DNA of 64,000 nt from Planctomycetota bacterium (GTDB lineage: Bacteria; Planctomycetota; UBA1135; UBA2386). The position numbers and the translations under genes were made by a program. Every line of letters starts with the position of its first letter. Position 1 is the first letter of the stretch. Below are positions 1-64,000 of this stretch, in pieces. The notes under the pieces were generated by a model. It worked only from the letters and a program-made list of their open reading frames with translations, had not been told where the DNA came from and did not search any database. Location of the stretch: the NCBI GenBank assembly GCA_965223545.1, contig OZ245006.1, positions 192,001 to 256,000 of the forward strand, read 5' to 3'.

Positions 1-581
1 GCTTCGACCACGGCCGGCGGCGCGGGCAGCGGCCAGACCTGGTGGCGGACGCCATCGTCAGCGGTGAAGTCGTACAGCGGGGTACTCGAGGTCGCAGCAG
101 CCACCAGCGCGTCGATGGCGCCATCGTCGCGATAGGTCAGCAACACCGGCTCGGCGTCCGCGTCCAGCTCGAGGATGTGCCGGGTGCGGTCGTCCTCCTT
201 CTGCGGCCGCGTCTTCTCGTGCTTCTTGATGACGTCGCCTTCGTAGTCGTCGATGTGCACGCCGCCCACGACCCCGGTCTGCGCGTGCTCGCCCTGCGTC
301 AGCCGGTAGGCGTACAGCTGCGGCTCCTCGTCGCGGCGCAGCACGCCGTCCGTCCGCAGCGCATCGAGGTTCCGGCGCGCGCGCGCGTAGACCGCGGCGT
401 CGTACGGATCGTGCTCCGGCGGCAGCTCCAGCTCGGCGCGCACGACGCGCAGGAAGCTCAGCGGGTTGCCGGCCGCCAGCTCCGCCGCCTCATCGCGGTC
501 GACGACGTCGTAGGGGACGCTGGCGACGGCGGCCGCGTGGATCGGGTCCGGCCGCCAAAAGCGCAGGGGGGACAGTCGCAT
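1..581 (-). CDS. DUF1015 family protein (3' end runs off window)
   Basis: Not in the ORF track. Read manually from ATG at 581: MRLSPLRFWRP...VASVPYDVVDRDEA...NPLSFLRV...IKKHEKTRPQKEDDR, typical DUF1015 N-terminal motifs. Starts 6 bp after the aminotransferase stop. Confidence 0.85.
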   Translation of the reverse strand, partial: MRLSPLRFWRPDPIHAAAVASVPYDVVDRDEAAELAAGNPLSFLRVVRAELELPPEHDPYDAAVYARARRNLDALRTDGVLRRDEEPQLYAYRLTQGEHAQTGVVGGVHIDDYEGDVIKKHEKTRPQKEDDRTRHILELDADAEPVLLTYRDDGAIDALVAAATSSTPLYDFTADDGVRHQVWPLPAPPAVVE

Positions 582-587
582 GTTGGT

Positions 588-1658
588 TCAGTCGAGCGCT
601 GTGAGCAGCGCGTGCAAGCTGGGAAGCGTGTGATCTCCCATGTGGCCGATGCGGAAGGTCTCGGTCTTGATCTTGCCGTAGCCCTTGCCGAGCGTGAAAC
701 CGGCGTCCGTCGCGCGGGCGGCGAGCGCCGCGGGATCGCGGCCGCCGAGCCGCAGGGCGCTGACCGTCGGCGACCGGCAGTCGCGGTCAGGGAAGAACTC
801 GATGCCGCGCGCGTCCGCCCAAGCCTCGACCGCGTCCCGCATCGACAGGTGCCGCTGCCAACGCGCCTCGAGCCCCTCCGCGGCGATCGCATCCAGCTGT
901 TGGCGCAGCGCGAACACCAGCGGCACGCACGGCGTGGCGACCGTGCGGCCGGCGGCCAGGCCGGCCGCCGCGCGCTCGAAGTCGAGCAGAAAGCCCCGAC
1001 CGGGCATCTGTCGCGCGCGTTCCATCGCCCGCGCCGACACCGCGTACACACACAGCCCCGGTGGCAGCGCCAGGCACTTCTGCGTGCCGGCGAAGGCGAG
1101 GTCCAGGCCCCATTCGTCGAACTGCAAAGCGGCGCCGCCGAGGCTGCTGACCGCATCGACCAGGACCAGCGTCTCGGGCGCGCACTCGCGCACCGCGGCG
1201 GCGAGCTCGGCCAGCGGGTTGAGCACCCCCGTCGAGGTCTCGTTGTGGGTGATCGCGACCGCGTCGAACGGCCCGTCGCGCCGCAGCGCATCGCGCAACC
1301 CCTCGACGTCGTTGGCCTGACCCCACGGCACCGACACCTGCACCGCGTCGCGGCCGCACGCGAGGCTGACCTTGTACCAACGCTCACTGAACGCGCCACA
1401 CGTGAGGTGCAGCACGCGGCCCGCCACCAGATTGCGGATCCCGGCCTCCATCAGCGCGGTGGCCGGGCAGTTCTCGAACAAGGCGTAGTCCTTGGTGCCG
1501 AACAGCGGCTGCAGCCCGTCGCAAACGGCGCGGACCTCGTCGAGGAAGCGCGGGGCGCGGTGGCCGATGAGCGGCATGCTCATCGTCGCCCGCAGCGCCG
1601 CCCGCACCTCGACGGGGCCCGGGTTGAACAGCAGGGGGTGGTCGGACTCGGACATCAT
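588..1658 (-). CDS. Class V PLP aminotransferase (serine-pyruvate/alanine-glyoxylate family; probable phosphoserine aminotransferase role)
   Basis: FNPGP, HNETSTG, DAVSS, TQKCL (PLP lysine) and FRIGHMG motifs; directly downstream of serA. Confidence 0.85.
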   Translation of the reverse strand: MMSESDHPLLFNPGPVEVRAALRATMSMPLIGHRAPRFLDEVRAVCDGLQPLFGTKDYALFENCPATALMEAGIRNLVAGRVLHLTCGAFSERWYKVSLACGRDAVQVSVPWGQANDVEGLRDALRRDGPFDAVAITHNETSTGVLNPLAELAAAVRECAPETLVLVDAVSSLGGAALQFDEWGLDLAFAGTQKCLALPPGLCVYAVSARAMERARQMPGRGFLLDFERAAAGLAAGRTVATPCVPLVFALRQQLDAIAAEGLEARWQRHLSMRDAVEAWADARGIEFFPDRDCRSPTVSALRLGGRDPAALAARATDAGFTLGKGYGKIKTETFRIGHMGDHTLPSLHALLTALD

Positions 1659-1701
1659 CGCCTCATCAGTGTTCGCACAAGACGCCGTTGGCGGTACTTC
1701 G

Positions 1702-3285
1702 TCAGTCGACCCGGTGGCACCGCTCGACCGCCGACTCCGCGCTGACCTGCGCCAGCGCCGATTCTCCGATCGGCGAATCGAGGTTCCAAAGGCCCAGGGC
1801 GATTCCCGGTCGAGTCTCCGCCGTGCCGAGCTGCAGCCGGGCGACGTTGAGGTCGTGCCCGCCGAGGATGCTGCCGATCCGCCCGACCACGCCAGGCGTG
1901 TCGCGGTGGAAGGTGACCAGCAGCGGCCCCTCGGGGATCGCGTCCAGCATGAAGTCGTCCAGCTCGATCATCCGCCCGTGCCGGTGGCCCAGGACGGTGC
2001 CGGTGACGAAGTGGCGTTCGCCGCCGATGGTGGCCTCGACGCGCAGCAGGTTGACGAAGTCGCGCTTCAGCGAAGAGCGCTCGGTGTGCACCCGCACACC
2101 CATCGCCCCGGCGACGCGCTCGGCGTTGACCTGCGTCACCGGACCCTCGGCGCGGTGGGCGAGCGCGCCGGCGAGGGCGGCGATGGTCAGCGGCTCGCTG
2201 GCCGCGGTCGCCAGCTCGCCCTGCACGGTGACCCGCAGCGACTCGATCGGCCCGTCGAACAGCTGCATCAACAGCGAGCTCAGGTTCTGCGCCAAGGCCA
2301 AGAACGGCGAGACCCGCGCCGCCTCGCTCGGGGCGATGGTCGGCACGTTGATGCCGTTGAGCGCGACGCCGCCCTTGAGGCAGGTGACCACCTGACGGGC
2401 GACGTCGAGTGAGACGTTGCGGGCGGCTTCGACCGTGCTGGCGCCGAGGTGCGGGGTGAGCACCAGGTTGGCCGTGCGCAGCAGTCGATGGTCCGGCGCC
2501 AGCGGCTCGCGCTCGAACACGTCGAGCGCCGCACCGGCGAGATGCCCGCGGTCGAGGGCGTCGCACAGTGCCTCTTCGTCGACGATGCCGCCCCGCGCCG
2601 CGTGGATCAGCCGCGCCCCCGGCTTCATCGCCGCGATCCGCTCGGCGTCGAGCAGGTGCCGGGTCTGCTCCATCAGCGGCACGTGCACGCTGACGAAGTC
2701 GGCTTCGGCCAGCACTTCTTCCAGCGACCCCATCCGGATCCACGCCGGTGCCGCGCTCTGGTCGACGAAGGGGTCGTAGGCGACGACCTGCATGTGCAGG
2801 CCCTTGGCGCGCTCGGCGACGACGCGGCCGATGCGGCCGAGCCCCAGCACCGCCAGCACCTTGTGGTCGAGCTCGGTGCCGACGAAAGCCTTCTTGTTCC
2901 ATTTACCAGCCTTCATCGACGCGTCGGCGGCGGCGATGTTGCGGGCCAGGCTGACCAGCAGCGCGATCGCCAGCTCACCGGTCGTGGTCGCACTGGCCTC
3001 CGGGGTGTTCATCACCACGATGCCGCGCTCGGTCGCGGCCTCGACGTCGATGTTGTCGACGCCGATGCCGGCGCGCGCGATCAACGCCAGATTGTCGGCG
3101 AGCTCGAGGCTGCGCCGGGTCACCACCGTGGCCGAGCGCACGACCAGCGCGTGGTACGGCCGCAGCGCCTCGCGCAGCGCGTCCTCGTCCATGCCGGTGC
3201 GCAGCTCGACGTCGCCGCCGCGCGCCAGCAGCTCCATGCCCTCCGCCGACAGCTCGTCGGCGACCAAGATCCGGCGGGGCTTCAC
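1702..3285 (-). CDS. serA: D-3-phosphoglycerate dehydrogenase with ASB/ACT domains
   Basis: RAGIGVDNID, GLGRIG, TPHLGAST and C-terminal ACT (HRDTPGVVG..NVA). True start is the GTG at 3285, overlapping the upstream TGA (GTGA); the ORF-track N-terminal extension is spurious. Confidence 0.93.
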   Translation of the reverse strand: MKPRRILVADELSAEGMELLARGGDVELRTGMDEDALREALRPYHALVVRSATVVTRRSLELADNLALIARAGIGVDNIDVEAATERGIVVMNTPEASATTTGELAIALLVSLARNIAAADASMKAGKWNKKAFVGTELDHKVLAVLGLGRIGRVVAERAKGLHMQVVAYDPFVDQSAAPAWIRMGSLEEVLAEADFVSVHVPLMEQTRHLLDAERIAAMKPGARLIHAARGGIVDEEALCDALDRGHLAGAALDVFEREPLAPDHRLLRTANLVLTPHLGASTVEAARNVSLDVARQVVTCLKGGVALNGINVPTIAPSEAARVSPFLALAQNLSSLLMQLFDGPIESLRVTVQGELATAASEPLTIAALAGALAHRAEGPVTQVNAERVAGAMGVRVHTERSSLKRDFVNLLRVEATIGGERHFVTGTVLGHRHGRMIELDDFMLDAIPEGPLLVTFHRDTPGVVGRIGSILGGHDLNVARLQLGTAETRPGIALGLWNLDSPIGESALAQVSAESAVERCHRVD

Positions 3286-4712
3286 CGCGCCCCCTTGCCG
3301 AACAGCACGACGCCGACGGTGCGCAAGATGATGTTGAAATCGAACACGGTGCTCATGTTCTTGATGTAGTAGAGGTCGTAGCGCAGCTTCTCCAGCGCAT
3401 CCTCGACCGAAGCGCCGTAGGGGTAGCGGACCTGCGCCCAGCCGGTGAGCCCCGGCTTGACGGTGTGCCGCAGGGTGTAGAAGGGGTTGGCCTGCGCCAG
3501 CTCCTCGACGAAGTACGGCCGCTCCGGCCGCGGGCCGACGAACGACATGTGGCCGGCGAGGACGTTGAACATCTGCGGCAGCTCGTCGATGCGCAGCAGC
3601 CGCAGCCACTTGCCGACCCGGGTCACGCGCGCGTCGTTGGTCTTCGCCCACACCGGGCCGGTCTCCTTCTCGGCGTCCTGCCGCATGGTGCGGAACTTTA
3701 CGATCTGGAACACGCGGCCGTCCTGGCCGATGCGGTCCTGCCGGAAGAACACCGGAAAGCCGCTCTCGAGCAGGAGCAGCGGCACCACCAAGGCGCACAG
3801 CGGCAGCGCCAGGGTCAGGCCGGCCAACGCCGCCAGGATGTCCGTCGTGCGCTTGATCGCCACCGCGAGCGGCGGCTTGGTGAAACCCCGGCCGAAGATC
3901 AGGTAGCTGGGGCGCAGGCTCTCGACCGCGATCTTGCCGGTCACCCGCTCGTACATGCTCTCCTGCTCCTCGACCAGCACGCCGTCCATCCGGCACTGCA
4001 GCAGCTCGGGCACCGGCAGCGTGTTGCGGCGCTCCTCGTAGGCGGCGACGATGCGCGCGACGCGCTCGCGGCGGGCGACGGTGGGCAGCTCGCGCTCGCT
4101 GCCGACCACCCGCAGGTGGCCGGGCCGGCGCTCGCCGCCGGGATCGTCACCGATCAGGCCCACGGCCTCGAAGCCGGCCATCGGGTTGTCGTGGATCAAG
4201 GTGGCGATCTGCTCGGCGTGCTCGCCGGTGCCCAAGATCAGCACGTGTTCGCCGAAGTTCCACTTGTAGAAGAACCAGTGGAAGCCGGCGCGCCAGGCGT
4301 AGATCGCACCGAACGCGAGCGACAGCAGCAGGATCAGCTTCCAGGTGTCGCGGCCGACGTCGCGCAGGCCCGGAAAGACGAACAGCTGCGGCGCGATGAA
4401 CACCAACGCCGCCAGCATCACCAACGCGTAGCCGAGCGAGTGGATCAGCCGATTCGGCAGCTCCGCGCGGTTTTGCGACACCTTCCAGTCGTACAGGTCG
4501 TTGTACGACAGCGAGGCCTGGCTCAGCACCGCGATCGTCGCACACGACAACAGTCCGCGCAGGGTGACGCTGTTGAGCGCGAGCTCGAAATCGTGCGTGC
4601 GCAGCGGCGGCAGCGAGGTCCCCAGCAGCAGCAACACCGAGAAGATCACCGTCTCGGAGGCGATCAGCAGGAGCTTGCGGCGCGGGATGATCTGCTCGAG
4701 CAGCGTCGGCAT
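3282..4712 (-). CDS. Priming sugar transferase (polyprenyl glycosylphosphotransferase, TIGR03013/WcaJ-like)
   Basis: N-terminal TM helices, then KFRTM, RIDELPQ, MSFVGPRPE, KPGLTGWAQV and YDLYYIKN motifs. Confidence 0.9.
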   Translation of the reverse strand: MPTLLEQIIPRRKLLLIASETVIFSVLLLLGTSLPPLRTHDFELALNSVTLRGLLSCATIAVLSQASLSYNDLYDWKVSQNRAELPNRLIHSLGYALVMLAALVFIAPQLFVFPGLRDVGRDTWKLILLLSLAFGAIYAWRAGFHWFFYKWNFGEHVLILGTGEHAEQIATLIHDNPMAGFEAVGLIGDDPGGERRPGHLRVVGSERELPTVARRERVARIVAAYEERRNTLPVPELLQCRMDGVLVEEQESMYERVTGKIAVESLRPSYLIFGRGFTKPPLAVAIKRTTDILAALAGLTLALPLCALVVPLLLLESGFPVFFRQDRIGQDGRVFQIVKFRTMRQDAEKETGPVWAKTNDARVTRVGKWLRLLRIDELPQMFNVLAGHMSFVGPRPERPYFVEELAQANPFYTLRHTVKPGLTGWAQVRYPYGASVEDALEKLRYDLYYIKNMSTVFDFNIILRTVGVVLFGKGAR

Positions 4713-4867
4713 TCGACGGTGGGTGGGGGGGACTGCGACCGGGGGCGCTCGGCGCCCGTCTCGCTCATCGGCCGCCCGGGGTGCGGCGGCGCAGGAAACG
4801 TCGCCCTTTCATAGCTGTCGGGCGCGGCGTTGGTAGACGCTTCTGCTTCTCGGAATCGTCGCGCACC

Positions 4868-5278
4868 TCAGCGCGGCAGCAGCAGCGGTTCGCCGACGAA
4901 GTGGCGCACCTCGACGACGGCGAGCGCGCGGTCGATCCGCACGGCGACGACGTCGACGCGCAGCTGACGGGGGACGGGCCGCAGCTGCGGAGCCAGCGCC
5001 AGGAGCGCCGCCGCCAGGCGCTGCCGGTCGTCCTCGGTGACGGCCGCCTCGGGTGCCGCGCAACGGGTGCGTGTCTTGACCTCGACGGCCACGAAGGTGC
5101 GCCAACGCCGCACCAGCAGGTCGATCTCGTGCTGCCGCGTGCGCAGATTGGCCGCCTCGATGCGGTAGCCGCGGCGGCGCAGGTAGCGCGCCGCCGCGGC
5201 CTCGCCGGCCGCGCCGCGCTGCCGGGTCCCCGGTGGCCGGGCAGCCCCGCCGCCGTCAGGCGGACGCCGCGGCGTCAT
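4868..5278 (-). CDS. yraN: YraN/UPF0102 family putative nuclease
   Basis: G..GE..A..YL...GY, EIDL, FVAVEVKTR and RVDVVAV motifs. Confidence 0.85.
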   Translation of the reverse strand: MTPRRPPDGGGAARPPGTRQRGAAGEAAAARYLRRRGYRIEAANLRTRQHEIDLLVRRWRTFVAVEVKTRTRCAAPEAAVTEDDRQRLAAALLALAPQLRPVPRQLRVDVVAVRIDRALAVVEVRHFVGEPLLLPR

Positions 5279-5693
5279 CGCGGCTGGTCACGCGCGCCAC
5301 GTTGGCGCGGTCGAACACCATCCTCACCTTGTCGACCGTGAGGGTCACGGTGTCGCTGTCCAGCTTGGCGATCGTGCCGTGCAGCCCGCCGCTGGTGACG
5401 ACGTGGTCGCCGGCCTTCAGCGCGCTGATCATCTCGCGCCGCTGTTTCTCCTGCTTCTGCTGTGGCCGCAGCAACAAGAAGTAGAACACCAGCGCCAGCG
5501 CGCCGAACATCAGCAGCTGCTGCATGCACTGCTCGTTGACTCCCGCCGGCGGCCCCTGCGTGCCGGTCGGGTCGGTCGGGGTGCCGACCCCGGGCGTCGG
5601 CGGCGGCGCCTCGGCGGGCGAGTGCACCAGCGGCGCCTCGGCATTCGGGTCTTGGAAGACGGCGAGCACGGAGCGATTGAGGAGGAGGTTCAT
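5256..5693 (-). CDS. yajC: Preprotein translocase subunit YajC
   Basis: FYFLLLRPQQK...LKAGDHVVTSGGLHG; start placed at ATG 5693 (MNLLLNRS). Confidence 0.88.
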   Translation of the reverse strand: MNLLLNRSVLAVFQDPNAEAPLVHSPAEAPPPTPGVGTPTDPTGTQGPPAGVNEQCMQQLLMFGALALVFYFLLLRPQQKQEKQRREMISALKAGDHVVTSGGLHGTIAKLDSDTVTLTVDKVRMVFDRANVARVTSRDDAAASA

Positions 5694-5773
5694 GGGCCAG
5701 CTCGAAGGCGGTGGAATATAGAATCCGCGGCCCGCGATCCCAGCCGCGCTCCAGCTTTGCCGCTCTTGCCCCG

Positions 5774-6889
5774 ATGAACCGTTCCTCCTCCTCACCGGCC
5801 CCCGGCGCGCGCAGGCCCCGGCCGCGGGTGCTGCTGGCGATGTCGGGCGGCGTCGACAGCAGCGTGGCGGCGCTGCTGCTGCGCGAGCAGGGCTGCGAGG
5901 TGGTCGGTGTGTTCATGCGCAACGGCGTCGAGAGCCCGGCTGCGGCGGTCAAGTCCTGCTGCTCGGCCTCGGACGCGCGCGACGCCGCCGCGGTCGCCGA
6001 CGCGCTGGACATCCCGTTCTACTCGGTCGACTACGCGGCGGAGTTCGGCGCGCTGATCGACCACTTCGCGGCGGAGTACCGGCGCGGCCGCACGCCGAAC
6101 CCCTGTGTGCTGTGCAACCAGCAGCTCAAGTTCGGGCACCTTTTTTCGCTCGCCGACGACGTCGGCGCCGAGGCGGTGGCGACCGGCCACTACGCCAGGA
6201 TCGACGCCGGCCGGTTGTGCCGGGCGGTCGACCGGGCGAAGGATCAGACCTACTACCTGTTCGGCATCGACCGCGAGGCGCTGCCGCGGGTGCGTTTCCC
6301 GCTCGGCGCGCTGACCAAGGCCGAGGTCCGCGCCCGCGCCCGCGCCGCGGGGCTGCGCACCGCGGCCAAGCACGAGTCGATGGAGATCTGCTTCGTCACC
6401 AGTGGCAGCTACCGCGACGTCGTCCGCCGGCACGGCGGCGGTGGCCGCGCCGGCCGCTTCGTCGACCGCGCCGGGCGCGAGCTCGGCCGCCACGACGGCA
6501 TCGACGCCTTTACGGTGGGCCAGCGCCGCGGCCTGCCGGCGCTGGGCACGCCGCACTTCGTCGCCGAGATCCGCGCGGCGAGCGGCGACGTGGTGCTCAC
6601 CGAGCGCGCTGGTCTCGGCACCAGCCAAGCCCTACTGAGCGGCGTCCACTGGCTGATCGATCCACCGGACGGCGGGCCGGTGCGCGCCGCGGTGCAGGTG
6701 CGCGCCCGCAGCCAGCCGGTCGCCGCCCGCATCGTCGCAGGCGGCGGCGAAGGAGCCGCAGATGCAGCCGTGGTCACCTTCGACACCCGGGTCGACGCGG
6801 TCGCCCCCGGCCAAGCAGCCGTGTTCTACGACGGCGACACGGTGCTCGGCGGTGGCTGGATCGACAGTGGCTGGACCGACGGTGGCTGA
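5774..6889 (+). CDS. mnmA: tRNA 2-thiouridylase MnmA
   Basis: AMSGGVDSS, TPNPCVLCN, ATGHYA, KDQTYYL, TVGQRRGL and PGQAAVFY motifs; start approximate. Confidence 0.95.
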   Translation: MNRSSSSPAPGARRPRPRVLLAMSGGVDSSVAALLLREQGCEVVGVFMRNGVESPAAAVKSCCSASDARDAAAVADALDIPFYSVDYAAEFGALIDHFAAEYRRGRTPNPCVLCNQQLKFGHLFSLADDVGAEAVATGHYARIDAGRLCRAVDRAKDQTYYLFGIDREALPRVRFPLGALTKAEVRARARAAGLRTAAKHESMEICFVTSGSYRDVVRRHGGGGRAGRFVDRAGRELGRHDGIDAFTVGQRRGLPALGTPHFVAEIRAASGDVVLTERAGLGTSQALLSGVHWLIDPPDGGPVRAAVQVRARSQPVAARIVAGGGEGAADAAVVTFDTRVDAVAPGQAAVFYDGDTVLGGGWIDSGWTDGG

Positions 6890-6895
6890 ACCGGC
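6851..6895 (+). repeat. Imperfect 15-bp tandem repeat x3 at the mnmA 3' end
   Basis: GGTGGCTGGATCGAC / AGTGGCTGGACCGAC / GGTGGCTGAACCGGC. Confidence 0.8.
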
Positions 6896-6909
6896 GGTGC
6901 GACCCCCGA

Positions 6910-7185
6910 TTAGAGGTTGCCCTTCAGCCCCGCGCCGGCCTTGAAGCCGACCGTCGTGCTCGGCCCGACCTCCATCATCTCACCGGTGCGCGGGTTGCGG
7001 TAGGTGCGCGGCGGCCGCTGCTTGACCTGGAAGGTCCCGAAGCCGACCAGCTGCACCGTGTTGTCCTTGCGCAGCCCGGCGCCGATCGAAAGCAGCACCG
7101 AGTTGACCGCGCGCTCGGCGTGCGCCTTGGAGCACTGGGTACCCAGCGAGCGCCGTACCTCTTCCACCAAATCGGCCTTGTTCAT
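6910..7185 (-). CDS. hup: HU family DNA-binding protein
   Basis: MNKADLV...VQLVGFGTF...RNPRTGE...FKAGAGLK, 91 aa from ATG 7185. Confidence 0.93.
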   Translation of the reverse strand: MNKADLVEEVRRSLGTQCSKAHAERAVNSVLLSIGAGLRKDNTVQLVGFGTFQVKQRPPRTYRNPRTGEMMEVGPSTTVGFKAGAGLKGNL

Positions 7186-7486
7186 CGTCGAAATCCCTCG
7201 GATCGGAGCTACGTGTCCCATTCGCCGACACACCGCCCAGAACCGCGGCGCTGCGCCGGCGCCCAACCGCCCGGTCAGGCCGAAAGGGATGATAGCAGAT
7301 CGGGGGCAGCCAGCAGCCAGCGATGCGCCGCGGTTCGCGCGCCGGGGGAAAAAGGTTGGCGGGAGCGAAGATTTGCAGCCGCGACGCCTCAAGCCGGTCT
7401 CCGGCGAATTCCGATAGCAGCGGTCGAATCGCCAGGGGCAACGAGACGGCGTCTGGCAAAGGATCAACGCAGGAGTGATTGCTCTG

Positions 7487-8728
7487 ATGAGGTGCCTGGC
7501 CTGTTCGCTGCTCACACTCGCCCTCGTCGGCTGCGCCACGCAGGCACCGACGACGGCGCGCTTCGCCGAGCCCAACGCGCTGATGGGCGAGGAGATCCGC
7601 TCGCGCATCGCGGAGATCCCCTTCCAGCATCGCGAGGAGCTCTACCTGAATCTCGTGTGGTTGTCGCAGCGCGGCGAGCATGCGATTCCCAGCCTGATCG
7701 AGGCGCTGCACCACGCCGAGCCGAAGGTGCGCTCCAACGCCAGCTGGGTGTTGGGCCAGATCGGTGACCGCCGGGTGATCCCGGACCTGCAGCCGCTGGC
7801 CGAAGACCGCGACCGGACGGTGCGGCTCGAGGTCGCGCGCACCCTGCTGGTGCTGGGCGACATGCGCTACGCCCCCGAGCTGATCGGCGCGCTCGACTCG
7901 GACAAGCCGCAGGTGCGCTACCTCTGCCACGAGGCTCTCAAGCAGGCCACGGGGCAGGACTTCGGCTACGACCACCTGAGCGACGACGGCCGCAACCGCC
8001 AGCTGGCGGTGTTGGCGTGGCGCGAGTGGTGGGGCGGGATGTCCGGCGATGAAGGCTTTGCCACGCAATACGCCGCGGCCCACAACCTCGACGCCGAGCC
8101 CGCCGACCCGTGGGCCGGCCAGATCGACCCGGCGGATCCGCTGGCGACCCCGGCGACGCCGAACCCGGCGCCGATGACCGAGATCGCGCCGCAGCCGCAG
8201 GCCGACATCCAGCCGCAGAGCGAGGCGCAGCCGCAGGTGCAGACCCAGCCAGTCGAAACGGCGCCGCAACCGCAGGCCACCGCGCCCGAGACCGCGCAGC
8301 CGCAGCGGCCAGTGCGCCCCGACCCACTGGCGACCCCGCCGCAGCCGGAGGCCACCCAGCCCGCGCAGACCCAGGCGACGACCGACCCCGCGCCGCCGCA
8401 GGCCGCGTTGACCGCGCCGCAGCAGCAGATGGAGGCGCCGCAGACCCAGCCCGCCCCCGAGGTCCAGCCGGTGCAGCCGGAGACGACGACGCCGGAAGCG
8501 GTCCAGCCGGAGGCGGTCCAGCCGCAGGCGACGCAGCCTCAGACCCAGCAGCCGCAGCCGCAGCCGACCCAGACCCAGCCGGCACAGCCGCAGGCCACCC
8601 AGCCACCGGCGGCCCAGCCGCAGGCAGAGCCGGAGTCGCACGCCGTGTTCGAGTTCGAGTGGAGCGAGCCGGCCAAACCGAGCAGCACGCCAGCGCCGAA
8701 CAGCCCCGGCCAAAACAAGGGCAGCTGA
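7487..8728 (+). CDS. HEAT-repeat putative lipoprotein with Pro/Gln/Thr-rich C-terminal tail
   Basis: Lipobox-like LALVGC; HEAT/PBS repeats (AIPSLIEAL..VRSNASWVLG, VIPDLQPL..VRLEVARTL); low-complexity QPQAT tail; AGGAG upstream. Confidence 0.75.
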   Translation: MRCLACSLLTLALVGCATQAPTTARFAEPNALMGEEIRSRIAEIPFQHREELYLNLVWLSQRGEHAIPSLIEALHHAEPKVRSNASWVLGQIGDRRVIPDLQPLAEDRDRTVRLEVARTLLVLGDMRYAPELIGALDSDKPQVRYLCHEALKQATGQDFGYDHLSDDGRNRQLAVLAWREWWGGMSGDEGFATQYAAAHNLDAEPADPWAGQIDPADPLATPATPNPAPMTEIAPQPQADIQPQSEAQPQVQTQPVETAPQPQATAPETAQPQRPVRPDPLATPPQPEATQPAQTQATTDPAPPQAALTAPQQQMEAPQTQPAPEVQPVQPETTTPEAVQPEAVQPQATQPQTQQPQPQPTQTQPAQPQATQPPAAQPQAEPESHAVFEFEWSEPAKPSSTPAPNSPGQNKGS

Positions 8729-8908
8729 GCGCGCATCTGCGCGCAACCGCGCGCCGCCACGGCCCCTAGCGGCCGCCGGCGCAGCGCGCTCTTCGCCGCG
8801 ATTCACCGCGGCGCCAACGGCAGAAGCGCCGCCCGATCGGGTTACTTGTGCGCGCGCTGCGGTAGGATTCTCTGGAATCCCGCCCCCAACCCTCCTACCT
8901 GAGGCACC

Positions 8909-9541
8909 ATGCGAAGCAAGCGCGCCGGCTTCACGCTGATCGAGCTCCTGGTCGTCATCACCATCCTCGGCATCCTCGCCGCCACCCTGCTGCCCGACGT
9001 GTTGTCCGCCGGCAACACCGCCAACGTCGCCGCCGACGGCTTCAACCTGCGGCAGCACCACAAGTGGCAGTTCGACTACTACAAGAACAAGAAGATGAGC
9101 AACCCGCCGCGCGGCGGGCACGCCTTCGTCCTGGCCCCCTGGGTCAAGGGCATCATCACCAAGTCCGAGGAGAACCGGGACCGCTTCTTCACTCCGGGCC
9201 AGGAGCAGGATCCGAACTGGCAGGACCTCAAGGCAGAGGACGTCAATCAGATCTGGCGCTCGTTCGACGAGATCGACTCGACCGACACGCACTACGCCGG
9301 CCGCGCGCGCAAGCACTTCCGCGGGATGTGGGACGGCGAGGAGGCGCTGATGGCGAACGACAACGAGGAGGTCCCCGCCTTTGCCGACGGCACCATCAAC
9401 GTGCTGATGGCGAGCGGCGCGGTGCGTCCGCTGCTGCGCGGCGAAGACTTGGCCGAGTGGTGGGACGAGGACGACCCGGGCTACATCTTCCCGGTCGGTC
9501 AGGAGTCACCGATCGAGATGCTGCAGAAGCTCGAGCACTGA
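8909..9541 (+). CDS. Prepilin-type N-terminal cleavage/methylation protein (DUF1559-like)
   Basis: KRAG|FTLIELLVVITILGIL class III signal; degenerate H-X9-DG-type end (FADGTINVLMASG). Confidence 0.8.
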   Translation: MRSKRAGFTLIELLVVITILGILAATLLPDVLSAGNTANVAADGFNLRQHHKWQFDYYKNKKMSNPPRGGHAFVLAPWVKGIITKSEENRDRFFTPGQEQDPNWQDLKAEDVNQIWRSFDEIDSTDTHYAGRARKHFRGMWDGEEALMANDNEEVPAFADGTINVLMASGAVRPLLRGEDLAEWWDEDDPGYIFPVGQESPIEMLQKLEH

Positions 9542-9559
9542 GCGGCGGCGGACCCGCTC

Positions 9560-11863
9560 TCACCACGACGTGCGCCGCGGCTGCCCCAGCCGCTGGCGCC
9601 AGTAGACGAACGTCATCGCCGCGTCGTAGTCGTCGCTGCCGATGGCGTCGGCGTAGTCGACGTAGCGGAAGGCCACGCCGGCCTCGCCGCCGCGCCACAC
9701 CTCGACCGAGAGTTCGGTCTGCCAGTCCCACAGGCGGACGTCGAAGCTGCCGTCGGTATCGCTGTAGCCGCTCTGCAGCAGCCAACGCACCTTGCGGCTC
9801 GGGCGGGTGGTCACCGCGGCGAAGGCGTGGTGCGTCTCGCCGTCGAAGGTCACCAGGGTCGGCACCGGGTTGGGGTCGGGGTCGAAGTAGAAGTTGGTGA
9901 GCGTGCGACTCTCGACGTCGCTGAACACGTAGCTCAGGCTGAGGTCGAAGTCGTCGTCCCGCGACCAAGACGTGCTGAGCCCGGCGCTGCGCACCTCGGC
10001 CAGCGTCTGCGAGACGTCGTTCTCCCGCTGGCGCTCGCGGGCGAAGCTCGAGACCGACCACTGCTCGCGGCGGTAGCGCACGCCGAACTCGGTGGCGCGC
10101 GCCCGGTCCTCGGTGATCTCGTGCAGCTGCACCGCGTTCTGGCCGAACTGACGGTGCTCGGCCGAAAAGGTCCAGTGCGCATCCGGCCGCCAGTCGACCG
10201 AGGCGAGCCCGCCGTGGTTGCGCAGCGTGCCGCGGCGGAAGTCGCCGTCACCGGCCTCCAGATCCGGCACCGCCAGCTGCTCGCGCGCGCCGCCATAGCC
10301 GGCGGCGAGCCGCAGCCCACTGAGCGGTTCGACTTCCAGCTGCAGCGAGCCCTCGAGCTGGCGCTGCGCGGTGTGCTGGTCGAGCGTGGTCTGCACGGTG
10401 CTGCTGCCGCCGAGGCCGGTGTAGGTCACGGTCTCGGTCTGGTCGATGCGCATCTCCTCGCGGTGGTCGACCCAACGGGCGTCGAGCAACAGCGCGGTGC
10501 GGTCGCCGAGCTCCAGCGTCGCGGTGGCATCCAGGAGCCACGTGCGGCCGTCACCCTCGGCGAACGAGGTGATGCCGCTCTGGAACGCGCCGATGTCGAA
10601 GCCGGTGCCGGTGCCATCGCCGATCACCCGGCGCTCGAGATCGAGCACCCGGCCGCTGACCTCGAGGGTCAGCGGCGCGAGCGCGGCGGTCCACACCGCG
10701 CGGGCGCCCGGCCCGCGCAGCGCACTGCGGGCGGTGAAGTCCTCGCTCTCGATGAACGCGCTGTTGACCGGTGACGGCCGCGCGTAGACCCAGCGGTCGT
10801 GCTGCTGCTCCTCGCGGTACTCGACCGCGAGGAGCAGCGAAGTCGGTCCCAGCGGCGTGCGCACACCGACCTCGCTGCGATCGGTGTCGAGCTGGCGTGG
10901 ACTGGCGACGCCGGCCACCGCGGTCTGCGGCGTGAGATTGAGGTTGCCGATGCGGTTGGTCAGCCAAAACCCGTCGTCGTTGCTGCGCCGGAAGGAGGCA
11001 AACACCTCGACGTCGGCGAGCGGCTCGACACTGAGGCTGTAGTCGTGGCTCTGCTTCTTCTGCTGGACGCGGTGGTAGTCGCCCTCGGCGCGGTAGTGGA
11101 TGGCCGCCTTGTCGAAGCCCGCCGCGGCGCGGTAGGCCTGCTGCTTGGACATCTCGCCGCGCACGCTCTGGTAGGGGTCGCCGATGTCGCGCGCGCGCAG
11201 AGACAGCGCATCCAGCCAGGTGGGCTCGCCGGTGGCGAACAGCTCGAGCTCCGCCTCGCGCAGCAGGAACCCCCGGTCCAGATTGAGGTCGGTCTTGTAG
11301 CGGTCGCGCGAGCCATCGCGGTCGAGGAAGCGGTAGCCCGCCGCCAGCATCGCCGACCACTGCAGCGCTCCGTGCTCCGCCTCGACGTCGGGGACGGCCA
11401 CCGCCGGTTCACCGGTAACGGGCTGTCCGAGCCGCGCTCCCGCGGCCGCGCCGAGGCCGGCCCGGGGACGCAGGGGGTGCGCGCCCAGCGCCACGTCGAG
11501 CGGCGTGTCGTGACAGGCGGCACACGCCTGCGCGCGCACCGCCGGCACCTCGGGCCCGCGCTCGCCGGCGGCGCGCGCCGCGGTGTGGGCGGAGAGATCG
11601 CCGTGGCAGGCGGTGCAGGCGGTCTCGGCCGCCGTTTCGAGCAGGCCGGCGTGCGCCGAACGGCGCAGTGCCACCGTCGCGCCCGGATGGCACACGCGGC
11701 AGCTGGCGTCGTCCCGCCAGCCGCTGCCGTGCCATGCCGTCCCCGCCGTCGCGTGCCCGGACTCGGGCGCGCGGCCGCCGAGCACCCCCGCCAACGCCGA
11801 CCAGCCCAATAGCGCCAGTGCCCCAGAAAGCGCCCCCGCCCGACCCCAACGGCCACTGCTCAT
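9560..11863 (-). CDS. MtrB/PioB-like outer-membrane beta-barrel with N-terminal tri-heme cytochrome c domain
   Basis: ATG 11863 overlaps the upstream TGA. Signal-like N-terminus, then CRVCH, CTACH, CAACH, then about 600 aa of amphipathic beta-strands (GYRFLDRDG..KTDLNL..G); coupled to an MtrA-like gene. Confidence 0.75.
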   Translation of the reverse strand: MSSGRWGRAGALSGALALLGWSALAGVLGGRAPESGHATAGTAWHGSGWRDDASCRVCHPGATVALRRSAHAGLLETAAETACTACHGDLSAHTAARAAGERGPEVPAVRAQACAACHDTPLDVALGAHPLRPRAGLGAAAGARLGQPVTGEPAVAVPDVEAEHGALQWSAMLAAGYRFLDRDGSRDRYKTDLNLDRGFLLREAELELFATGEPTWLDALSLRARDIGDPYQSVRGEMSKQQAYRAAAGFDKAAIHYRAEGDYHRVQQKKQSHDYSLSVEPLADVEVFASFRRSNDDGFWLTNRIGNLNLTPQTAVAGVASPRQLDTDRSEVGVRTPLGPTSLLLAVEYREEQQHDRWVYARPSPVNSAFIESEDFTARSALRGPGARAVWTAALAPLTLEVSGRVLDLERRVIGDGTGTGFDIGAFQSGITSFAEGDGRTWLLDATATLELGDRTALLLDARWVDHREEMRIDQTETVTYTGLGGSSTVQTTLDQHTAQRQLEGSLQLEVEPLSGLRLAAGYGGAREQLAVPDLEAGDGDFRRGTLRNHGGLASVDWRPDAHWTFSAEHRQFGQNAVQLHEITEDRARATEFGVRYRREQWSVSSFARERQRENDVSQTLAEVRSAGLSTSWSRDDDFDLSLSYVFSDVESRTLTNFYFDPDPNPVPTLVTFDGETHHAFAAVTTRPSRKVRWLLQSGYSDTDGSFDVRLWDWQTELSVEVWRGGEAGVAFRYVDYADAIGSDDYDAAMTFVYWRQRLGQPRRTSW

Positions 11864-13542
11864 CGGAACAGGAACCTCGAGTGGTTGCTGCCGTGCACCT
11901 CGGTGTGACACTGCAGGCAGTTGGTGAACACCGCGCCGCTGGTCTGATCGTGGAACGACGGGAAGTCCGCGTGGCACTGCAGACACAGCTGCTGGGTGCG
12001 GTGGTGGGTCAGCATGCGCTGGTTGGTGCTGCCGTGCGGAGCGTGGCAGATCGTGCAGCCGTCGCTGCGCGAGGCCTGGTGGGCGAACACGAACGGCCCG
12101 CGGTACTCGGTGTGACAGCGCACGCAGGACTCGGTGCGCAACGCGCGGTCGCGCAGCTTGGGGCGGGCCGAGTGCGGGTTGTGGCAGTCACTGCACGCCA
12201 TGTGCCCCTCGGGCACGGGGTGGTGGTTGGGCTTGTGAAACTCGGCGGCAACGTCGGTGTGGCACTTCGTGCAGCGCTCTTCCGCCTGCCGGCGGGTCTG
12301 CCCCGCCGGCGCCGCCGGCGAATGGCACGTCAGACAGGTGACCTCGTGCCGCTGGTGCGCCCCCAGCCGGACGTGCGCCAGGTGCGGGGTGTCATCGTGG
12401 CAGCGGCCGCAGGCCTGCAGCTGGTGGGCGCCGCTGGTGTCGCGCAGCGAATCCACCAACCGCGCCACGCCGCCGGAGCGGGCGTGCGCTTCGGCATTGT
12501 CGTGGCAACCGCCGCAGCCCTGTGCCAGCGGCAGGTCCAGGCCGCCCAACGAGGCGTGGATGGTACCGTGCAGGACCTCGAACGCGGGCGCGTGGCACTG
12601 CGCGCACAAGCGGTTGGTGGCGGCGGGCGCCCGGTACTCGCCCGTCTGCTGGTCGAGCCGCTGCTGGTCGGGCGATCGGGGGGCAACTGATTGGGGATCG
12701 AACCCACCCGCCCGCTCCGGCGCCGTCGGCTCGCGGTGCACGGTGTGGCAGCTGGTGCAGGTCAGACCATCCGACAGCAGCGGCTTGTCGCCCTCGCGCC
12801 AGTGGAAGTCCACCGGATCGACCCCCGCGTGGCACTCGCGGCAGGTCACGGCGCCGTCGGCGGCGTGGTCGGGACGCGTGATCAGCCGCGCCAGCCCGCC
12901 GGTCTCGACGTGCAGCGAACCGTTGCCGTGACAGCTCTCGCAGCCCTGCGCGTCGCGCCCGGCGCGCAGACTCGCGTGGCCGCCGTGGGCAAGCAGCTCG
13001 TCGCGGCGCGGATGGCACTGCAAGCACGTCGCGGCGCCCACCGGCTCGGCACTGCGGTCGAGCAGCGCCCGCCGCTCGAACCCGAGTCCCTCGTGCGGCA
13101 CGGCACCGGGCTCCTCGTGCACGGTATGACAGTCGGTGCAGCCCTTGCCCGCCTGCGCGAACCCCTCGGGGTCGCCGCCGTGCACCGCCATCTGGTCGGC
13201 GTGGCACTGCTGGCAGACAGCTCCCTGGACCTTCGCCGGCAGCTTCTGCGGATGGGTGATCAGCCGGGGCTCGTTGTCCTCGTGGTCACCGTGCGCCTGG
13301 CCCGGACCGTGGCAAGTCTCGCAGCCGCGCAGGCCGTCGACCGCCAGCACGCCGGCGTGCACCGAGGCGGCCAGCACCTCCCATTGGTCCTCGTGACAGT
13401 CTTTGCAGACCGCCTTGCCCAAGTACTCGCCGTGGCGGGGAAACGGCGCGGTGGGGTCCTGCGGCCGCGGCGCCAGGCCGGTGGCCAGCGCCGCCGCGAT
13501 CAAGTAGAGCGAAAGCCACGTTGCCGTGTGCCGGACGCGCAT
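11860..13542 (-). CDS. MtrA/DmsE-family multiheme c-type cytochrome, extended to 18 hemes
   Basis: Signal peptide; 18 CxxCH motifs counted; C-terminus CTICHAPHGS...CLQCHTEVHGSNH is the MtrA/DmsE signature. Confidence 0.88.
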   Translation of the reverse strand: MRVRHTATWLSLYLIAAALATGLAPRPQDPTAPFPRHGEYLGKAVCKDCHEDQWEVLAASVHAGVLAVDGLRGCETCHGPGQAHGDHEDNEPRLITHPQKLPAKVQGAVCQQCHADQMAVHGGDPEGFAQAGKGCTDCHTVHEEPGAVPHEGLGFERRALLDRSAEPVGAATCLQCHPRRDELLAHGGHASLRAGRDAQGCESCHGNGSLHVETGGLARLITRPDHAADGAVTCRECHAGVDPVDFHWREGDKPLLSDGLTCTSCHTVHREPTAPERAGGFDPQSVAPRSPDQQRLDQQTGEYRAPAATNRLCAQCHAPAFEVLHGTIHASLGGLDLPLAQGCGGCHDNAEAHARSGGVARLVDSLRDTSGAHQLQACGRCHDDTPHLAHVRLGAHQRHEVTCLTCHSPAAPAGQTRRQAEERCTKCHTDVAAEFHKPNHHPVPEGHMACSDCHNPHSARPKLRDRALRTESCVRCHTEYRGPFVFAHQASRSDGCTICHAPHGSTNQRMLTHHRTQQLCLQCHADFPSFHDQTSGAVFTNCLQCHTEVHGSNHSRFLFR

Positions 13543-13663
13543 GCCGTCGTTCTCGCGGGAAGGGGGTGTGGGGCACCGCGTCGACGCGACGCGCCGCTGG
13601 CACGGCGGTTACGGCTTTTGCGCGGTCTAAAAGCGGCATTCGACACTACAATCTCCAGGCTCG

Positions 13664-15034
13664 ATGCAACAGGGCCGGAAGTACTTCCTGCACAGCTACG
13701 GCTGCCAGATGAACAAGCTCGATTCCGAGCTGGTGGAGGCGCGCCTGCGCGACGCCGGCTACACCGCCGCCGACCGCGAGACCGAGGCCGACGTCGTCCT
13801 GCTGAACACCTGCTCGGTGCGCGAGCACGCCGAGGACAAGGTCTGGAGTCGCCTGGGCCGGCTGCGGCTGCAAAAGCAGCAGCGCCCCGACCTGGTGGTC
13901 GGCGTCCTCGGCTGCATGGCGCAGGAGCACCGCCGCAAGCTGCAGGCCCGCATGCCACACGTCGATCTGGTCGTCGGCCCCTCCGCCTTCGGCGACATCG
14001 AGGCCAAGGTGGCGCAGGCCCGTGCGGCGCGCCGGCCGGACACGCGGCGCGGCGCGGGCGTCCTGGCGGTGGACGACGGTGTCAGCGGCGACCGGATCCG
14101 CCGCGACCCGCGCGTGCGCCCACACCGCAGCCAGGCCTACGTCAGCGTGATGCGCGGCTGCAACATGCCGTGCAGCTACTGCATCGTCCCGGCGACGCGC
14201 GGCGCCGAGATCAGCCGTCCGATCGAGGTCATCGCCGAGGAAACCGAGCGGCTGATCGACGACGGCGTCACCGAGATCACCCTGCTCGGCCAGACCGTCA
14301 ACGCCTACGGCCGCGACCTCGGCCGCGACGTCACCCTGACCCGACTCCTGCACCGCCTGCACGAGATCGACGGGCTGCGCCGACTGGCGTTCATCACCTC
14401 GCACCCCAACTTCTTGTCGGCGGAGCTGATCGACGCGCTGGCGACCCTGCCGAAGGTGGCGCGCTTCCTACACCTGCCGGCACAGTCCGGCAGCAACGAC
14501 GTGCTGCGCGCGATGCGCCGGGGCTACACCGTCGAGCGCTACCTGCGCCGCGTCGACGCGCTGCTGGAACGGGTGCCCGACATGGAGCTGCACTCGGACT
14601 TCATCGTCGGCTACCCCGGCGAGACCGAGGCCGACGTCGCTGCCACCGTCGCCTTGATGGAACGCGTCCGCTTCGCGCAGAGCTACGTCTTCAAGTACTC
14701 CCCGCGCCCCGGCACGCTGGCGGCCGATCTCGCCGACGACGTCGAGCAGGCGGAGAAGGAGCGGCGCAACCAGCTGCTGCTGCAAGTGCAGGAGCGGCAC
14801 GGCATGCAGCGCAATCGGGCACTGGTCGGCACCGTCCAGGAGGTGCTGGTGGAGGGGCCGAGCCCGCGCGTGGCGGGTCGCATGGCCGGCCGCACGGCGC
14901 AGCATCGGATCGTGCACTTCGCCGGCGATGATGCGGGCCTGGTGGGGAGCTACGTACCGGTGCGCATCGACGAGGCGTTGCCGCACTCGCTGGTCGGCGA
15001 GTGCCTCGCGCTGGAGGCCGGGACCCGACCGTGA
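13664..15034 (+). CDS. miaB: tRNA-i6A37 methylthiotransferase MiaB
   Basis: YGCQMN, NTCSVRE, GCMAQ, CNMPCSYC, YSPRPGT and a TRAM domain. Confidence 0.95.
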   Translation: MQQGRKYFLHSYGCQMNKLDSELVEARLRDAGYTAADRETEADVVLLNTCSVREHAEDKVWSRLGRLRLQKQQRPDLVVGVLGCMAQEHRRKLQARMPHVDLVVGPSAFGDIEAKVAQARAARRPDTRRGAGVLAVDDGVSGDRIRRDPRVRPHRSQAYVSVMRGCNMPCSYCIVPATRGAEISRPIEVIAEETERLIDDGVTEITLLGQTVNAYGRDLGRDVTLTRLLHRLHEIDGLRRLAFITSHPNFLSAELIDALATLPKVARFLHLPAQSGSNDVLRAMRRGYTVERYLRRVDALLERVPDMELHSDFIVGYPGETEADVAATVALMERVRFAQSYVFKYSPRPGTLAADLADDVEQAEKERRNQLLLQVQERHGMQRNRALVGTVQEVLVEGPSPRVAGRMAGRTAQHRIVHFAGDDAGLVGSYVPVRIDEALPHSLVGECLALEAGTRP

Positions 15035-16146
15035 GCGCCGGCGCCGAGCGCTGGATGCGCGAGGCCATCGAGCTGGCGCTGCGCGGTCGCGGCGAGGTCG
15101 AGCCCAACCCCAGGGTCGGCGCGCTGGCGATCGCCGACGGCGCCATCGTCGGCCGCGGCTGGCACCGGCACTGGGGCGGCCGCCACGCCGAAGTCGAGGC
15201 GCTCGCCGATGCCGCCGCGAACCGCGCGCGGCCGGACACGCTGGTGGTCACCCTCGAGCCGTGTTCGACGCCGGCCGGCGTCGACGGCAAGGTCAATCCA
15301 CCGTGCGTCGATGCGATCCGCAACAGCCCGGTGCGCACGGTGATCGCCGGCGCCAAGGATCCCGCGCCGCGCCACCGCGGCCGCGGCTTCGCCGCCCTCG
15401 CCGAAGCCGGCATCCGGGTGCAGACCGGCGTGCTGGCGGACGAGTGCACCGCGATCAACGGGCCGTTCCACCGCTGGCTCGGGCTCGATCGGCCGTGGAC
15501 CATCGCCAAGTGGGCGATGAGCCTCGACGGCAAGACCGCCGCCCACACCGGCGACGCCCGCTGGATCTCCGGCGAGTCGGCGCGCCAGCGCAGCCATCTG
15601 TTGCGCGCCCGCGTCGACGCCGTCGCCGTCGGCTACCGCACCGTCGCCGCCGACGACCCCGCGCTCACCGTGCGCCACGTCGAAGGCGCCCAGCCGATCC
15701 GGCTGGTGATCGACCCCGAGGCCGCGCTGCCGGCGCGCGGACGCATGCTGGAAACCGCCGCGGCCGGGCCGATCTGGCTGCTGGTCGGCGAGGCCCACGC
15801 CGAGCGCGCCGCGGAGGCGTGGGGCGTGGCCGGTGCCGAGGTCCTCGCCGTGCCGGCCGCCGGCCCGCACCGCCTGGACCTCGCCGCCGCCTGGCGCGCG
15901 CTGCGCGGCCGCGGGCTGCGCCGGCTGCTGGTCGAGGGCGGCGGCGGTCTCTGCGCGGAGCTATTGGCCGGCGACCTGATCGACCAGACCCTCTGCTTCG
16001 TCGCCCCCCGCCTGATCGGCGGAGCGGCCGCGCCGACGCCGGTGGGGGGGGCCGGCCAGCCCACCGTGGCGCAGGCATGGCGGCTTGCCGAGATGACTTG
16101 GCAGGCGTGCGGAGAAGACCTCGCCATCGTCGCCTTCCGCGCCTGA
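15031..16146 (+). CDS. ribD: Bifunctional riboflavin deaminase/reductase RibD
   Basis: PNPRVGA, HAE, TLEPC..PPC, KWAMSLDGK and LVEGG motifs; GTG start overlaps the miaB TGA. Confidence 0.93.
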   Translation: MSAGAERWMREAIELALRGRGEVEPNPRVGALAIADGAIVGRGWHRHWGGRHAEVEALADAAANRARPDTLVVTLEPCSTPAGVDGKVNPPCVDAIRNSPVRTVIAGAKDPAPRHRGRGFAALAEAGIRVQTGVLADECTAINGPFHRWLGLDRPWTIAKWAMSLDGKTAAHTGDARWISGESARQRSHLLRARVDAVAVGYRTVAADDPALTVRHVEGAQPIRLVIDPEAALPARGRMLETAAAGPIWLLVGEAHAERAAEAWGVAGAEVLAVPAAGPHRLDLAAAWRALRGRGLRRLLVEGGGGLCAELLAGDLIDQTLCFVAPRLIGGAAAPTPVGGAGQPTVAQAWRLAEMTWQACGEDLAIVAFRA

Positions 16147-16202
16147 GCGCAGCGCCGCCGGGCGCGACCTCTCGATTGCTATGCTCGGCTCTGGTTGACG
16201 CC

Positions 16203-16732
16203 ATGACGACCGAGCGAGCAGAAGACGGCCCCCAGGTCACCAGCGAGGTCTACTCCCAGCTCAAAGACATCGCCCGCCGCTTGTTCGCCGACGAGCGCAC
16301 CGCGCACACCCTGCAGCCGACCGCGATCGTGCACGAGGCCTTCCTCAAGCTGGTCCGCGGGCGCTCGGTCGACTGGAGCAGCCGCGCCGCGTTCCTCGCG
16401 CAGGCCGCGACGGCGATGCGGCACTTGCTGGTGGATCACGCACGGGCGCGACGCACGGCCAAACGCGGGCACGGGGCGCGACCGGTGACGCTCGACGAGC
16501 GACTGGCTTCGGGCGAGAACCGGCCACTCGATCTCTTGGCGCTGGACGAAGCTCTGCAGCGGCTCGCGCGCTTGCACGCGCGGCAACACCGGGTGGTCGA
16601 GCTGCGCTTCTTCGGCGGCCTGACGATTGTCGAGACCGCACACGTGCTGGGCGTCGGCACGACCACCGTCGAGGACGACTGGGCCATGGCGCGCGCCTGG
16701 CTGACGCGCCAGCTCGGCGAGGCAGAAGCGCG

Positions 16733-16736
<4 letters not shown>
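16203..16736 (+). CDS. ECF sigma factor, planctomycete kinase-associated type (TIGR02999-like)
   Basis: HTLQPTAIVHEAFLKL, AMRHLLVDHAR..KRG, LDEALQRL, VELRFFGGL and DWAMARAWL; embedded in the 14928 ORF. Confidence 0.9.
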
Positions 16737-19504
<2,768 letters not shown>

Positions 19505-19549
19505 GAGCGGGGAGGTGCTGGCGGAGCCGGATTCTCCGACCCGGACACC

Positions 19550-20929
19550 TCACAACACCGTCACCGTTGCCCCGTCGCTGGCTTGGATCGAGGAGCTGGT
19601 GACGAACAGCGCCTGGACGTGGAACGTCGCTCCGACGAGGCTCCCGTTCGCCGGAATCGGTAGCGGCAGATCGCCGGAAGCGGTCAACGGCGCCCCGCCG
19701 ACGAGCAGCTGGCCCGGGGCGGGATCGACCAGCAAGCGCAGCCCCTGGAAGGGGATGCTGGCGCGGCCCTTGCTGGCGAACCAGACCCCCGGCGCCGGCG
19801 GCCCGGCGGCGGGGACGGCGCGCAGGCCGAACTGGAGGTTGCCGACGAGCGGCAAGCCGCCCGGGTTGGGGGCGAGCCGCCACCGGTAGTCCGCGCCCCC
19901 GCTGGGCGTCGGGTCCCCGTACGCCGAGGGGTTGGGATGGACGTCGATGCCCGATACGACGCCCCATCCCGCGGCCGGGCCGAACGTCAAGGCCTGCGTC
20001 GGCCCCGACGGCGTCGTCCAGGAGACTCCCGCGGTGTAGGGGTTGCTGAACACCGACTCGACCACGACGTAGCTGCCGGTGGCGCGCTCCACCGCGACGG
20101 CGTTGCGCACGCTGCGTCCAACCGGCACCGCGGTCACCTGACCGCTCGAGGGATCGACCTCGAACAGATTCGGCGACGCACCCAGGGGTGTGCCGCCGAA
20201 CGTGCCGACCAGCAGCCGGCCGTCGGCGAGGACGTCCAGACCAACGACGCCTCCGTTGAGCGTCGCGACCCACTGCGCCGCTCCACCGCCGGGGACCGGG
20301 ACCTTCCACACCTGGCCTACAGCGCTTGGCGAGGAGAAGCCCAAGTAGGCCACCTGCCCCGCAGGATCGACCGCGACGGCGTTCGGCGTGACGCCCGTGA
20401 TCCCCGACACCGGCACCGGGGTCGCCAACCCGGTGCTCGTCGACAACACCAGCAGCCCACTCGGCGTGGCCAGCGCGCCGGACGCCGTGCGGCCGGCGAC
20501 GAGCAGGTCGCCGTTCGGCAGCAGCGCGAGACCGTTGACGCCGCTGGCACCACCGCCGGCGGTGCCGACCACGTGGACCGTGCTCGCGGTCGGGACCACC
20601 GTGTCGCCCTGCAGCGTCAGCACGTGCACCGACACCGGGCCAGACTCCGCCAGCTCGCCGACGAGGAGCGCGCCGTCGGACGGGCGCCAGACGACCGAGT
20701 CGGCGCCGCAGGATCCGCAGCCGATCCCGGCGCCGGTCAGCGTTGCGGGCAACCCCTGCACCGCGACAGTGGCTCCGGTTCTCGGGTGCACGAAGAAGAG
20801 ACCGCCGGTCGCGCCGGTGAAGTTCGGGTCCCTGAACGTCGAGACGACGCACCATCCGGCCGGCACCTGAGTCGGAGCGGTGCCGGCGAGGGCGAGCACC
20901 GCGGCGAGAGCGAGGGTTCGATGAGCCAT
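19550..20929 (-). CDS. Secreted beta-propeller-like protein with shared C-terminal domain
   Basis: Signal peptide MAHRTLALAAVLALAG..AQ-like; propeller-blade repeats (GLALLPNGDLLV, AVAVDPAG, GLDVLADGRLLV); GGAG RBS. Confidence 0.7.
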   Translation of the reverse strand: MAHRTLALAAVLALAGTAPTQVPAGWCVVSTFRDPNFTGATGGLFFVHPRTGATVAVQGLPATLTGAGIGCGSCGADSVVWRPSDGALLVGELAESGPVSVHVLTLQGDTVVPTASTVHVVGTAGGGASGVNGLALLPNGDLLVAGRTASGALATPSGLLVLSTSTGLATPVPVSGITGVTPNAVAVDPAGQVAYLGFSSPSAVGQVWKVPVPGGGAAQWVATLNGGVVGLDVLADGRLLVGTFGGTPLGASPNLFEVDPSSGQVTAVPVGRSVRNAVAVERATGSYVVVESVFSNPYTAGVSWTTPSGPTQALTFGPAAGWGVVSGIDVHPNPSAYGDPTPSGGADYRWRLAPNPGGLPLVGNLQFGLRAVPAAGPPAPGVWFASKGRASIPFQGLRLLVDPAPGQLLVGGAPLTASGDLPLPIPANGSLVGATFHVQALFVTSSSIQASDGATVTVL

Positions 20930-21085
20930 GGGTTCTCCTGTTGTGGCGCGGACACTGCGCCCGCAACTACCGGGGCGAGAAAGCACCGCCCGGTCCCCGG
21001 CCGAGTGCGCGTTTTTTTCGGGCCCACCTGCACCGCACGACCCCGTTACCGTGACGATCTCCACAACCTCAAACGGAGACGAACG

Positions 21086-21367
21086 ATGAAGCTGTTGGTC
21101 ACCTGGACGATGCACGAAGGCAAGCTGCACGAGACCCTGGAGCAGTTCGCGAGCATGACCGACGCCGACGAGCAAGCGATGATGGGCAACGTGCGCCGGA
21201 TCGGGCGCTGGCACGACGTGGCCCGCGGTCGCGGCGCCGCGGTCTACGAGGTCGAGGACGCCGCCGCGTTCTCCAGCTATGCACTGCGTTGGAACCACGC
21301 CATGGACATCGACGTCTCGGTCGTGCTCGACGACGACGAAACGCGCGCCCTCGGACAGAAGGGGTAG
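21086..21367 (+). CDS. DUF3303 family small protein
   Basis: MKLLVTW...IGRWHD...G.AVYE...W...DI.V..VLDD.E pattern; GGAG RBS. Confidence 0.75.
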   Translation: MKLLVTWTMHEGKLHETLEQFASMTDADEQAMMGNVRRIGRWHDVARGRGAAVYEVEDAAAFSSYALRWNHAMDIDVSVVLDDDETRALGQKG

Positions 21368-21375
21368 CCAGGCCC

Positions 21376-22107
21376 ATGCAACGGCTCGTCGAGTGCGCCT
21401 CCGCGCTCAGCGCCGCGGTCGACGCCCTGTCGTTCGCGGCGCCGATCACCCACGTCTACAACCCCCTCGACTACGCGTGGGAGCCACACCGCGCCTACCT
21501 GCGCCGGTTTGCCAAGCGCGGGGTGCGCGCGCTGCTGCTCGGCATGAACCCCGGCCCGTGGGGGATGGCGCAGACCGGCGTCCCGTTCGGCGAGGTGGAG
21601 ATGGTGCGCGACTGGCTCGGCATCGAGGCGCCGGTGCACAAACCGGCGGTCGAGCACCCGCGCCGACCGATCCAGGGGTTCGAATGCGGCCGGAGCGAGG
21701 TCAGCGGCCAGCGGCTGTGGGGTTGGGCCCGCGCGCGGTGGGGCACCCCCGAACGCTTCTTCGCCGACCACTTCGTCTACAACTACTGCCCACTCGTCTT
21801 CATGGAGGAGAGCGGCCGCAACTTCACGCCGGACAAGCTGCCGCGCGACGAGCGCAGCGCGCTGGAGGACGTGTGCGACGCGGCGCTGCGCCGCGTCGTC
21901 GGCGCCATCCAACCGGCGATGGTGGTCGGGGTCGGCGCGTTCGCCGAGCGCCGCGCGCACGCCGCGCTCGGCACCGCGGCACCGACGATCGGCCGGCTGC
22001 TGCACCCGAGCCCGGCGAGTCCGGCGGCGAATCGGGGTTGGGCCGAAGCGGCGGATCGCGACTGGCAACGGCTCGGTTTGGCGGGAGGCGGTGTGGGGGG
22101 CGACTAG
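21376..22107 (+). CDS. SMUG1-like (family 3) uracil-DNA glycosylase
   Basis: YNPLDYA, GMNPGPWGMAQTGVPFGE, SEVSG.R, NYCPL and LHPSP motifs. Confidence 0.9.
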   Translation: MQRLVECASALSAAVDALSFAAPITHVYNPLDYAWEPHRAYLRRFAKRGVRALLLGMNPGPWGMAQTGVPFGEVEMVRDWLGIEAPVHKPAVEHPRRPIQGFECGRSEVSGQRLWGWARARWGTPERFFADHFVYNYCPLVFMEESGRNFTPDKLPRDERSALEDVCDAALRRVVGAIQPAMVVGVGAFAERRAHAALGTAAPTIGRLLHPSPASPAANRGWAEAADRDWQRLGLAGGGVGGD

Positions 22108-22114
22108 GCTCAAA

Positions 22115-23354
22115 AACTGCAGCCCTTCCGTGGGCCTGCTAGCTGAGAGACGCTGACCGAGACGTAACCGGAGCCCTCTTCCGAGTCACTGGAAGTGACG
22201 CAGGGCCAGCTGCGCAAACGGTGCCCTTTGGTCCCCCCGCGTTGTGTCCCGGAGGTCGCCGATGTTCGTTCCCCCGCGTTGCCCCAACTCAGCTTGCCCG
22301 CACAACCGCAGCCCGCGGCCCGGCTTCTTCGTACGCCGTGGCTACTACTACCCCAAGTGCCGCGCCCAAGGCGTGCCGCGCTTCCGCTGCCGCCATTGCC
22401 GGCAAGGCTTCTCGCGGCAGACGTTCCGCATGGATTACCGCGACCACAAGCCCGACCGCAACGCCTGGATCGTCATGTTGCTCTGCTCTGGCCTGGGCCT
22501 GCGACAGACCGCACGCCTGGCCGGGCTCACGGCGCGCAACACCGAGATGAAGTTCCGCAAGATCGGTCGTCACGTCCGCCGCCTGAACAACAACTTACGG
22601 GGTGACCTGCCGGTCGGCTCGAGCTTGCAGTTCGACGAACTCGAGAGCTACGAGGGCCGCCGCAACACGCGGCCCCTGACGCTGCCTGTCCTGATCGAGC
22701 GCGGGAGCCGCTTCATCCTCGCAGCGCGGTCGGCCCCGATCCGCCCAGGTGGCCCCAAACCGGCTGCGCGCCGGCGAGCGATAGAGGCCGACGCGCGGCG
22801 GTTTGGCCGGCGGCCGTCGCGGTCGCGCGCGGCAACGCGCAATGCGCTGTGCCGGGGCGCGCGCGCTTGCACTCGGTTGACCACCGTGTTGCTCGAAACG
22901 GACGAGAAAACGACCTACTCAGGACTCGCGAGGGGCATTTTCGGCGCGCGGCTCGAGCACCGGCGAACACCGAGCACGCTGCCGCGCGAGACCTGGAACC
23001 CGCTGTTCGCGATCAACCATACCGAGGCAATGGCGCGCGACCTCAACGGTCGTCTGCGGCGCGAGTCCTGGCTGGTCAGCAAGAAGCGCTGTTTCCTCAA
23101 CCTGCAGCTGCACATCTACACCGCGTACCGCAACTTCACGCGACCGCGCTTCAACTTCGACCGAGACACGCCGGCGATGCTGGTTGGCTGGCTCCCCCAG
23201 AAGTTGCGGCTGAACCAGGTGCTATCCTGGCGCCAGGACTGGGGCACGCGCAGCGGCCATCCGCTGGATCGAAACGCAAAACCGATCGAGAACTTCCTGA
23301 AGAGCTCTGCCTGACTTTCTTGCGGCCGTGCCGGACCACGGAAGGGCTGCAGTT
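22115..23354. mobile_element. Insertion sequence, IS1/IS1595-like, with 19-bp perfect inverted repeats
   Basis: AACTGCAGCCCTTCCGTGG at 22115-22133 and its reverse complement at 23336-23354 bracket a transposase. True ends may be 22108/23403 (CTAG flanks). Confidence 0.8.
22262..23314 (+). CDS. IS1-like transposase (Zn ribbon, HTH, DDE-type core)
   Basis: CPNSAC..RFRCRHC Zn finger, GLRQTARLAG HTH, QFDE, ETDEKTTY, R..R...SKK, YRNF and TPAM motifs. Confidence 0.82.
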   Translation: MFVPPRCPNSACPHNRSPRPGFFVRRGYYYPKCRAQGVPRFRCRHCRQGFSRQTFRMDYRDHKPDRNAWIVMLLCSGLGLRQTARLAGLTARNTEMKFRKIGRHVRRLNNNLRGDLPVGSSLQFDELESYEGRRNTRPLTLPVLIERGSRFILAARSAPIRPGGPKPAARRRAIEADARRFGRRPSRSRAATRNALCRGARACTRLTTVLLETDEKTTYSGLARGIFGARLEHRRTPSTLPRETWNPLFAINHTEAMARDLNGRLRRESWLVSKKRCFLNLQLHIYTAYRNFTRPRFNFDRDTPAMLVGWLPQKLRLNQVLSWRQDWGTRSGHPLDRNAKPIENFLKSSA

Positions 23355-23570
23355 CGTAATGCGCCCGTAGCAATCGAAGTACCCATGGCATGGGGAACTC
23401 CGCCTAGCCGCCGCCGCGACCCCCAAGCTCCGTCATCTTCCTGGCCGCCGGTCGGGTTGACGGCTCTCAGGGGCGGGGTAGGCTGATTCAGACTCCCGCG
23501 CGGGGTCGCTCCCTTCCACCACCCATCCACCACCCTCGTCGCCCGCCCGTCCGCGGCCGCCGCCGCCGGC

Positions 23571-25097
23571 GTGGCGACGCGCCCCATGCCGCACACCGCA
23601 GTTCCCGCTGGGCTTCACCGGGCCTCGCGCGCCCCGACGCGTGAAGGTTTGGCCGGCACCGGCACCGCGATCAACCCGTGCCGGCCACGGACGACGACCG
23701 GCATCTTGATGGTGACCGACGTGCTGATGGTGGTGACGGCGTCGGTGGTGGCCTACCTCGCAGCAAGCCAACTGCACGAGCTGCAGGTGGAGCGCTACTT
23801 GCCGATGCTGCTGGTCGCGCTGCTGTTCCCGCCGGCGTTCGTCGGCGCCGGGCTGTATCGCGGCCCGAGCTTCGCCGAGGAGCTGCGCGCGGTGTGCTTC
23901 CGCACCTCGATGATTTGGGCCGGCCTGATGGCGCTCACTTTCATCGTGCACGACCTGCCACTGGCCGAGCAGCTGCCGTTCTCGCGCTGGGTGTTCGGGT
24001 TCGCCTGGGCGAGCTCGATCGTGCTGCTGCTGATCGCGCGGCTCACCCTGCGCATCCTGTTCGCGGACGCCAGCTGGTGGGGCTCGGGGGCGCTGGTCAT
24101 CGGCACCGAGCCGGCGGCCGAAGAGGTGATCCGCCGCCTGCAGGCGCACCCGAGCCGCGGCGTCAAGCCGGTGGCCGTACTGATCGCCGGCGGCGACGAC
24201 GACACCACGATCGAGGCCGTGCGCGGCGTTCCGGTGCTCGGCACGAGTCGAGAGCTGGCCGAGATCGGTGCCGCGTTGGGGATCGAGCGCGCCATCCTCA
24301 CCACCAAGGGAATGGAGGCGCACACCCAGTCGGTGCTCACCGACCGCGTCTCCCGCATGTTCGCGCGGCTCGCCGTGATCCCCGACCTGCACGGCTTCTC
24401 CCACCTCTGGTGCGACGCGCGCGACTACGGCGGCCTGCTGGGACTCGACGTCAAGCCGGCCCTGTTCCGGCCGTGGCCCAAGTTCTGCAAGCGCTTCTGG
24501 GACATCGCGCTGGCGACCACGGGGATGGCGCTGCTTGCGCCGGTGTTCCTCGCAATCGCGGTGGCGATCAAGCTGACTTCGCCGGGGCCGGTCTTCTATT
24601 CGCAGCGACGGCTCGGCCTGAACGGCGAGTTCTTCCGGATGTGGAAGTTCCGCTCGATGGTGATGGACGCCGACCGCCGCCTACAGGAGCACCTCGAGAC
24701 GCATCCCGAGGCGCGCACCGAGTGGGAATCCATGCAAAAGCTCGCCGACGATCCGCGCGTCACCAGCGTCGGCAAGCTGCTGCGCATCAGCAGCCTCGAT
24801 GAGCTGCCGCAGCTCTGGAACGTGCTGAACGGGACGATGAGCTTGGTCGGCCCACGGCCGGTCCCCGACGACGGTGTGGACAAGCTGTACAGCTACGGCC
24901 CGCGCTACGTCGAGTACTACACCAGCGTGCGGCCCGGCATGTCCGGCCTATGGCAGGTCGAAGGGCGCTCGGCCGTCAGCTACGACACCCGCGTCGAGCT
25001 GGACATGACCTACATCCGCACGTGGAACGTGTGGCTCGACTGGGAGATCCTGGTCAAGACCGCCCGCGCGGTGTTCAGCGGCACGGGGGCCTGCTGA
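23571..25097 (+). CDS. wbaP: Undecaprenyl-phosphate galactose phosphotransferase (WbaP-like)
   Basis: TM region, then KRFWD, KFRSM, KLADDPRVT, SLDELPQLWNV, RPGMSGLWQV and RVELD..Y; start uncertain. Confidence 0.85.
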   Translation: MATRPMPHTAVPAGLHRASRAPTREGLAGTGTAINPCRPRTTTGILMVTDVLMVVTASVVAYLAASQLHELQVERYLPMLLVALLFPPAFVGAGLYRGPSFAEELRAVCFRTSMIWAGLMALTFIVHDLPLAEQLPFSRWVFGFAWASSIVLLLIARLTLRILFADASWWGSGALVIGTEPAAEEVIRRLQAHPSRGVKPVAVLIAGGDDDTTIEAVRGVPVLGTSRELAEIGAALGIERAILTTKGMEAHTQSVLTDRVSRMFARLAVIPDLHGFSHLWCDARDYGGLLGLDVKPALFRPWPKFCKRFWDIALATTGMALLAPVFLAIAVAIKLTSPGPVFYSQRRLGLNGEFFRMWKFRSMVMDADRRLQEHLETHPEARTEWESMQKLADDPRVTSVGKLLRISSLDELPQLWNVLNGTMSLVGPRPVPDDGVDKLYSYGPRYVEYYTSVRPGMSGLWQVEGRSAVSYDTRVELDMTYIRTWNVWLDWEILVKTARAVFSGTGAC

Positions 25098-25294
25098 GCC
25101 CCGACGCTGGCCCGGGGCGCGCGCAACAGCTGCGGAATCCGGGGGTGTGACCGCCCCTCCCGAGGGCTTTAGGATGCCGGGGAATCGCGCGGCGCGGGTC
25201 TGCCCTTGTCCCCCGCTGCGCGGTCGGTGCACCCGTGGCAAAACGGGTTGCAACATCCTCGAATCTTTCAACTCTTGCGACGCAGGGAGCCGCA

Positions 25295-28200
25295 ATGAGG
25301 GATCTTCGTCTCGGGCGGACGGCGGCTTTGGCGGCCGCGCTCACGCTCCTCACCAACCACACCGCAACCGCCCAAGCAACGCGCCGCGCCGACGAAGACT
25401 TCGCCGTCGCCATGGGGCTGTTGCGGCGCGATCTGCACGAGGAGGCGGCGGCGCAGCTGCGGCGCTTGCTACAGCGCGACCCGGACTTCCCGCGCGCGGC
25501 CGAAGCGCTCTACCGCCTCGGCACGTGCTACGAGGCGATGGGCGAGCCACCCCGCGCCATCGATGCGCTCGAGCAGAGCCTCGGCGCGGCGCGGGCCGAC
25601 TTCACCCTGCGTCCCGAATGTCGCTATCGCCTCGGCAACCTGCTGCGGGCCGAGGGCCGCGGCCCCGCGGCACGCCGCCAGTACCAGGCGCTGGTCGCCG
25701 AAGTCGGGGCGGACCACTACTTGCGGCGCGCGGCGTCCTACGCCGCCGGTGAGTGCGCGCGCGACGACGGCGATGACGAGGGCGCGCTCGACGACTTCCT
25801 CGCCGCCGCCGAAGAGGGCGGTGAGGACGATGGGCGCTACGCGGTGCCCGCGCTCTACCAGGCCGGGTCCGCGCTGTTCCGTCTCGAGCGCTTCGCCGAC
25901 GCGGCCGCGACCTTCGGCCGTGCCGCCGACCGCCAACCGCGCGGCAACCTGGTCGCCGAGTGCCGCTACATGCAGGGACAGTCCGCCGCCAACGCGGGCG
26001 ATCACGCCACCGCCGAACGCGCCTACTCCGCCGCGGTCGAAGCCGGCGGCGAGTGGGCCGACGACGCGCAGCTCGGCCTGGCGCTGTGCGCGGTGCAGAC
26101 CGGCAGCCCACAAGATGCTCTACGCCGGTTCCAACAGCTGCTGAGCGCGCACTCGGACTCGCCGCTGGCGCCGCGCGCCACGGTGGAGATCGGCCGTCTC
26201 CTGCACCAAGCCGGCAACCACGAGGCTGCCCGCGACGTGCTCGGCGCGCTGCTGGACGAACTCGGCGACGACCACGCGATCCGCGCCGAGGCCCTCGAGC
26301 TGCGCGGTCTCGCCCAGCTCGACGGCGGCGCCGCCGAGCCCGCGGCGCGCTCGTTCGAGGCGGCGCTGGCCGCCGGACCCGACGAGGACGCGATTGCGCG
26401 GCTGTGGCACGCGCTGGGTGAGGCCCGCAGCGAGGCGACCCAGTGGCAGGCGGCCGCGGATGCGTACGAGCGCGCGCGGCAGCGGGCACAGGGCGCCCTG
26501 CGCGGTGACGCCTGGTACGGATCGGTGCTCGCCCTGCACAAGCTCGGCTCCGTCGACCAATCGATCGAGGCGGCCCGCGCACTGTTGCGCGAGCATCCCG
26601 ACCACCGCCTGGCGCAGCACGCGCGGTTCGCGATCGGCGAGAACCTGTTCGCGGCGCGCGACTACGCCGGGGCCGACGAGGCCTACGCCGAGGTCGACGC
26701 CGAGCACGAACTCGCCGGCAAGGCGGCTTGGAAGCGGGCGTGGTGCGCGTTCTTGGCGGAGAACGCGGCGCTGGCGGCGCAGCGGTTCGCCGCGCTGACC
26801 GGGGCCGACGACTTCGGCGAAGAAGCGCTGTCGATGACCGCGCTCGCCACCTTCAACGCCGGCGACGACGACCGCGCCCTGCAGCTGGCCGACACCTACC
26901 GCGCGCGCTATCCGGAAGGCGCGCACCTGGCGCGCACCGAGCGGGTCGCCGCCCGCGTACTGACGCGGCGCAACGAGCTGCGCGCAGCGGCGCAGCGCAT
27001 CGCCAACGCCGCCCGCGCCGAGGGCGACGGCGGGCAGGCCGCCGAGGACGAGCTGGAGCGCGCCAGCCTGCTCTACAAGCAGGGCGACTACGCCGCCGCG
27101 GCCGACGTCTACCAGCAGCTGGCGCGGGACGAGACCCTGCGCGGCCGTGCCCTGGAGGGAATGGCGTGGTGCGCATTCGAGATCGGCGACGATGCGGCGT
27201 GCCTCGAGCACATCCAGGCGGCGCTCGCTCAGCCCGATGGCCGCGGCCGCGCCGCCGAGCTACTCGAGCTGCGCATCGCCAGTCTGTCGCGCACCGAGAG
27301 CTGGGACGAGGTCGAGCAAACGGCCGCCGAGTTCCTGCGGCAGCTGCCCGACCACGCGCGCGCACCGGAGGCGGCGTTCGCCATGGGGCTGGCGCAGTCC
27401 AAGGCCGGCCGGCACGGCGACGCGATCGCCACCTTCGGCGCGTTGGCCGATCACGGCGGCTTGCAGGATCCCGCCAAGCTCTACTACGAGTGGGCGTGGG
27501 CGTGCCGCAACAACGGCGACGAGCCGGGCGCGTTGCGCGCCTTCGCGCAGGTCGCCAGCCACAGCGAGGACCCCGACACCAACGGAGAGGCTCGGCTGCA
27601 TCTCGGGCTGGCCGCGTTGGCCGCTGAAGATGCCGAGAACGCGCGCCAGCACTTCGCCGCCGTGCAGGGCCGCTACCGCGGTCAGGCGCTGTACCGCGCC
27701 GGCTTCACCTGGCTCGACGCCGACGACGCCGAGCGCGCGCAGCCGCTGTTCCAAGAGCTGCTCGACCTGGGCGCGGAGCACCCACTGCACCACGAAGCGC
27801 GCTTCTTGGTCGGCGAGTGCGCGTTCTTGCGCGGCGACCACGAGTCCGCCGCGGAACAGCTCGGCGCGCTGCTCGAGGCGGCGCCCGAGCACGACCGCGC
27901 GCAGCGCGCGCGGCTGCGCTACGGCCGCAGCCTGCTGGCGCTGTCCCGCGCCAACGACGCGATCGCCCAGCTCGAGACCATGCTGCAGCGCGGCGCTGCG
28001 GGTGTCGACGAGATGGAGGGCTACCTCTTCCTGGGGCGGGCACGCGCGGCGGCCGGCCAGCACGAGCGCGCCGAGCAAGACCTCTTGCGGGTCACCGAGC
28101 TGTCGACCGGCGAGCTCGCCGCCGAGGCGCAGTACCGCATCGGCGAGGTGCGCCAGGCGCAGCGCGATCTCAACGGCGCCATCGACGCGTTCGTCAAGCT

Positions 28201-28384
28201 GTCCTTCGTCTATGCCCACGAGGAGTGGGTGCGGCGCGGGCTGCTGCAGGCCGGGCTGTGCTATGCCGAGCTGTCGCAGCCGAGCAAGGCGGCGAAGTTC
28301 TTGGCCGAGCTCGTCGAGCGGTTCCCGGACAGCGAAGAGGGCCGCCGCGCCCGCTCGGAGCTCGAGGACCTGAAGGGGCAGTGA
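25295..28384 (+). CDS. Large secreted TPR protein (CpoB/BamD-like repeats)
   Basis: Signal peptide after GGAG RBS; many TPR helix pairs (ALYRLG, A.F..L...P.S); CpoB-like end LVERFPDS. Confidence 0.85.
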   Translation: MRDLRLGRTAALAAALTLLTNHTATAQATRRADEDFAVAMGLLRRDLHEEAAAQLRRLLQRDPDFPRAAEALYRLGTCYEAMGEPPRAIDALEQSLGAARADFTLRPECRYRLGNLLRAEGRGPAARRQYQALVAEVGADHYLRRAASYAAGECARDDGDDEGALDDFLAAAEEGGEDDGRYAVPALYQAGSALFRLERFADAAATFGRAADRQPRGNLVAECRYMQGQSAANAGDHATAERAYSAAVEAGGEWADDAQLGLALCAVQTGSPQDALRRFQQLLSAHSDSPLAPRATVEIGRLLHQAGNHEAARDVLGALLDELGDDHAIRAEALELRGLAQLDGGAAEPAARSFEAALAAGPDEDAIARLWHALGEARSEATQWQAAADAYERARQRAQGALRGDAWYGSVLALHKLGSVDQSIEAARALLREHPDHRLAQHARFAIGENLFAARDYAGADEAYAEVDAEHELAGKAAWKRAWCAFLAENAALAAQRFAALTGADDFGEEALSMTALATFNAGDDDRALQLADTYRARYPEGAHLARTERVAARVLTRRNELRAAAQRIANAARAEGDGGQAAEDELERASLLYKQGDYAAAADVYQQLARDETLRGRALEGMAWCAFEIGDDAACLEHIQAALAQPDGRGRAAELLELRIASLSRTESWDEVEQTAAEFLRQLPDHARAPEAAFAMGLAQSKAGRHGDAIATFGALADHGGLQDPAKLYYEWAWACRNNGDEPGALRAFAQVASHSEDPDTNGEARLHLGLAALAAEDAENARQHFAAVQGRYRGQALYRAGFTWLDADDAERAQPLFQELLDLGAEHPLHHEARFLVGECAFLRGDHESAAEQLGALLEAAPEHDRAQRARLRYGRSLLALSRANDAIAQLETMLQRGAAGVDEMEGYLFLGRARAAAGQHERAEQDLLRVTELSTGELAAEAQYRIGEVRQAQRDLNGAIDAFVKLSFVYAHEEWVRRGLLQAGLCYAELSQPSKAAKFLAELVERFPDSEEGRRARSELEDLKGQ

Positions 28385-28416
28385 CCTGAACAGGCAGTGA
28401 ACAGCGGACCGCCATC

Positions 28417-29112
28417 ATGATCGAACACCACCCTCTGACCATAACGCTCACCGCCCCACAGGGCACCGAGGTCGTCACCACCCAGACGCTCTGGGAGTAC
28501 CTGCAGTCCGGCGGACCGGTAATGGTCCCCCTCGTACTGTGCTCGGTGGTGGCGATGGCGTTCGCCATGGAGCGCTACCTGCGCCTGCGGCGCCGCGTCG
28601 TCTGCCCGACGGGAGTCGCCGATGCAGTCCAGCTGGTGCACGACGGCCGCGTCGACGAGGCGATCCACGCCGCCGAGGCGGCGTCCTCGCCGGGCGGCCG
28701 GATCCTCCTCGCCGGGCTGCGGCGCAGCGGGTTCTCGATCGAGGACATCGAACGCGCCATCGAGGACCAAGGCCAGAAGGAGATGCAGCGACTGCAGGCG
28801 CCGGTGCGCGGGCTGTCGTTGATCGCCAACGTGTCGCCGCTCCTCGGCCTGCTGGGCACCGTCATCGGCATCGCCGAAGCGTTCCACCGCGTCGTCGACT
28901 CGGGCCTCGGCAAGCCCGAACACCTGGCCGTGGGCATCGAGCAGGCGTTGACCACGACGGTGGTCGGGCTGGTGATCGCCATCCCCGCCATGCTGGTCGC
29001 AGCACACCTGCACGCCAAGGTGCGCCGCCTGATGCTGCACACCGACGAGACCATCGCACCCGTGGTCGAGCCTCTCGCGCGCCTGCGCGACGAGGAGAGC
29101 CATGCGGCTTGA
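28417..29112 (+). CDS. MotA/TolQ/ExbB proton channel protein
   Basis: GGPVMVPL, SPLLGLLGTVIG and GI.QALTTT..GL.IAIPA motifs. Confidence 0.92.
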   Translation: MIEHHPLTITLTAPQGTEVVTTQTLWEYLQSGGPVMVPLVLCSVVAMAFAMERYLRLRRRVVCPTGVADAVQLVHDGRVDEAIHAAEAASSPGGRILLAGLRRSGFSIEDIERAIEDQGQKEMQRLQAPVRGLSLIANVSPLLGLLGTVIGIAEAFHRVVDSGLGKPEHLAVGIEQALTTTVVGLVIAIPAMLVAAHLHAKVRRLMLHTDETIAPVVEPLARLRDEESHAA

Positions 29113-29521
29113 CCCCGGGCCCGCCGACGAGGGCACCGTCAACCTGACGCCGTTGATCGACGTCGTCTTCCTGTTGCTCGTGTTCTTCTTGGTCGCGACC
29201 ACGTTCGCCAAGGACGAGGTCGAGCTCGATCTCACCCTGCCGGACGCGACCACGGGCGCGCAGGGTGAAGGCGGACATCTGCTGGTGATCAACGTCAAGC
29301 GGGACGGCACGCTGGTCGTCGACGGCCGCACCATGACCCTCGAGGGGTTGCGGCAGCGGCTGCGGGCGGCGGCCGCGGCGAAGAAGGACCAGGAGGTCCT
29401 GATCCGCGGCGACACCCAGGTCCAATTCGGTGTGGTCGCGCAGGCGTTCGACGCGTGCCTGGCCGCGCAGCTGCGCCGCGTCGCCGTCGCCGCTCAACCC
29501 GAGACCGGGGGTGGTCCGTGA
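29102..29521 (+). CDS. ExbD/TolR family protein
   Basis: NLTPLIDVVFLLLVFF with the conserved TM Asp, LP and IRGD motifs; overlaps the exbB-like gene. Confidence 0.92.
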   Translation: MRLDPGPADEGTVNLTPLIDVVFLLLVFFLVATTFAKDEVELDLTLPDATTGAQGEGGHLLVINVKRDGTLVVDGRTMTLEGLRQRLRAAAAAKKDQEVLIRGDTQVQFGVVAQAFDACLAAQLRRVAVAAQPETGGGP

Positions 29522-32500
29522 ATCGGCGCGTGCGGCGGGTCCTGTTCTGGAGCGTGTTCGTGGTCGCGGTCACCGCCGCGGTGTCGCTCTGGATGCTGCG
29601 CTCCGGCCGGCCGCTGTACTACACCGATGGCGAGCAGCAGTACTCGGCGCGCGAGCTCAGCGACGCCTCGATGCTGATCTGGGACCCTCCGCTGCCCGAA
29701 TACGAGCTGCCCGGCCCGGTGGTGGGGCGGGTCGCCGCGATGCCCGACGGGCGCCTGCTCTACGGCCGTGGCAGCAGCGCGGAGCGCACCGATTTGGTGC
29801 TGTTCGACCCCGCGCGGCCGAACGCGGTGCCGGAACGCGCGGTCGGCCTCAACAGCCGCGGCCACGACCTCGCGCCCGTGCTGCTCGCCGACGGCTGGCT
29901 GTACTTCAGCTCGGACCGGCGCGGCGGAGTGGGGGGCTTCGATCTCTACCGCGCCCGCCTGCGCGGCGGCGCGTTCGGCGCGGTCGAGGCGCTGCCCGAC
30001 TGGATCAACACCGGGCTGGACGAGGCCGACCCCGCGCCCGCGCCCGACGGCACCACGCTGGTCTTCACCCGGCGTGACCCCGGCCTGCGCGACGGCGCCA
30101 ACAGCACGCTGATGCTGGCCTCGCTGTCGGACGCGACGGCGGCGGTGCCGCTGTACGAGCCCGATCCGGAACGCGTCGACCAAGACCGCGATCCGGCGTG
30201 GTCGCCGGACGGGGTCTGCCTGTGGTTCGTGCGACAGACCGATGGTGGCCCGCTGCTGCTGCGCACTTGGCGGTTGGAAGGCACCTTCGCGCCGCCGCAC
30301 GCGCCCGCGGCGCTGCGCGCCGGCGGTCCGTTTCGCGGACCAGCACCGGACGAGTCCGGCTTCGGCCTCCGCCTGCTCAAGCCGGCCGCCGACGACTCCG
30401 CCCTGACCTATTTCGCCACCGCGCGCGAGCTCTACCCGTGGTGGGCCGGGCAAGCATGGCTCGAGCTGTTGCTGCTGATCGTCCTGCTGATCGCCCTGCT
30501 GCTGCTGTTGCTGCTGTGGCTCGGCGAGCGCTGGCGTCAGCTCGACGTGATCACCTGGTGTCTGCTGCTGTCGCTGTTCTTGCACTTCCTGGCGATGCTG
30601 TGGCTCGCCGACGTGCAGATCGTGCGGCGCTTCTTCGCCCCGGACCGCGACGACGGGGGTCTGCAGGTCGAGCTATTGGCCGACGCCGGCGCGGCGGCCG
30701 GCGGCGGACTCGAGATCCGGCAAGCGCAGCGGCAGCTGCACCGCGAGGCGCGGTTTGCCGAGCAGGCCGAGGCGCTGTCGGCAGCGGCGCCCGCCGCGGT
30801 GGTCGCCGCCACCGAGCCCCAGCCGACCGCGACGCCGGCGACGACGGCCAACCAAGAGCTGACGGCGCCGGCGGTGGAGACCGCTGCCAGCGCACTCGCC
30901 GACGCTGCCAGCGAGGAACCGCGCCACGATGGTCGCGACGAGAGCGCCGCGCTGGCCGCGCGCGCGCAGCGCGCCGAGCAGAGCGCCCACGAGGTCCAGG
31001 TCGCCCGCGCGCAGGCCGCCGCGCAGCCGCTGGCCGCGGCGCAGCCATCGGCGACGCCGGAGGCCGGCCCGTCGGCGGCGCGTGCACCGGACGGCGCCGC
31101 GCCGAGCGCGCTGCTCGAGACTCCGACCGAGACCGCGGTCGCCCAAAGCCAGGTGAGCGATACGCCCACTTCCGCTCCGCTGCGCACGGGAACCGACGGC
31201 CCGGCCGCCGCGGCGGCCGCCGTCGATCCCGGCGCCCTCGCGGCGTCCAGCGACGCGGTGCAACCGGCGCCCCGCACCCTGCCCGGCCCGCGGGCGCTGG
31301 CGGCGCAACACCGGGACGCACAGGGCCTGGCGCGGGCGACCGACACCGGCGAGGCGCCGCCCAGCACGCACGTCGCCAACTTGCCGTCGGCACCCACGGC
31401 GGCCGCCGCGCCGATGGAGGACGCGCCCCGCGAGGCGGCGCGGCACGCCGGCAGCGACGCCGCCACACCTCTCGTCGCAGGCTCCAGCCCGGCTCCGGCG
31501 CAACAATCCGCCCTGCCGCGGGCCGAGCGCGCCGCCGCGCAAACCGGCCTCCAGAGCGCCGGGCGGACCGGCGCCGCCGCACCGCAGACCGCGCTGGCCG
31601 GCGGTGCGCCGCGGGCGCGTCCAAAGCCGGAGGGGCCGGCACCGAGCGACGCCGTGCCGGTGGCGGCAGCCCCCGCGCAGCCGACCGCACTCGCCGATGC
31701 CCCGCAGGCGCAGACCGCGTCTCGCAGCGCCGACGACCGCGGCCGCGGCGCGGCACTGGCGGCCGCGCCGACCACGGTGGGGCCGCGGGCTTCGGCGTTG
31801 CCGCGGGTGAACCGGCCGGCCACGGCCGATCCCGGCGGCGCCGCGCCGGCGGCGACGGCCACGCCCCGGCCCACGGACGACCTGGCACGCGCCGGTGCGC
31901 CGCGCGCAGCGGCGGGTCCCCAGAGCACTCCACACGCGCCGGACGCCCGCCGCACGGCCCTGGTCGCGGCCGCTCCGGAACTCGCCGATGAGCTGCCAGG
32001 AGCCTCCACCCGGCCGGCAGCCGAGGACTCCACGAGCCCCGCGTTGCGCGCGGCCGTCACCGCCCTCGAGCCGCGCGGGCAGCCGCTGTCGCGACCGCCG
32101 GCGCCCCGCTCCACCGCCGGCGCGGCAGCGGCCGCGCAGCCGGCGACGCCGCCTTCGTCGCTGTTGGCGGCCGGCAGCGGTCGCCGCGGCGCCGAGGCAC
32201 CAGCCGCGGCGCACCACGCGACGCCGATGGCGACCGCGACCGGAGCGGCACCCGCAACCGAGCTGCGCGATGCCCCGCGGCCAGAGACCGCCAGCACCGC
32301 CCAGGGAGACCGCGAACAGCGCGACGCATCACGCGCCGACGCGCCCGCGTCCACCGGTCCCGTCGCCCTCGAAGAGCTCGGGCCGCGCCGGGGTGCCGCC
32401 TCGCTGGCGGCGCCGATCCGCGACGGGGCCGGAGCGGCGGCGCCCGACGCCGCCGACATCGCAGCCCCACCAGCCAGCTCCCTGGCGCGCGCCGACCGCA

Positions 32501-33951
32501 CGCGGCGGCCGGGAGCGCGCGCGCCCGCGCGCCGAGACGCAGCTCCGTCCGGGGCGCCGGCCGCGGCCGTGCCGTCTCTGCGCGATGGCCTCGACCGCCT
32601 CGCCTCGGGGCTGGGCGAGCAAACCCCACGCGAGGGCCGCGCCGACGCACGCGGCCTCAACCCGGTCGCCCTGCAGGTCGAGCGCGGTCGAGAGAGCCGC
32701 CGTGAGCCAGGACGCGCCATGCGGCGCAACGTGACGGCGGCGCGCGGCCGCGCCGGCGGGGTTCGGCCGCCGGGCTCGCTGCTGGCGGCCGCGCCGCGGC
32801 AGACGCACACCACGGCACCGCGCACCGTCGCGGCCGAGCTGCCCTCGGTCTTCGACAACCGGTTCGGGGTGAAGAAGACCGAAGCACTCGAACGCTTCGG
32901 CGGCACTACCGAGACCGAGCGCGCCGTGCAGCGCGGGCTGGCCTACCTGGCGCGAATCCAGCGCGCCGACGGTGGCTGGGGCCGGCGCGTTCCCGATGAG
33001 AAGTACGGCGACGTCACCATCGGCAAGACCGGCCTGTGCCTGCTCGCGTTCTTGGGCGCCGGCCACTTGCCGAGTGGCGACACCCGATACGCGGCCGTCG
33101 CCGCCCGCGCCGTCGAGTACTTGGTGCGCCGGCAGGACGCCCGCACCGGCGCCATCGGCCGCACTTCGTCCTACGGCCACGGCATCGCCAGCTACGCGCT
33201 CGCCGAATGCCACGCGCTCGACCCCGACCTCGGCCTCGAGCCCGTGGTGGTCGAAGCGATGCGCTGGATCCTCGCCAACCAGAATCACGGGCGCGATCCG
33301 CGCAGCCGCGGCGGGTGGGGCTACTTCTCCACCGTGCTCAGCCCAGAAGACAGCTTTGCCCGCACGTCGGTCAGCGTGTGGATGGTGATGGCACTCGAGT
33401 CGGCCAAGATCTCCGGCATTCGGGTCCCCGAGGACGCCATGCGGAGCTCCGACGCCTACCTGCGCAACCAGTGGAGCTCCAGGCGCGGCTACTTCTTCTA
33501 CAACCAGAATCCTCGCCGGCTGAGCACTGACTGGCCAACCTTGCCCGCGTCGACCCCAGCGGCCGCCTTCGCGCTGCTGCTGCGCGGTGCCTCACCGACC
33601 GAGCGCACCCTGCGCGGGGCGTTGCAGTACATCGTGCAGCGCCGACCACGGGTCTACGAGCGCCCGACCAACGACGACTTCGTCCACCGCGCCGCCGGCA
33701 ACGTCTACTTCTGGTACTACGGCAGCCTCGCCTGCCTGCTCGCGGGCGGCGACGCGTGGGAGCGGTGGAACGCCGCCCTCAAGGTGATCCTGCCCGAGGC
33801 GCAGCGCGACGATGGCTCCTGGCAGCCGATCGACCCGTACGCGGAAATGGCGCAGGACACGGATCGGGACGCGGCCTACACGACGGCGATGTGCGTGTTG
33901 AGTCTGGAGGTGTACTACCGCTACTTCACGCCGCTGTTGCAGCGCGGGTAA
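29518..33951 (+). CDS. Multidomain membrane protein: PD40/TolB-like propeller + TM hairpin with SxxxH + Ala/Pro linker + prenyltransferase/squalene-cyclase-like repeat barrel
   Basis: GTG overlaps the exbD TGA. PD40 motifs (FSSDRRGGVGGFDLY, DPAWSPDG); SLFLH helix; QW-like repeats (RGLAYLARIQRADGGW, WILANQ..GGWGY, AQRDDGSW). Confidence 0.8.
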   Translation: MNRRVRRVLFWSVFVVAVTAAVSLWMLRSGRPLYYTDGEQQYSARELSDASMLIWDPPLPEYELPGPVVGRVAAMPDGRLLYGRGSSAERTDLVLFDPARPNAVPERAVGLNSRGHDLAPVLLADGWLYFSSDRRGGVGGFDLYRARLRGGAFGAVEALPDWINTGLDEADPAPAPDGTTLVFTRRDPGLRDGANSTLMLASLSDATAAVPLYEPDPERVDQDRDPAWSPDGVCLWFVRQTDGGPLLLRTWRLEGTFAPPHAPAALRAGGPFRGPAPDESGFGLRLLKPAADDSALTYFATARELYPWWAGQAWLELLLLIVLLIALLLLLLLWLGERWRQLDVITWCLLLSLFLHFLAMLWLADVQIVRRFFAPDRDDGGLQVELLADAGAAAGGGLEIRQAQRQLHREARFAEQAEALSAAAPAAVVAATEPQPTATPATTANQELTAPAVETAASALADAASEEPRHDGRDESAALAARAQRAEQSAHEVQVARAQAAAQPLAAAQPSATPEAGPSAARAPDGAAPSALLETPTETAVAQSQVSDTPTSAPLRTGTDGPAAAAAAVDPGALAASSDAVQPAPRTLPGPRALAAQHRDAQGLARATDTGEAPPSTHVANLPSAPTAAAAPMEDAPREAARHAGSDAATPLVAGSSPAPAQQSALPRAERAAAQTGLQSAGRTGAAAPQTALAGGAPRARPKPEGPAPSDAVPVAAAPAQPTALADAPQAQTASRSADDRGRGAALAAAPTTVGPRASALPRVNRPATADPGGAAPAATATPRPTDDLARAGAPRAAAGPQSTPHAPDARRTALVAAAPELADELPGASTRPAAEDSTSPALRAAVTALEPRGQPLSRPPAPRSTAGAAAAAQPATPPSSLLAAGSGRRGAEAPAAAHHATPMATATGAAPATELRDAPRPETASTAQGDREQRDASRADAPASTGPVALEELGPRRGAASLAAPIRDGAGAAAPDAADIAAPPASSLARADRTRRPGARAPARRDAAPSGAPAAAVPSLRDGLDRLASGLGEQTPREGRADARGLNPVALQVERGRESRREPGRAMRRNVTAARGRAGGVRPPGSLLAAAPRQTHTTAPRTVAAELPSVFDNRFGVKKTEALERFGGTTETERAVQRGLAYLARIQRADGGWGRRVPDEKYGDVTIGKTGLCLLAFLGAGHLPSGDTRYAAVAARAVEYLVRRQDARTGAIGRTSSYGHGIASYALAECHALDPDLGLEPVVVEAMRWILANQNHGRDPRSRGGWGYFSTVLSPEDSFARTSVSVWMVMALESAKISGIRVPEDAMRSSDAYLRNQWSSRRGYFFYNQNPRRLSTDWPTLPASTPAAAFALLLRGASPTERTLRGALQYIVQRRPRVYERPTNDDFVHRAAGNVYFWYYGSLACLLAGGDAWERWNAALKVILPEAQRDDGSWQPIDPYAEMAQDTDRDAAYTTAMCVLSLEVYYRYFTPLLQRG

Positions 33952-33952
33952 A

Positions 33953-33992
33953 CCGCCGCGTTCGGAGGTCGGTACGCCGGCCTCGGGTGCGG
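33953..33992. terminator. GC hairpin between convergent genes
   Basis: GAGGTCGG-TACG-CCGGCCTC stem-loop with outer CCGC/GCGG pairing; no U-tract. Confidence 0.4.
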
Positions 33993-36569
33993 TCAGCGAA
34001 CCGTGTCGAAGACGACGTTGGTGAGCCGGCCTCCGCCCGTTTGGTCCACCATCAGCGCCTGCCCAAAGAACGTGCGGCCGACGATTCCCGCAGTCGCGGG
34101 GATGACCAGCAATGTGGTCGTCTGTCCAGAAACCTGCGGAATCGGCAGTGGAGGCAGGGGGCTCGCGATGGTGGGATCCAAGCCCAGGATGCCCAGACCG
34201 CCGAGTGGAATCCGAGCGGCTCGGGCGGAAAGAAAGAAGAACGCCGTGAACGGCTGCCCGACAGGGTTGTGACGGGCGTAGAAATCGACCAGGTAGCCGG
34301 CGCCCGCATAGGCACGGTCGCGTGGGACGACCTGCCGCAGTAGGTTCAGCAACAAGGGATTCCAAGCGCCGTCGGCGGCGAAGACCAGATCCGCATCCCC
34401 GTCGCCATCGAGATCCCCAGCCGCCAATCCCTCCGTTAGGACGGTGGGTACCGGCAGTCGGAAGGCCTCGTCGGTGAAGTTCCCATTACCGTCGTTGATG
34501 TACACGCGGCTGCCTCCCCGGTTGCCGACAACAAGGTCCAGGCTTCCATTGTTGTCGATGTCAACCAAGAGCATCGCCCTGGTTGTCTTTTGGTTGGCAA
34601 GCATCTGGGCGCCCGTAGCGTCGCTGTAGCGACCCTGCCCATCATTCAAGTACAACCGGTCATGTAGCGCCCCACCGAGAGTGGCGTCGAGGTCGCCGTC
34701 ACCATCGACGTCACCCAGCGCGACGCACTGGGTACCGGCCGGATTGGCCGGCAGATGCGTCGCGGTGACATCCACGAAGGAACCCCCTTGATTGAGCAAG
34801 AGGCGGTCGAGACCTCGGTTGCCAATCAGCAAATCGGGCGCGCCGTCGCCGTCGACGTCCCCGAAAGCCAAGGCGTACGTATGGTCAGCAAAGTCGGGGA
34901 GCCGCCCGATGCTGCTGTCGACGAACACGCCGGCAGCGTTCAGATACAGCGCGTTGCGCTCCCGACGGTCGTTGCCGACGACGAGGTCGAGGTCGCCGTC
35001 GCCGTCTACGTCCGCCACTGCCAGCGCCTGGGTCGAATCCGCGATCGCCGGCAGCCGCGCTGCGGTCACATCGACAAACTGTCCCGCGCCAACGTTCAAT
35101 AACAGACGGTTCTGTTGTTGCTCGTTGCCCACCAGCAAGTCTGGGTCACCGTCCTGATCGATGTCGGCGAGCACGACAGCCTGACTGTTGTCGGCACTAT
35201 TGCTCAGCGCAAAGAACGGATCATCGCGAAACCGCCCCCTCCCGTCGTTGAGATACAAGCGATCATGCCGGCCATTATTGGCGATGACTACATCCAACGA
35301 CCCATCGCCGTCCACGTCCCCCGCTGCCACCGCTCTGGATGCATCGACATCCCCAGGCAGGCTGCGGCAGGCCGTCCCCTCTCGAAAAGTGCCATCTCCC
35401 TGCCCCAGCCAAATCACAGATCCCGGGTAGTCGACCTCGATGAGGTCCAGGTTGCCGTCACCGTTCAGATCTCCTGAAGAAAAGAGATCCCCACGACCCG
35501 AACACATGAGCGGCCTTTGCGCACTACTGAAACCGCCGGTTCCGTCGCTCTCGAAATAGCTGGCGCAACCTGACGACCCCACTTTCGTGTAGTAGCTGTC
35601 ATAGATGTTGCCAAAGATCAGATCTGCGTCGCCGTCCTTGTCGAAATCCTCCATGAGGACGGTAAAGCAGAACTCACCTTCGCGGACGAGCGCGCTCGAC
35701 GCATCTGCGAACACACCGCGACCATCGTTCAAATACAAGTAGTTCGACCGCGAAAAGAACGGAAAGAGGTATGCGTCCGGATCAACGATTGCCAAGTCGA
35801 GATCGCCGTCGCGATCGACATCTCCCAACTGGACAGCGTAGGCTGTCAGAAAGAGTGACGGCATTTGCGGGGTAGCGTCCGTGAAGGCAGCAGCACCGTT
35901 GTTGAGGAACAGGCGGACGCCGCCAGAGAATCCGACCACGACATCCACATCGGAGTCTCCGTCAACGTCCCCTGCGGTCATGGAGATGGCCGAGCCCCAC
36001 GCATTCTGAGATGCCTGCGTAAACACTCCGTGACCGCTGTTGATGTAGACCCTGCCAGTACCTGCCCGACTCACCTGGACAATGTCCTGGTCACCGTCTC
36101 CATCCAAGTCACGGAAGACGAGTCCCGTAGTGTCTTCGCGCAACCGCGGGATTCGCGACGCGGTTTCGTCCCGGAAGGTGCCGCCACCTTGGTTGACGAG
36201 GAGAAGATTCTCGGCTCGGGTGCCGACAGCGATGTCGAGATCCGCATCGCCATCGATGTCCGCCATGGCAATGACCATCACGGTCGATGCTGCCTGGGCT
36301 TGAATCAGGGGAGCGTGGGAGAACACTCCGGTGCCGTCGTTCAGCGACAAGCCAAGTGTCTGCAACCATCCGGTGACGATGTCCGTATCGCCATCGCCGT
36401 CGACGTCACCGAACGCCGCTTCGAAGAAGAACGCCGGCGGGTTGTTTGGCAGCTCGAGCTCGGCGAACTGGGGCTGCGCCCACCCGGTGGACGCCAGATA
36501 CGCGAGCAACACGGGGGCAAGGACGGAAGCGGCACAACCGTTGTTCTCCGGAGTCGGTCGACTGCTCAT
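33993..36569 (-). CDS. Secreted FG-GAP/VCBS repeat protein with shared C-terminal domain
   Basis: Signal ending WAQ; many GDVDGDGDxD repeats forming two probable propellers. Confidence 0.88.
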   Translation of the reverse strand: MSSRPTPENNGCAASVLAPVLLAYLASTGWAQPQFAELELPNNPPAFFFEAAFGDVDGDGDTDIVTGWLQTLGLSLNDGTGVFSHAPLIQAQAASTVMVIAMADIDGDADLDIAVGTRAENLLLVNQGGGTFRDETASRIPRLREDTTGLVFRDLDGDGDQDIVQVSRAGTGRVYINSGHGVFTQASQNAWGSAISMTAGDVDGDSDVDVVVGFSGGVRLFLNNGAAAFTDATPQMPSLFLTAYAVQLGDVDRDGDLDLAIVDPDAYLFPFFSRSNYLYLNDGRGVFADASSALVREGEFCFTVLMEDFDKDGDADLIFGNIYDSYYTKVGSSGCASYFESDGTGGFSSAQRPLMCSGRGDLFSSGDLNGDGNLDLIEVDYPGSVIWLGQGDGTFREGTACRSLPGDVDASRAVAAGDVDGDGSLDVVIANNGRHDRLYLNDGRGRFRDDPFFALSNSADNSQAVVLADIDQDGDPDLLVGNEQQQNRLLLNVGAGQFVDVTAARLPAIADSTQALAVADVDGDGDLDLVVGNDRRERNALYLNAAGVFVDSSIGRLPDFADHTYALAFGDVDGDGAPDLLIGNRGLDRLLLNQGGSFVDVTATHLPANPAGTQCVALGDVDGDGDLDATLGGALHDRLYLNDGQGRYSDATGAQMLANQKTTRAMLLVDIDNNGSLDLVVGNRGGSRVYINDGNGNFTDEAFRLPVPTVLTEGLAAGDLDGDGDADLVFAADGAWNPLLLNLLRQVVPRDRAYAGAGYLVDFYARHNPVGQPFTAFFFLSARAARIPLGGLGILGLDPTIASPLPPLPIPQVSGQTTTLLVIPATAGIVGRTFFGQALMVDQTGGGRLTNVVFDTVR

Positions 36570-36709
36570 GGATCAGCACCTTCGAGGGAGGGGAGCGGGT
36601 GACTCCTCCCTTTGGCCCCAGACAGGCAAGGCGCTTCGCGCTTTCCCGAGTTCCTCTGCGCGTCACTGCTCTCGACGGCGACGCCCGAACGCGGCCACGG
36701 CCGCGACCC

Positions 36710-37273
36710 TCAGACCGAGATCACCTCGACCTCTTCGTCGACCTCGGTCTGGATCAGGCTCTGGATCGCGTGCAGTGTGCCGGCCACCGAGCTCGGGCAC
36801 GACCCGCAGGCGCCCTGGTAGCGGATGTGGAGGGTCTTGCCCTCCAGCGCCATCACCTCGAGGCCGCCGCCGTCGCCGGCGAGCGCGGGGCGGACGCGGT
36901 CGTCGAGCAGGTCGACGATCTTGGCCAGTAGCTCGGGATCGCCGTTGCCGGTGGGTACCGAGCCGACCGGCGCCTCGGCCGGCGCGGCGCCGGCGGGGTC
37001 GAGGGCGGGCGCCTCGGCCTCCTCGAGCACCTTGACGACGGCGTCGTGGACCGCGCGCCAGTCGGCGCTGGCCACCATGCTGACGGTGACGAAGTTGTCG
37101 CAGATGAACACCGTCTCGACGCCCTCGATGGCGAAGACCGGCTCCGCCAGGGCATCGCCCTTGGCCTCCTCGGCGCGGGCGTAGTTCTTGACGCCGCTCG
37201 CCAGCAGCTGGCCGTCGAGGACGAACTTGAAGGCGTTGGGATTGGGGGTGGGCTGGACGCTGAGGACTTTCAT
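36710..37273 (-). CDS. Nfu/NifU-family Fe-S cluster carrier (Nfu_N + NifU)
   Basis: PTPNPNAFKF N-terminal domain; VRPALAGDGG..YQGACGSCPSS. Confidence 0.9.
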   Translation of the reverse strand: MKVLSVQPTPNPNAFKFVLDGQLLASGVKNYARAEEAKGDALAEPVFAIEGVETVFICDNFVTVSMVASADWRAVHDAVVKVLEEAEAPALDPAGAAPAEAPVGSVPTGNGDPELLAKIVDLLDDRVRPALAGDGGGLEVMALEGKTLHIRYQGACGSCPSSVAGTLHAIQSLIQTEVDEEVEVISV

Positions 37274-37307
37274 GGCTCGACCGGCAATATAGGACAAGGA
37301 AACGGCC

Positions 37308-40300
37308 TCAGTGCAGGAGATCCTGAGTCGCGGCAGGGGGCGTGTTGGTGATGCGCACGGGCTTCCACAGCCCGCCCGCGCCCTGGTGGTCGACCACCCG
37401 CAGCACGAGCTGGTTGGGCCCGTCCCAGCGCACCGCGGGGGTCAGCTCGACCGCCGTGCGGACCAGCCACACGGTCTCGCCGGTGTCGGGATCGCCGTGC
37501 CGGCCGAGCTCCGTCCCGTTCAGGAACAGGCGGTACGAGTCGTCGACTCCGTCCAGCACGGCGCTGATCGGCTGGCCTTGCCAAGCGGCCGGCAGCTCCA
37601 CGGTCGTGCGGTACCAGCCGATCCCATCCGCCCCCTCGAAGCCCTGCGACTCCCAGTGCGCGCCAGCGCGCACCGCACGCCAACCGTCCTCTGGCGCCGT
37701 GCCCCCGGCCCAGCCGTCGGCCATGCCGCGGTCGTCCGGGTCCAGGCGCAGCTCCCACTCCGGCACTTCCACCGACTCGGCGACAGCCTCCGCGCGCAAG
37801 CCGTCGACCTGGACCGCGGTGAGCGCGGCCGAGGGCGGTGCCGACGCGGTGAGATAGGCGGCCAGACAGCGCTCGACGTAGCGCCCGGCGTCGGTGCGCC
37901 AATCCAGGGTCGACACCAGCAGCCGCCCGTCCCCGACCCGCGTCTCCGCGACCAGGGGGTGGAAGCCGACGTCGCGCCGGTCGTGGGTGTCCCAGACCGA
38001 GAGCAGCGGCGCGAGCCCGTCGTGCAGCGGGGCGACGTCCAGCACCCGGCCGGTCTCGAGATCGGCGGTCTGCAGCTCGCGCAGCAGCGCGGCCGGCACG
38101 TGGCGCGCCAGAGCCGGCGGCGGGGACGCGATCGCCGCGCCCCGCAGAAACCAAGTCGTCTTGCTGCGCAGGCTGTGCGACCCGCCGGCCGCGCGGTGCA
38201 GCACGCGGCCGCCCGCGTCGAGCACCGCCCACGCCGCGGCGTCGAGCGCCTCGGTGACGTGCACCGGAGCGGCCGGCGCCGGCGGCACCGCCGGCAGCAC
38301 CCACAGATCCCACGCGTTGGTGGCGTGCGAGCCCCACATCGCGCGCAGGCGCACGCGACGGGGGCCGTTGGTGGCGCGCAGCCGCAGTCGGACGACCTTC
38401 GTTTCCGACACCTCGCCGGGCTGCAGCTGCAACGTCCCGAGCTCGCGCAAGCCGCCCGGCTCACCGTCGACGCGGACGGCCAGGGTCGCCCGCAGCGGTC
38501 GCCGGCCGTGGTGCGCGACCCGGAGCGGCAACTCGACTTCGCCTTCGAAGAACGCGCGCTGCTCCTCCGGCAGATCCAGCGCGACCATCGTCGCACCGTG
38601 CCAAGCCCACTCGGCGGCACTCCACTTGGGACGGCCCAAGTCGTCCAGCAACCCCATCCGCGCCAGCGGGAAGTCGCGCACCACCGAGACGACGTAGCCG
38701 GCGTCGGGCACTGCCAGCCGCAGGCGCTCGATCTGCAGCTTGCGGTTGCGCATCGCGTAGTCGCGCGATTCGGCCACCAGCGCACGCCGCGCCCGCGGCC
38801 CGAAGTGCCGCTCGACCCACTCCTCGAAGGCCGGCTGCGCCGGCAGGCACCACGGCGCCCACCACGCATCCGCCGGCGCCTCGCGCCGCCACGCCTCGGC
38901 GTCGAACCAGGTGTCGGAGGCGATGCACTCACCGAGCAGCAGCGGCTTGTCGCCGTGCTCGTCGATGTAGGCATCGAGCTCGGCCAGCTTGCCGGCCCAC
39001 CAGCGGTTGTTGCCGTAAGGGTGGTCGTCGTAGAAGTCGTGCGTCACGCTCCACGAGATCCACGCGCTGTTGTCGTTGACCAGCGTGTTGGGCACGCGCT
39101 CGTGGCAGCGCTCGTACAGCTCGCGCAGCACCTCGTGATCGACGTCCGCCCCGGTCTCGCAGGTGAGGCTGCGGAACGCGACGCTCGGATGGCTGCGATC
39201 GTGGGCGAAGAACTCGTCGAACTCGGCACCCAGCGCTGCGCGCTGCGGCGCGGTCAGGTCGGCGTGCCAGGTCGGATACTCCTGCCACACCAGCATGCCG
39301 ATCTCGTCACACAGCTCGTAGAACGCGCGCGGCGGCACCCACAGGCAGCACTTCACCGCGTTGAAGCCGAGCGAGCGCAGGTACTCCAGCTCACCGCGCC
39401 ACGCGGCGCGGTCGCGGATCGGCGCGTAGCGCGGCGGACTGAAGCCCCAGTGCAGCACCGCGCGCAGCTGCAGCGGCACGCCGTTCCACAGCACCCGGCG
39501 ACCGTCTGCCTGCAGATGGCGGAAGCCGACCCGGCGCTCGAGCGCATCGAGCTCCACTTGGCGCGCGGCGTCGAACAGGCGCACCACGGCGCGATAGAGG
39601 TGCGGTGACTCCGGCGACCAGGGCCGGGGAGCGTCGACCTCGAGGTCGAACCGCGCCGCCGCGCCGTCGACCGCTTCTCTACGCACGGCGACGCGCTGCG
39701 CCCCGTCCCACAGCGCCACTTCGACCTCGAGCTGCGCCCCGGCCTTGCCGCGCACACAGGGCACCTCGATGCGCAGCGCATTCGCCGCGCCATCGCCGAA
39801 CAACAGCAGTCCGAAGTCGTCGATCACCGCGTCGTCGGCGACGCGCAGCCGCGGCGTGCGCCACAGGCCGCCGAAGTGCGGCTGGATCACCGGCAGGAAC
39901 CCCTGCGTGTTGTGCCCCACGTGCTCGTCGACGCGCAGCTCCAGGCGGTCGCTGCCATCGAACCGCGCGACCCCATCGAGGGCGACGCGAAACGGCGTCC
40001 ACGCCCCGGTGTGCTGCGCCAGCCGCTCGCCGTTGACGAACACTTCGGTCACGGTGGCGGCCCCGGGGCACTCGAGCCACACCCGCCGCCCCTGCCACTC
40101 GGGCCGGTGCGGCAGCGCGCGCCGGTACCAGGCGATGCCGTCGAAGGACGGCTCGAGCTGCTCCTCGAACGTGCCGGGCACCGCCGCCGGCCGGAATGCC
40201 TCGGCGGCGGGTCGCTGCCCGGGGTCGCGCTCGGCAGCGACGCTCCAACGGTCCGGCAGGGGGACCCGCTGCGGCGCGGTGGCGAGCAGCACGAGGGCGG

Positions 40301-40316
40301 CGACGGACGTCAGCAT
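37308..40316 (-). CDS. Secreted glycoside hydrolase family 2-like protein with N- and C-terminal sugar-binding domains
   Basis: GIAWYRR..VFVNG..H.GAWTPF, GGLWR, GFRH, GFNAVK, ELCDEIGMLVWQE and DRSHPSV motifs; second GIGWYR..GVDD..LNG..GGLW domain. Confidence 0.8.
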   Translation of the reverse strand: MLTSVAALVLLATAPQRVPLPDRWSVAAERDPGQRPAAEAFRPAAVPGTFEEQLEPSFDGIAWYRRALPHRPEWQGRRVWLECPGAATVTEVFVNGERLAQHTGAWTPFRVALDGVARFDGSDRLELRVDEHVGHNTQGFLPVIQPHFGGLWRTPRLRVADDAVIDDFGLLLFGDGAANALRIEVPCVRGKAGAQLEVEVALWDGAQRVAVRREAVDGAAARFDLEVDAPRPWSPESPHLYRAVVRLFDAARQVELDALERRVGFRHLQADGRRVLWNGVPLQLRAVLHWGFSPPRYAPIRDRAAWRGELEYLRSLGFNAVKCCLWVPPRAFYELCDEIGMLVWQEYPTWHADLTAPQRAALGAEFDEFFAHDRSHPSVAFRSLTCETGADVDHEVLRELYERCHERVPNTLVNDNSAWISWSVTHDFYDDHPYGNNRWWAGKLAELDAYIDEHGDKPLLLGECIASDTWFDAEAWRREAPADAWWAPWCLPAQPAFEEWVERHFGPRARRALVAESRDYAMRNRKLQIERLRLAVPDAGYVVSVVRDFPLARMGLLDDLGRPKWSAAEWAWHGATMVALDLPEEQRAFFEGEVELPLRVAHHGRRPLRATLAVRVDGEPGGLRELGTLQLQPGEVSETKVVRLRLRATNGPRRVRLRAMWGSHATNAWDLWVLPAVPPAPAAPVHVTEALDAAAWAVLDAGGRVLHRAAGGSHSLRSKTTWFLRGAAIASPPPALARHVPAALLRELQTADLETGRVLDVAPLHDGLAPLLSVWDTHDRRDVGFHPLVAETRVGDGRLLVSTLDWRTDAGRYVERCLAAYLTASAPPSAALTAVQVDGLRAEAVAESVEVPEWELRLDPDDRGMADGWAGGTAPEDGWRAVRAGAHWESQGFEGADGIGWYRTTVELPAAWQGQPISAVLDGVDDSYRLFLNGTELGRHGDPDTGETVWLVRTAVELTPAVRWDGPNQLVLRVVDHQGAGGLWKPVRITNTPPAATQDLLH

Positions 40317-40340
40317 GGCCCCATACCTTTAGCCGATGGC

Positions 40341-41852
40341 TCAGCCGTAGACGCGCGCGACCTTGTCCCGCAAACCATCGAGCAGCGCCGTCGTGCTCGG
40401 CGGAGCCCCGGTCGCGCGCTCGCACAGCTGGGCCGGCCGGTCGGTCTGGCCGCGGGCGTGCACGTGCTCGGCGAGCCAACCGAGCAAGCCGCCGAACTCG
40501 CCGCGGGCGAGGGCCTCGTCGAGGCCGCCGAGAGCGCGGTCCGCGGCGGCGTACAGCTGCGCCGCGTAGATGTTGCCCAGGCTGTAGGTCGGGAAGTAGC
40601 CGAACATGCCGCACGACCAATGCACGTCCTGCAGGCAGCCCTGCGCGTCGTTCTCGACCTCGAGTCCCAACAGGTCGGCGTAGCCGCGATTCCACGCCGC
40701 CGACAGATCGGCGACCTCGAGGTCGCCGCGCAGCAGCGCCAGCTCGAGCTCGAAGCGCACCATGACGTGCAGGTTGTAGGTGACCTCGTCCGCCTCGACG
40801 CGGATCGGCTGCGCACGCACCAGGTTGGCACACCGCCACACCTCATCGACTCCGCACGGCACGACGGCAGCGCCGAAGAACCGTTCCAGCAGCGGGTGGC
40901 ACCAAGTCCAAAAGGCGCGCGACCGCCCGACCTGGTTCTCCCACAACCGGCTCTGGCTCTCGTGGATGCCGAGCGACACGGCCTGCCCGCGCGGCGTGCC
41001 GAAGTGCTCGGCCGGCAAGCCCTGCTCGTACATGCCATGGCCGGCCTCATGCATGGTCGAGCCCAGCGCGTCGAGCACGTTGTCGTCGGCAAACCGCGTC
41101 GTGATCCGCACGTCACCGGGACCGATCGGAATCGAGAACGGATGCGTCGAGCGATCCAGCCGCCCCCGATCGAAGTCGAACCCCAGACAGCCGACGACGT
41201 GGCGGACGAACGCCTCCTGCTGGGCGACCGGCAACCGCAGCCGCACCAGCCGATCGTCCGGCTGCGGCGCGCCACGGGCGGTGTCGACCAGCTCGACCAG
41301 CGGGCCACGCATCGACGCGAACAGAGTGTGCACCCCGGCGGCGGTCATGCCCGGCTCGTACTCGTCGGCCAGTGCATCCCAGGGCTCGGCATGCGCGTCG
41401 CCGCGCAGGCACGCCGCGCGCTGCCGCGCCAGCCCGACCAACTTGCTCAGGTGCGGCTCGAACTGGGCGAAGTCCGCCGCCTGGCGCGCCGCCGCCCAAG
41501 CGTGCTGGGCGCGGCTCGTGGTCTCGGTCCACTCCGTCACCAGCTCCACCGGCAGGCGGATCGCGCGCTCGTAATCGCGCCGCAGCTCGCGCACGTTGAC
41601 CGCTGCCACACCCTCCGCGTCGGCCAGCAGCGCCGCGTCGGCCTCACACGCCGAAAGCGCGTCGCCGACCTCGGCGGCGACGGCCAGCTCGTGCGCCATC
41701 CGCGCCAGCTGGCCGAGCTGACGGGCGCGGTGCTCGACGCCCGCGGCGGGCATCTGCGTCTCCTGGTCCCAGCTGAGCACCGAGGCAGTGGACTCGAGCA
41801 GCGCGACCTCGGCGCGGCGCGCGATGAGCTCTCGATAGGCAGAATCGACCAT
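40341..41852 (-). CDS. M32 (Taq-type) metallocarboxypeptidase
   Basis: HPF, DVRITTR, HEAGH, HESQ, IRVEADE, GCLQDVHW and GYFPTY motifs. Confidence 0.93.
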   Translation of the reverse strand: MVDSAYRELIARRAEVALLESTASVLSWDQETQMPAAGVEHRARQLGQLARMAHELAVAAEVGDALSACEADAALLADAEGVAAVNVRELRRDYERAIRLPVELVTEWTETTSRAQHAWAAARQAADFAQFEPHLSKLVGLARQRAACLRGDAHAEPWDALADEYEPGMTAAGVHTLFASMRGPLVELVDTARGAPQPDDRLVRLRLPVAQQEAFVRHVVGCLGFDFDRGRLDRSTHPFSIPIGPGDVRITTRFADDNVLDALGSTMHEAGHGMYEQGLPAEHFGTPRGQAVSLGIHESQSRLWENQVGRSRAFWTWCHPLLERFFGAAVVPCGVDEVWRCANLVRAQPIRVEADEVTYNLHVMVRFELELALLRGDLEVADLSAAWNRGYADLLGLEVENDAQGCLQDVHWSCGMFGYFPTYSLGNIYAAQLYAAADRALGGLDEALARGEFGGLLGWLAEHVHARGQTDRPAQLCERATGAPPSTTALLDGLRDKVARVYG

Positions 41853-41926
41853 GACAACCCGATGACGGGGCCGCGGCACCCACCGCGGCCCTGGCCCGTT
41901 GGCGGCCGCAGGCTACACTACACGGC

Positions 41927-43084
41927 GTGCCGAGGCCCGCATCCAGACCTCGAGAGCGCATGGCGTTGCTGCTCGTCGGCCCCCTGTTGATGGCCGCCGG
42001 CCTGATCCTGGGCCGCTGGACCGGATCTGCCGCGGATGCGCCGGTGTGGACCGACGCGCAGCCGCCCGCGGCCGAACGCATCGTGGCGGTGCCGAGCATG
42101 GCGCCGATCGTCCGCCGCGTCCGGCCGGGCGTGGTCGGCGTCCGGGTCCGCGTCGACAGCGATGCGCCCGCCGACTACGGCGACGACCTCGGTCCCGGCG
42201 GCGAGCCGCGCAGTGGGGGAGTGCGCAGCGGCTCGGGCTTCGTCGTCAACGACGCCGGCCTCATCGTCACCAACTTCCACCTGATCACCGACTACGTCGA
42301 AATCGTCGTCGAGGTCCCCGATTCGGGGTCGCACGAGGCCCTGCTCGTGGGCGTCGATCCGGTGACCGACATCGCCGTGCTGCGCTTGGAAGACCCGGCG
42401 GTCGAGCTGCAGGCGCTCGAGCTCGGCGACTCGTCGCAGCTCGAACAGGGCGACTGGTTGCTGGCGATGGGCAACCCGTATCAGTACCGCCACTCGGTGA
42501 CGGTGGGCGTGGTGAGCTACGTCGGCCGGCACGTGCCCGACCAGGGCATGCAGGTGAGCAACGAGTACCTACAGTTCAGCGCACCGGTCAATCCCGGCAG
42601 CTCCGGCGGCCCGGTCCTCGACGTGCATGGCCACGTCGTCGGGGTGACGACGTCGACGCTGGGCACCGGCACGGGCATCGCCTTCGCCGTGCCGAGCAAG
42701 GTGCTGCGCTGGGTGCTCGAGCGCGCCGAAGAGGACGGCTACGTCAAGCGCGGCTACATGGGGGTCTCGCTGGTGCCCGTGTCGTCGAGTGATCTCAGCG
42801 CCCTCGGCGTCACCGGCGGCGCGCTGATCAACCAGGTGCAGCCCAACACTCCGGCCTCGCGCGCCGGCCTGCGCTCGGGCGACATCGTGGTGCGCTACGG
42901 CGACCGCTCGGTGCCGGACGCCTACACTCTGTTCGACTGGATCACCTACGGCCGACCCGGGCAGGCGATGGAGGTCGAGGTGCTGCGCAGCGACGGCCGG
43001 CAGGCAGTGGCGGTCCAGCTCGGCGGGGTCAGTGTCGGCGCTCCGCCGCTGACTCCGCGACCGATGGCAGCCGAGCATGAGTGA
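41927..43084 (+). CDS. HtrA/DegS-like trypsin serine protease with one PDZ domain
   Basis: GSGF, TNFH, TDIAVL and NPGSSGG triad; PASRAGLRSGD PDZ; start may be ATG 41960. Confidence 0.9.
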   Translation: MPRPASRPRERMALLLVGPLLMAAGLILGRWTGSAADAPVWTDAQPPAAERIVAVPSMAPIVRRVRPGVVGVRVRVDSDAPADYGDDLGPGGEPRSGGVRSGSGFVVNDAGLIVTNFHLITDYVEIVVEVPDSGSHEALLVGVDPVTDIAVLRLEDPAVELQALELGDSSQLEQGDWLLAMGNPYQYRHSVTVGVVSYVGRHVPDQGMQVSNEYLQFSAPVNPGSSGGPVLDVHGHVVGVTTSTLGTGTGIAFAVPSKVLRWVLERAEEDGYVKRGYMGVSLVPVSSSDLSALGVTGGALINQVQPNTPASRAGLRSGDIVVRYGDRSVPDAYTLFDWITYGRPGQAMEVEVLRSDGRQAVAVQLGGVSVGAPPLTPRPMAAEHE

Positions 43085-43718
43085 GGCGCTCGACGTACCG
43101 CCGACCGCGGACGGCGCGGCGCTGCGGTTTCTGCTGCCCGGGTTGGCACACAGCCTCAACAACGCGCTCTTCGCGATCCAGGGACGGGCGCAGATGATCG
43201 CGGCGGTGGACGGCGATCCGACTCCCAACGCCACGGCGATCCTGAGCGCCGCGACACGCGCGCGCGCCACGCTCGAGGTTCTCTGCGTGCTGCACGGCCA
43301 GCCGACCGCCGCGCAGAACGCGGCGCGCTGGCTCGAGCAGCTCGGCGAGTTCTTGGCGGTCCCGCTGCGCGAGCACCGGCTCGGCGTGGAATGCCTGGCG
43401 GAGCCGGACCGGCGCGCCGCGCGCATCGACCCGCGCCCCCTCGTCGTCGGCGTGGTCGAGGTCGTGCGCCGGCTGGTCGAGGCACTGCCGAGCGGCTTTG
43501 CCGGCGACATCGTTCTGCGGCTGCCCGATCCCGCGCCGGAGACGCTCACCGTCGAGATCGCCATCCGGCGCGAGCCCGATCAGCTGCCGTTTCCGGTCGA
43601 TGCCGAAGCGGTGCTCGGCGCGGCGGGGGCCGCGCTCACCCAGGAGGGCATCGTCGCGGACGCCGGCGACCAAGCCGCTGGCGACTCCCTCATCCGGCTG
43701 CTTCTGCCGAAGTCGTAG
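43077..43718 (+). CDS. Stand-alone HisKA-like protein with degenerate ATPase domain (ChpT-like phosphotransferase candidate)
   Basis: H-box GLAHSLNNAL; no N-box or DxGxG motif; overlaps the protease stop. Confidence 0.55.
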   Translation: MSEALDVPPTADGAALRFLLPGLAHSLNNALFAIQGRAQMIAAVDGDPTPNATAILSAATRARATLEVLCVLHGQPTAAQNAARWLEQLGEFLAVPLREHRLGVECLAEPDRRAARIDPRPLVVGVVEVVRRLVEALPSGFAGDIVLRLPDPAPETLTVEIAIRREPDQLPFPVDAEAVLGAAGAALTQEGIVADAGDQAAGDSLIRLLLPKS

Positions 43719-43883
43719 CCCCACCGCCGGCCGGTGCGCCCCTGCAAAAATGGCGGCGCGCAGCGCTGTTTCTCCGATGCCAACGGCAGCGCAGCACACG
43801 TGCGTCGCGAGAACGCACCCGCGACCGGGGACTGCATCCGCGACACCCCACCGGCATGGTGCCAGTCCAGCGGTTACCATCGC

Positions 43884-45056
43884 ATGCGTCGAGTGGTGAC
43901 GACCGTGACATCTCGAAGACGATCCCCTGCCTCCCCGGCCGCGGCCATGGGCGCCTGCGTTCTGACCGCGGCGCTGTCGTTCGCTCAGGGTCCCGTTCCA
44001 GCAACCGGTCCGCAGCCAGGCTTCCACTACGAGCTGAATGCGCGCAACGACCTGCGCATCTACCACCTCGACGGCACTCTGAAGCAGCGCATCCCCAGCC
44101 CGGGCCACGGCTGGGTGTTCGGCGAGCTCGCCAAGCCGCTGCCGGGCGGGCGCATCCTCGCGCTCGTCGAGAGCCAGGGCACCCCCAAGCCCAAGAAGCT
44201 GGTCGAGATGGACAGCGCCGGCAACATCTTGTGGGAGTTCGACCCCAGCCCGTTCGGCGTCAAGCTGCACCACGACTTCGAGCGGCTGGCCAACGGCAAC
44301 ACGCTGCTGATCGGTGAGATTCAAGTCCCGGTTCTGCCGGGACTGACGGTCGCCGACGACCTGCTGGTCGAGGTCGACCCGATGGGCCGCGTGGTTTGGC
44401 TCTGGTCGTGCCTGGCCAACATCGCACAGATGCCGGTCAGCCCGAGCGGCTGGCTGTCGCTGGTGGGCCGCACCTCGGTGTTGTTCCACACCAACTCGAT
44501 CCACGCCCTGCCCGCCAATCCTTGGAGCGCCACGGACCCGCGCTTCAAGCCGGGCAACGTCATGGTCAGCTTCCGCGAGCTCAACCTCGTGCTGATCATC
44601 GACCGCGGCACCGGTCTCGTGGTCTGGTCGCTGTACAACGTGACGTTGGGCCAGCACCACGCGCGGATGATCGAGCTCGGCACGCCGGGCGAGGGCAACA
44701 TCCTGTTGTTCGACAACGGCGGCAGCGTCGGTGCCCCGCTGCAGCCCTTCCGCGGCTACTCGCGCGTCCTCGAGATCGATCCGCCGAGTTCGTCGGTGGT
44801 GTGGGAGTACGCGTGCACGCCGGCGAGCCCCCTGCCGAGCTGGTGCTCGACCGAGTTCTTCGCACCGTTCCGCGCCAGCGCGCAGCGGCTGAGCAACGGC
44901 AACACCCTGATCGCCAACTCCGCCACCGGCACGGTGTTCGAGGTCACTCCCGCCAAGCAGGCGATTTGGCAGACGACGCAGGCGAGCTGGCTGTACCGCG
45001 GCTACCGCTGGCCGCTCGACTGGGAATCGCCGGCGATGGCGCGGTTTCCCTGGTAG
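43884..45056 (+). CDS. Arylsulfotransferase (ASST)-like beta-propeller protein
   Basis: HHDFERLANGNTL, HTNSI, GQHHA, LFDNG and SAQRLSNGNTLI motifs; start uncertain (43884-43947). Confidence 0.78.
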   Translation: MRRVVTTVTSRRRSPASPAAAMGACVLTAALSFAQGPVPATGPQPGFHYELNARNDLRIYHLDGTLKQRIPSPGHGWVFGELAKPLPGGRILALVESQGTPKPKKLVEMDSAGNILWEFDPSPFGVKLHHDFERLANGNTLLIGEIQVPVLPGLTVADDLLVEVDPMGRVVWLWSCLANIAQMPVSPSGWLSLVGRTSVLFHTNSIHALPANPWSATDPRFKPGNVMVSFRELNLVLIIDRGTGLVVWSLYNVTLGQHHARMIELGTPGEGNILLFDNGGSVGAPLQPFRGYSRVLEIDPPSSSVVWEYACTPASPLPSWCSTEFFAPFRASAQRLSNGNTLIANSATGTVFEVTPAKQAIWQTTQASWLYRGYRWPLDWESPAMARFPW

Positions 45057-45087
45057 GGGGGGAGGCTGCCGCGACGGCAGCCGCCCC
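45057..45087. terminator. GC hairpin between convergent ASST-like gene and thiC
   Basis: GGCTGCCG-CGA-CGGCAGCC stem with outer GGGG/CCCC pairing. Confidence 0.45.
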
Positions 45088-45131
45088 GTTCGGCGACCTG
45101 CAGGTGGTCACCCACCCTCGACACGCCGCGA

Positions 45132-46757
<1,626 letters not shown>

Positions 46758-46932
46758 CTAGGCCGGCGGAGTCGGCTCGGGTGTCGGGGTGCCTCGGGTT
46801 TCAACCAACCCCTGGCGCAGCGCTCATCGCGATCCGCTGCCGACCGGCGCCGGCCTCGAGGCCGCGACCTCGTCGCGCGGCGCACAGCGGAGCCCCCGTT
46901 GCCCGGCCATCATAGGCCAGCAGCCGCCGGTC

Positions 46933-47556
46933 TCAACGTCCGCGATCGCCGCTCTCGCCTGCCGGCACCGAGCCGGTGGCGGCCGGCGGGGCGGGGACCA
47001 GCGCCGCGCCAGGCATCAGACCAAAGGCCTCGCGCAGCGGCCGCGGCACCGAGGCGCCGAAGAAATCCAACGCCGTGCGGCTGACGGCCATCGACCGCGA
47101 CCGCTCGGCGGCGTGCACGATCCGACCGGAGCTCAAGAACATCGTCACCGTGGCCAGCAACGCCAAGACGACGCAGGCACCGGTGCCGAGGCCGAGCACG
47201 CCTCCGCCGACCCGATCGGCCACGGTGAGACCGCGCTCCGCCACCAGCTTCTCGGCCAAATAGGTGAGCAGGCTGACGACGACGACGACGATCACGAAAA
47301 GGCTGACGTAGGCGATGTAGACCGGCAGGCGGGCGTCGGTTCCGGCCGGGAACCAGCTCGCCATGCGCGCGCCGACCGCGTCCCCCCAAAGGCCGGTGGC
47401 GAGGAACGCCAGGGCCAGCGTCGCGATGCGTCCCGCCTGCCAGACGAAACCGCGCATCAGGCCCATCACCGCGAACACCACCAGGATCGCGACCGCCCCG
47501 AGGTCGATCCAGCCGAGGCTGGCGAGGATACCCGGGTCGGGAGACGAGCTTTGCAT
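46933..47556 (-). CDS. cvpA: CvpA (colicin V production) family membrane protein
   Basis: WID....G..RGF, DRVGGGVLG and four TM helices; start at ATG 47556. Confidence 0.8.
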   Translation of the reverse strand: MQSSSPDPGILASLGWIDLGAVAILVVFAVMGLMRGFVWQAGRIATLALAFLATGLWGDAVGARMASWFPAGTDARLPVYIAYVSLFVIVVVVVSLLTYLAEKLVAERGLTVADRVGGGVLGLGTGACVVLALLATVTMFLSSGRIVHAAERSRSMAVSRTALDFFGASVPRPLREAFGLMPGAALVPAPPAATGSVPAGESGDRGR

Positions 47557-47615
47557 CGGCGGTGGTCGCGGAGGGAAGGTCAACGCACGGGGTTTGCATT
47601 CCGTGCGACGAGCGC

Positions 47616-49397
47616 ATGTACTCGCATTCCACTGTGCCGGTCCCTCCCGAACAAGCCCAGCCCGACCCGCTCCCGCCGGATCCACCGCTGGACGCCAGCT
47701 CCGCGATCCACCGCTCCCTGTGCGCGCTCCTGCTCGATGCCGAGCGCGACCCCCGCGCACCGGCCGAGCTGGCCCGGGCGCGGCGCGAGTTCTTCGGCCC
47801 GCAAGAGGCTGCCCAGGCCGAGGCCCCGGCTCGCCCCGAAGGCCCCGCCGAGCTCCGCTTCGCGGAGTGGTTCTTGCTCGAGCGTGACAGCGAGCTGCTG
47901 GGCGAGCCGTGGGGGCGTTCGCTCGGCCGGGCGGCGGAGGTGGAGGAGCGCCATGGCGCCCTTGCCGAGTCGATCTGCGGCGTGTTCTTGGTGGTGCAGC
48001 GCAGCCCGGGCGAGCAGCGCGCCCGACTCCGTGATCTGCAGAACGCCGAGGGCGTCGACCTCGACGTGCCCGCGTCGATGCCGCTCGAGGCCGGCGATCT
48101 GCTGGTCGGCCGCCTCTACGGCGAGGCCGCCGCGGCCCGCGTGCCCTCGCCGGCGATCGCGGTGCAGCGCGGCGGTGCCGTGCTCGGCCGCGCGCTGCAG
48201 AGCGACCTCGAGGGCCTGGCCCTCGAGCGACGGCTCACCCAGGCCGAGCTCGAGCACGTCCTGTTCCGGCGCTGGGATGCGCTGCGCGACACCGCCGCGG
48301 CGCCGCCGCTCGAACGGCTCGAGGCCGAGCTGGCGACGCGGCTGGCGCACGCCGGCCAGGACGAGGTCGACGTGGCCGCGCTCAGCGCCGCGCTGGCGCA
48401 GACCACACAGCCGGGCCGCGTCATGGGACCGCTGCTCGACCAGCTCGCGTTCGACTCCGACGTCGACCTGCTCACCGTCCAGCGGCTGTTGTTGGAGATC
48501 TGGAACGCGCACCGCGACCGCCAGGGCGAGATCCCACAGCGAGCCCCGCTGGCCGAAGACGCGCTGCAGATGGACGCGGCGGGCGGCACCATGGCGCCCG
48601 CGGCCGAACCCGACACCGACAGCGACGACGCCCCCGGCCTCGGCGCCCGCCTGGCGCAGCGCATCGAAGAGGGACTCACCCGCTCCGAGAACGTCGAGGA
48701 CCTGTTCGACGACGTCGCCGCCATGCTCGGCACCAGCCTCGAGGACGACGACGACGACGGTGAAGACGCCGCGGCGTTCGACGGCGATCTCGAACCACTG
48801 GTCGTCGAGTACCTCTGGGAGGAGGATCGCGCCGGCACGCCGAGCGAAGCGGTCCTCCGGGCACTGGTCGCGCAGCAGCGCGAGGCGCCGGTGCCGCGGC
48901 TCGATCTCGAGGCCGTCGAGGCGCGCGACCTGCTGCGGCTGCTGGTGCGCGTCTACCTCGAGACCGCGCCGTCCGAACGCGCCGCGGTGGTGCAGGACAA
49001 CTGGCGGGCAATCGAGCACTTCTACCGCTGGGCCGCGCGCACGCAGGAGTACGAGCTCGACGAGGTGCTGGCCACTTGCCGCGCCGCATTCGTCGACGAG
49101 GTCGAGCGCGTGCAGCGGGCCAGCCTCGAGCTGGAGCGCGGCGCCGTGGCCGCCCCCGACACGCCCCCGGGGTTGCTGCGGGTGGTGGCGGTCGACGAAG
49201 AGCGCGCCGAGCTCGCCTCGAGCAGTGGGGCACCGGCGGTCTGGGTCCCGGTCGAGGCCGGCGGCGCGCTGACACCGGGCGACCTGGTGCTGGCGGGCGT
49301 ACGCACCGCCGATGCCATCGAGGAACCCGTGCCCGGGCAGCTGGTCGGCATGGTGGTCGTCCTACCGGCGGAGACGGAGTCCCTGCTCGGCCAGTGA
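47616..49397 (+). CDS. Acidic hypothetical protein
   Basis: GC3-biased 593-aa frame; F.EWFLLE...GVF.V...LRDL..GDLLVGR unit with a similar OB-like unit at the C-terminus; acidic tracts. Confidence 0.7.
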   Translation: MYSHSTVPVPPEQAQPDPLPPDPPLDASSAIHRSLCALLLDAERDPRAPAELARARREFFGPQEAAQAEAPARPEGPAELRFAEWFLLERDSELLGEPWGRSLGRAAEVEERHGALAESICGVFLVVQRSPGEQRARLRDLQNAEGVDLDVPASMPLEAGDLLVGRLYGEAAAARVPSPAIAVQRGGAVLGRALQSDLEGLALERRLTQAELEHVLFRRWDALRDTAAAPPLERLEAELATRLAHAGQDEVDVAALSAALAQTTQPGRVMGPLLDQLAFDSDVDLLTVQRLLLEIWNAHRDRQGEIPQRAPLAEDALQMDAAGGTMAPAAEPDTDSDDAPGLGARLAQRIEEGLTRSENVEDLFDDVAAMLGTSLEDDDDDGEDAAAFDGDLEPLVVEYLWEEDRAGTPSEAVLRALVAQQREAPVPRLDLEAVEARDLLRLLVRVYLETAPSERAAVVQDNWRAIEHFYRWAARTQEYELDEVLATCRAAFVDEVERVQRASLELERGAVAAPDTPPGLLRVVAVDEERAELASSSGAPAVWVPVEAGGALTPGDLVLAGVRTADAIEEPVPGQLVGMVVVLPAETESLLGQ

Positions 49398-49478
49398 GCC
49401 GTTGGGTGAGGGCGGCGGCCGTGCTCGCTCCAGGCGACGGCCAAGGCACGCCCCGCCGCTTGCCGATAGTGCTCCCAT

Positions 49479-51602
49479 ATGGCTTGGGAAACCGCACTCG
49501 ACCGGCTGGTCCTCTCGCAGATCCACGCCGCGGAGAAGGGCGATCTGCGGCCGAAGGACGTCGAGCAGCTGATCCGCGATCTGCACGGCCTGGCCCCGAG
49601 CCGGCCGACGACGGCGTTCCACATGGGCTACGCCACGGCGCTCCTCGGGCTGGACCTGCCGGCGGACCAGAGCGATCCCGCGCAACGCCGGTGGCACCTG
49701 TTTGGCCGCGTGCGCGGCCACGACCGCTGCGGTGAGCGCAACTGGGTGGCCGACCTGCTGCAGAACACGTCCGCCGTCATGGAGCTGTTGCAGGATGCCG
49801 CGATCGCGCGGCAGTGCCTGCCGCTGGTCCTGCGCACTCTCTTTTGGTGCGAGGACCTCGCGCTGGCGGTGCGCGCCCTCGAGTTCTTGGCCACCGAAGC
49901 GCAGACCGAGGAATCGCAGATGCTGGTCGACGCGGGCCTGAGCGACTTGCTCAGCCGACTCGAGGTGCGCGAGGACCGCGACAACGAGGAGTTCGAGCCG
50001 ACCGCCAGCATCCTCGAGAAGTGCATCGGCTTGCCGTGCTTCGATCGGCTGCCGGACGACGTCCGCGCCCGCTACCACCACGCCCTCGGCGCCCGCCGAC
50101 TGGCCGCCAGTGAGTTCGAAGCCGCGCGCGCGCCGCTGCAGCGCGCGATCGAGCTCGCCACCCGTCATCCGCGGGTCGAGTCCGCGGCGCGCGGGCTGCT
50201 CGCCCTGAGCGAGCTGCGCGTGCACGAGACGCTCGAGCTCGAGCCGCGCGCCGAGCGCGCCGAGCGCGCCGCCGCGCTCGAGATCCTCGACGGTCACGAC
50301 GAGGCGGAGACCACGGTGCCCGAGGCGCTGTTCGTGCTCGGCGTCTTGAGCTACGAAACCGGCGACTTCCAGCGCGCGCAGCGCTGCTGCGACCGCGCCC
50401 TCGCCGACCTGCGCCGCGTCAACGGCCGTGACGTCCAGCTGATCGACCGCACCCGCTTCTTCCTCGCGGCATCGATCCTCGCCGCCGGCAACACCGGTGA
50501 GTCGTCGCGCGCGCTGCGGCTGATGGACGCCGCCCTCGAGCAGAACCGCCCGGACCTCGAGAGCTTCTACCCGGTGCACGAGGCGCTCAAGACGCTCGAT
50601 CGCGGGGTCGCGCTGAAGTTCTTGGACCGGGTCGACATCGGCCGCGGCACGGCGCCCGATCAGCTGCTGTTCATCGCCCTCGAGTACGTGGGCTTGGGCG
50701 AGGCCGAGCCGGCGGCGCGGGCGGCCGACCGGGTCCTGCAGGTCGCCGTCAACCTCGATCAACGCATCGAGGCAATGCGCGTTCTGCTCACCGCGTGCAA
50801 CATGCGCGGCGATCGCGGCGCCGCCCGCGAAGTGTTCTTCTCGATGCGCGACCTGCTGATGCAGCGCGGCGCGTTCCAAGAGCTGGAGAACCTGCTCGAG
50901 AACGAAGAGGCCGTCGGTCAGGCCCTCGACCATCTCGAGGTCAAGTGCGAGCTGGTCGCGCTGTACGAGGAGATGGAGGACAAGGACCTCGACCGCGCGA
51001 TGCTCAAGACCGCGATCGCGCGCTCGCTGCGCGCGCGCAAGGACGTCGACGCGCTGCGCGAGGCGCACGGCCTCCTCAAGGAAGTCGAGATCCGCTTTCC
51101 CGAGCTCGCCACCGACGAGCTCGGCGTGCTCGAGAAGCTGCTGTCGCTGTCCGACGCCGCGCCTGCCGACACCGACGCCGGCGCGCGCGCGGTCGAGTCG
51201 TTCCGCCAGCAGCACGGCCGCGCACCGCGCGTCTTGGTGGTGGGGGGCAACGAGCGCCAGCGCCGCCACCATCCGCGCTTCGAGGAGCTCGGCGGCAACT
51301 GGCAATTCGAGGGCGAGTGGTTGATGGCCAACTACTCGTCGCCGCAGAAGGCCGTCAACGCGATCAACGACCGGCTGAAGACCGGCGTCGACGCCCTGGT
51401 GCTGCTGCACTGGAATCGTCATGAAACCACCGAGCCCGCGCTCGAGCTCGCGCGCCGCGCGGGGATCGCCGCGCGCACGGTGCACTACGCGGGGTTCACC
51501 AGCCTGCAGGTTTGCTTGACCGACATGCTGGAGCGGTTGGGGCGGGCGGAGGCGCCGGCGAAGGGGAATGCCGGCAAGGGCAAGGCGGGAGCCAAGGGCT
51601 GA
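49479..51602 (+). CDS. TPR-like helical protein with C-terminal DUF2325-like alpha/beta domain
   Basis: Helical repeats, then RVLVVGGN...DALVLLHWNRH...ARRAGI; coding-like codon usage. Confidence 0.7.
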   Translation: MAWETALDRLVLSQIHAAEKGDLRPKDVEQLIRDLHGLAPSRPTTAFHMGYATALLGLDLPADQSDPAQRRWHLFGRVRGHDRCGERNWVADLLQNTSAVMELLQDAAIARQCLPLVLRTLFWCEDLALAVRALEFLATEAQTEESQMLVDAGLSDLLSRLEVREDRDNEEFEPTASILEKCIGLPCFDRLPDDVRARYHHALGARRLAASEFEAARAPLQRAIELATRHPRVESAARGLLALSELRVHETLELEPRAERAERAAALEILDGHDEAETTVPEALFVLGVLSYETGDFQRAQRCCDRALADLRRVNGRDVQLIDRTRFFLAASILAAGNTGESSRALRLMDAALEQNRPDLESFYPVHEALKTLDRGVALKFLDRVDIGRGTAPDQLLFIALEYVGLGEAEPAARAADRVLQVAVNLDQRIEAMRVLLTACNMRGDRGAAREVFFSMRDLLMQRGAFQELENLLENEEAVGQALDHLEVKCELVALYEEMEDKDLDRAMLKTAIARSLRARKDVDALREAHGLLKEVEIRFPELATDELGVLEKLLSLSDAAPADTDAGARAVESFRQQHGRAPRVLVVGGNERQRRHHPRFEELGGNWQFEGEWLMANYSSPQKAVNAINDRLKTGVDALVLLHWNRHETTEPALELARRAGIAARTVHYAGFTSLQVCLTDMLERLGRAEAPAKGNAGKGKAGAKG

Positions 51603-51621
51603 ACCGCCGGAGCCCGCGCGC

Positions 51622-53943
51622 TCATCTCGACCGAAAGGCAACTTCGTGTGCGTCGGTCGTCGCGTAGACGCCATTGGCGGCGGCGGGGGACAACACCACC
51701 GCTTGCACGCGCGCACTCCATCCGGACACCGCCGGTGCGCTGATCGAGAGCGCGACTCCCGCCGCCGGTAGCGCGGCCGCGACCTGCGCATCGACGCCAC
51801 CCAGATGCAAGCCGGGCAGCGTCGCCAGCGCGACGGGCGGAGTCCCGAACGGGTGCAACTGAATCAACAGCGCCGACAGCGCTCCCACGAATCGGCCACC
51901 AGGCGAGCTCCAGCGCAGGCTGACCGCGTCTCCCGCGACGGCCGTCTTGCCGCAGGCGCCGGGGTCCCCGTGCCCGTTGACTTGCGACTCGAGCTCGAAG
52001 TCCTCACCCGTGCCGGCCAAACGGCACCAAGTTCCCACGGTCATCACGTGCGGACCGGCCATGCCCGTATTGCGCCAACCATCCAGCAGGTCCTGTCCGG
52101 TGCGGGCCAGGAACGCAACGCTGCCGTCGTTGGCAAGATGCAGGAACTGCACGTACTCCCAGCTCGTCGGCTGGTAGAGCAGCTCGACCGTGGCATAGAC
52201 CGCCTCGGCGGGAGGGTTGAGCATGACCTCATCGTGATGCTCGAACACTCCACCCGGGCCGGGGTCGCCAAACTGCGTGGCTGGCACGGGCAGACAGTTG
52301 CGCCGCTGCGCCTCGTCATAGCGCATGCCGTAGGGCGGAATCCGATTGTCGGACAGCAACGTGTTGTTGAGGGCGAAGTGAAACGTCTCGCGCGCGCTGC
52401 CCGCCGGCAACGCGGCCAGTTGCGCCAGGGTCAGAGTGACGGCCCCGCTGACCCTGTCGAAGACCAACGGCAACGACGGCTTGACACCGAGCGCCAGGAG
52501 CCTCGCGGCCCATTCGCTGGTCATTCCAGGCTTGGCCTGGTAGATCCGCGTGTCGGTGCCGCGCAGATCGATCAAGGACTCCACGGTCGCGGGCGAACCG
52601 CCGATCTGCACTTGCAGCGCCCCGTACTCACCGTCCACCCGTAGTTGCCGCCCGCGGTCATCCAACCAACGCACGCGCAGCCACATCCTGCGCCCCTCCG
52701 GGTAACCCGAGATCAGCTTGTGGCCGGTCAAGTTGTAGACCACGACCGTGTCTCCCTCGACCGACACGGCCGCCGCCAACTCCAGCTGCTGGCGCGCCCG
52801 CTGCTGGCCGACTCCCAGCGCATCCGTCTGACCAACGCTGAGCCCACCACCGACCACCAGGCGTCCCCGCGCGTCGAGCCAGCGGATCAGGTCGGGGACC
52901 CAGTAGTTGCCACCCGTCAGGTCGTGTAGCGGCAGGTCCGGCCGGATGGGGGAGTTGCTCTTGTTGCAACCCGCGCCTTGGACCGGGGGCATATGGCACG
53001 ACTGACACGTGAAGAACCGCGGGGACCCATCGGCGTAGTCGCCGTTGCCACCCGCAGCGGTCGCAAACTCGAAAGCCCGTCGCACGGCACCGCGTTGCAA
53101 CTGCCAAGACAACCGCGAATAGCTGCCAACCGACAGGCCCGGCCACGCGCTCGTCTTGTGCTCGCTGAACGTACGCTCGACCACTCCGTAGGCGAAGGGC
53201 GGATTGTTGAACGCGGCCTTCTGGTCGACCGGCGCTCCGAGCACGCCGCTGAACGAACCCACCGGCAACGGAATCGCGGCGCCGTGGTTGTGGGCGAGGT
53301 CACCGACCACTGGATTGGAGACGTCGTGGCACGTCCCGCAGAAGTCCTCCGAGCGATGAAACGCCGACTGCAGACTCGGATGCCGCGCCACCGAGTCGTC
53401 GTAGGGGCCCATGCGCTCCTTGCCATCCCACAACACCATCATCCCGCTGCCGTAGTAGCCCTCCTTCGGCGACGCCTCGTTGTGGGCCAAGAACGGCGGG
53501 TTCTGCGTACCGAGATGTTCGGAGTCGTCCGGATTGACCAGCTTGTGGCAAATGGCGCACTCGATGCCGTCGACATCCGCGCCGGTCACGGCCGACCCAT
53601 CGGTCGGCGTCGAACGTCCTTCGAGCCAAGCCCGCGTCGTGTGGCAGCGCAGACAGAGGTCACCGACTCCGGGGAAGTCCTGTTCGGCAACCGCCATCGT
53701 GGCCCAGAAGAGCGGGTCGCGCGACGCGTGCGCCATCATGCTACCCCGCCAGTTGAACGCCGGCTCCACGGACGGGTCATAGCCTCCGTGGCAGTTGTCG
53801 CAGTTCGTCACCGAGCCGAGGTTGGCAACCTCGTTCGGCTGAGTGCCCGGTTGCTGCACCTCCGTAGGCACCGTGAATCGGAGCAGGGCGGCCGCAACCA
53901 ACAGCGGTGCACCCGCCCAGACGAGCCTGCCGCGAACCCACAT
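51622..53943 (-). CDS. Secreted pentaheme c-type cytochrome (c554-like N-terminus) with C-terminal beta domains
   Basis: GAGGAGG RBS and signal peptide; CDNCH, CLRCH, CAICH, CGTCH, CQSCH; W.GSMMAHASRDP.F motif. Confidence 0.85.
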   Translation of the reverse strand: MWVRGRLVWAGAPLLVAAALLRFTVPTEVQQPGTQPNEVANLGSVTNCDNCHGGYDPSVEPAFNWRGSMMAHASRDPLFWATMAVAEQDFPGVGDLCLRCHTTRAWLEGRSTPTDGSAVTGADVDGIECAICHKLVNPDDSEHLGTQNPPFLAHNEASPKEGYYGSGMMVLWDGKERMGPYDDSVARHPSLQSAFHRSEDFCGTCHDVSNPVVGDLAHNHGAAIPLPVGSFSGVLGAPVDQKAAFNNPPFAYGVVERTFSEHKTSAWPGLSVGSYSRLSWQLQRGAVRRAFEFATAAGGNGDYADGSPRFFTCQSCHMPPVQGAGCNKSNSPIRPDLPLHDLTGGNYWVPDLIRWLDARGRLVVGGGLSVGQTDALGVGQQRARQQLELAAAVSVEGDTVVVYNLTGHKLISGYPEGRRMWLRVRWLDDRGRQLRVDGEYGALQVQIGGSPATVESLIDLRGTDTRIYQAKPGMTSEWAARLLALGVKPSLPLVFDRVSGAVTLTLAQLAALPAGSARETFHFALNNTLLSDNRIPPYGMRYDEAQRRNCLPVPATQFGDPGPGGVFEHHDEVMLNPPAEAVYATVELLYQPTSWEYVQFLHLANDGSVAFLARTGQDLLDGWRNTGMAGPHVMTVGTWCRLAGTGEDFELESQVNGHGDPGACGKTAVAGDAVSLRWSSPGGRFVGALSALLIQLHPFGTPPVALATLPGLHLGGVDAQVAAALPAAGVALSISAPAVSGWSARVQAVVLSPAAANGVYATTDAHEVAFRSR

Positions 53944-54080
53944 CGAAGCCTCCTCTGAGAAGAGAACGATGCGGCAGCCCCGAAAATTGCCTCGGCTGCG
54001 GGACCGCCCCGGGCACACGCACCTTCTGATAATGTTTGTTATGTCGAACTCAGGGCCCGAGAAGCGATGGGGGCCGCGAC

Positions 54081-54893
54081 TCAGACGGTCTCCACGCGTA
54101 CCGTTTCCCCCAGCCAGCCCCGAGGCCCACGGCGGCCGATGACCAGGCCTTTGTCGCCGGCAGCCAGGCACGCCACCCGATCGCCGGACGGTGTCCACAA
54201 CGCGCTGCCGCCGGCGGCGGGCAAGCCGCCCGAGGTGCCGGTGTAGTTCGCGAGCAGGACTGCCATCTGGTGCGTTCGGGCGCGTTCCGCGAGGCGCTGG
54301 TGCTCGGCCGCGCACTCCGCGGTGACCACGAACGCGCTCACCAAGTAGGCGCCGGCGTCGCGCGCGGCGGCACGCGCAGCGTGCGCGGGATCACCAACAT
54401 CCGCGCAGATCGCCAGCCCGGCGGACAGCGCGCCACAGCGGACATCGACGTCGGCGCTCCCCGGTGCGAACACCGTGCCCTCGGGCGGCGGGATCGGGCC
54501 GCTGGGATTGACCTCCGGGGTGAACGCGCCGAGGCGCTGCTTGGCGTACAGCGCGAGCCTCGGCTGGCCTTCGCCGGCGCGGCCATCGAAGACCAGGGCG
54601 GCCAGCCGCAACGCGCCCGTCGCGTCGCGCACCGGCGCACCGGCCACGAGGATGAGCGAACGCGCTGCCGCGAGCTCGGCCAGCGGCCCGAGCCGCGGAT
54701 CGCCAACGTCCATCGCCAGTTCCGCCGCGCGGTCCAACTCGTAGCCGGTGAGCGACAGCTCGGGAAACAAGAGCAGACGCGCACCCTCGCGCGCGGCGCG
54801 CTGCGCGTAAGCCAGGTGCAGCGCGACGTTGGCGCCGATGTCACCGGCGACGGGCGAGAGCTGCGCGGCCGCGAGCACCGTCTCGGCAGGCAT
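54081..54893 (-). CDS. Carbon-nitrogen hydrolase (nitrilase superfamily)
   Basis: FPELSLTGY, YAK and AICAD give the E-K-C triad. Confidence 0.88.
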   Translation of the reverse strand: MPAETVLAAAQLSPVAGDIGANVALHLAYAQRAAREGARLLLFPELSLTGYELDRAAELAMDVGDPRLGPLAELAAARSLILVAGAPVRDATGALRLAALVFDGRAGEGQPRLALYAKQRLGAFTPEVNPSGPIPPPEGTVFAPGSADVDVRCGALSAGLAICADVGDPAHAARAAARDAGAYLVSAFVVTAECAAEHQRLAERARTHQMAVLLANYTGTSGGLPAAGGSALWTPSGDRVACLAAGDKGLVIGRRGPRGWLGETVRVETV

Positions 54894-54896
54894 GGC

Positions 54897-55316
54897 TCAA
54901 CCATCCGCTCCGGCCGTGCGCTGCGCCACCAGCATCCCCACCAGCATCGCGACGACGAACCACACCGCTTCCGCGCGGAGCAACGCGAGATTGGCCAGCG
55001 CGGGCCCCGGACAGAACCCGGAGAGGCCCCAGCCTACCCCGAAGATCACCGCACCCACGCACGTCCGCGCCGTGATTCGCTGAGACGGCGGCGCCGGCCA
55101 GGCCGGTCGACCTGGACGCGGCGCGGCCCGCGCGTTCATCAGGTGGTACAGGAGCGCGAAGCTGCCCAGCGCACCCGCGAGCACCGCCATCAGCGTCGGG
55201 TCCCAGGCCCCCGCCACGTCCAGAAACCCGAGCACCCGGCGCGGATCGGTCATTCCCGAAAGCGCCAGGCCGGCGCCGAAGAGAGCACCGGGAAACAGCA
55301 GCAGCGCAGCGTTCAA
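54897..55316 (-). CDS. YeeE/YedE family membrane protein (second half)
   Basis: G.LFG.GL.LSGM.DP.RV.GFLD..WDPTL and GWGLSGFCPGP; TTG start overlaps the upstream TGA. Confidence 0.85.
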   Translation of the reverse strand: MNAALLLFPGALFGAGLALSGMTDPRRVLGFLDVAGAWDPTLMAVLAGALGSFALLYHLMNARAAPRPGRPAWPAPPSQRITARTCVGAVIFGVGWGLSGFCPGPALANLALLRAEAVWFVVAMLVGMLVAQRTAGADG

Positions 55317-55753
55317 CGCGGCTCCCCCAGCGGCAGCAGAAGCACGGTGAGCATGGCGCACGCGATGAACACGACGGTGGCGACCACCGAGGGCCGCGCC
55401 CCTCGCCCGATGCCGCACACGCCGTGCCCACTGGTGCAGCCGCCCGAAAGCCGCGTGCCAAACCCGACCAACAGCCCCGCGATCGACACCTGCACCACGG
55501 ATCGCGGCATCGAGTAGCGCGCGGCGTCCGCGCTGACCGCGAACACCGCGCCCGCGCCGGCAACGAGGCCCAGCAGAAACCAGACGCGCCACGCCCTGTC
55601 ACCACGCACGCCGCGCAGGACGCGTGCGACGACGCCGCTGATGCCGGGGATCTTGCCCGTCATCGCCAGCGCCACCGCGCTCGCGCTGCCGATCATGATG
55701 CCACCGATCAGGCCGGTGACGGGCTCGAACGCCAGTGCTGGGTCAGATTCCAT
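55313..55753 (-). CDS. YeeE/YedE family membrane protein (first half)
   Basis: GG.MIG, GKIPGISG and GFGTRLSGGCTSGHGVCG motifs. Confidence 0.88.
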   Translation of the reverse strand: MESDPALAFEPVTGLIGGIMIGSASAVALAMTGKIPGISGVVARVLRGVRGDRAWRVWFLLGLVAGAGAVFAVSADAARYSMPRSVVQVSIAGLLVGFGTRLSGGCTSGHGVCGIGRGARPSVVATVVFIACAMLTVLLLPLGEPR

Positions 55754-55764
55754 CGGACCAATCG

Positions 55765-58700
55765 TCACCCTTTGGCGCGAACCGCCAAGCGCGCAAGCTC
55801 GTCCCGCGCCCCCCACCACAGCAACCCCGGCATCACCGCGAACTCCAACAGCGTCGTGGTCACCAACCCGCCGGCGATCACCACCGCCACCGGGTGCAGG
55901 ATCTCGCGCCCGGGTTGCCCCGCCGCGAGCAACAAGGGGACCAGCGCAATCCCGCTGCTCAGCGCGGTCATCGCCACCGGCACCGCGCGCTCGCGCGCCG
56001 CGCGGCGCGCGGTCTCGGGCGCGAGCGGCGCATCCTCTTCGGCCAGCAGGTGCACGGTGTGATCGACCAGGAGGATGCCGTTGCGCGCCGCGATGCCGAG
56101 CAGGGCGATGAAGCCGACCAGGGTCGCGATCGACACGTCGGTGCCGGTCAGGACCACGGCCGCGACCGCGCCGATCAGCGCGATCGGACGCGATGCCAGT
56201 AGCAGCAGCGCCAGCCGGAGGGAGCCGAAGTGGAGCTGCAGCACCAGCACCATGATGGCGAGGGACACGCCGCTGAGGCCGAGAATCGTGCGCTGGGCAT
56301 CACGCTGGGCGCGGTGCTGCCCGACGAGCTCGAGTGCCACAGCCGACGTTTCGGTCTGCGCGGCGAGCTCGGCCCGCAGGCCCGAGAGCGCCCTGTCGAC
56401 GTCGGCGACGACGTCGCCGAGCGCTCTGCCGGCGACGTTGTGTTGGACCATGATCCGGCGCACGCCGTTCTCCCGACGAATCTCGCTGGGCGCGGGCACG
56501 GAGCGCAATGCCGCGACGTCCGCCAACCGCACCGGCTCACCGCTGGCGCCGCGCACCAGGAGAGCGTGCGCCAACGCCGGCAGATCACCCGTACTCGGCG
56601 TCGCCACGTGCATGGTGATGCCCACGTTGACCGCGCCGTCGGGCAGCGACGACAGCATCACCCCACCCATCGCCAACGAGACCGTTTCCGCCACCGCGCC
56701 GGCGTCGACGCCGAGCTGCGCCATCGCCGTCCGCCGCGGCTCCACCGCGACTTCCTCGACCGCGACCAACGGCTCGACGTAGAGGTCACGCACGCCGGGA
56801 ATGCCCTCGATGGCGTGCTCCACGCGGCCGGCGACCTGCTGCAACACCTGCAAATCGTCGCCGCGCACCGCCACCGCGACCTGCGCGGTCACGCCCGCCA
56901 ACAGATGGCTCAGCAGGTGCCCGAGCGGCTGCTCGACCTCGTAGTCCACGCCGGGGAACGCCACCGCCACCGTGTCCCGAATCTCCTCGAGCACTTCCTC
57001 GCGCGACTGCGCGGAGTCGGCATCCAGCGTGAGCACCGCCTCGATCACGCTGACCGGCATGATGTGCTCGTCGTCCTCGGCCCGACCGCTGCGGCGCGCG
57101 ACGTGCGCGACGCCTTCGATCTCCATCAGCACGCGCTCGAGGCGCCCGCCGAACTCGTGCGAGGTCGCCAGCGCGGTGCCCGGCGGCAGCATCAGGTTGA
57201 CCTGCGCCGAACCCTCGTTGAACGGCGGCAAGAACGCGGTGCCGCGCGTCACGCCAACACCAGTGGCGCAGAGCACCGCCGCGCACACGACGGTCGCGAC
57301 GTGCACCGGCCAGCGCAACCCCAAGCCCGCCAGCCAATCGGCGCCGCCGCGCAGCGGGGCGACGAGCGGTCCGCCGTAGCGCTCGGTTCCACCCTGCTCG
57401 GACCCCTGACGTGCGCCGCCCAACAGCAGGGCGCACAGCACCGGCGTCACCGTCAGCGCGACGAGCAGCGACGCCACGACGCTGACGATGTAGGCCAGGC
57501 CGATCGGCGCGAACAGGCGACCCTCGATGCCGCTGAGGAAGAACAGCGGCAGGTACACGACGGTCACCAGAATCGTGCCGTAGGTCACCGGCCGCCGCAC
57601 CTCGCACGACGCCGCGTACACGACGTCGAGAACCGCGCGCGGCGTACTCGACTGCCGATTCTGCCAGAGGCGCCGGTAGACGTTCTCGACGTCGACGATG
57701 GCATCGTCGACCAGGGTGCCGATGGCGACCGCCAGCCCGCCCAGCGTCATCGTGTTGATCGTCAGCCCGAACGCGGCGAACACCAGCGACGCACACGCCA
57801 TCGACAGCGGCAGCGCTGTCAGCGTGATCAGCGTCGTGCGCACGTTGGTCAAGAACGCGAACAGCACCAGCAGCACCAGCACCGCGCCGTCGCGGACCGC
57901 GTGCAGCACGTTCTGCACCGCGCGCTCGATGAAGTCCGCTTGGCGAAACACACTGCCGACCAGCTCGACCCCGGCGGGCAGCCTGCCGCGCGCCGCCTCG
58001 ACCTCCGCCTGCAACCTCTGGGTGAAATCGATGGTGTCGACGCCGGGCTGTTTGGTCACCACGACCAGCACGCCGGGAGCGCCGTCGACACCGGCATCGC
58101 CGACGCCGACCCGCGCCTGGCCGTAGCCGACCTCGGCGACATCGCCGACGCGCACCGGCCGTGCGCCGCCATCGCGCACCACCGCCGCCGCCAACGCCTC
58201 GGCGTCCGGCAGCCGCCCCCGCACCGCCAGCAGCGGCGCGCGCGCACCCTTCGGCACCCGGCCGCCGACCACGCTGGGGTTGGCCCGACGCACGGCGGCA
58301 GCGAGTTCGCGCAGGGTCACGTCGTGCGCGCGCAGCCGCGCCGCGTCGGCCGCCACCTGCAGCTCCGTCCGGCGCGCTCCCACGGTCACCACCTGCGCCA
58401 CGCCGGCCACCGCCAGCAGCCGCGGCCGCAGATCGCGGTCGACGAACGCCCGCAGTGCGAGCGGCGTGGTCGCCTCGTCCCGACAGGCCAGCCCGAGCAC
58501 CAAGATCTGCCCCATGATGCTGCTGACCGGCGCCATCGCCGGCACCACACCGAGCGGCAGATCGAGCGCGGCCAGCCGTTCGCCGACGATCTGCCGGCTG
58601 TGGTAGATGTCGGCGCCCCACTCGAAATCGGCGTAGACCACCGACAAACCAGCGGTGCTCTCCGAGCGCACGCGGAACACACCGGTGGCACCCGACAGGG

Positions 58701-58914
58701 CGCGCTCGACCGGCCACGTCACCAGCTGCTCGACCTCCTCGGCGCTGAGGCCGGGCGCCTCGCTCATCACCGTGACCATCGGCCGGTCGAGATCCGGCAG
58801 CACGTCGACCGGCGCGCGCCACGCGACCAAGCCGCCGGCCACGCCGACCAGAACTGCGCAGACGCAGACCAGCAGGCGGCGCTGCAGGGAGACCTGGATG
58901 ATGCGGTTCAGCAC
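55765..58914 (-). CDS. CusA/CzcA-family heavy-metal RND efflux permease
   Basis: DVLPDL, EVEQLVT.P.E, NTMTLGGLAVAIGTLVDDAIVDVEN, RNGILL and PV.MTA motifs. Confidence 0.93.
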   Translation of the reverse strand: MLNRIIQVSLQRRLLVCVCAVLVGVAGGLVAWRAPVDVLPDLDRPMVTVMSEAPGLSAEEVEQLVTWPVERALSGATGVFRVRSESTAGLSVVYADFEWGADIYHSRQIVGERLAALDLPLGVVPAMAPVSSIMGQILVLGLACRDEATTPLALRAFVDRDLRPRLLAVAGVAQVVTVGARRTELQVAADAARLRAHDVTLRELAAAVRRANPSVVGGRVPKGARAPLLAVRGRLPDAEALAAAVVRDGGARPVRVGDVAEVGYGQARVGVGDAGVDGAPGVLVVVTKQPGVDTIDFTQRLQAEVEAARGRLPAGVELVGSVFRQADFIERAVQNVLHAVRDGAVLVLLVLFAFLTNVRTTLITLTALPLSMACASLVFAAFGLTINTMTLGGLAVAIGTLVDDAIVDVENVYRRLWQNRQSSTPRAVLDVVYAASCEVRRPVTYGTILVTVVYLPLFFLSGIEGRLFAPIGLAYIVSVVASLLVALTVTPVLCALLLGGARQGSEQGGTERYGGPLVAPLRGGADWLAGLGLRWPVHVATVVCAAVLCATGVGVTRGTAFLPPFNEGSAQVNLMLPPGTALATSHEFGGRLERVLMEIEGVAHVARRSGRAEDDEHIMPVSVIEAVLTLDADSAQSREEVLEEIRDTVAVAFPGVDYEVEQPLGHLLSHLLAGVTAQVAVAVRGDDLQVLQQVAGRVEHAIEGIPGVRDLYVEPLVAVEEVAVEPRRTAMAQLGVDAGAVAETVSLAMGGVMLSSLPDGAVNVGITMHVATPSTGDLPALAHALLVRGASGEPVRLADVAALRSVPAPSEIRRENGVRRIMVQHNVAGRALGDVVADVDRALSGLRAELAAQTETSAVALELVGQHRAQRDAQRTILGLSGVSLAIMVLVLQLHFGSLRLALLLLASRPIALIGAVAAVVLTGTDVSIATLVGFIALLGIAARNGILLVDHTVHLLAEEDAPLAPETARRAARERAVPVAMTALSSGIALVPLLLAAGQPGREILHPVAVVIAGGLVTTTLLEFAVMPGLLWWGARDELARLAVRAKG

Positions 58915-58923
58915 GGCCGCGGC

Positions 58924-60522
58924 TCAGTGGTGGTGAGGAGTCACGGCGGCACCACCGGCGCGCAGCGCGAGGTCGATCTCGTAACCGCCTCGCACCACGA
59001 CGGGCTCGCCCGGGGCCAGGTGCGAGGACTCGCCCCGCGCCACCACGGCCACGGCATCGTCCCGATACAGCACGACCACCTCGAGCGGCTCGAAGCCCGC
59101 CCCGTGCGGGATGTAGATCAGCCGGTTCTCACCGCTGTCGATCACGGCAGTGCGCGGCAGCACGTAGACGTCGTCCATCACCTCGGTCGGCACCCGCAAC
59201 TCGAAGGGCATGCCGGCGCGCAGCAACCAACCGCGCCGCGGCGCGCCCTCGCCTTCGCCACCGGCGCGCAGCGGAGCGTTGTCGATCGCGCCGAACGCGA
59301 CCGTGACCCCATCCGGGGCGGTCGCACCCAGTGTCTCGAGCACGACGCGCTCGAGCACCGGCCCCGCGCTCGCCGGCACCGGCACGGCCCGGCACACGAG
59401 CCGTCCCCGTACCGCATCCGCCAACAGGCCGGCCTCGCCGCCGACCCCACTGGCTCGCAGCTGCAACCGCCGCGCATCGATCAGCTCGAGCAGCGGCGCG
59501 CCGTGCGCCAGGTGTTGGCCGGGGCGCACGTGCACCGCCCCCACATCCCAGTTGGGGGCGCGGTCGGGCGCGACCACTTCGACGATCGGCTGCCAGGCAC
59601 CCAGCGCGTGCTGCGCCTGCACGTCGGCGAGCGAGCGGCCGCCCAGCAGGGCGCCGGCGAAGGCCAAGAAGCCCGCCCCCGCGTCGGGGGTCGCGGCCAG
59701 CCACTCGGCCACACCGAGATGGCGCCGCTGCGCGACCAGCTCGGCCACAGTGGCGACCGCGAGGGTCAGGCTGCGCAGCTCCTCGGGCAGAACGGCCGCC
59801 AGGGAATCACAGTCGGCGTTCCACAGGCCGTGGTGCGACAGCGTCCGCCGCACTTGCTCCACCGAGTATGGAATGCGGTGCTCGCCCGCCGCCAGCTGCC
59901 GCACTTGCGCGTGCGTGAAACCGTGTCGCTCGAGCTCGTGCGCGGCCAGCTCCAGCGCGAGCGCGGCCCGCTGCTCCTCCTGGCGCAGCTCGATCAAGCG
60001 CTGCCCCGGCACCACCGCATCGTCGTCGGAGAAGCCACCGAGGCGGTCGAGCTCCGCGGCGACCAGGGCGGCTTCGCCGTTGGCGCGCCGCAGTTCCGCG
60101 ATCGCGGCGTGGATCTCGCCGTGATCCGGGGCCGCGAACTCCGCCGTCAAGCGCAGCTCCGGCCAAGGTGTCTCCGCCCGCAGCAGAGTGACCAGAAGAG
60201 TCCCCGCGCCGACCACCGCACCAGATTCCGCCGTCACCGCGACGACCCGACCACCGCACGGCGCAAACAAGGGCTGCACGGTTCCCACGGTCGGTTCCAG
60301 CGTCGCCGACAGCGACCGCGGCACCGAGAACCGGGTCGGCTGCAGGGCCGCGATCTCGATCCCCATCGACTGCCGCACCGCCGCCGAGAACTCGACCTCG
60401 TCGGCACCGGCATCGCCCTCGTCCGCCACGGCCTCGCTGGCCGGCGCCACCAGAGCGGTCCCCAGACCGACGCCCAACGCAAGGCACAGCAGACCGACCA
60501 CGATCACGTCCCACCGCATCAT
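58924..60522 (-). CDS. RND membrane fusion (periplasmic adaptor) protein with long helical insertion
   Basis: N-terminal TM, APCGGRV lipoyl half, PGQ..GAPL.EL, LP..AV, C-terminal PHHH; ATG overlaps the TolC-like stop. Confidence 0.8.
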   Translation of the reverse strand: MMRWDVIVVGLLCLALGVGLGTALVAPASEAVADEGDAGADEVEFSAAVRQSMGIEIAALQPTRFSVPRSLSATLEPTVGTVQPLFAPCGGRVVAVTAESGAVVGAGTLLVTLLRAETPWPELRLTAEFAAPDHGEIHAAIAELRRANGEAALVAAELDRLGGFSDDDAVVPGQRLIELRQEEQRAALALELAAHELERHGFTHAQVRQLAAGEHRIPYSVEQVRRTLSHHGLWNADCDSLAAVLPEELRSLTLAVATVAELVAQRRHLGVAEWLAATPDAGAGFLAFAGALLGGRSLADVQAQHALGAWQPIVEVVAPDRAPNWDVGAVHVRPGQHLAHGAPLLELIDARRLQLRASGVGGEAGLLADAVRGRLVCRAVPVPASAGPVLERVVLETLGATAPDGVTVAFGAIDNAPLRAGGEGEGAPRRGWLLRAGMPFELRVPTEVMDDVYVLPRTAVIDSGENRLIYIPHGAGFEPLEVVVLYRDDAVAVVARGESSHLAPGEPVVVRGGYEIDLALRAGGAAVTPHHH

Positions 60523-61976
60523 CGTTCGGTCCCCGGATCGTGCGCATTCGCCCGCACACCGACCTCCTCGGCCACCGCCGCGTCGACCGGAGTCGCCAGG
60601 ATCGGCGGTGGCGAGACCGCGCCGTCGCCCAGATCGAGCAGCGGCGCACCCACCGCATGCTCCAACCGCGCCCACGCCGCGGCCACCGCGGCATCGGTTT
60701 CGAGCTGCGCCAAGCGCACCAGACGCGCGCTGCGCTCGACCTCGAGCAATCTGCGCGCGTCGCCTACGCCCGCCTCCACTGCTCGCCGAGCGGTGGCGAC
60801 GTTCGCCTCGGCGCGCGGCGCCAAGCGCTCGGCAAACAACCGCGCGCGCTGCAGCGCCGCCGCCAGCGCGCGCCGCGCCGCCGCCAGCTCGGCGTCACCC
60901 ACGGCCAGCGCGGCGGTGTACCGCGTGCGCAGCGCCTCGCGCGCGGCGCGCGCCTCGGCGATGCCCCTCCGATTGCGCGCGAACAAGGGCAGCCGCACGC
61001 CGAAGCCCAGACTGACCACCTGCTTGTCCTCGCCCGGCTCGTCGCTGAACGACGGTCCCAGCACCAGGTCCGGGTACTGCCTCTCGACCTCGAGCCGCAG
61101 CGTCCGTTCGGCCACGGCGAAGGCGGCGCGCAGCCGCACGAGTGCCGGCGAGTGCCGCTGCCAAAGCGCGCGCAGTACCGCGGGATCGGGGATCGCGTCC
61201 GCCAGCGGCGGCGTGTCGACCGCGGAATCGAGCACCGCCGACGGCGGCACGCCGACGCGCGTCGCCAGGCGCTCCGCGACCGCCGCTCGGTGCTCCTCCG
61301 ACTCGAGCTGGTCGGCCTCCGCCCGCAGCTGCTCGAGCTCGAGCGCGGCGACGTCGAGCGCGGTGGCGATCCCCGCCTCGACCGCGCGTTCCGCCAGCTG
61401 CCGCGCCCGACCAGCGGTCTCCACCAGCTCGGCCTGCTGGCCGCGGCGCGCCGCCGCCACGCCGAGCTGCAGGTAGTCGTCGCGCAGCGCCAGGTACTGC
61501 TCGCGCACCGCGCACAGTGCCTCGATCCGCGCCGCCTCGGCCTCGGCGCGCGCCAACGCCGCCGACGCCCCCAAGCGGCCACCCAGCGGGATCTCGATCG
61601 ACAGCGAGGCGAACGGCGTCCACCGCTGACCGCTGACCTCGTCGCCAAAACCCAGCTGCGGCCCGAGCTCGAGAGTGGGATCCGGCCACGCCCCGGCGGC
61701 CGCCAGGCCGGCGCGCGCCACGTCGAGCCGCGCCAGAGCCTCCACTACCGCGGGGCCGTGCGCCACCAGCCACCGCGCGGCGGTGTCGAGCGCCAGCTCG
61801 GGGCCGCCACCCTCGCCGCGGCGGTCGATCGCGCGCAGCATCGCGGCCTGGTCGAGCGGCGCGGGCGCATAAGTCTCACAACCGGCGAGAACGACGAGGC
61901 CCGCACTCAGCACATGCTTCCGCCGACGGCTCGCGACCACTGCCCGCAGGCTAAGCCAGGGGGCGCATGGAGACAA
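60519..61976 (-). CDS. TolC-family outer-membrane efflux lipoprotein
   Basis: LAGC lipobox; WPDPTL, IPLGG, YPDL and LPLF.RN repeats; start uncertain (61940-61976). Confidence 0.85.
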   Translation of the reverse strand: MSPCAPWLSLRAVVASRRRKHVLSAGLVVLAGCETYAPAPLDQAAMLRAIDRRGEGGGPELALDTAARWLVAHGPAVVEALARLDVARAGLAAAGAWPDPTLELGPQLGFGDEVSGQRWTPFASLSIEIPLGGRLGASAALARAEAEAARIEALCAVREQYLALRDDYLQLGVAAARRGQQAELVETAGRARQLAERAVEAGIATALDVAALELEQLRAEADQLESEEHRAAVAERLATRVGVPPSAVLDSAVDTPPLADAIPDPAVLRALWQRHSPALVRLRAAFAVAERTLRLEVERQYPDLVLGPSFSDEPGEDKQVVSLGFGVRLPLFARNRRGIAEARAAREALRTRYTAALAVGDAELAAARRALAAALQRARLFAERLAPRAEANVATARRAVEAGVGDARRLLEVERSARLVRLAQLETDAAVAAAWARLEHAVGAPLLDLGDGAVSPPPILATPVDAAVAEEVGVRANAHDPGTER

Positions 61977-62009
61977 CGCACAGGCCCCCGCGAGCCGGCA
62001 GAACCGGCA

Positions 62010-63014
62010 CTATTCGCCGACGGTCGCACCCCCGCACGAGCTCCCCGCCCCGGCCGTGCAACCGAGGCAGTGGTCGTCGGTCACCACGCGCCGCGCCGCG
62101 AGCCGCGCCACGTCGAGCTCGTGCACGGTCTGCGGCGCCGCCGCCTCGACACCGAGGCCGAGCATCTGGTTGAAGTCGCAGTCGTACAGCCGGCCATCGG
62201 GTCCGACCGAGACCAGATCGCGACACATCAAACCCTCGACGGCCGCCGGGTTGAACGCGTCCAGCAGGCGCTGCCGGTACGCCGCTTCGTTGCCGGAACG
62301 CCGCAGCCACTCCAAGAACCGCGCGATCGGCATGTTGGTGATGCAGTACAACCCGTCGAAGGTGACGTTGAAGCGCTGCGCCAGGGCGCGCTTGTAGTCG
62401 GCCTCGAGCTGGCCCTGCGGGCCGGGCAGGTAGGCGCCGACCGGGTTGTAGACCAGATTGAGCGGGCGCGCCGGATCCCCCCGGCCATAGCCGACGCGGT
62501 TGAGCCGCCGCAGTCCCTCGATGCTCTTGTCGAACACGCCCGCGCCGCGCTGCGCATCGGTGCGCTGCGCGCTGTAGAACGGCAAGCTGGCGACCACCTC
62601 GACCGCGTGCGCCGCCAAGAACTCGGCGAGGTCTTCCTGTCCGGGCTCGAACAACACCGACAGGTTGCACCGGTCCATGACGTGCACGCCGGCCGCGCGG
62701 GCGGTCTGCAGCAGGCGGCGAAAGTGCGGGTTGAGCTCCGGGGCGCCGCCGGTGAGATCCAGAGTGCGGATGCCACCGCCGCGCACCAACCGCTCGACCG
62801 CGGCGGCGACCTCGGCGCCCATGTTGACCTCGGGCCCGGTCTGGTGCGGCCCGGCATCGACGTGGCAGTGCCGGCAGGCCTGGTTGCACTGCTTGCCGAC
62901 GTTGACCTGCAGCGTCGTGAGCCCGCGCGCGCGCAACCGCGGCAGACCGCGCTCCGCCAGCGCCGCGTCGAAGCGGTTGGCCGCCGTGATTCGAGACTCG
63001 CGCGTGGAGGTCAT
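62010..63014 (-). CDS. arsS: Arsenosugar-biosynthesis-type radical SAM protein (DUF3641)
   Basis: LQVNVG..CNQACRHCHV.AGP, LDLTGGAPE, NLVYNP, NMPI.RF, DCDFNQ and HCLGCTAGAGSSCGG motifs. Confidence 0.88.
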   Translation of the reverse strand: MTSTRESRITAANRFDAALAERGLPRLRARGLTTLQVNVGKQCNQACRHCHVDAGPHQTGPEVNMGAEVAAAVERLVRGGGIRTLDLTGGAPELNPHFRRLLQTARAAGVHVMDRCNLSVLFEPGQEDLAEFLAAHAVEVVASLPFYSAQRTDAQRGAGVFDKSIEGLRRLNRVGYGRGDPARPLNLVYNPVGAYLPGPQGQLEADYKRALAQRFNVTFDGLYCITNMPIARFLEWLRRSGNEAAYRQRLLDAFNPAAVEGLMCRDLVSVGPDGRLYDCDFNQMLGLGVEAAAPQTVHELDVARLAARRVVTDDHCLGCTAGAGSSCGGATVGE

Positions 63015-63024
63015 CGGCACGGCC

Positions 63025-63360
63025 TCACATCGAGAGCCCGTCGTGGTGGCCGCGCATCTGCATGCCGTGCACCAAGCTGGCCCCACCGCGGATCGCGCAA
63101 GCCACGTGCACGGCCTCGGTCATCTGCTCCAGGTCGGCGCCGGTCTCGAGCGCGTTCTTCGAGTAGGCGTCGATGCAGTACGGGCACTGCACCGCGTGCG
63201 CCACGGCCAAGGCGATCAGCGACTTCTCGCGGCGCGACAGGGCACCCTCCCCCATCACGGCGCCGTAGTAGTCGAAGAACTTCTGCGCCAGCTCCGGCCG
63301 CGCTTCGCCAATCTTCGCGAAGTCCGCCAAATGGGAGCAGTGGTAGTAGCCGTCGGCCAT
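63025..63360 (-). CDS. ArsS-associated AhpD/carboxymuconolactone-decarboxylase-like peroxidase protein
   Basis: REKSLIALAVAH..QCPYCIDAY and RGGASLVHG motifs; AAGGA RBS; immediately upstream of arsS. Confidence 0.88.
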   Translation of the reverse strand: MADGYYHCSHLADFAKIGEARPELAQKFFDYYGAVMGEGALSRREKSLIALAVAHAVQCPYCIDAYSKNALETGADLEQMTEAVHVACAIRGGASLVHGMQMRGHHDGLSM

Positions 63361-63369
63361 GGTGTCCTT

Positions 63370-63393
63370 GCTGATACGAGTCGCTGATACGAG
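63370..63393. repeat. Perfect 11-bp direct repeat upstream of the peroxidase-arsS genes
   Basis: GCTGATACGAG at 63370-63380 and 63383-63393. Confidence 0.8.
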
Positions 63394-63454
63394 GCTGGCG
63401 CCGCCGCGATCCACGCTACGCCGGGAAACTCCGTCCGGCAAACCGCGGCGCCGG

Positions 63455-64000
63455 TCATCGGTGGCCGAACTCGGCGCTCAGGCCGACGTAGGCGGTAAAA
63501 TCGGGGGCGACGAACGACGACAGATCCTCGCCAAAGCCGACGTCCAACCACCAGCCCTCGGCGAGCCGACCGCGAGCGGTGGTCCACAGCAGCCACTGCG
63601 GATCGCTGGCGCGGCCGAAATCCAGCGCGCGCAGGGTCGAGGTCTCCGCCTCGACCTGTACGAGCACGGCCCAATCGTCGTGGAACGCCCACTCGACGCC
63701 GACCCCGCCGGCGGTGACGTCGCCGAACGAGAAGCCGTTGCGCCGCGCGGGCGCGGGGTTGCCGGCGCGGCTGTGGCCGGCGTGCGCCGACCACTGCCAC
63801 GCCCCACTGCGCCACGCCGCGTACACCCCGCCGCCCCAGTCGACCTGGCCGGAGCCGAAGCCGCGGTCGTCGTCGCCGGTCGGCCACTCGGCGCCGATGC
63901 GCACTCCGGCGCCGAACGGCCGGCGCGCGGTCTGCGGCAAGAACGTCCACGACAGGACGGTGGGCACGTCACCGAGCGCCAGGCTGGTCTCCCGCTGCTC
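63455..64000 (-). CDS. DUF3187-like outer-membrane beta-barrel protein (5' end off window)
   Basis: EWPTGD..GSG.VD, alternating beta-strands and C-terminal EDL...APDFT. Confidence 0.65.
   Translation of the reverse strand, partial: EQRETSLALGDVPTVLSWTFLPQTARRPFGAGVRIGAEWPTGDDDRGFGSGQVDWGGGVYAAWRSGAWQWSAHAGHSRAGNPAPARRNGFSFGDVTAGGVGVEWAFHDDWAVLVQVEAETSTLRALDFGRASDPQWLLWTTARGRLAEGWWLDVGFGEDLSSFVAPDFTAYVGLSAEFGHR

Follow-up and report, generated by a model that had tools for sequence, protein, structure and literature searches.

Positions 25295-33951 of the window (the whole 64,000-nucleotide stretch analyzed) encode an exported TPR protein, an ExbB/TolQ, an ExbD/TolR and a 1477-aa protein, here called P4, which is probably a force transducer of the TonB/TolA type, served by the 5:2 proton motor of the ExbB/ExbD type that is encoded directly upstream. 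P4 ends in an alpha/alpha toroid; no transducer with such a head was described in the literature searched, and the toroid-tipped motor arm is apparently undescribed so far. The tight four-gene operon described in the sequence-only reading agrees with the ORF calls: 32 nt separate the TPR gene from exbB, while exbB and exbD overlap at 29102-29112 and exbD and P4 at 29518-29521 (Table 1). An in-frame GTG is also present at 25235, before the ATG of the TPR protein. The first in-frame GTG of P4 is at 29455, but its homologues begin at the equivalent of 29518. Pfam searches assigned TPR families, MotA_ExbB (E 1e-28) and ExbD (E 7e-30) to the operon, with PD40 (E 6e-15) and SQHop_cyclase_C (E 4e-7) in P4, where vWA gave no match. 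The same reading had noted that TonB_C/TolA_C, a TonB-dependent receptor and Pal were missing, and indeed profile searches including Pfam found no TonB_C, TolA, TBDT or OmpA/Pal match in any of the four proteins.

Table 1. Coordinates of the operon genes and of the segments of P4 (residue numbers refer to P4)
Feature	Position	Strand	Details
TPR protein gene	25295..28384	+	1029 aa from ATG
ExbB/TolQ-type motor subunit gene	28417..29112	+	231 aa, 3 TM; PF01618
ExbD/TolR-type motor subunit gene	29102..29521	+	139 aa; PF02472
P4 gene (putative force transducer)	29518..33951	+	1477 aa; GTG start overlapping exbD stop
TM1, residues 8-27	29539..29598	+	Hydropathy; basic residues before; model helix 3-29
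Five-bladed PD40 beta-propeller, about 53-304	29674..30429	+	AF2 mean pLDDT 86.5
TM2 helix, 310-339	30445..30534	+	Hydropathy, alignment, model; ends in conserved R-W-x-x-L-D/E turn
TM3, 344-363	30547..30606	+	S352-x3-H356 (30571-30585, SLFLH); L363 at His+7
Motor-box (D-box)-like strand LQVELL, 382-387	30661..30678	+	His+26; pattern match
Ala/Pro-rich linker, about 720 aa	30679..32844	+	Seven degenerate 86-105-aa units, about 30871-32805
C-terminal alpha/alpha toroid, 1110-1477	32845..33948	+	AF2 pLDDT 95.1, pTM 0.94

The hallmarks of a 5:2-type motor (membrane Asp, Thr ring, TM1 Ser and TM3 Pro) are all present in ExbB and ExbD. S43, T148, T181 and P190 of ExbB, which match the Ser/Pro network and Thr ring in the available text of PMC12215075, were invariant in an alignment of 39 sequences, as was the membrane Asp20 of ExbD (39/39 each). 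Both subunits scored higher as tolQ/tolR than as exbB/exbD, with 72.5 bits for tolQ versus 50.1 for exbB in the case of ExbB. The TM1 Trp through which ExbB/TolQ touches the TonB/TolA His was not kept in the 39 aligned ExbB/TolQ proteins; the aliphatic M47 takes the place of ExbB Trp38 in the query, and the five commonest residues at this site were Val (24), Leu (9), Ile (2), Thr (2) and Met (1). The TPR protein has a signal peptide without lipobox, the latter being missing from all 29 orthologue N-termini examined, and matches TPR_16 (E 2e-45). Its C-terminal repeats most resemble CpoB/YbgF TPRs (best TIGR02795 stretch, 921-1022), and this giant exported protein is presumed to be a periplasmic scaffold.

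Hydropathy placed three TM segments in P4 (8-26, 317-335 and 344-362), in line with the proposed succession of TM1, propeller, TM2, short loop and a TM3 bearing SLFLH. TM1 may serve as an anchor or signal anchor, and the turn after TM2 is probably cytoplasmic. Because of the three TM helices, the basic N-terminus and the basic TM2-TM3 loop, the propeller and the barrel are both predicted to lie outside the cytoplasm, in the periplasm, as had been expected. The SxxxH motif, whose loss in homologues had been named beforehand as refuting the transducer reading, is conserved: among the 96 best of 115 P4 homologues (query included), TM3 carries the His in 96 and the Ser in 91 (Ala in five), with Leu or Phe at His+7 in 83, and the distant orthologues, from 17 families, have the His in 33/33 with Ser in 24 and Ala in nine. 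The last Ser of SHLS is missing from the motif in the 96 aligned homologues. A strict motor-box pattern occurs at His+25 to +29 in 69/96 homologues versus 7/869 background windows, and most of the remaining 27 have a comparable strand, judged by eye; the match is at pattern level, the AF2 model being of low confidence in that region. In TonB, the D-box spans 45-51 and the His is His20 (PMC12215075, available text). A strict genome-wide filter that required S-x3-H within a hydrophobic stretch, applied to frames of at least 150 aa among 53,442 stop-to-stop frames, passed three ORFs, all of them toroid-bearing, and is not exhaustive because the genome's own TonB escaped it.

The linker is Ala/Pro-rich, as first described, but is more than plain Ala/Pro sequence, with an internal periodicity of about 92 aa and a length of 247 to 801 aa among P4 homologues. 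In the available text of the two source papers, neither TonB nor TolA was described as having a linker that grows in such fixed steps. The propeller, held between TM1 and TM2, had been called TolB-like; the PD40 propeller was confirmed, whereas TolB was rejected as its identity, given the five blades, a model without the TolB N-terminal domain and higher HMM scores for PorE-type proteins than for TolB. Its best Foldseek match was TolB (E 7e-13), and the best VIA-align matches were GH159/GH62/GH43 (Z 17.8-18.6), with TolB at Z 16.7. For the same reasons, and because the propeller is pinned between two membrane helices, the suggested fusion of TolB and TolA parts was overstated. TolB and PorE share the PD40 propeller with P4, and PorE is a TPR-PD40-carboxypeptidase-like-OmpA lipoprotein, TPR and CarboxypepD_reg also occurring in the P4 operon family. 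P4 differs from both in its five blades, its two-helix inner-membrane anchor and the lack of an OmpA/Pal domain, and it is not a lipoprotein.

The alpha-barrel with QW-like repeats was borne out by the SQHop_cyclase_C match, the AF2 model and cyclase structural matches: it belongs to the type II terpene cyclase/prenyltransferase superfamily and forms an alpha/alpha toroid of 12 helices with QW-type repeats. The closest Foldseek structures were the monodomain type II cyclases MstE (PDB 6SBB) and 8PAJ (VIA-align versus this group: Z 26.6, rmsd 3.0, 296 aligned), with 16-21% identity to terpene cyclase structures, and AprG, AGE-type epimerases and GH76 ranked next (Z 23-24). Heads vary among P4 orthologues while TM3, motor box and operon remain. 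TonB_C is appended in L071 (Pfam E 6e-5; 10/10 PDB matches TonB), PDZ is found in L079, L081 and P0096, and CarboxypepD_reg follows the toroid in P0098 and replaces it in L072 and P0115. The idea that TonB_C had given way to a terpene-cyclase/prenyltransferase fold holds for the fold, with the qualification that the cyclase acid motif is missing. The one orthologue that ends in TonB_C lends the transducer reading further support. A change of head in place of TonB_C has already been reported for vWA domains (PMC12204202, available text).

The expected synteny with exbBD is near-strict: of 58 close loci, 38 retain the gene order and 17 are truncated by a contig end, and among 33 distant loci 28 retain it, most misses being contig ends. 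In a verrucomicrobial locus (L065), SxxxH-toroid genes come after TPR-TPR-ExbB-ExbD-ExbD, an order that has been published for vWA-headed transducers (PMC12204202, available text), and L048 has exbD and P4 parts with no exbB or TPR match within 3.5 kb upstream. The P4 type matched at most 66 of 301 phylum genomes, several via unrelated PD40 proteins, and none of the 16, 16 and 11 genomes of three families. A shorter SxxxH-toroid family matched 132/151 phylum genomes, and none of its 30 best loci had exbB or exbD within 1.5-kb flanks. Elsewhere, the genome carries a distinct classical Ton locus that includes a TonB and a receptor; four TonB-dependent receptors and two TonB_C proteins, none at the P4 locus; a second motor (ExbB-ExbD-ExbD) between two secretins, without its own transducer; two SxxxH-toroid genes without a motor; and two OmpA-domain ORFs unlinked to the P4 operon. 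Neither pal nor a free two-domain tolB was found at the P4 locus or in its conserved neighbourhood, TIGR02800 had no match over cut-off in the genome, the TolA C-terminal domain (PF06519) had none in P4 or the genome, and no outer-membrane partner, channel, receptor or CAZyme is conserved beside the operon. Several observations count against a transducer: the TM1 Trp and the last Ser of SHLS are not kept, no outer-membrane partner is conserved, L048 has no exbB/TPR match and the short-form flanks have no exbB/exbD.

P4 is best read as a sister to the vWA-headed transducer class, whose members in PVC bacteria lie behind a TPR gene and tolQ/tolR-like genes and are of unknown function (PMC12204202, available text). 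Common to both are this gene order before an SHLS-type protein, a TM helix of the SHLS type, a motor box, a disordered linker and a globular head other than TonB. P4 differs in having a toroid instead of a vWA head, a linker of 247-801 aa in ~92-aa units where the vWA class has about 100 aa, an extra TM1-propeller-TM2 module ahead, one exbD (a pair in L065) instead of a pair and a TPR protein of about 1000 aa. With TonB and TolA it shares the Ser-x3-His TM motif, the D-box-like strand at His+25-29, a Pro-rich spacer and a cognate motor with Asp, Thr ring and TM1 Ser/TM3 Pro (ExbB-ExbD-TonB/TolQ-TolR-TolA). Unlike them, it has no TonB_C/TolA_C (except appended in L071), docks through an internal TM3, goes with an ExbB that has an aliphatic residue in place of the TM1 Trp, has linkers that mostly exceed the ranges of TonB (40-245) and TolA (110-335) and lies at a locus without receptor, free TolB or Pal.

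Sequence and models provide proton-path motor residues, a Ser/His TM helix, a motor-box-like strand at the right distance, a very long modular linker, a conserved toroid and a strictly co-inherited exported TPR protein. By analogy with the known workings of Ton and Tol, TM3 would dock on ExbB TM1 and the motor-box strand would pair with the ExbD periplasmic dimer; ion flow would turn ExbD, reeling in the linker and pulling on a partner gripped by the toroid. The propeller, pinned by TM1 and TM2, would offer a platform for docking or hand-over, with the TPR protein as scaffold, and the number of ~92-aa steps in the linker would determine how far it reaches in a wide periplasm. For the role, we tentatively favour Tol-like envelope upkeep, in which an outer-envelope lipid or protein ligand is pulled on or released in a phylum said to be without Pal, because of the tolQ/tolR-like scores, the CpoB-like TPR end and the separate classical Ton locus. 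An essential envelope role fits poorly, since the P4 type is patchy across the phylum. The same architecture, put to a different use, could perform Ton-like import, the toroid engaging an outer-membrane channel (e.g., a secretin) or a polymer and hauling macromolecules into the periplasm. This reading, which we consider somewhat unlikely, draws on the TonB_C fused in one orthologue, on the CarboxypepD_reg heads, whose domain has been linked to contact with TonB receptors (PMC12204202, available text), on CCCP-sensitive dextran and GFP uptake in planctomycetes without a known machine (PMC5394234, available text), on the transducer-less motor between secretins and the two motor-less SxxxH-toroid genes elsewhere in the genome, and on the frequency of both the toroid and the five-bladed propeller fold among glycan-binding enzymes. 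Against it, no conserved channel, receptor or CAZyme gene adjoins the operon, ordinary TonB proteins are present for the TonB-dependent receptors of this genome, which P4 might nonetheless serve in trans, and a common fold shows no function.

The toroid was the most conserved part (57% vs 54 for ExbD, 48 for ExbB and 44 for the N-terminus, a figure biased because loci were found using the toroid), so an enzyme role also fits: P4 would be a tethered periplasmic cyclase, lyase or isomerase of the monodomain kind, positioned or activated by the motor or merely co-transcribed with it. The nearest structures are monodomain cyclases, and the pocket has invariant Tyr, His, Glu and Thr (Y1219, H1221, E1230, Y1269 and T1346 being the invariant toroid residues) and near-invariant Lys, Arg and Asp. 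Type II terpene cyclases (MstE 6SBB, 8PAJ/8PAK, the squalene-hopene cyclase beta domain) share the toroid with QW-type repeats, but the P4 toroid is presumably periplasmic and tethered to a motor arm, and neither DxDD nor DxD is conserved across an alignment of 118 toroids (best DxD column pair, 37/118; best adjacent DD pair, 59/118). The protein prenyltransferase beta subunit carries an Asp/Cys/His zinc site; in the toroid alignment columns such a Cys/His set is not evident, no Cys column exceeding 98/118 and the query having no Cys at several. The catalytic acid of MstE is a DxD (PMC12414744), and its D109 may fall near Y1219/H1221, by range colinearity only. The head is also missing or supplemented in some orthologues, no squalene-hopene cyclase was found over cut-off in the 91%-complete genome, and catalysis would leave the TM3 His and motor box unexplained. 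We therefore regard the enzyme as improbable; the modelled toroid most likely binds a partner without catalysis, its cyclase-type pocket having no acid.

A machine for surface motility or adhesion of the Agl-Glt kind, in which the toroid would engage an adhesin, has been suggested likewise for vWA transducers (PMC12204202, available text) and would suit the long linker and TPR scaffold, but the operon has one ExbD where Agl-Glt has an AglQ/AglS-like pair, and neither an outer-membrane nor a cytoskeletal gene of Glt type is conserved nearby, which makes it quite improbable. Similarly doubtful is a rearranged Tol-Pal system in which P4, as a fused TolB-TolA, would act on a Pal homologue from another locus: the TolB Foldseek match, CpoB-like TPRs, tolQ/tolR-like scores and OmpA-domain ORFs are met by the five blades, the missing TolB N-terminal and TolA C-terminal domains, the citation of no pal in Planctomycetes in the available PMC12204202 supplement and a propeller that cannot shuttle to Pal because it is fixed at the inner membrane.

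Planctomycetes reportedly lack Pal and have a wide periplasm, press-stud links between membranes and protonophore-sensitive macromolecule uptake by an unknown machine (PMC5394234, available text; PMC12204202 supplement). A bolder and unlikely extension of the transducer reading would make SxxxH-toroid proteins a phylum-wide third transducer class and the main planctomycete envelope energy conduit, short forms serving orphan motors such as the secretin-flanked ExbB-ExbD-ExbD in trans. Long P4 would be a winch, its ~92-aa units forming a length-quantised tether or ratchet track that hauls toroid-bound ligand across the enlarged periplasm to an inner-membrane propeller (sometimes toroid-bearing) platform. 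If true, this winch would be a candidate for the protonophore-sensitive uptake or the inner-outer membrane connections. By analogy, the P4 operon probably encodes a machine of the kind that powers outer-envelope work, with an unusually long arm. It supplies, as a conserved motor-plus-arm operon, testable genes and residues (His356, motor box, ExbD Asp20, toroid pocket). Our findings suggest that many planctomycete "terpene cyclase" or "prenyltransferase repeat" proteins are motor arms and not lipid-biosynthetic enzymes, and the outputs of ExbBD/TolQR motors would widen from TonB_C, TolA_C and vWA to an enzyme-derived toroid.

The operon that encodes P4, a putative force transducer and the product of the fourth gene, is real and strongly conserved. 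All four ORFs described in the sequence-only reading were found, with overlaps of 11 nt and 4 nt, and TonB_C, TolA, receptor and OmpA domains were all absent from the Pfam and NCBIfam results for the four proteins, in agreement with its statement that TonB_C, receptor and Pal are missing. The start of the TPR protein resembles a signal peptide, and a lipobox was absent from the N-termini of all 29 orthologues examined. Neither the sugar transferase gene, immediately upstream on the same strand, nor the FG-GAP repeat gene, convergent with P4 and in a segment of lower GC (0.62 vs about 0.72), is a conserved neighbour. The two large proteins of the window with weak cytochrome matches gave c7-like, MtrC-like (E 7e-5) and DUF6850 matches.

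Coordinates of the features in the window and at genome loci (L numbers); G000:C1 is the contig of the window's own genome
Feature	Location	Strand	Length (aa)	Basis or content
Large protein	window 9560-11986	-		weak multiheme cytochrome c match
ORF with CxxC pairs	window 22244-23314	+	356	possible transposase by inspection; no Pfam match at E 0.05
Bacterial sugar transferase	window 23571-25097	+		Bac_transf
TPR protein	window 25295-28384	+	1029	ORF; Pfam/NCBIfam TPR families
ExbB/TolQ	window 28417-29112	+		Pfam/NCBIfam MotA_ExbB
ExbD/TolR	window 29102-29521	+		Pfam/NCBIfam ExbD
P4	window 29518-33951	+	1477	Pfam/NCBIfam PD40 and weak squalene-hopene cyclase C-terminal match, nothing else
FG-GAP repeat protein	window 33993-36569	-	858
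Large protein	window 51622-54315	-		weak multiheme cytochrome c match
Secretin-flanked motor locus	L001:8863-19998 (G000:C1 about 7.079-7.090 Mb)	one strand		secretin-TPR (966 aa)-TPR (384 aa)-ExbB-ExbD-ExbD-secretin
MotA/MotB stator pair	L002:9342-10840
Two tandem short proteins	L003:9178-12539 (G000:C1 6.604-6.608 Mb)			single SxxxH helix, acidic Pro-rich linker, toroid
Classical Ton locus	L004:5587-14330			receptor, DUF3450, two ExbB, ExbD, TonB_C, TPR
Toroid protein	L005:8310-9785			signal-like N-terminus, no SxxxH
P4 orthologue	L071:5305-10689		1795	TonB_C-like domain after toroid
P4 orthologue	L072:7321-10104		927	CarboxypepD_reg and further domain instead of toroid
Second toroid within propeller	L076:8590-13389
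Second toroid within propeller	L077:5228-11071

P4 and its motor genes are co-inherited. The synteny with exbBD that the sequence-only reading set as a test was observed: the order TPR-exbB-exbD-P4 occurs in 38 of 58 close loci found via the toroid (17 are cut by contig ends) and in 28 of 33 distant loci found via the N-terminal part of P4, counts in which related loci are not independent and L134 and L058 possibly represent one contig. Of the five distant loci lacking the full order, four retain exbD, alone or with exbB, until the sequence reaches or approaches a contig end, and one has no upstream DNA. A genuine exception is L048, where exbD is present with no exbB or TPR match upstream. At L064, a distant short form (a one-helix SxxxH-toroid protein) follows an unrelated gene, and L065 (Verrucomicrobiota) carries TPR-TPR-exbB-exbD-exbD and then four toroid genes, three with SxxxH. 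The N-terminal 406 aa of P4 matched 66 of 301 phylum genomes, some via unrelated PD40 proteins; from the 40 additional distant loci fetched, seven such proteins, kinases and a protease-like protein among them, were dropped before counting. That the long form occurs so patchily speaks against its being essential. A search for shorter homologues returned mostly fragments of the P4 family, and in L056, L057 and L084 the P4 frame is broken within the GC-rich linker, possibly through assembly errors. A conserved fifth gene was rejected, since flanking genes recur in one close clade only (up to 36 loci); they do not adjoin the operon in the window.

A homologue search with P4 returned 115 proteins, of which the best 96, query included, were aligned. 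The His of the SxxxH motif holds throughout this set (His356 in 96/96), while Ser352 is kept in 91 proteins and replaced by Ala in 5, the SLFLH of P4 being S352-H356; among the remaining 19 homologues, the motif lies inside a hydrophobic segment in 11. The TM3 His is also present in all 33 distant loci, from 17 families (Ser in 24, Ala in 9). An alternating-hydrophobic strand resembling the motor box (D-box) begins at His+25 to +29 in 69/96 proteins by a strict pattern, vs 7/869 linker windows; for E. coli TonB, PMC12215075 gives a D-box at 45-51 and His20. In alignments of 39 sequences, S43, T148, T181 and P190 of ExbB and D20 of ExbD are invariant. Two features count against the transducer reading: Val, Leu or similar replaces the His-contacting Trp of Ton and Tol in ExbB TM1, and P4 TM3 lacks the final Ser of SHLS, a motif whose Leu-Ser is less conserved in Ton according to PMC12215075. 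An atlas search with the TM3 region gave matches below threshold only. A complex prediction of three ExbB, two ExbD and P4 306-394, a job unlike the calibration with an uncertain partner fold, scored 0.00 and counts neither for nor against docking.

The three claimed TM segments were recovered as hydrophobic stretches at 8-26, 317-335 and 344-362 of P4, and the model shows TM2 (helix 310-339) and TM3 (helix 344-363) joined by a four-residue turn. Both the N-terminus and this turn are basic (mean about 2 Lys/Arg each). Because P4 would be N-in with three passes, its propeller and everything after TM3 are predicted to be periplasmic. In the N-terminal model (pLDDT 86.5) the propeller is five-bladed. 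TolB was the top Foldseek match (E 7e-13), whereas a wider structural aligner preferred GH159/GH62/GH43 glycoside hydrolases (Z 17.8-18.6) to TolB (16.7), and HMM scores were better for PorE-type propellers; the proposed TolB-like PD40 propeller stands as a TolB-related repeat type, but not as TolB. The C-terminal model (pLDDT 95.1, pTM 0.94) is an alpha/alpha toroid, in keeping with the suspected terpene-cyclase-type barrel. MstE and 8PAJ, both monodomain type II terpene cyclases, are its closest structures (Z 26.6, rmsd 3.0, 296 aligned), followed by AprG, epimerases and GH76 at Z 23-24. Atlas searches returned nothing beyond Planctomycetota toroid clusters with automatic names.

Counted from His+35 to the toroid, the linker measures 247-801 aa across the 96 proteins (724 in the query), vs 40-245 for domain II of TonB and 110-335 for that of TolA in PMC12204202. 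In pooled statistics, which relatedness of the proteins inflates, lengths cluster with a period of 92 (Rayleigh R 0.42, reached by 0/1000 smoothed nulls), and [LM]-x-D spacings peak at 90-109 (87 observed vs about 5 expected) and 180-199 (57 vs about 5). When half of the linkers were used to train a profile, it gave 15 matches above 10 bits among the other 48, against zero in three shuffles; a first profile, made without composition correction, was discarded (379 real matches above 20 bits vs 360-375 in shuffles). Per protein, periodicity reached z >2 in 63/96, and the query, with seven units spaced 86-105 aa apart, exceeded 200/200 shuffles; just 74/96 linkers scored higher at lag 80-110 than at the control lag 45-75, so local composition contributes to these scores. 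BLAST self-comparison and Tandem Repeats Finder detected no long repeat because the units are too diverged.

TM3, box and operon are constant while the head, the C-terminal domain, differs among orthologues. Of the 33 distant orthologues, 30 show the toroid; it is cut off in two and replaced in one. A PDZ domain is added in L079, L081 and the homologue P0096; CarboxypepD_reg is added in P0098 and substitutes for the toroid in P0115 and in L072, which has the same operon type. The TonB_C-like domain of L071 fell just short of the Pfam cut-off (E 6e-5), and TonB accounted for 10/10 PDB matches. A second toroid within the propeller (L076, L077, L116-L118) belongs either to P4 or to another gene, encoding TM-propeller-TM, that immediately precedes P4.

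We consider it likely that P4 is a motor-driven force transducer that docks, is reeled in and pulls on its toroid. TM3 would dock on ExbB and the box would pair with ExbD; ion-driven rotation would then wind in the linker, so that the toroid and its ligand are pulled. The propeller would act as a platform at the membrane side and the TPR protein as a scaffold. Among five roles, we tentatively favour Tol-like envelope upkeep. Ton-like import seems rather unlikely. That P4 is an enzyme is improbable. Y1219, H1221, E1230, Y1269 and T1346 are invariant in the toroids, which argues for a retained functional pocket, and range colinearity would place MstE D109 near Y1219/H1221. Type II cyclases require the DxDD acid (DxD in MstE) according to PMC12414744; no conserved DxDD or DxD occurs among 118 aligned toroids (best DxD pair 37/118), and sequence alignment to the cyclase active site gave QW-repeat segments only, or nothing. 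Hopanoid transport was set aside, as no squalene-hopene cyclase was found over cut-off in the 91%-complete genome. Motility is more improbable still. A true Tol-Pal system is the least probable role. In the same genome neither TolA nor an over-cut-off TolB turned up, and the PMC12204202 supplement cites no pal in Planctomycetes; the genome does have two OmpA-domain ORFs, both unlinked to the operon.

Four motor loci occur in the same genome: the P4 operon, the classical Ton locus with its receptor and TonB, the MotA/MotB pair, and the ExbB-ExbD-ExbD locus flanked by secretins. The genome also encodes further SxxxH-toroid proteins. The two short proteins of L003 are 84% identical, with no motor nearby, and one matches 132/151 phylum genomes at E 1e-20, some by the toroid alone. 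S-x3-H was present in 30/30 best-match short-form ORFs, and exbB/exbD lay within 1.5 kb of none of these 30 best-match loci. The L005 toroid is 71% identical to that of the short form. The L001 motor locus contains no transducer gene; the L003 proteins are candidate in-trans partners of this motor. ParA-like and MreB/actin-like genes lie just past L001.

The P4 operon may resemble the Akkermansia MUL1 locus. The available portions of PMC13174399 and PMC12570417 do not list MUL1 motor genes. In the open full-text literature, as distinct from subscription papers and bioRxiv supplements, we found no description of a toroid-headed transducer; within PMC12204202, spreadsheets aside, 'prenyl' and 'toroid' are absent from main text and supplement, and 'squalene' from the supplement. 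That paper reports vWA-headed SHLS proteins encoded behind TPR-tolQ-tolR-tolR in PVC bacteria. P4 probably works like TonB/TolA, yet it lacks the C-terminal domain that defines that class and so is not a member. We regard it as a sister variant of the vWA-headed transducers, beyond which it has a membrane-pinned propeller, a quantised giant linker and an enzyme-derived head, and the varying heads of its orthologues are the pattern expected for a transducer chassis with exchangeable outputs.
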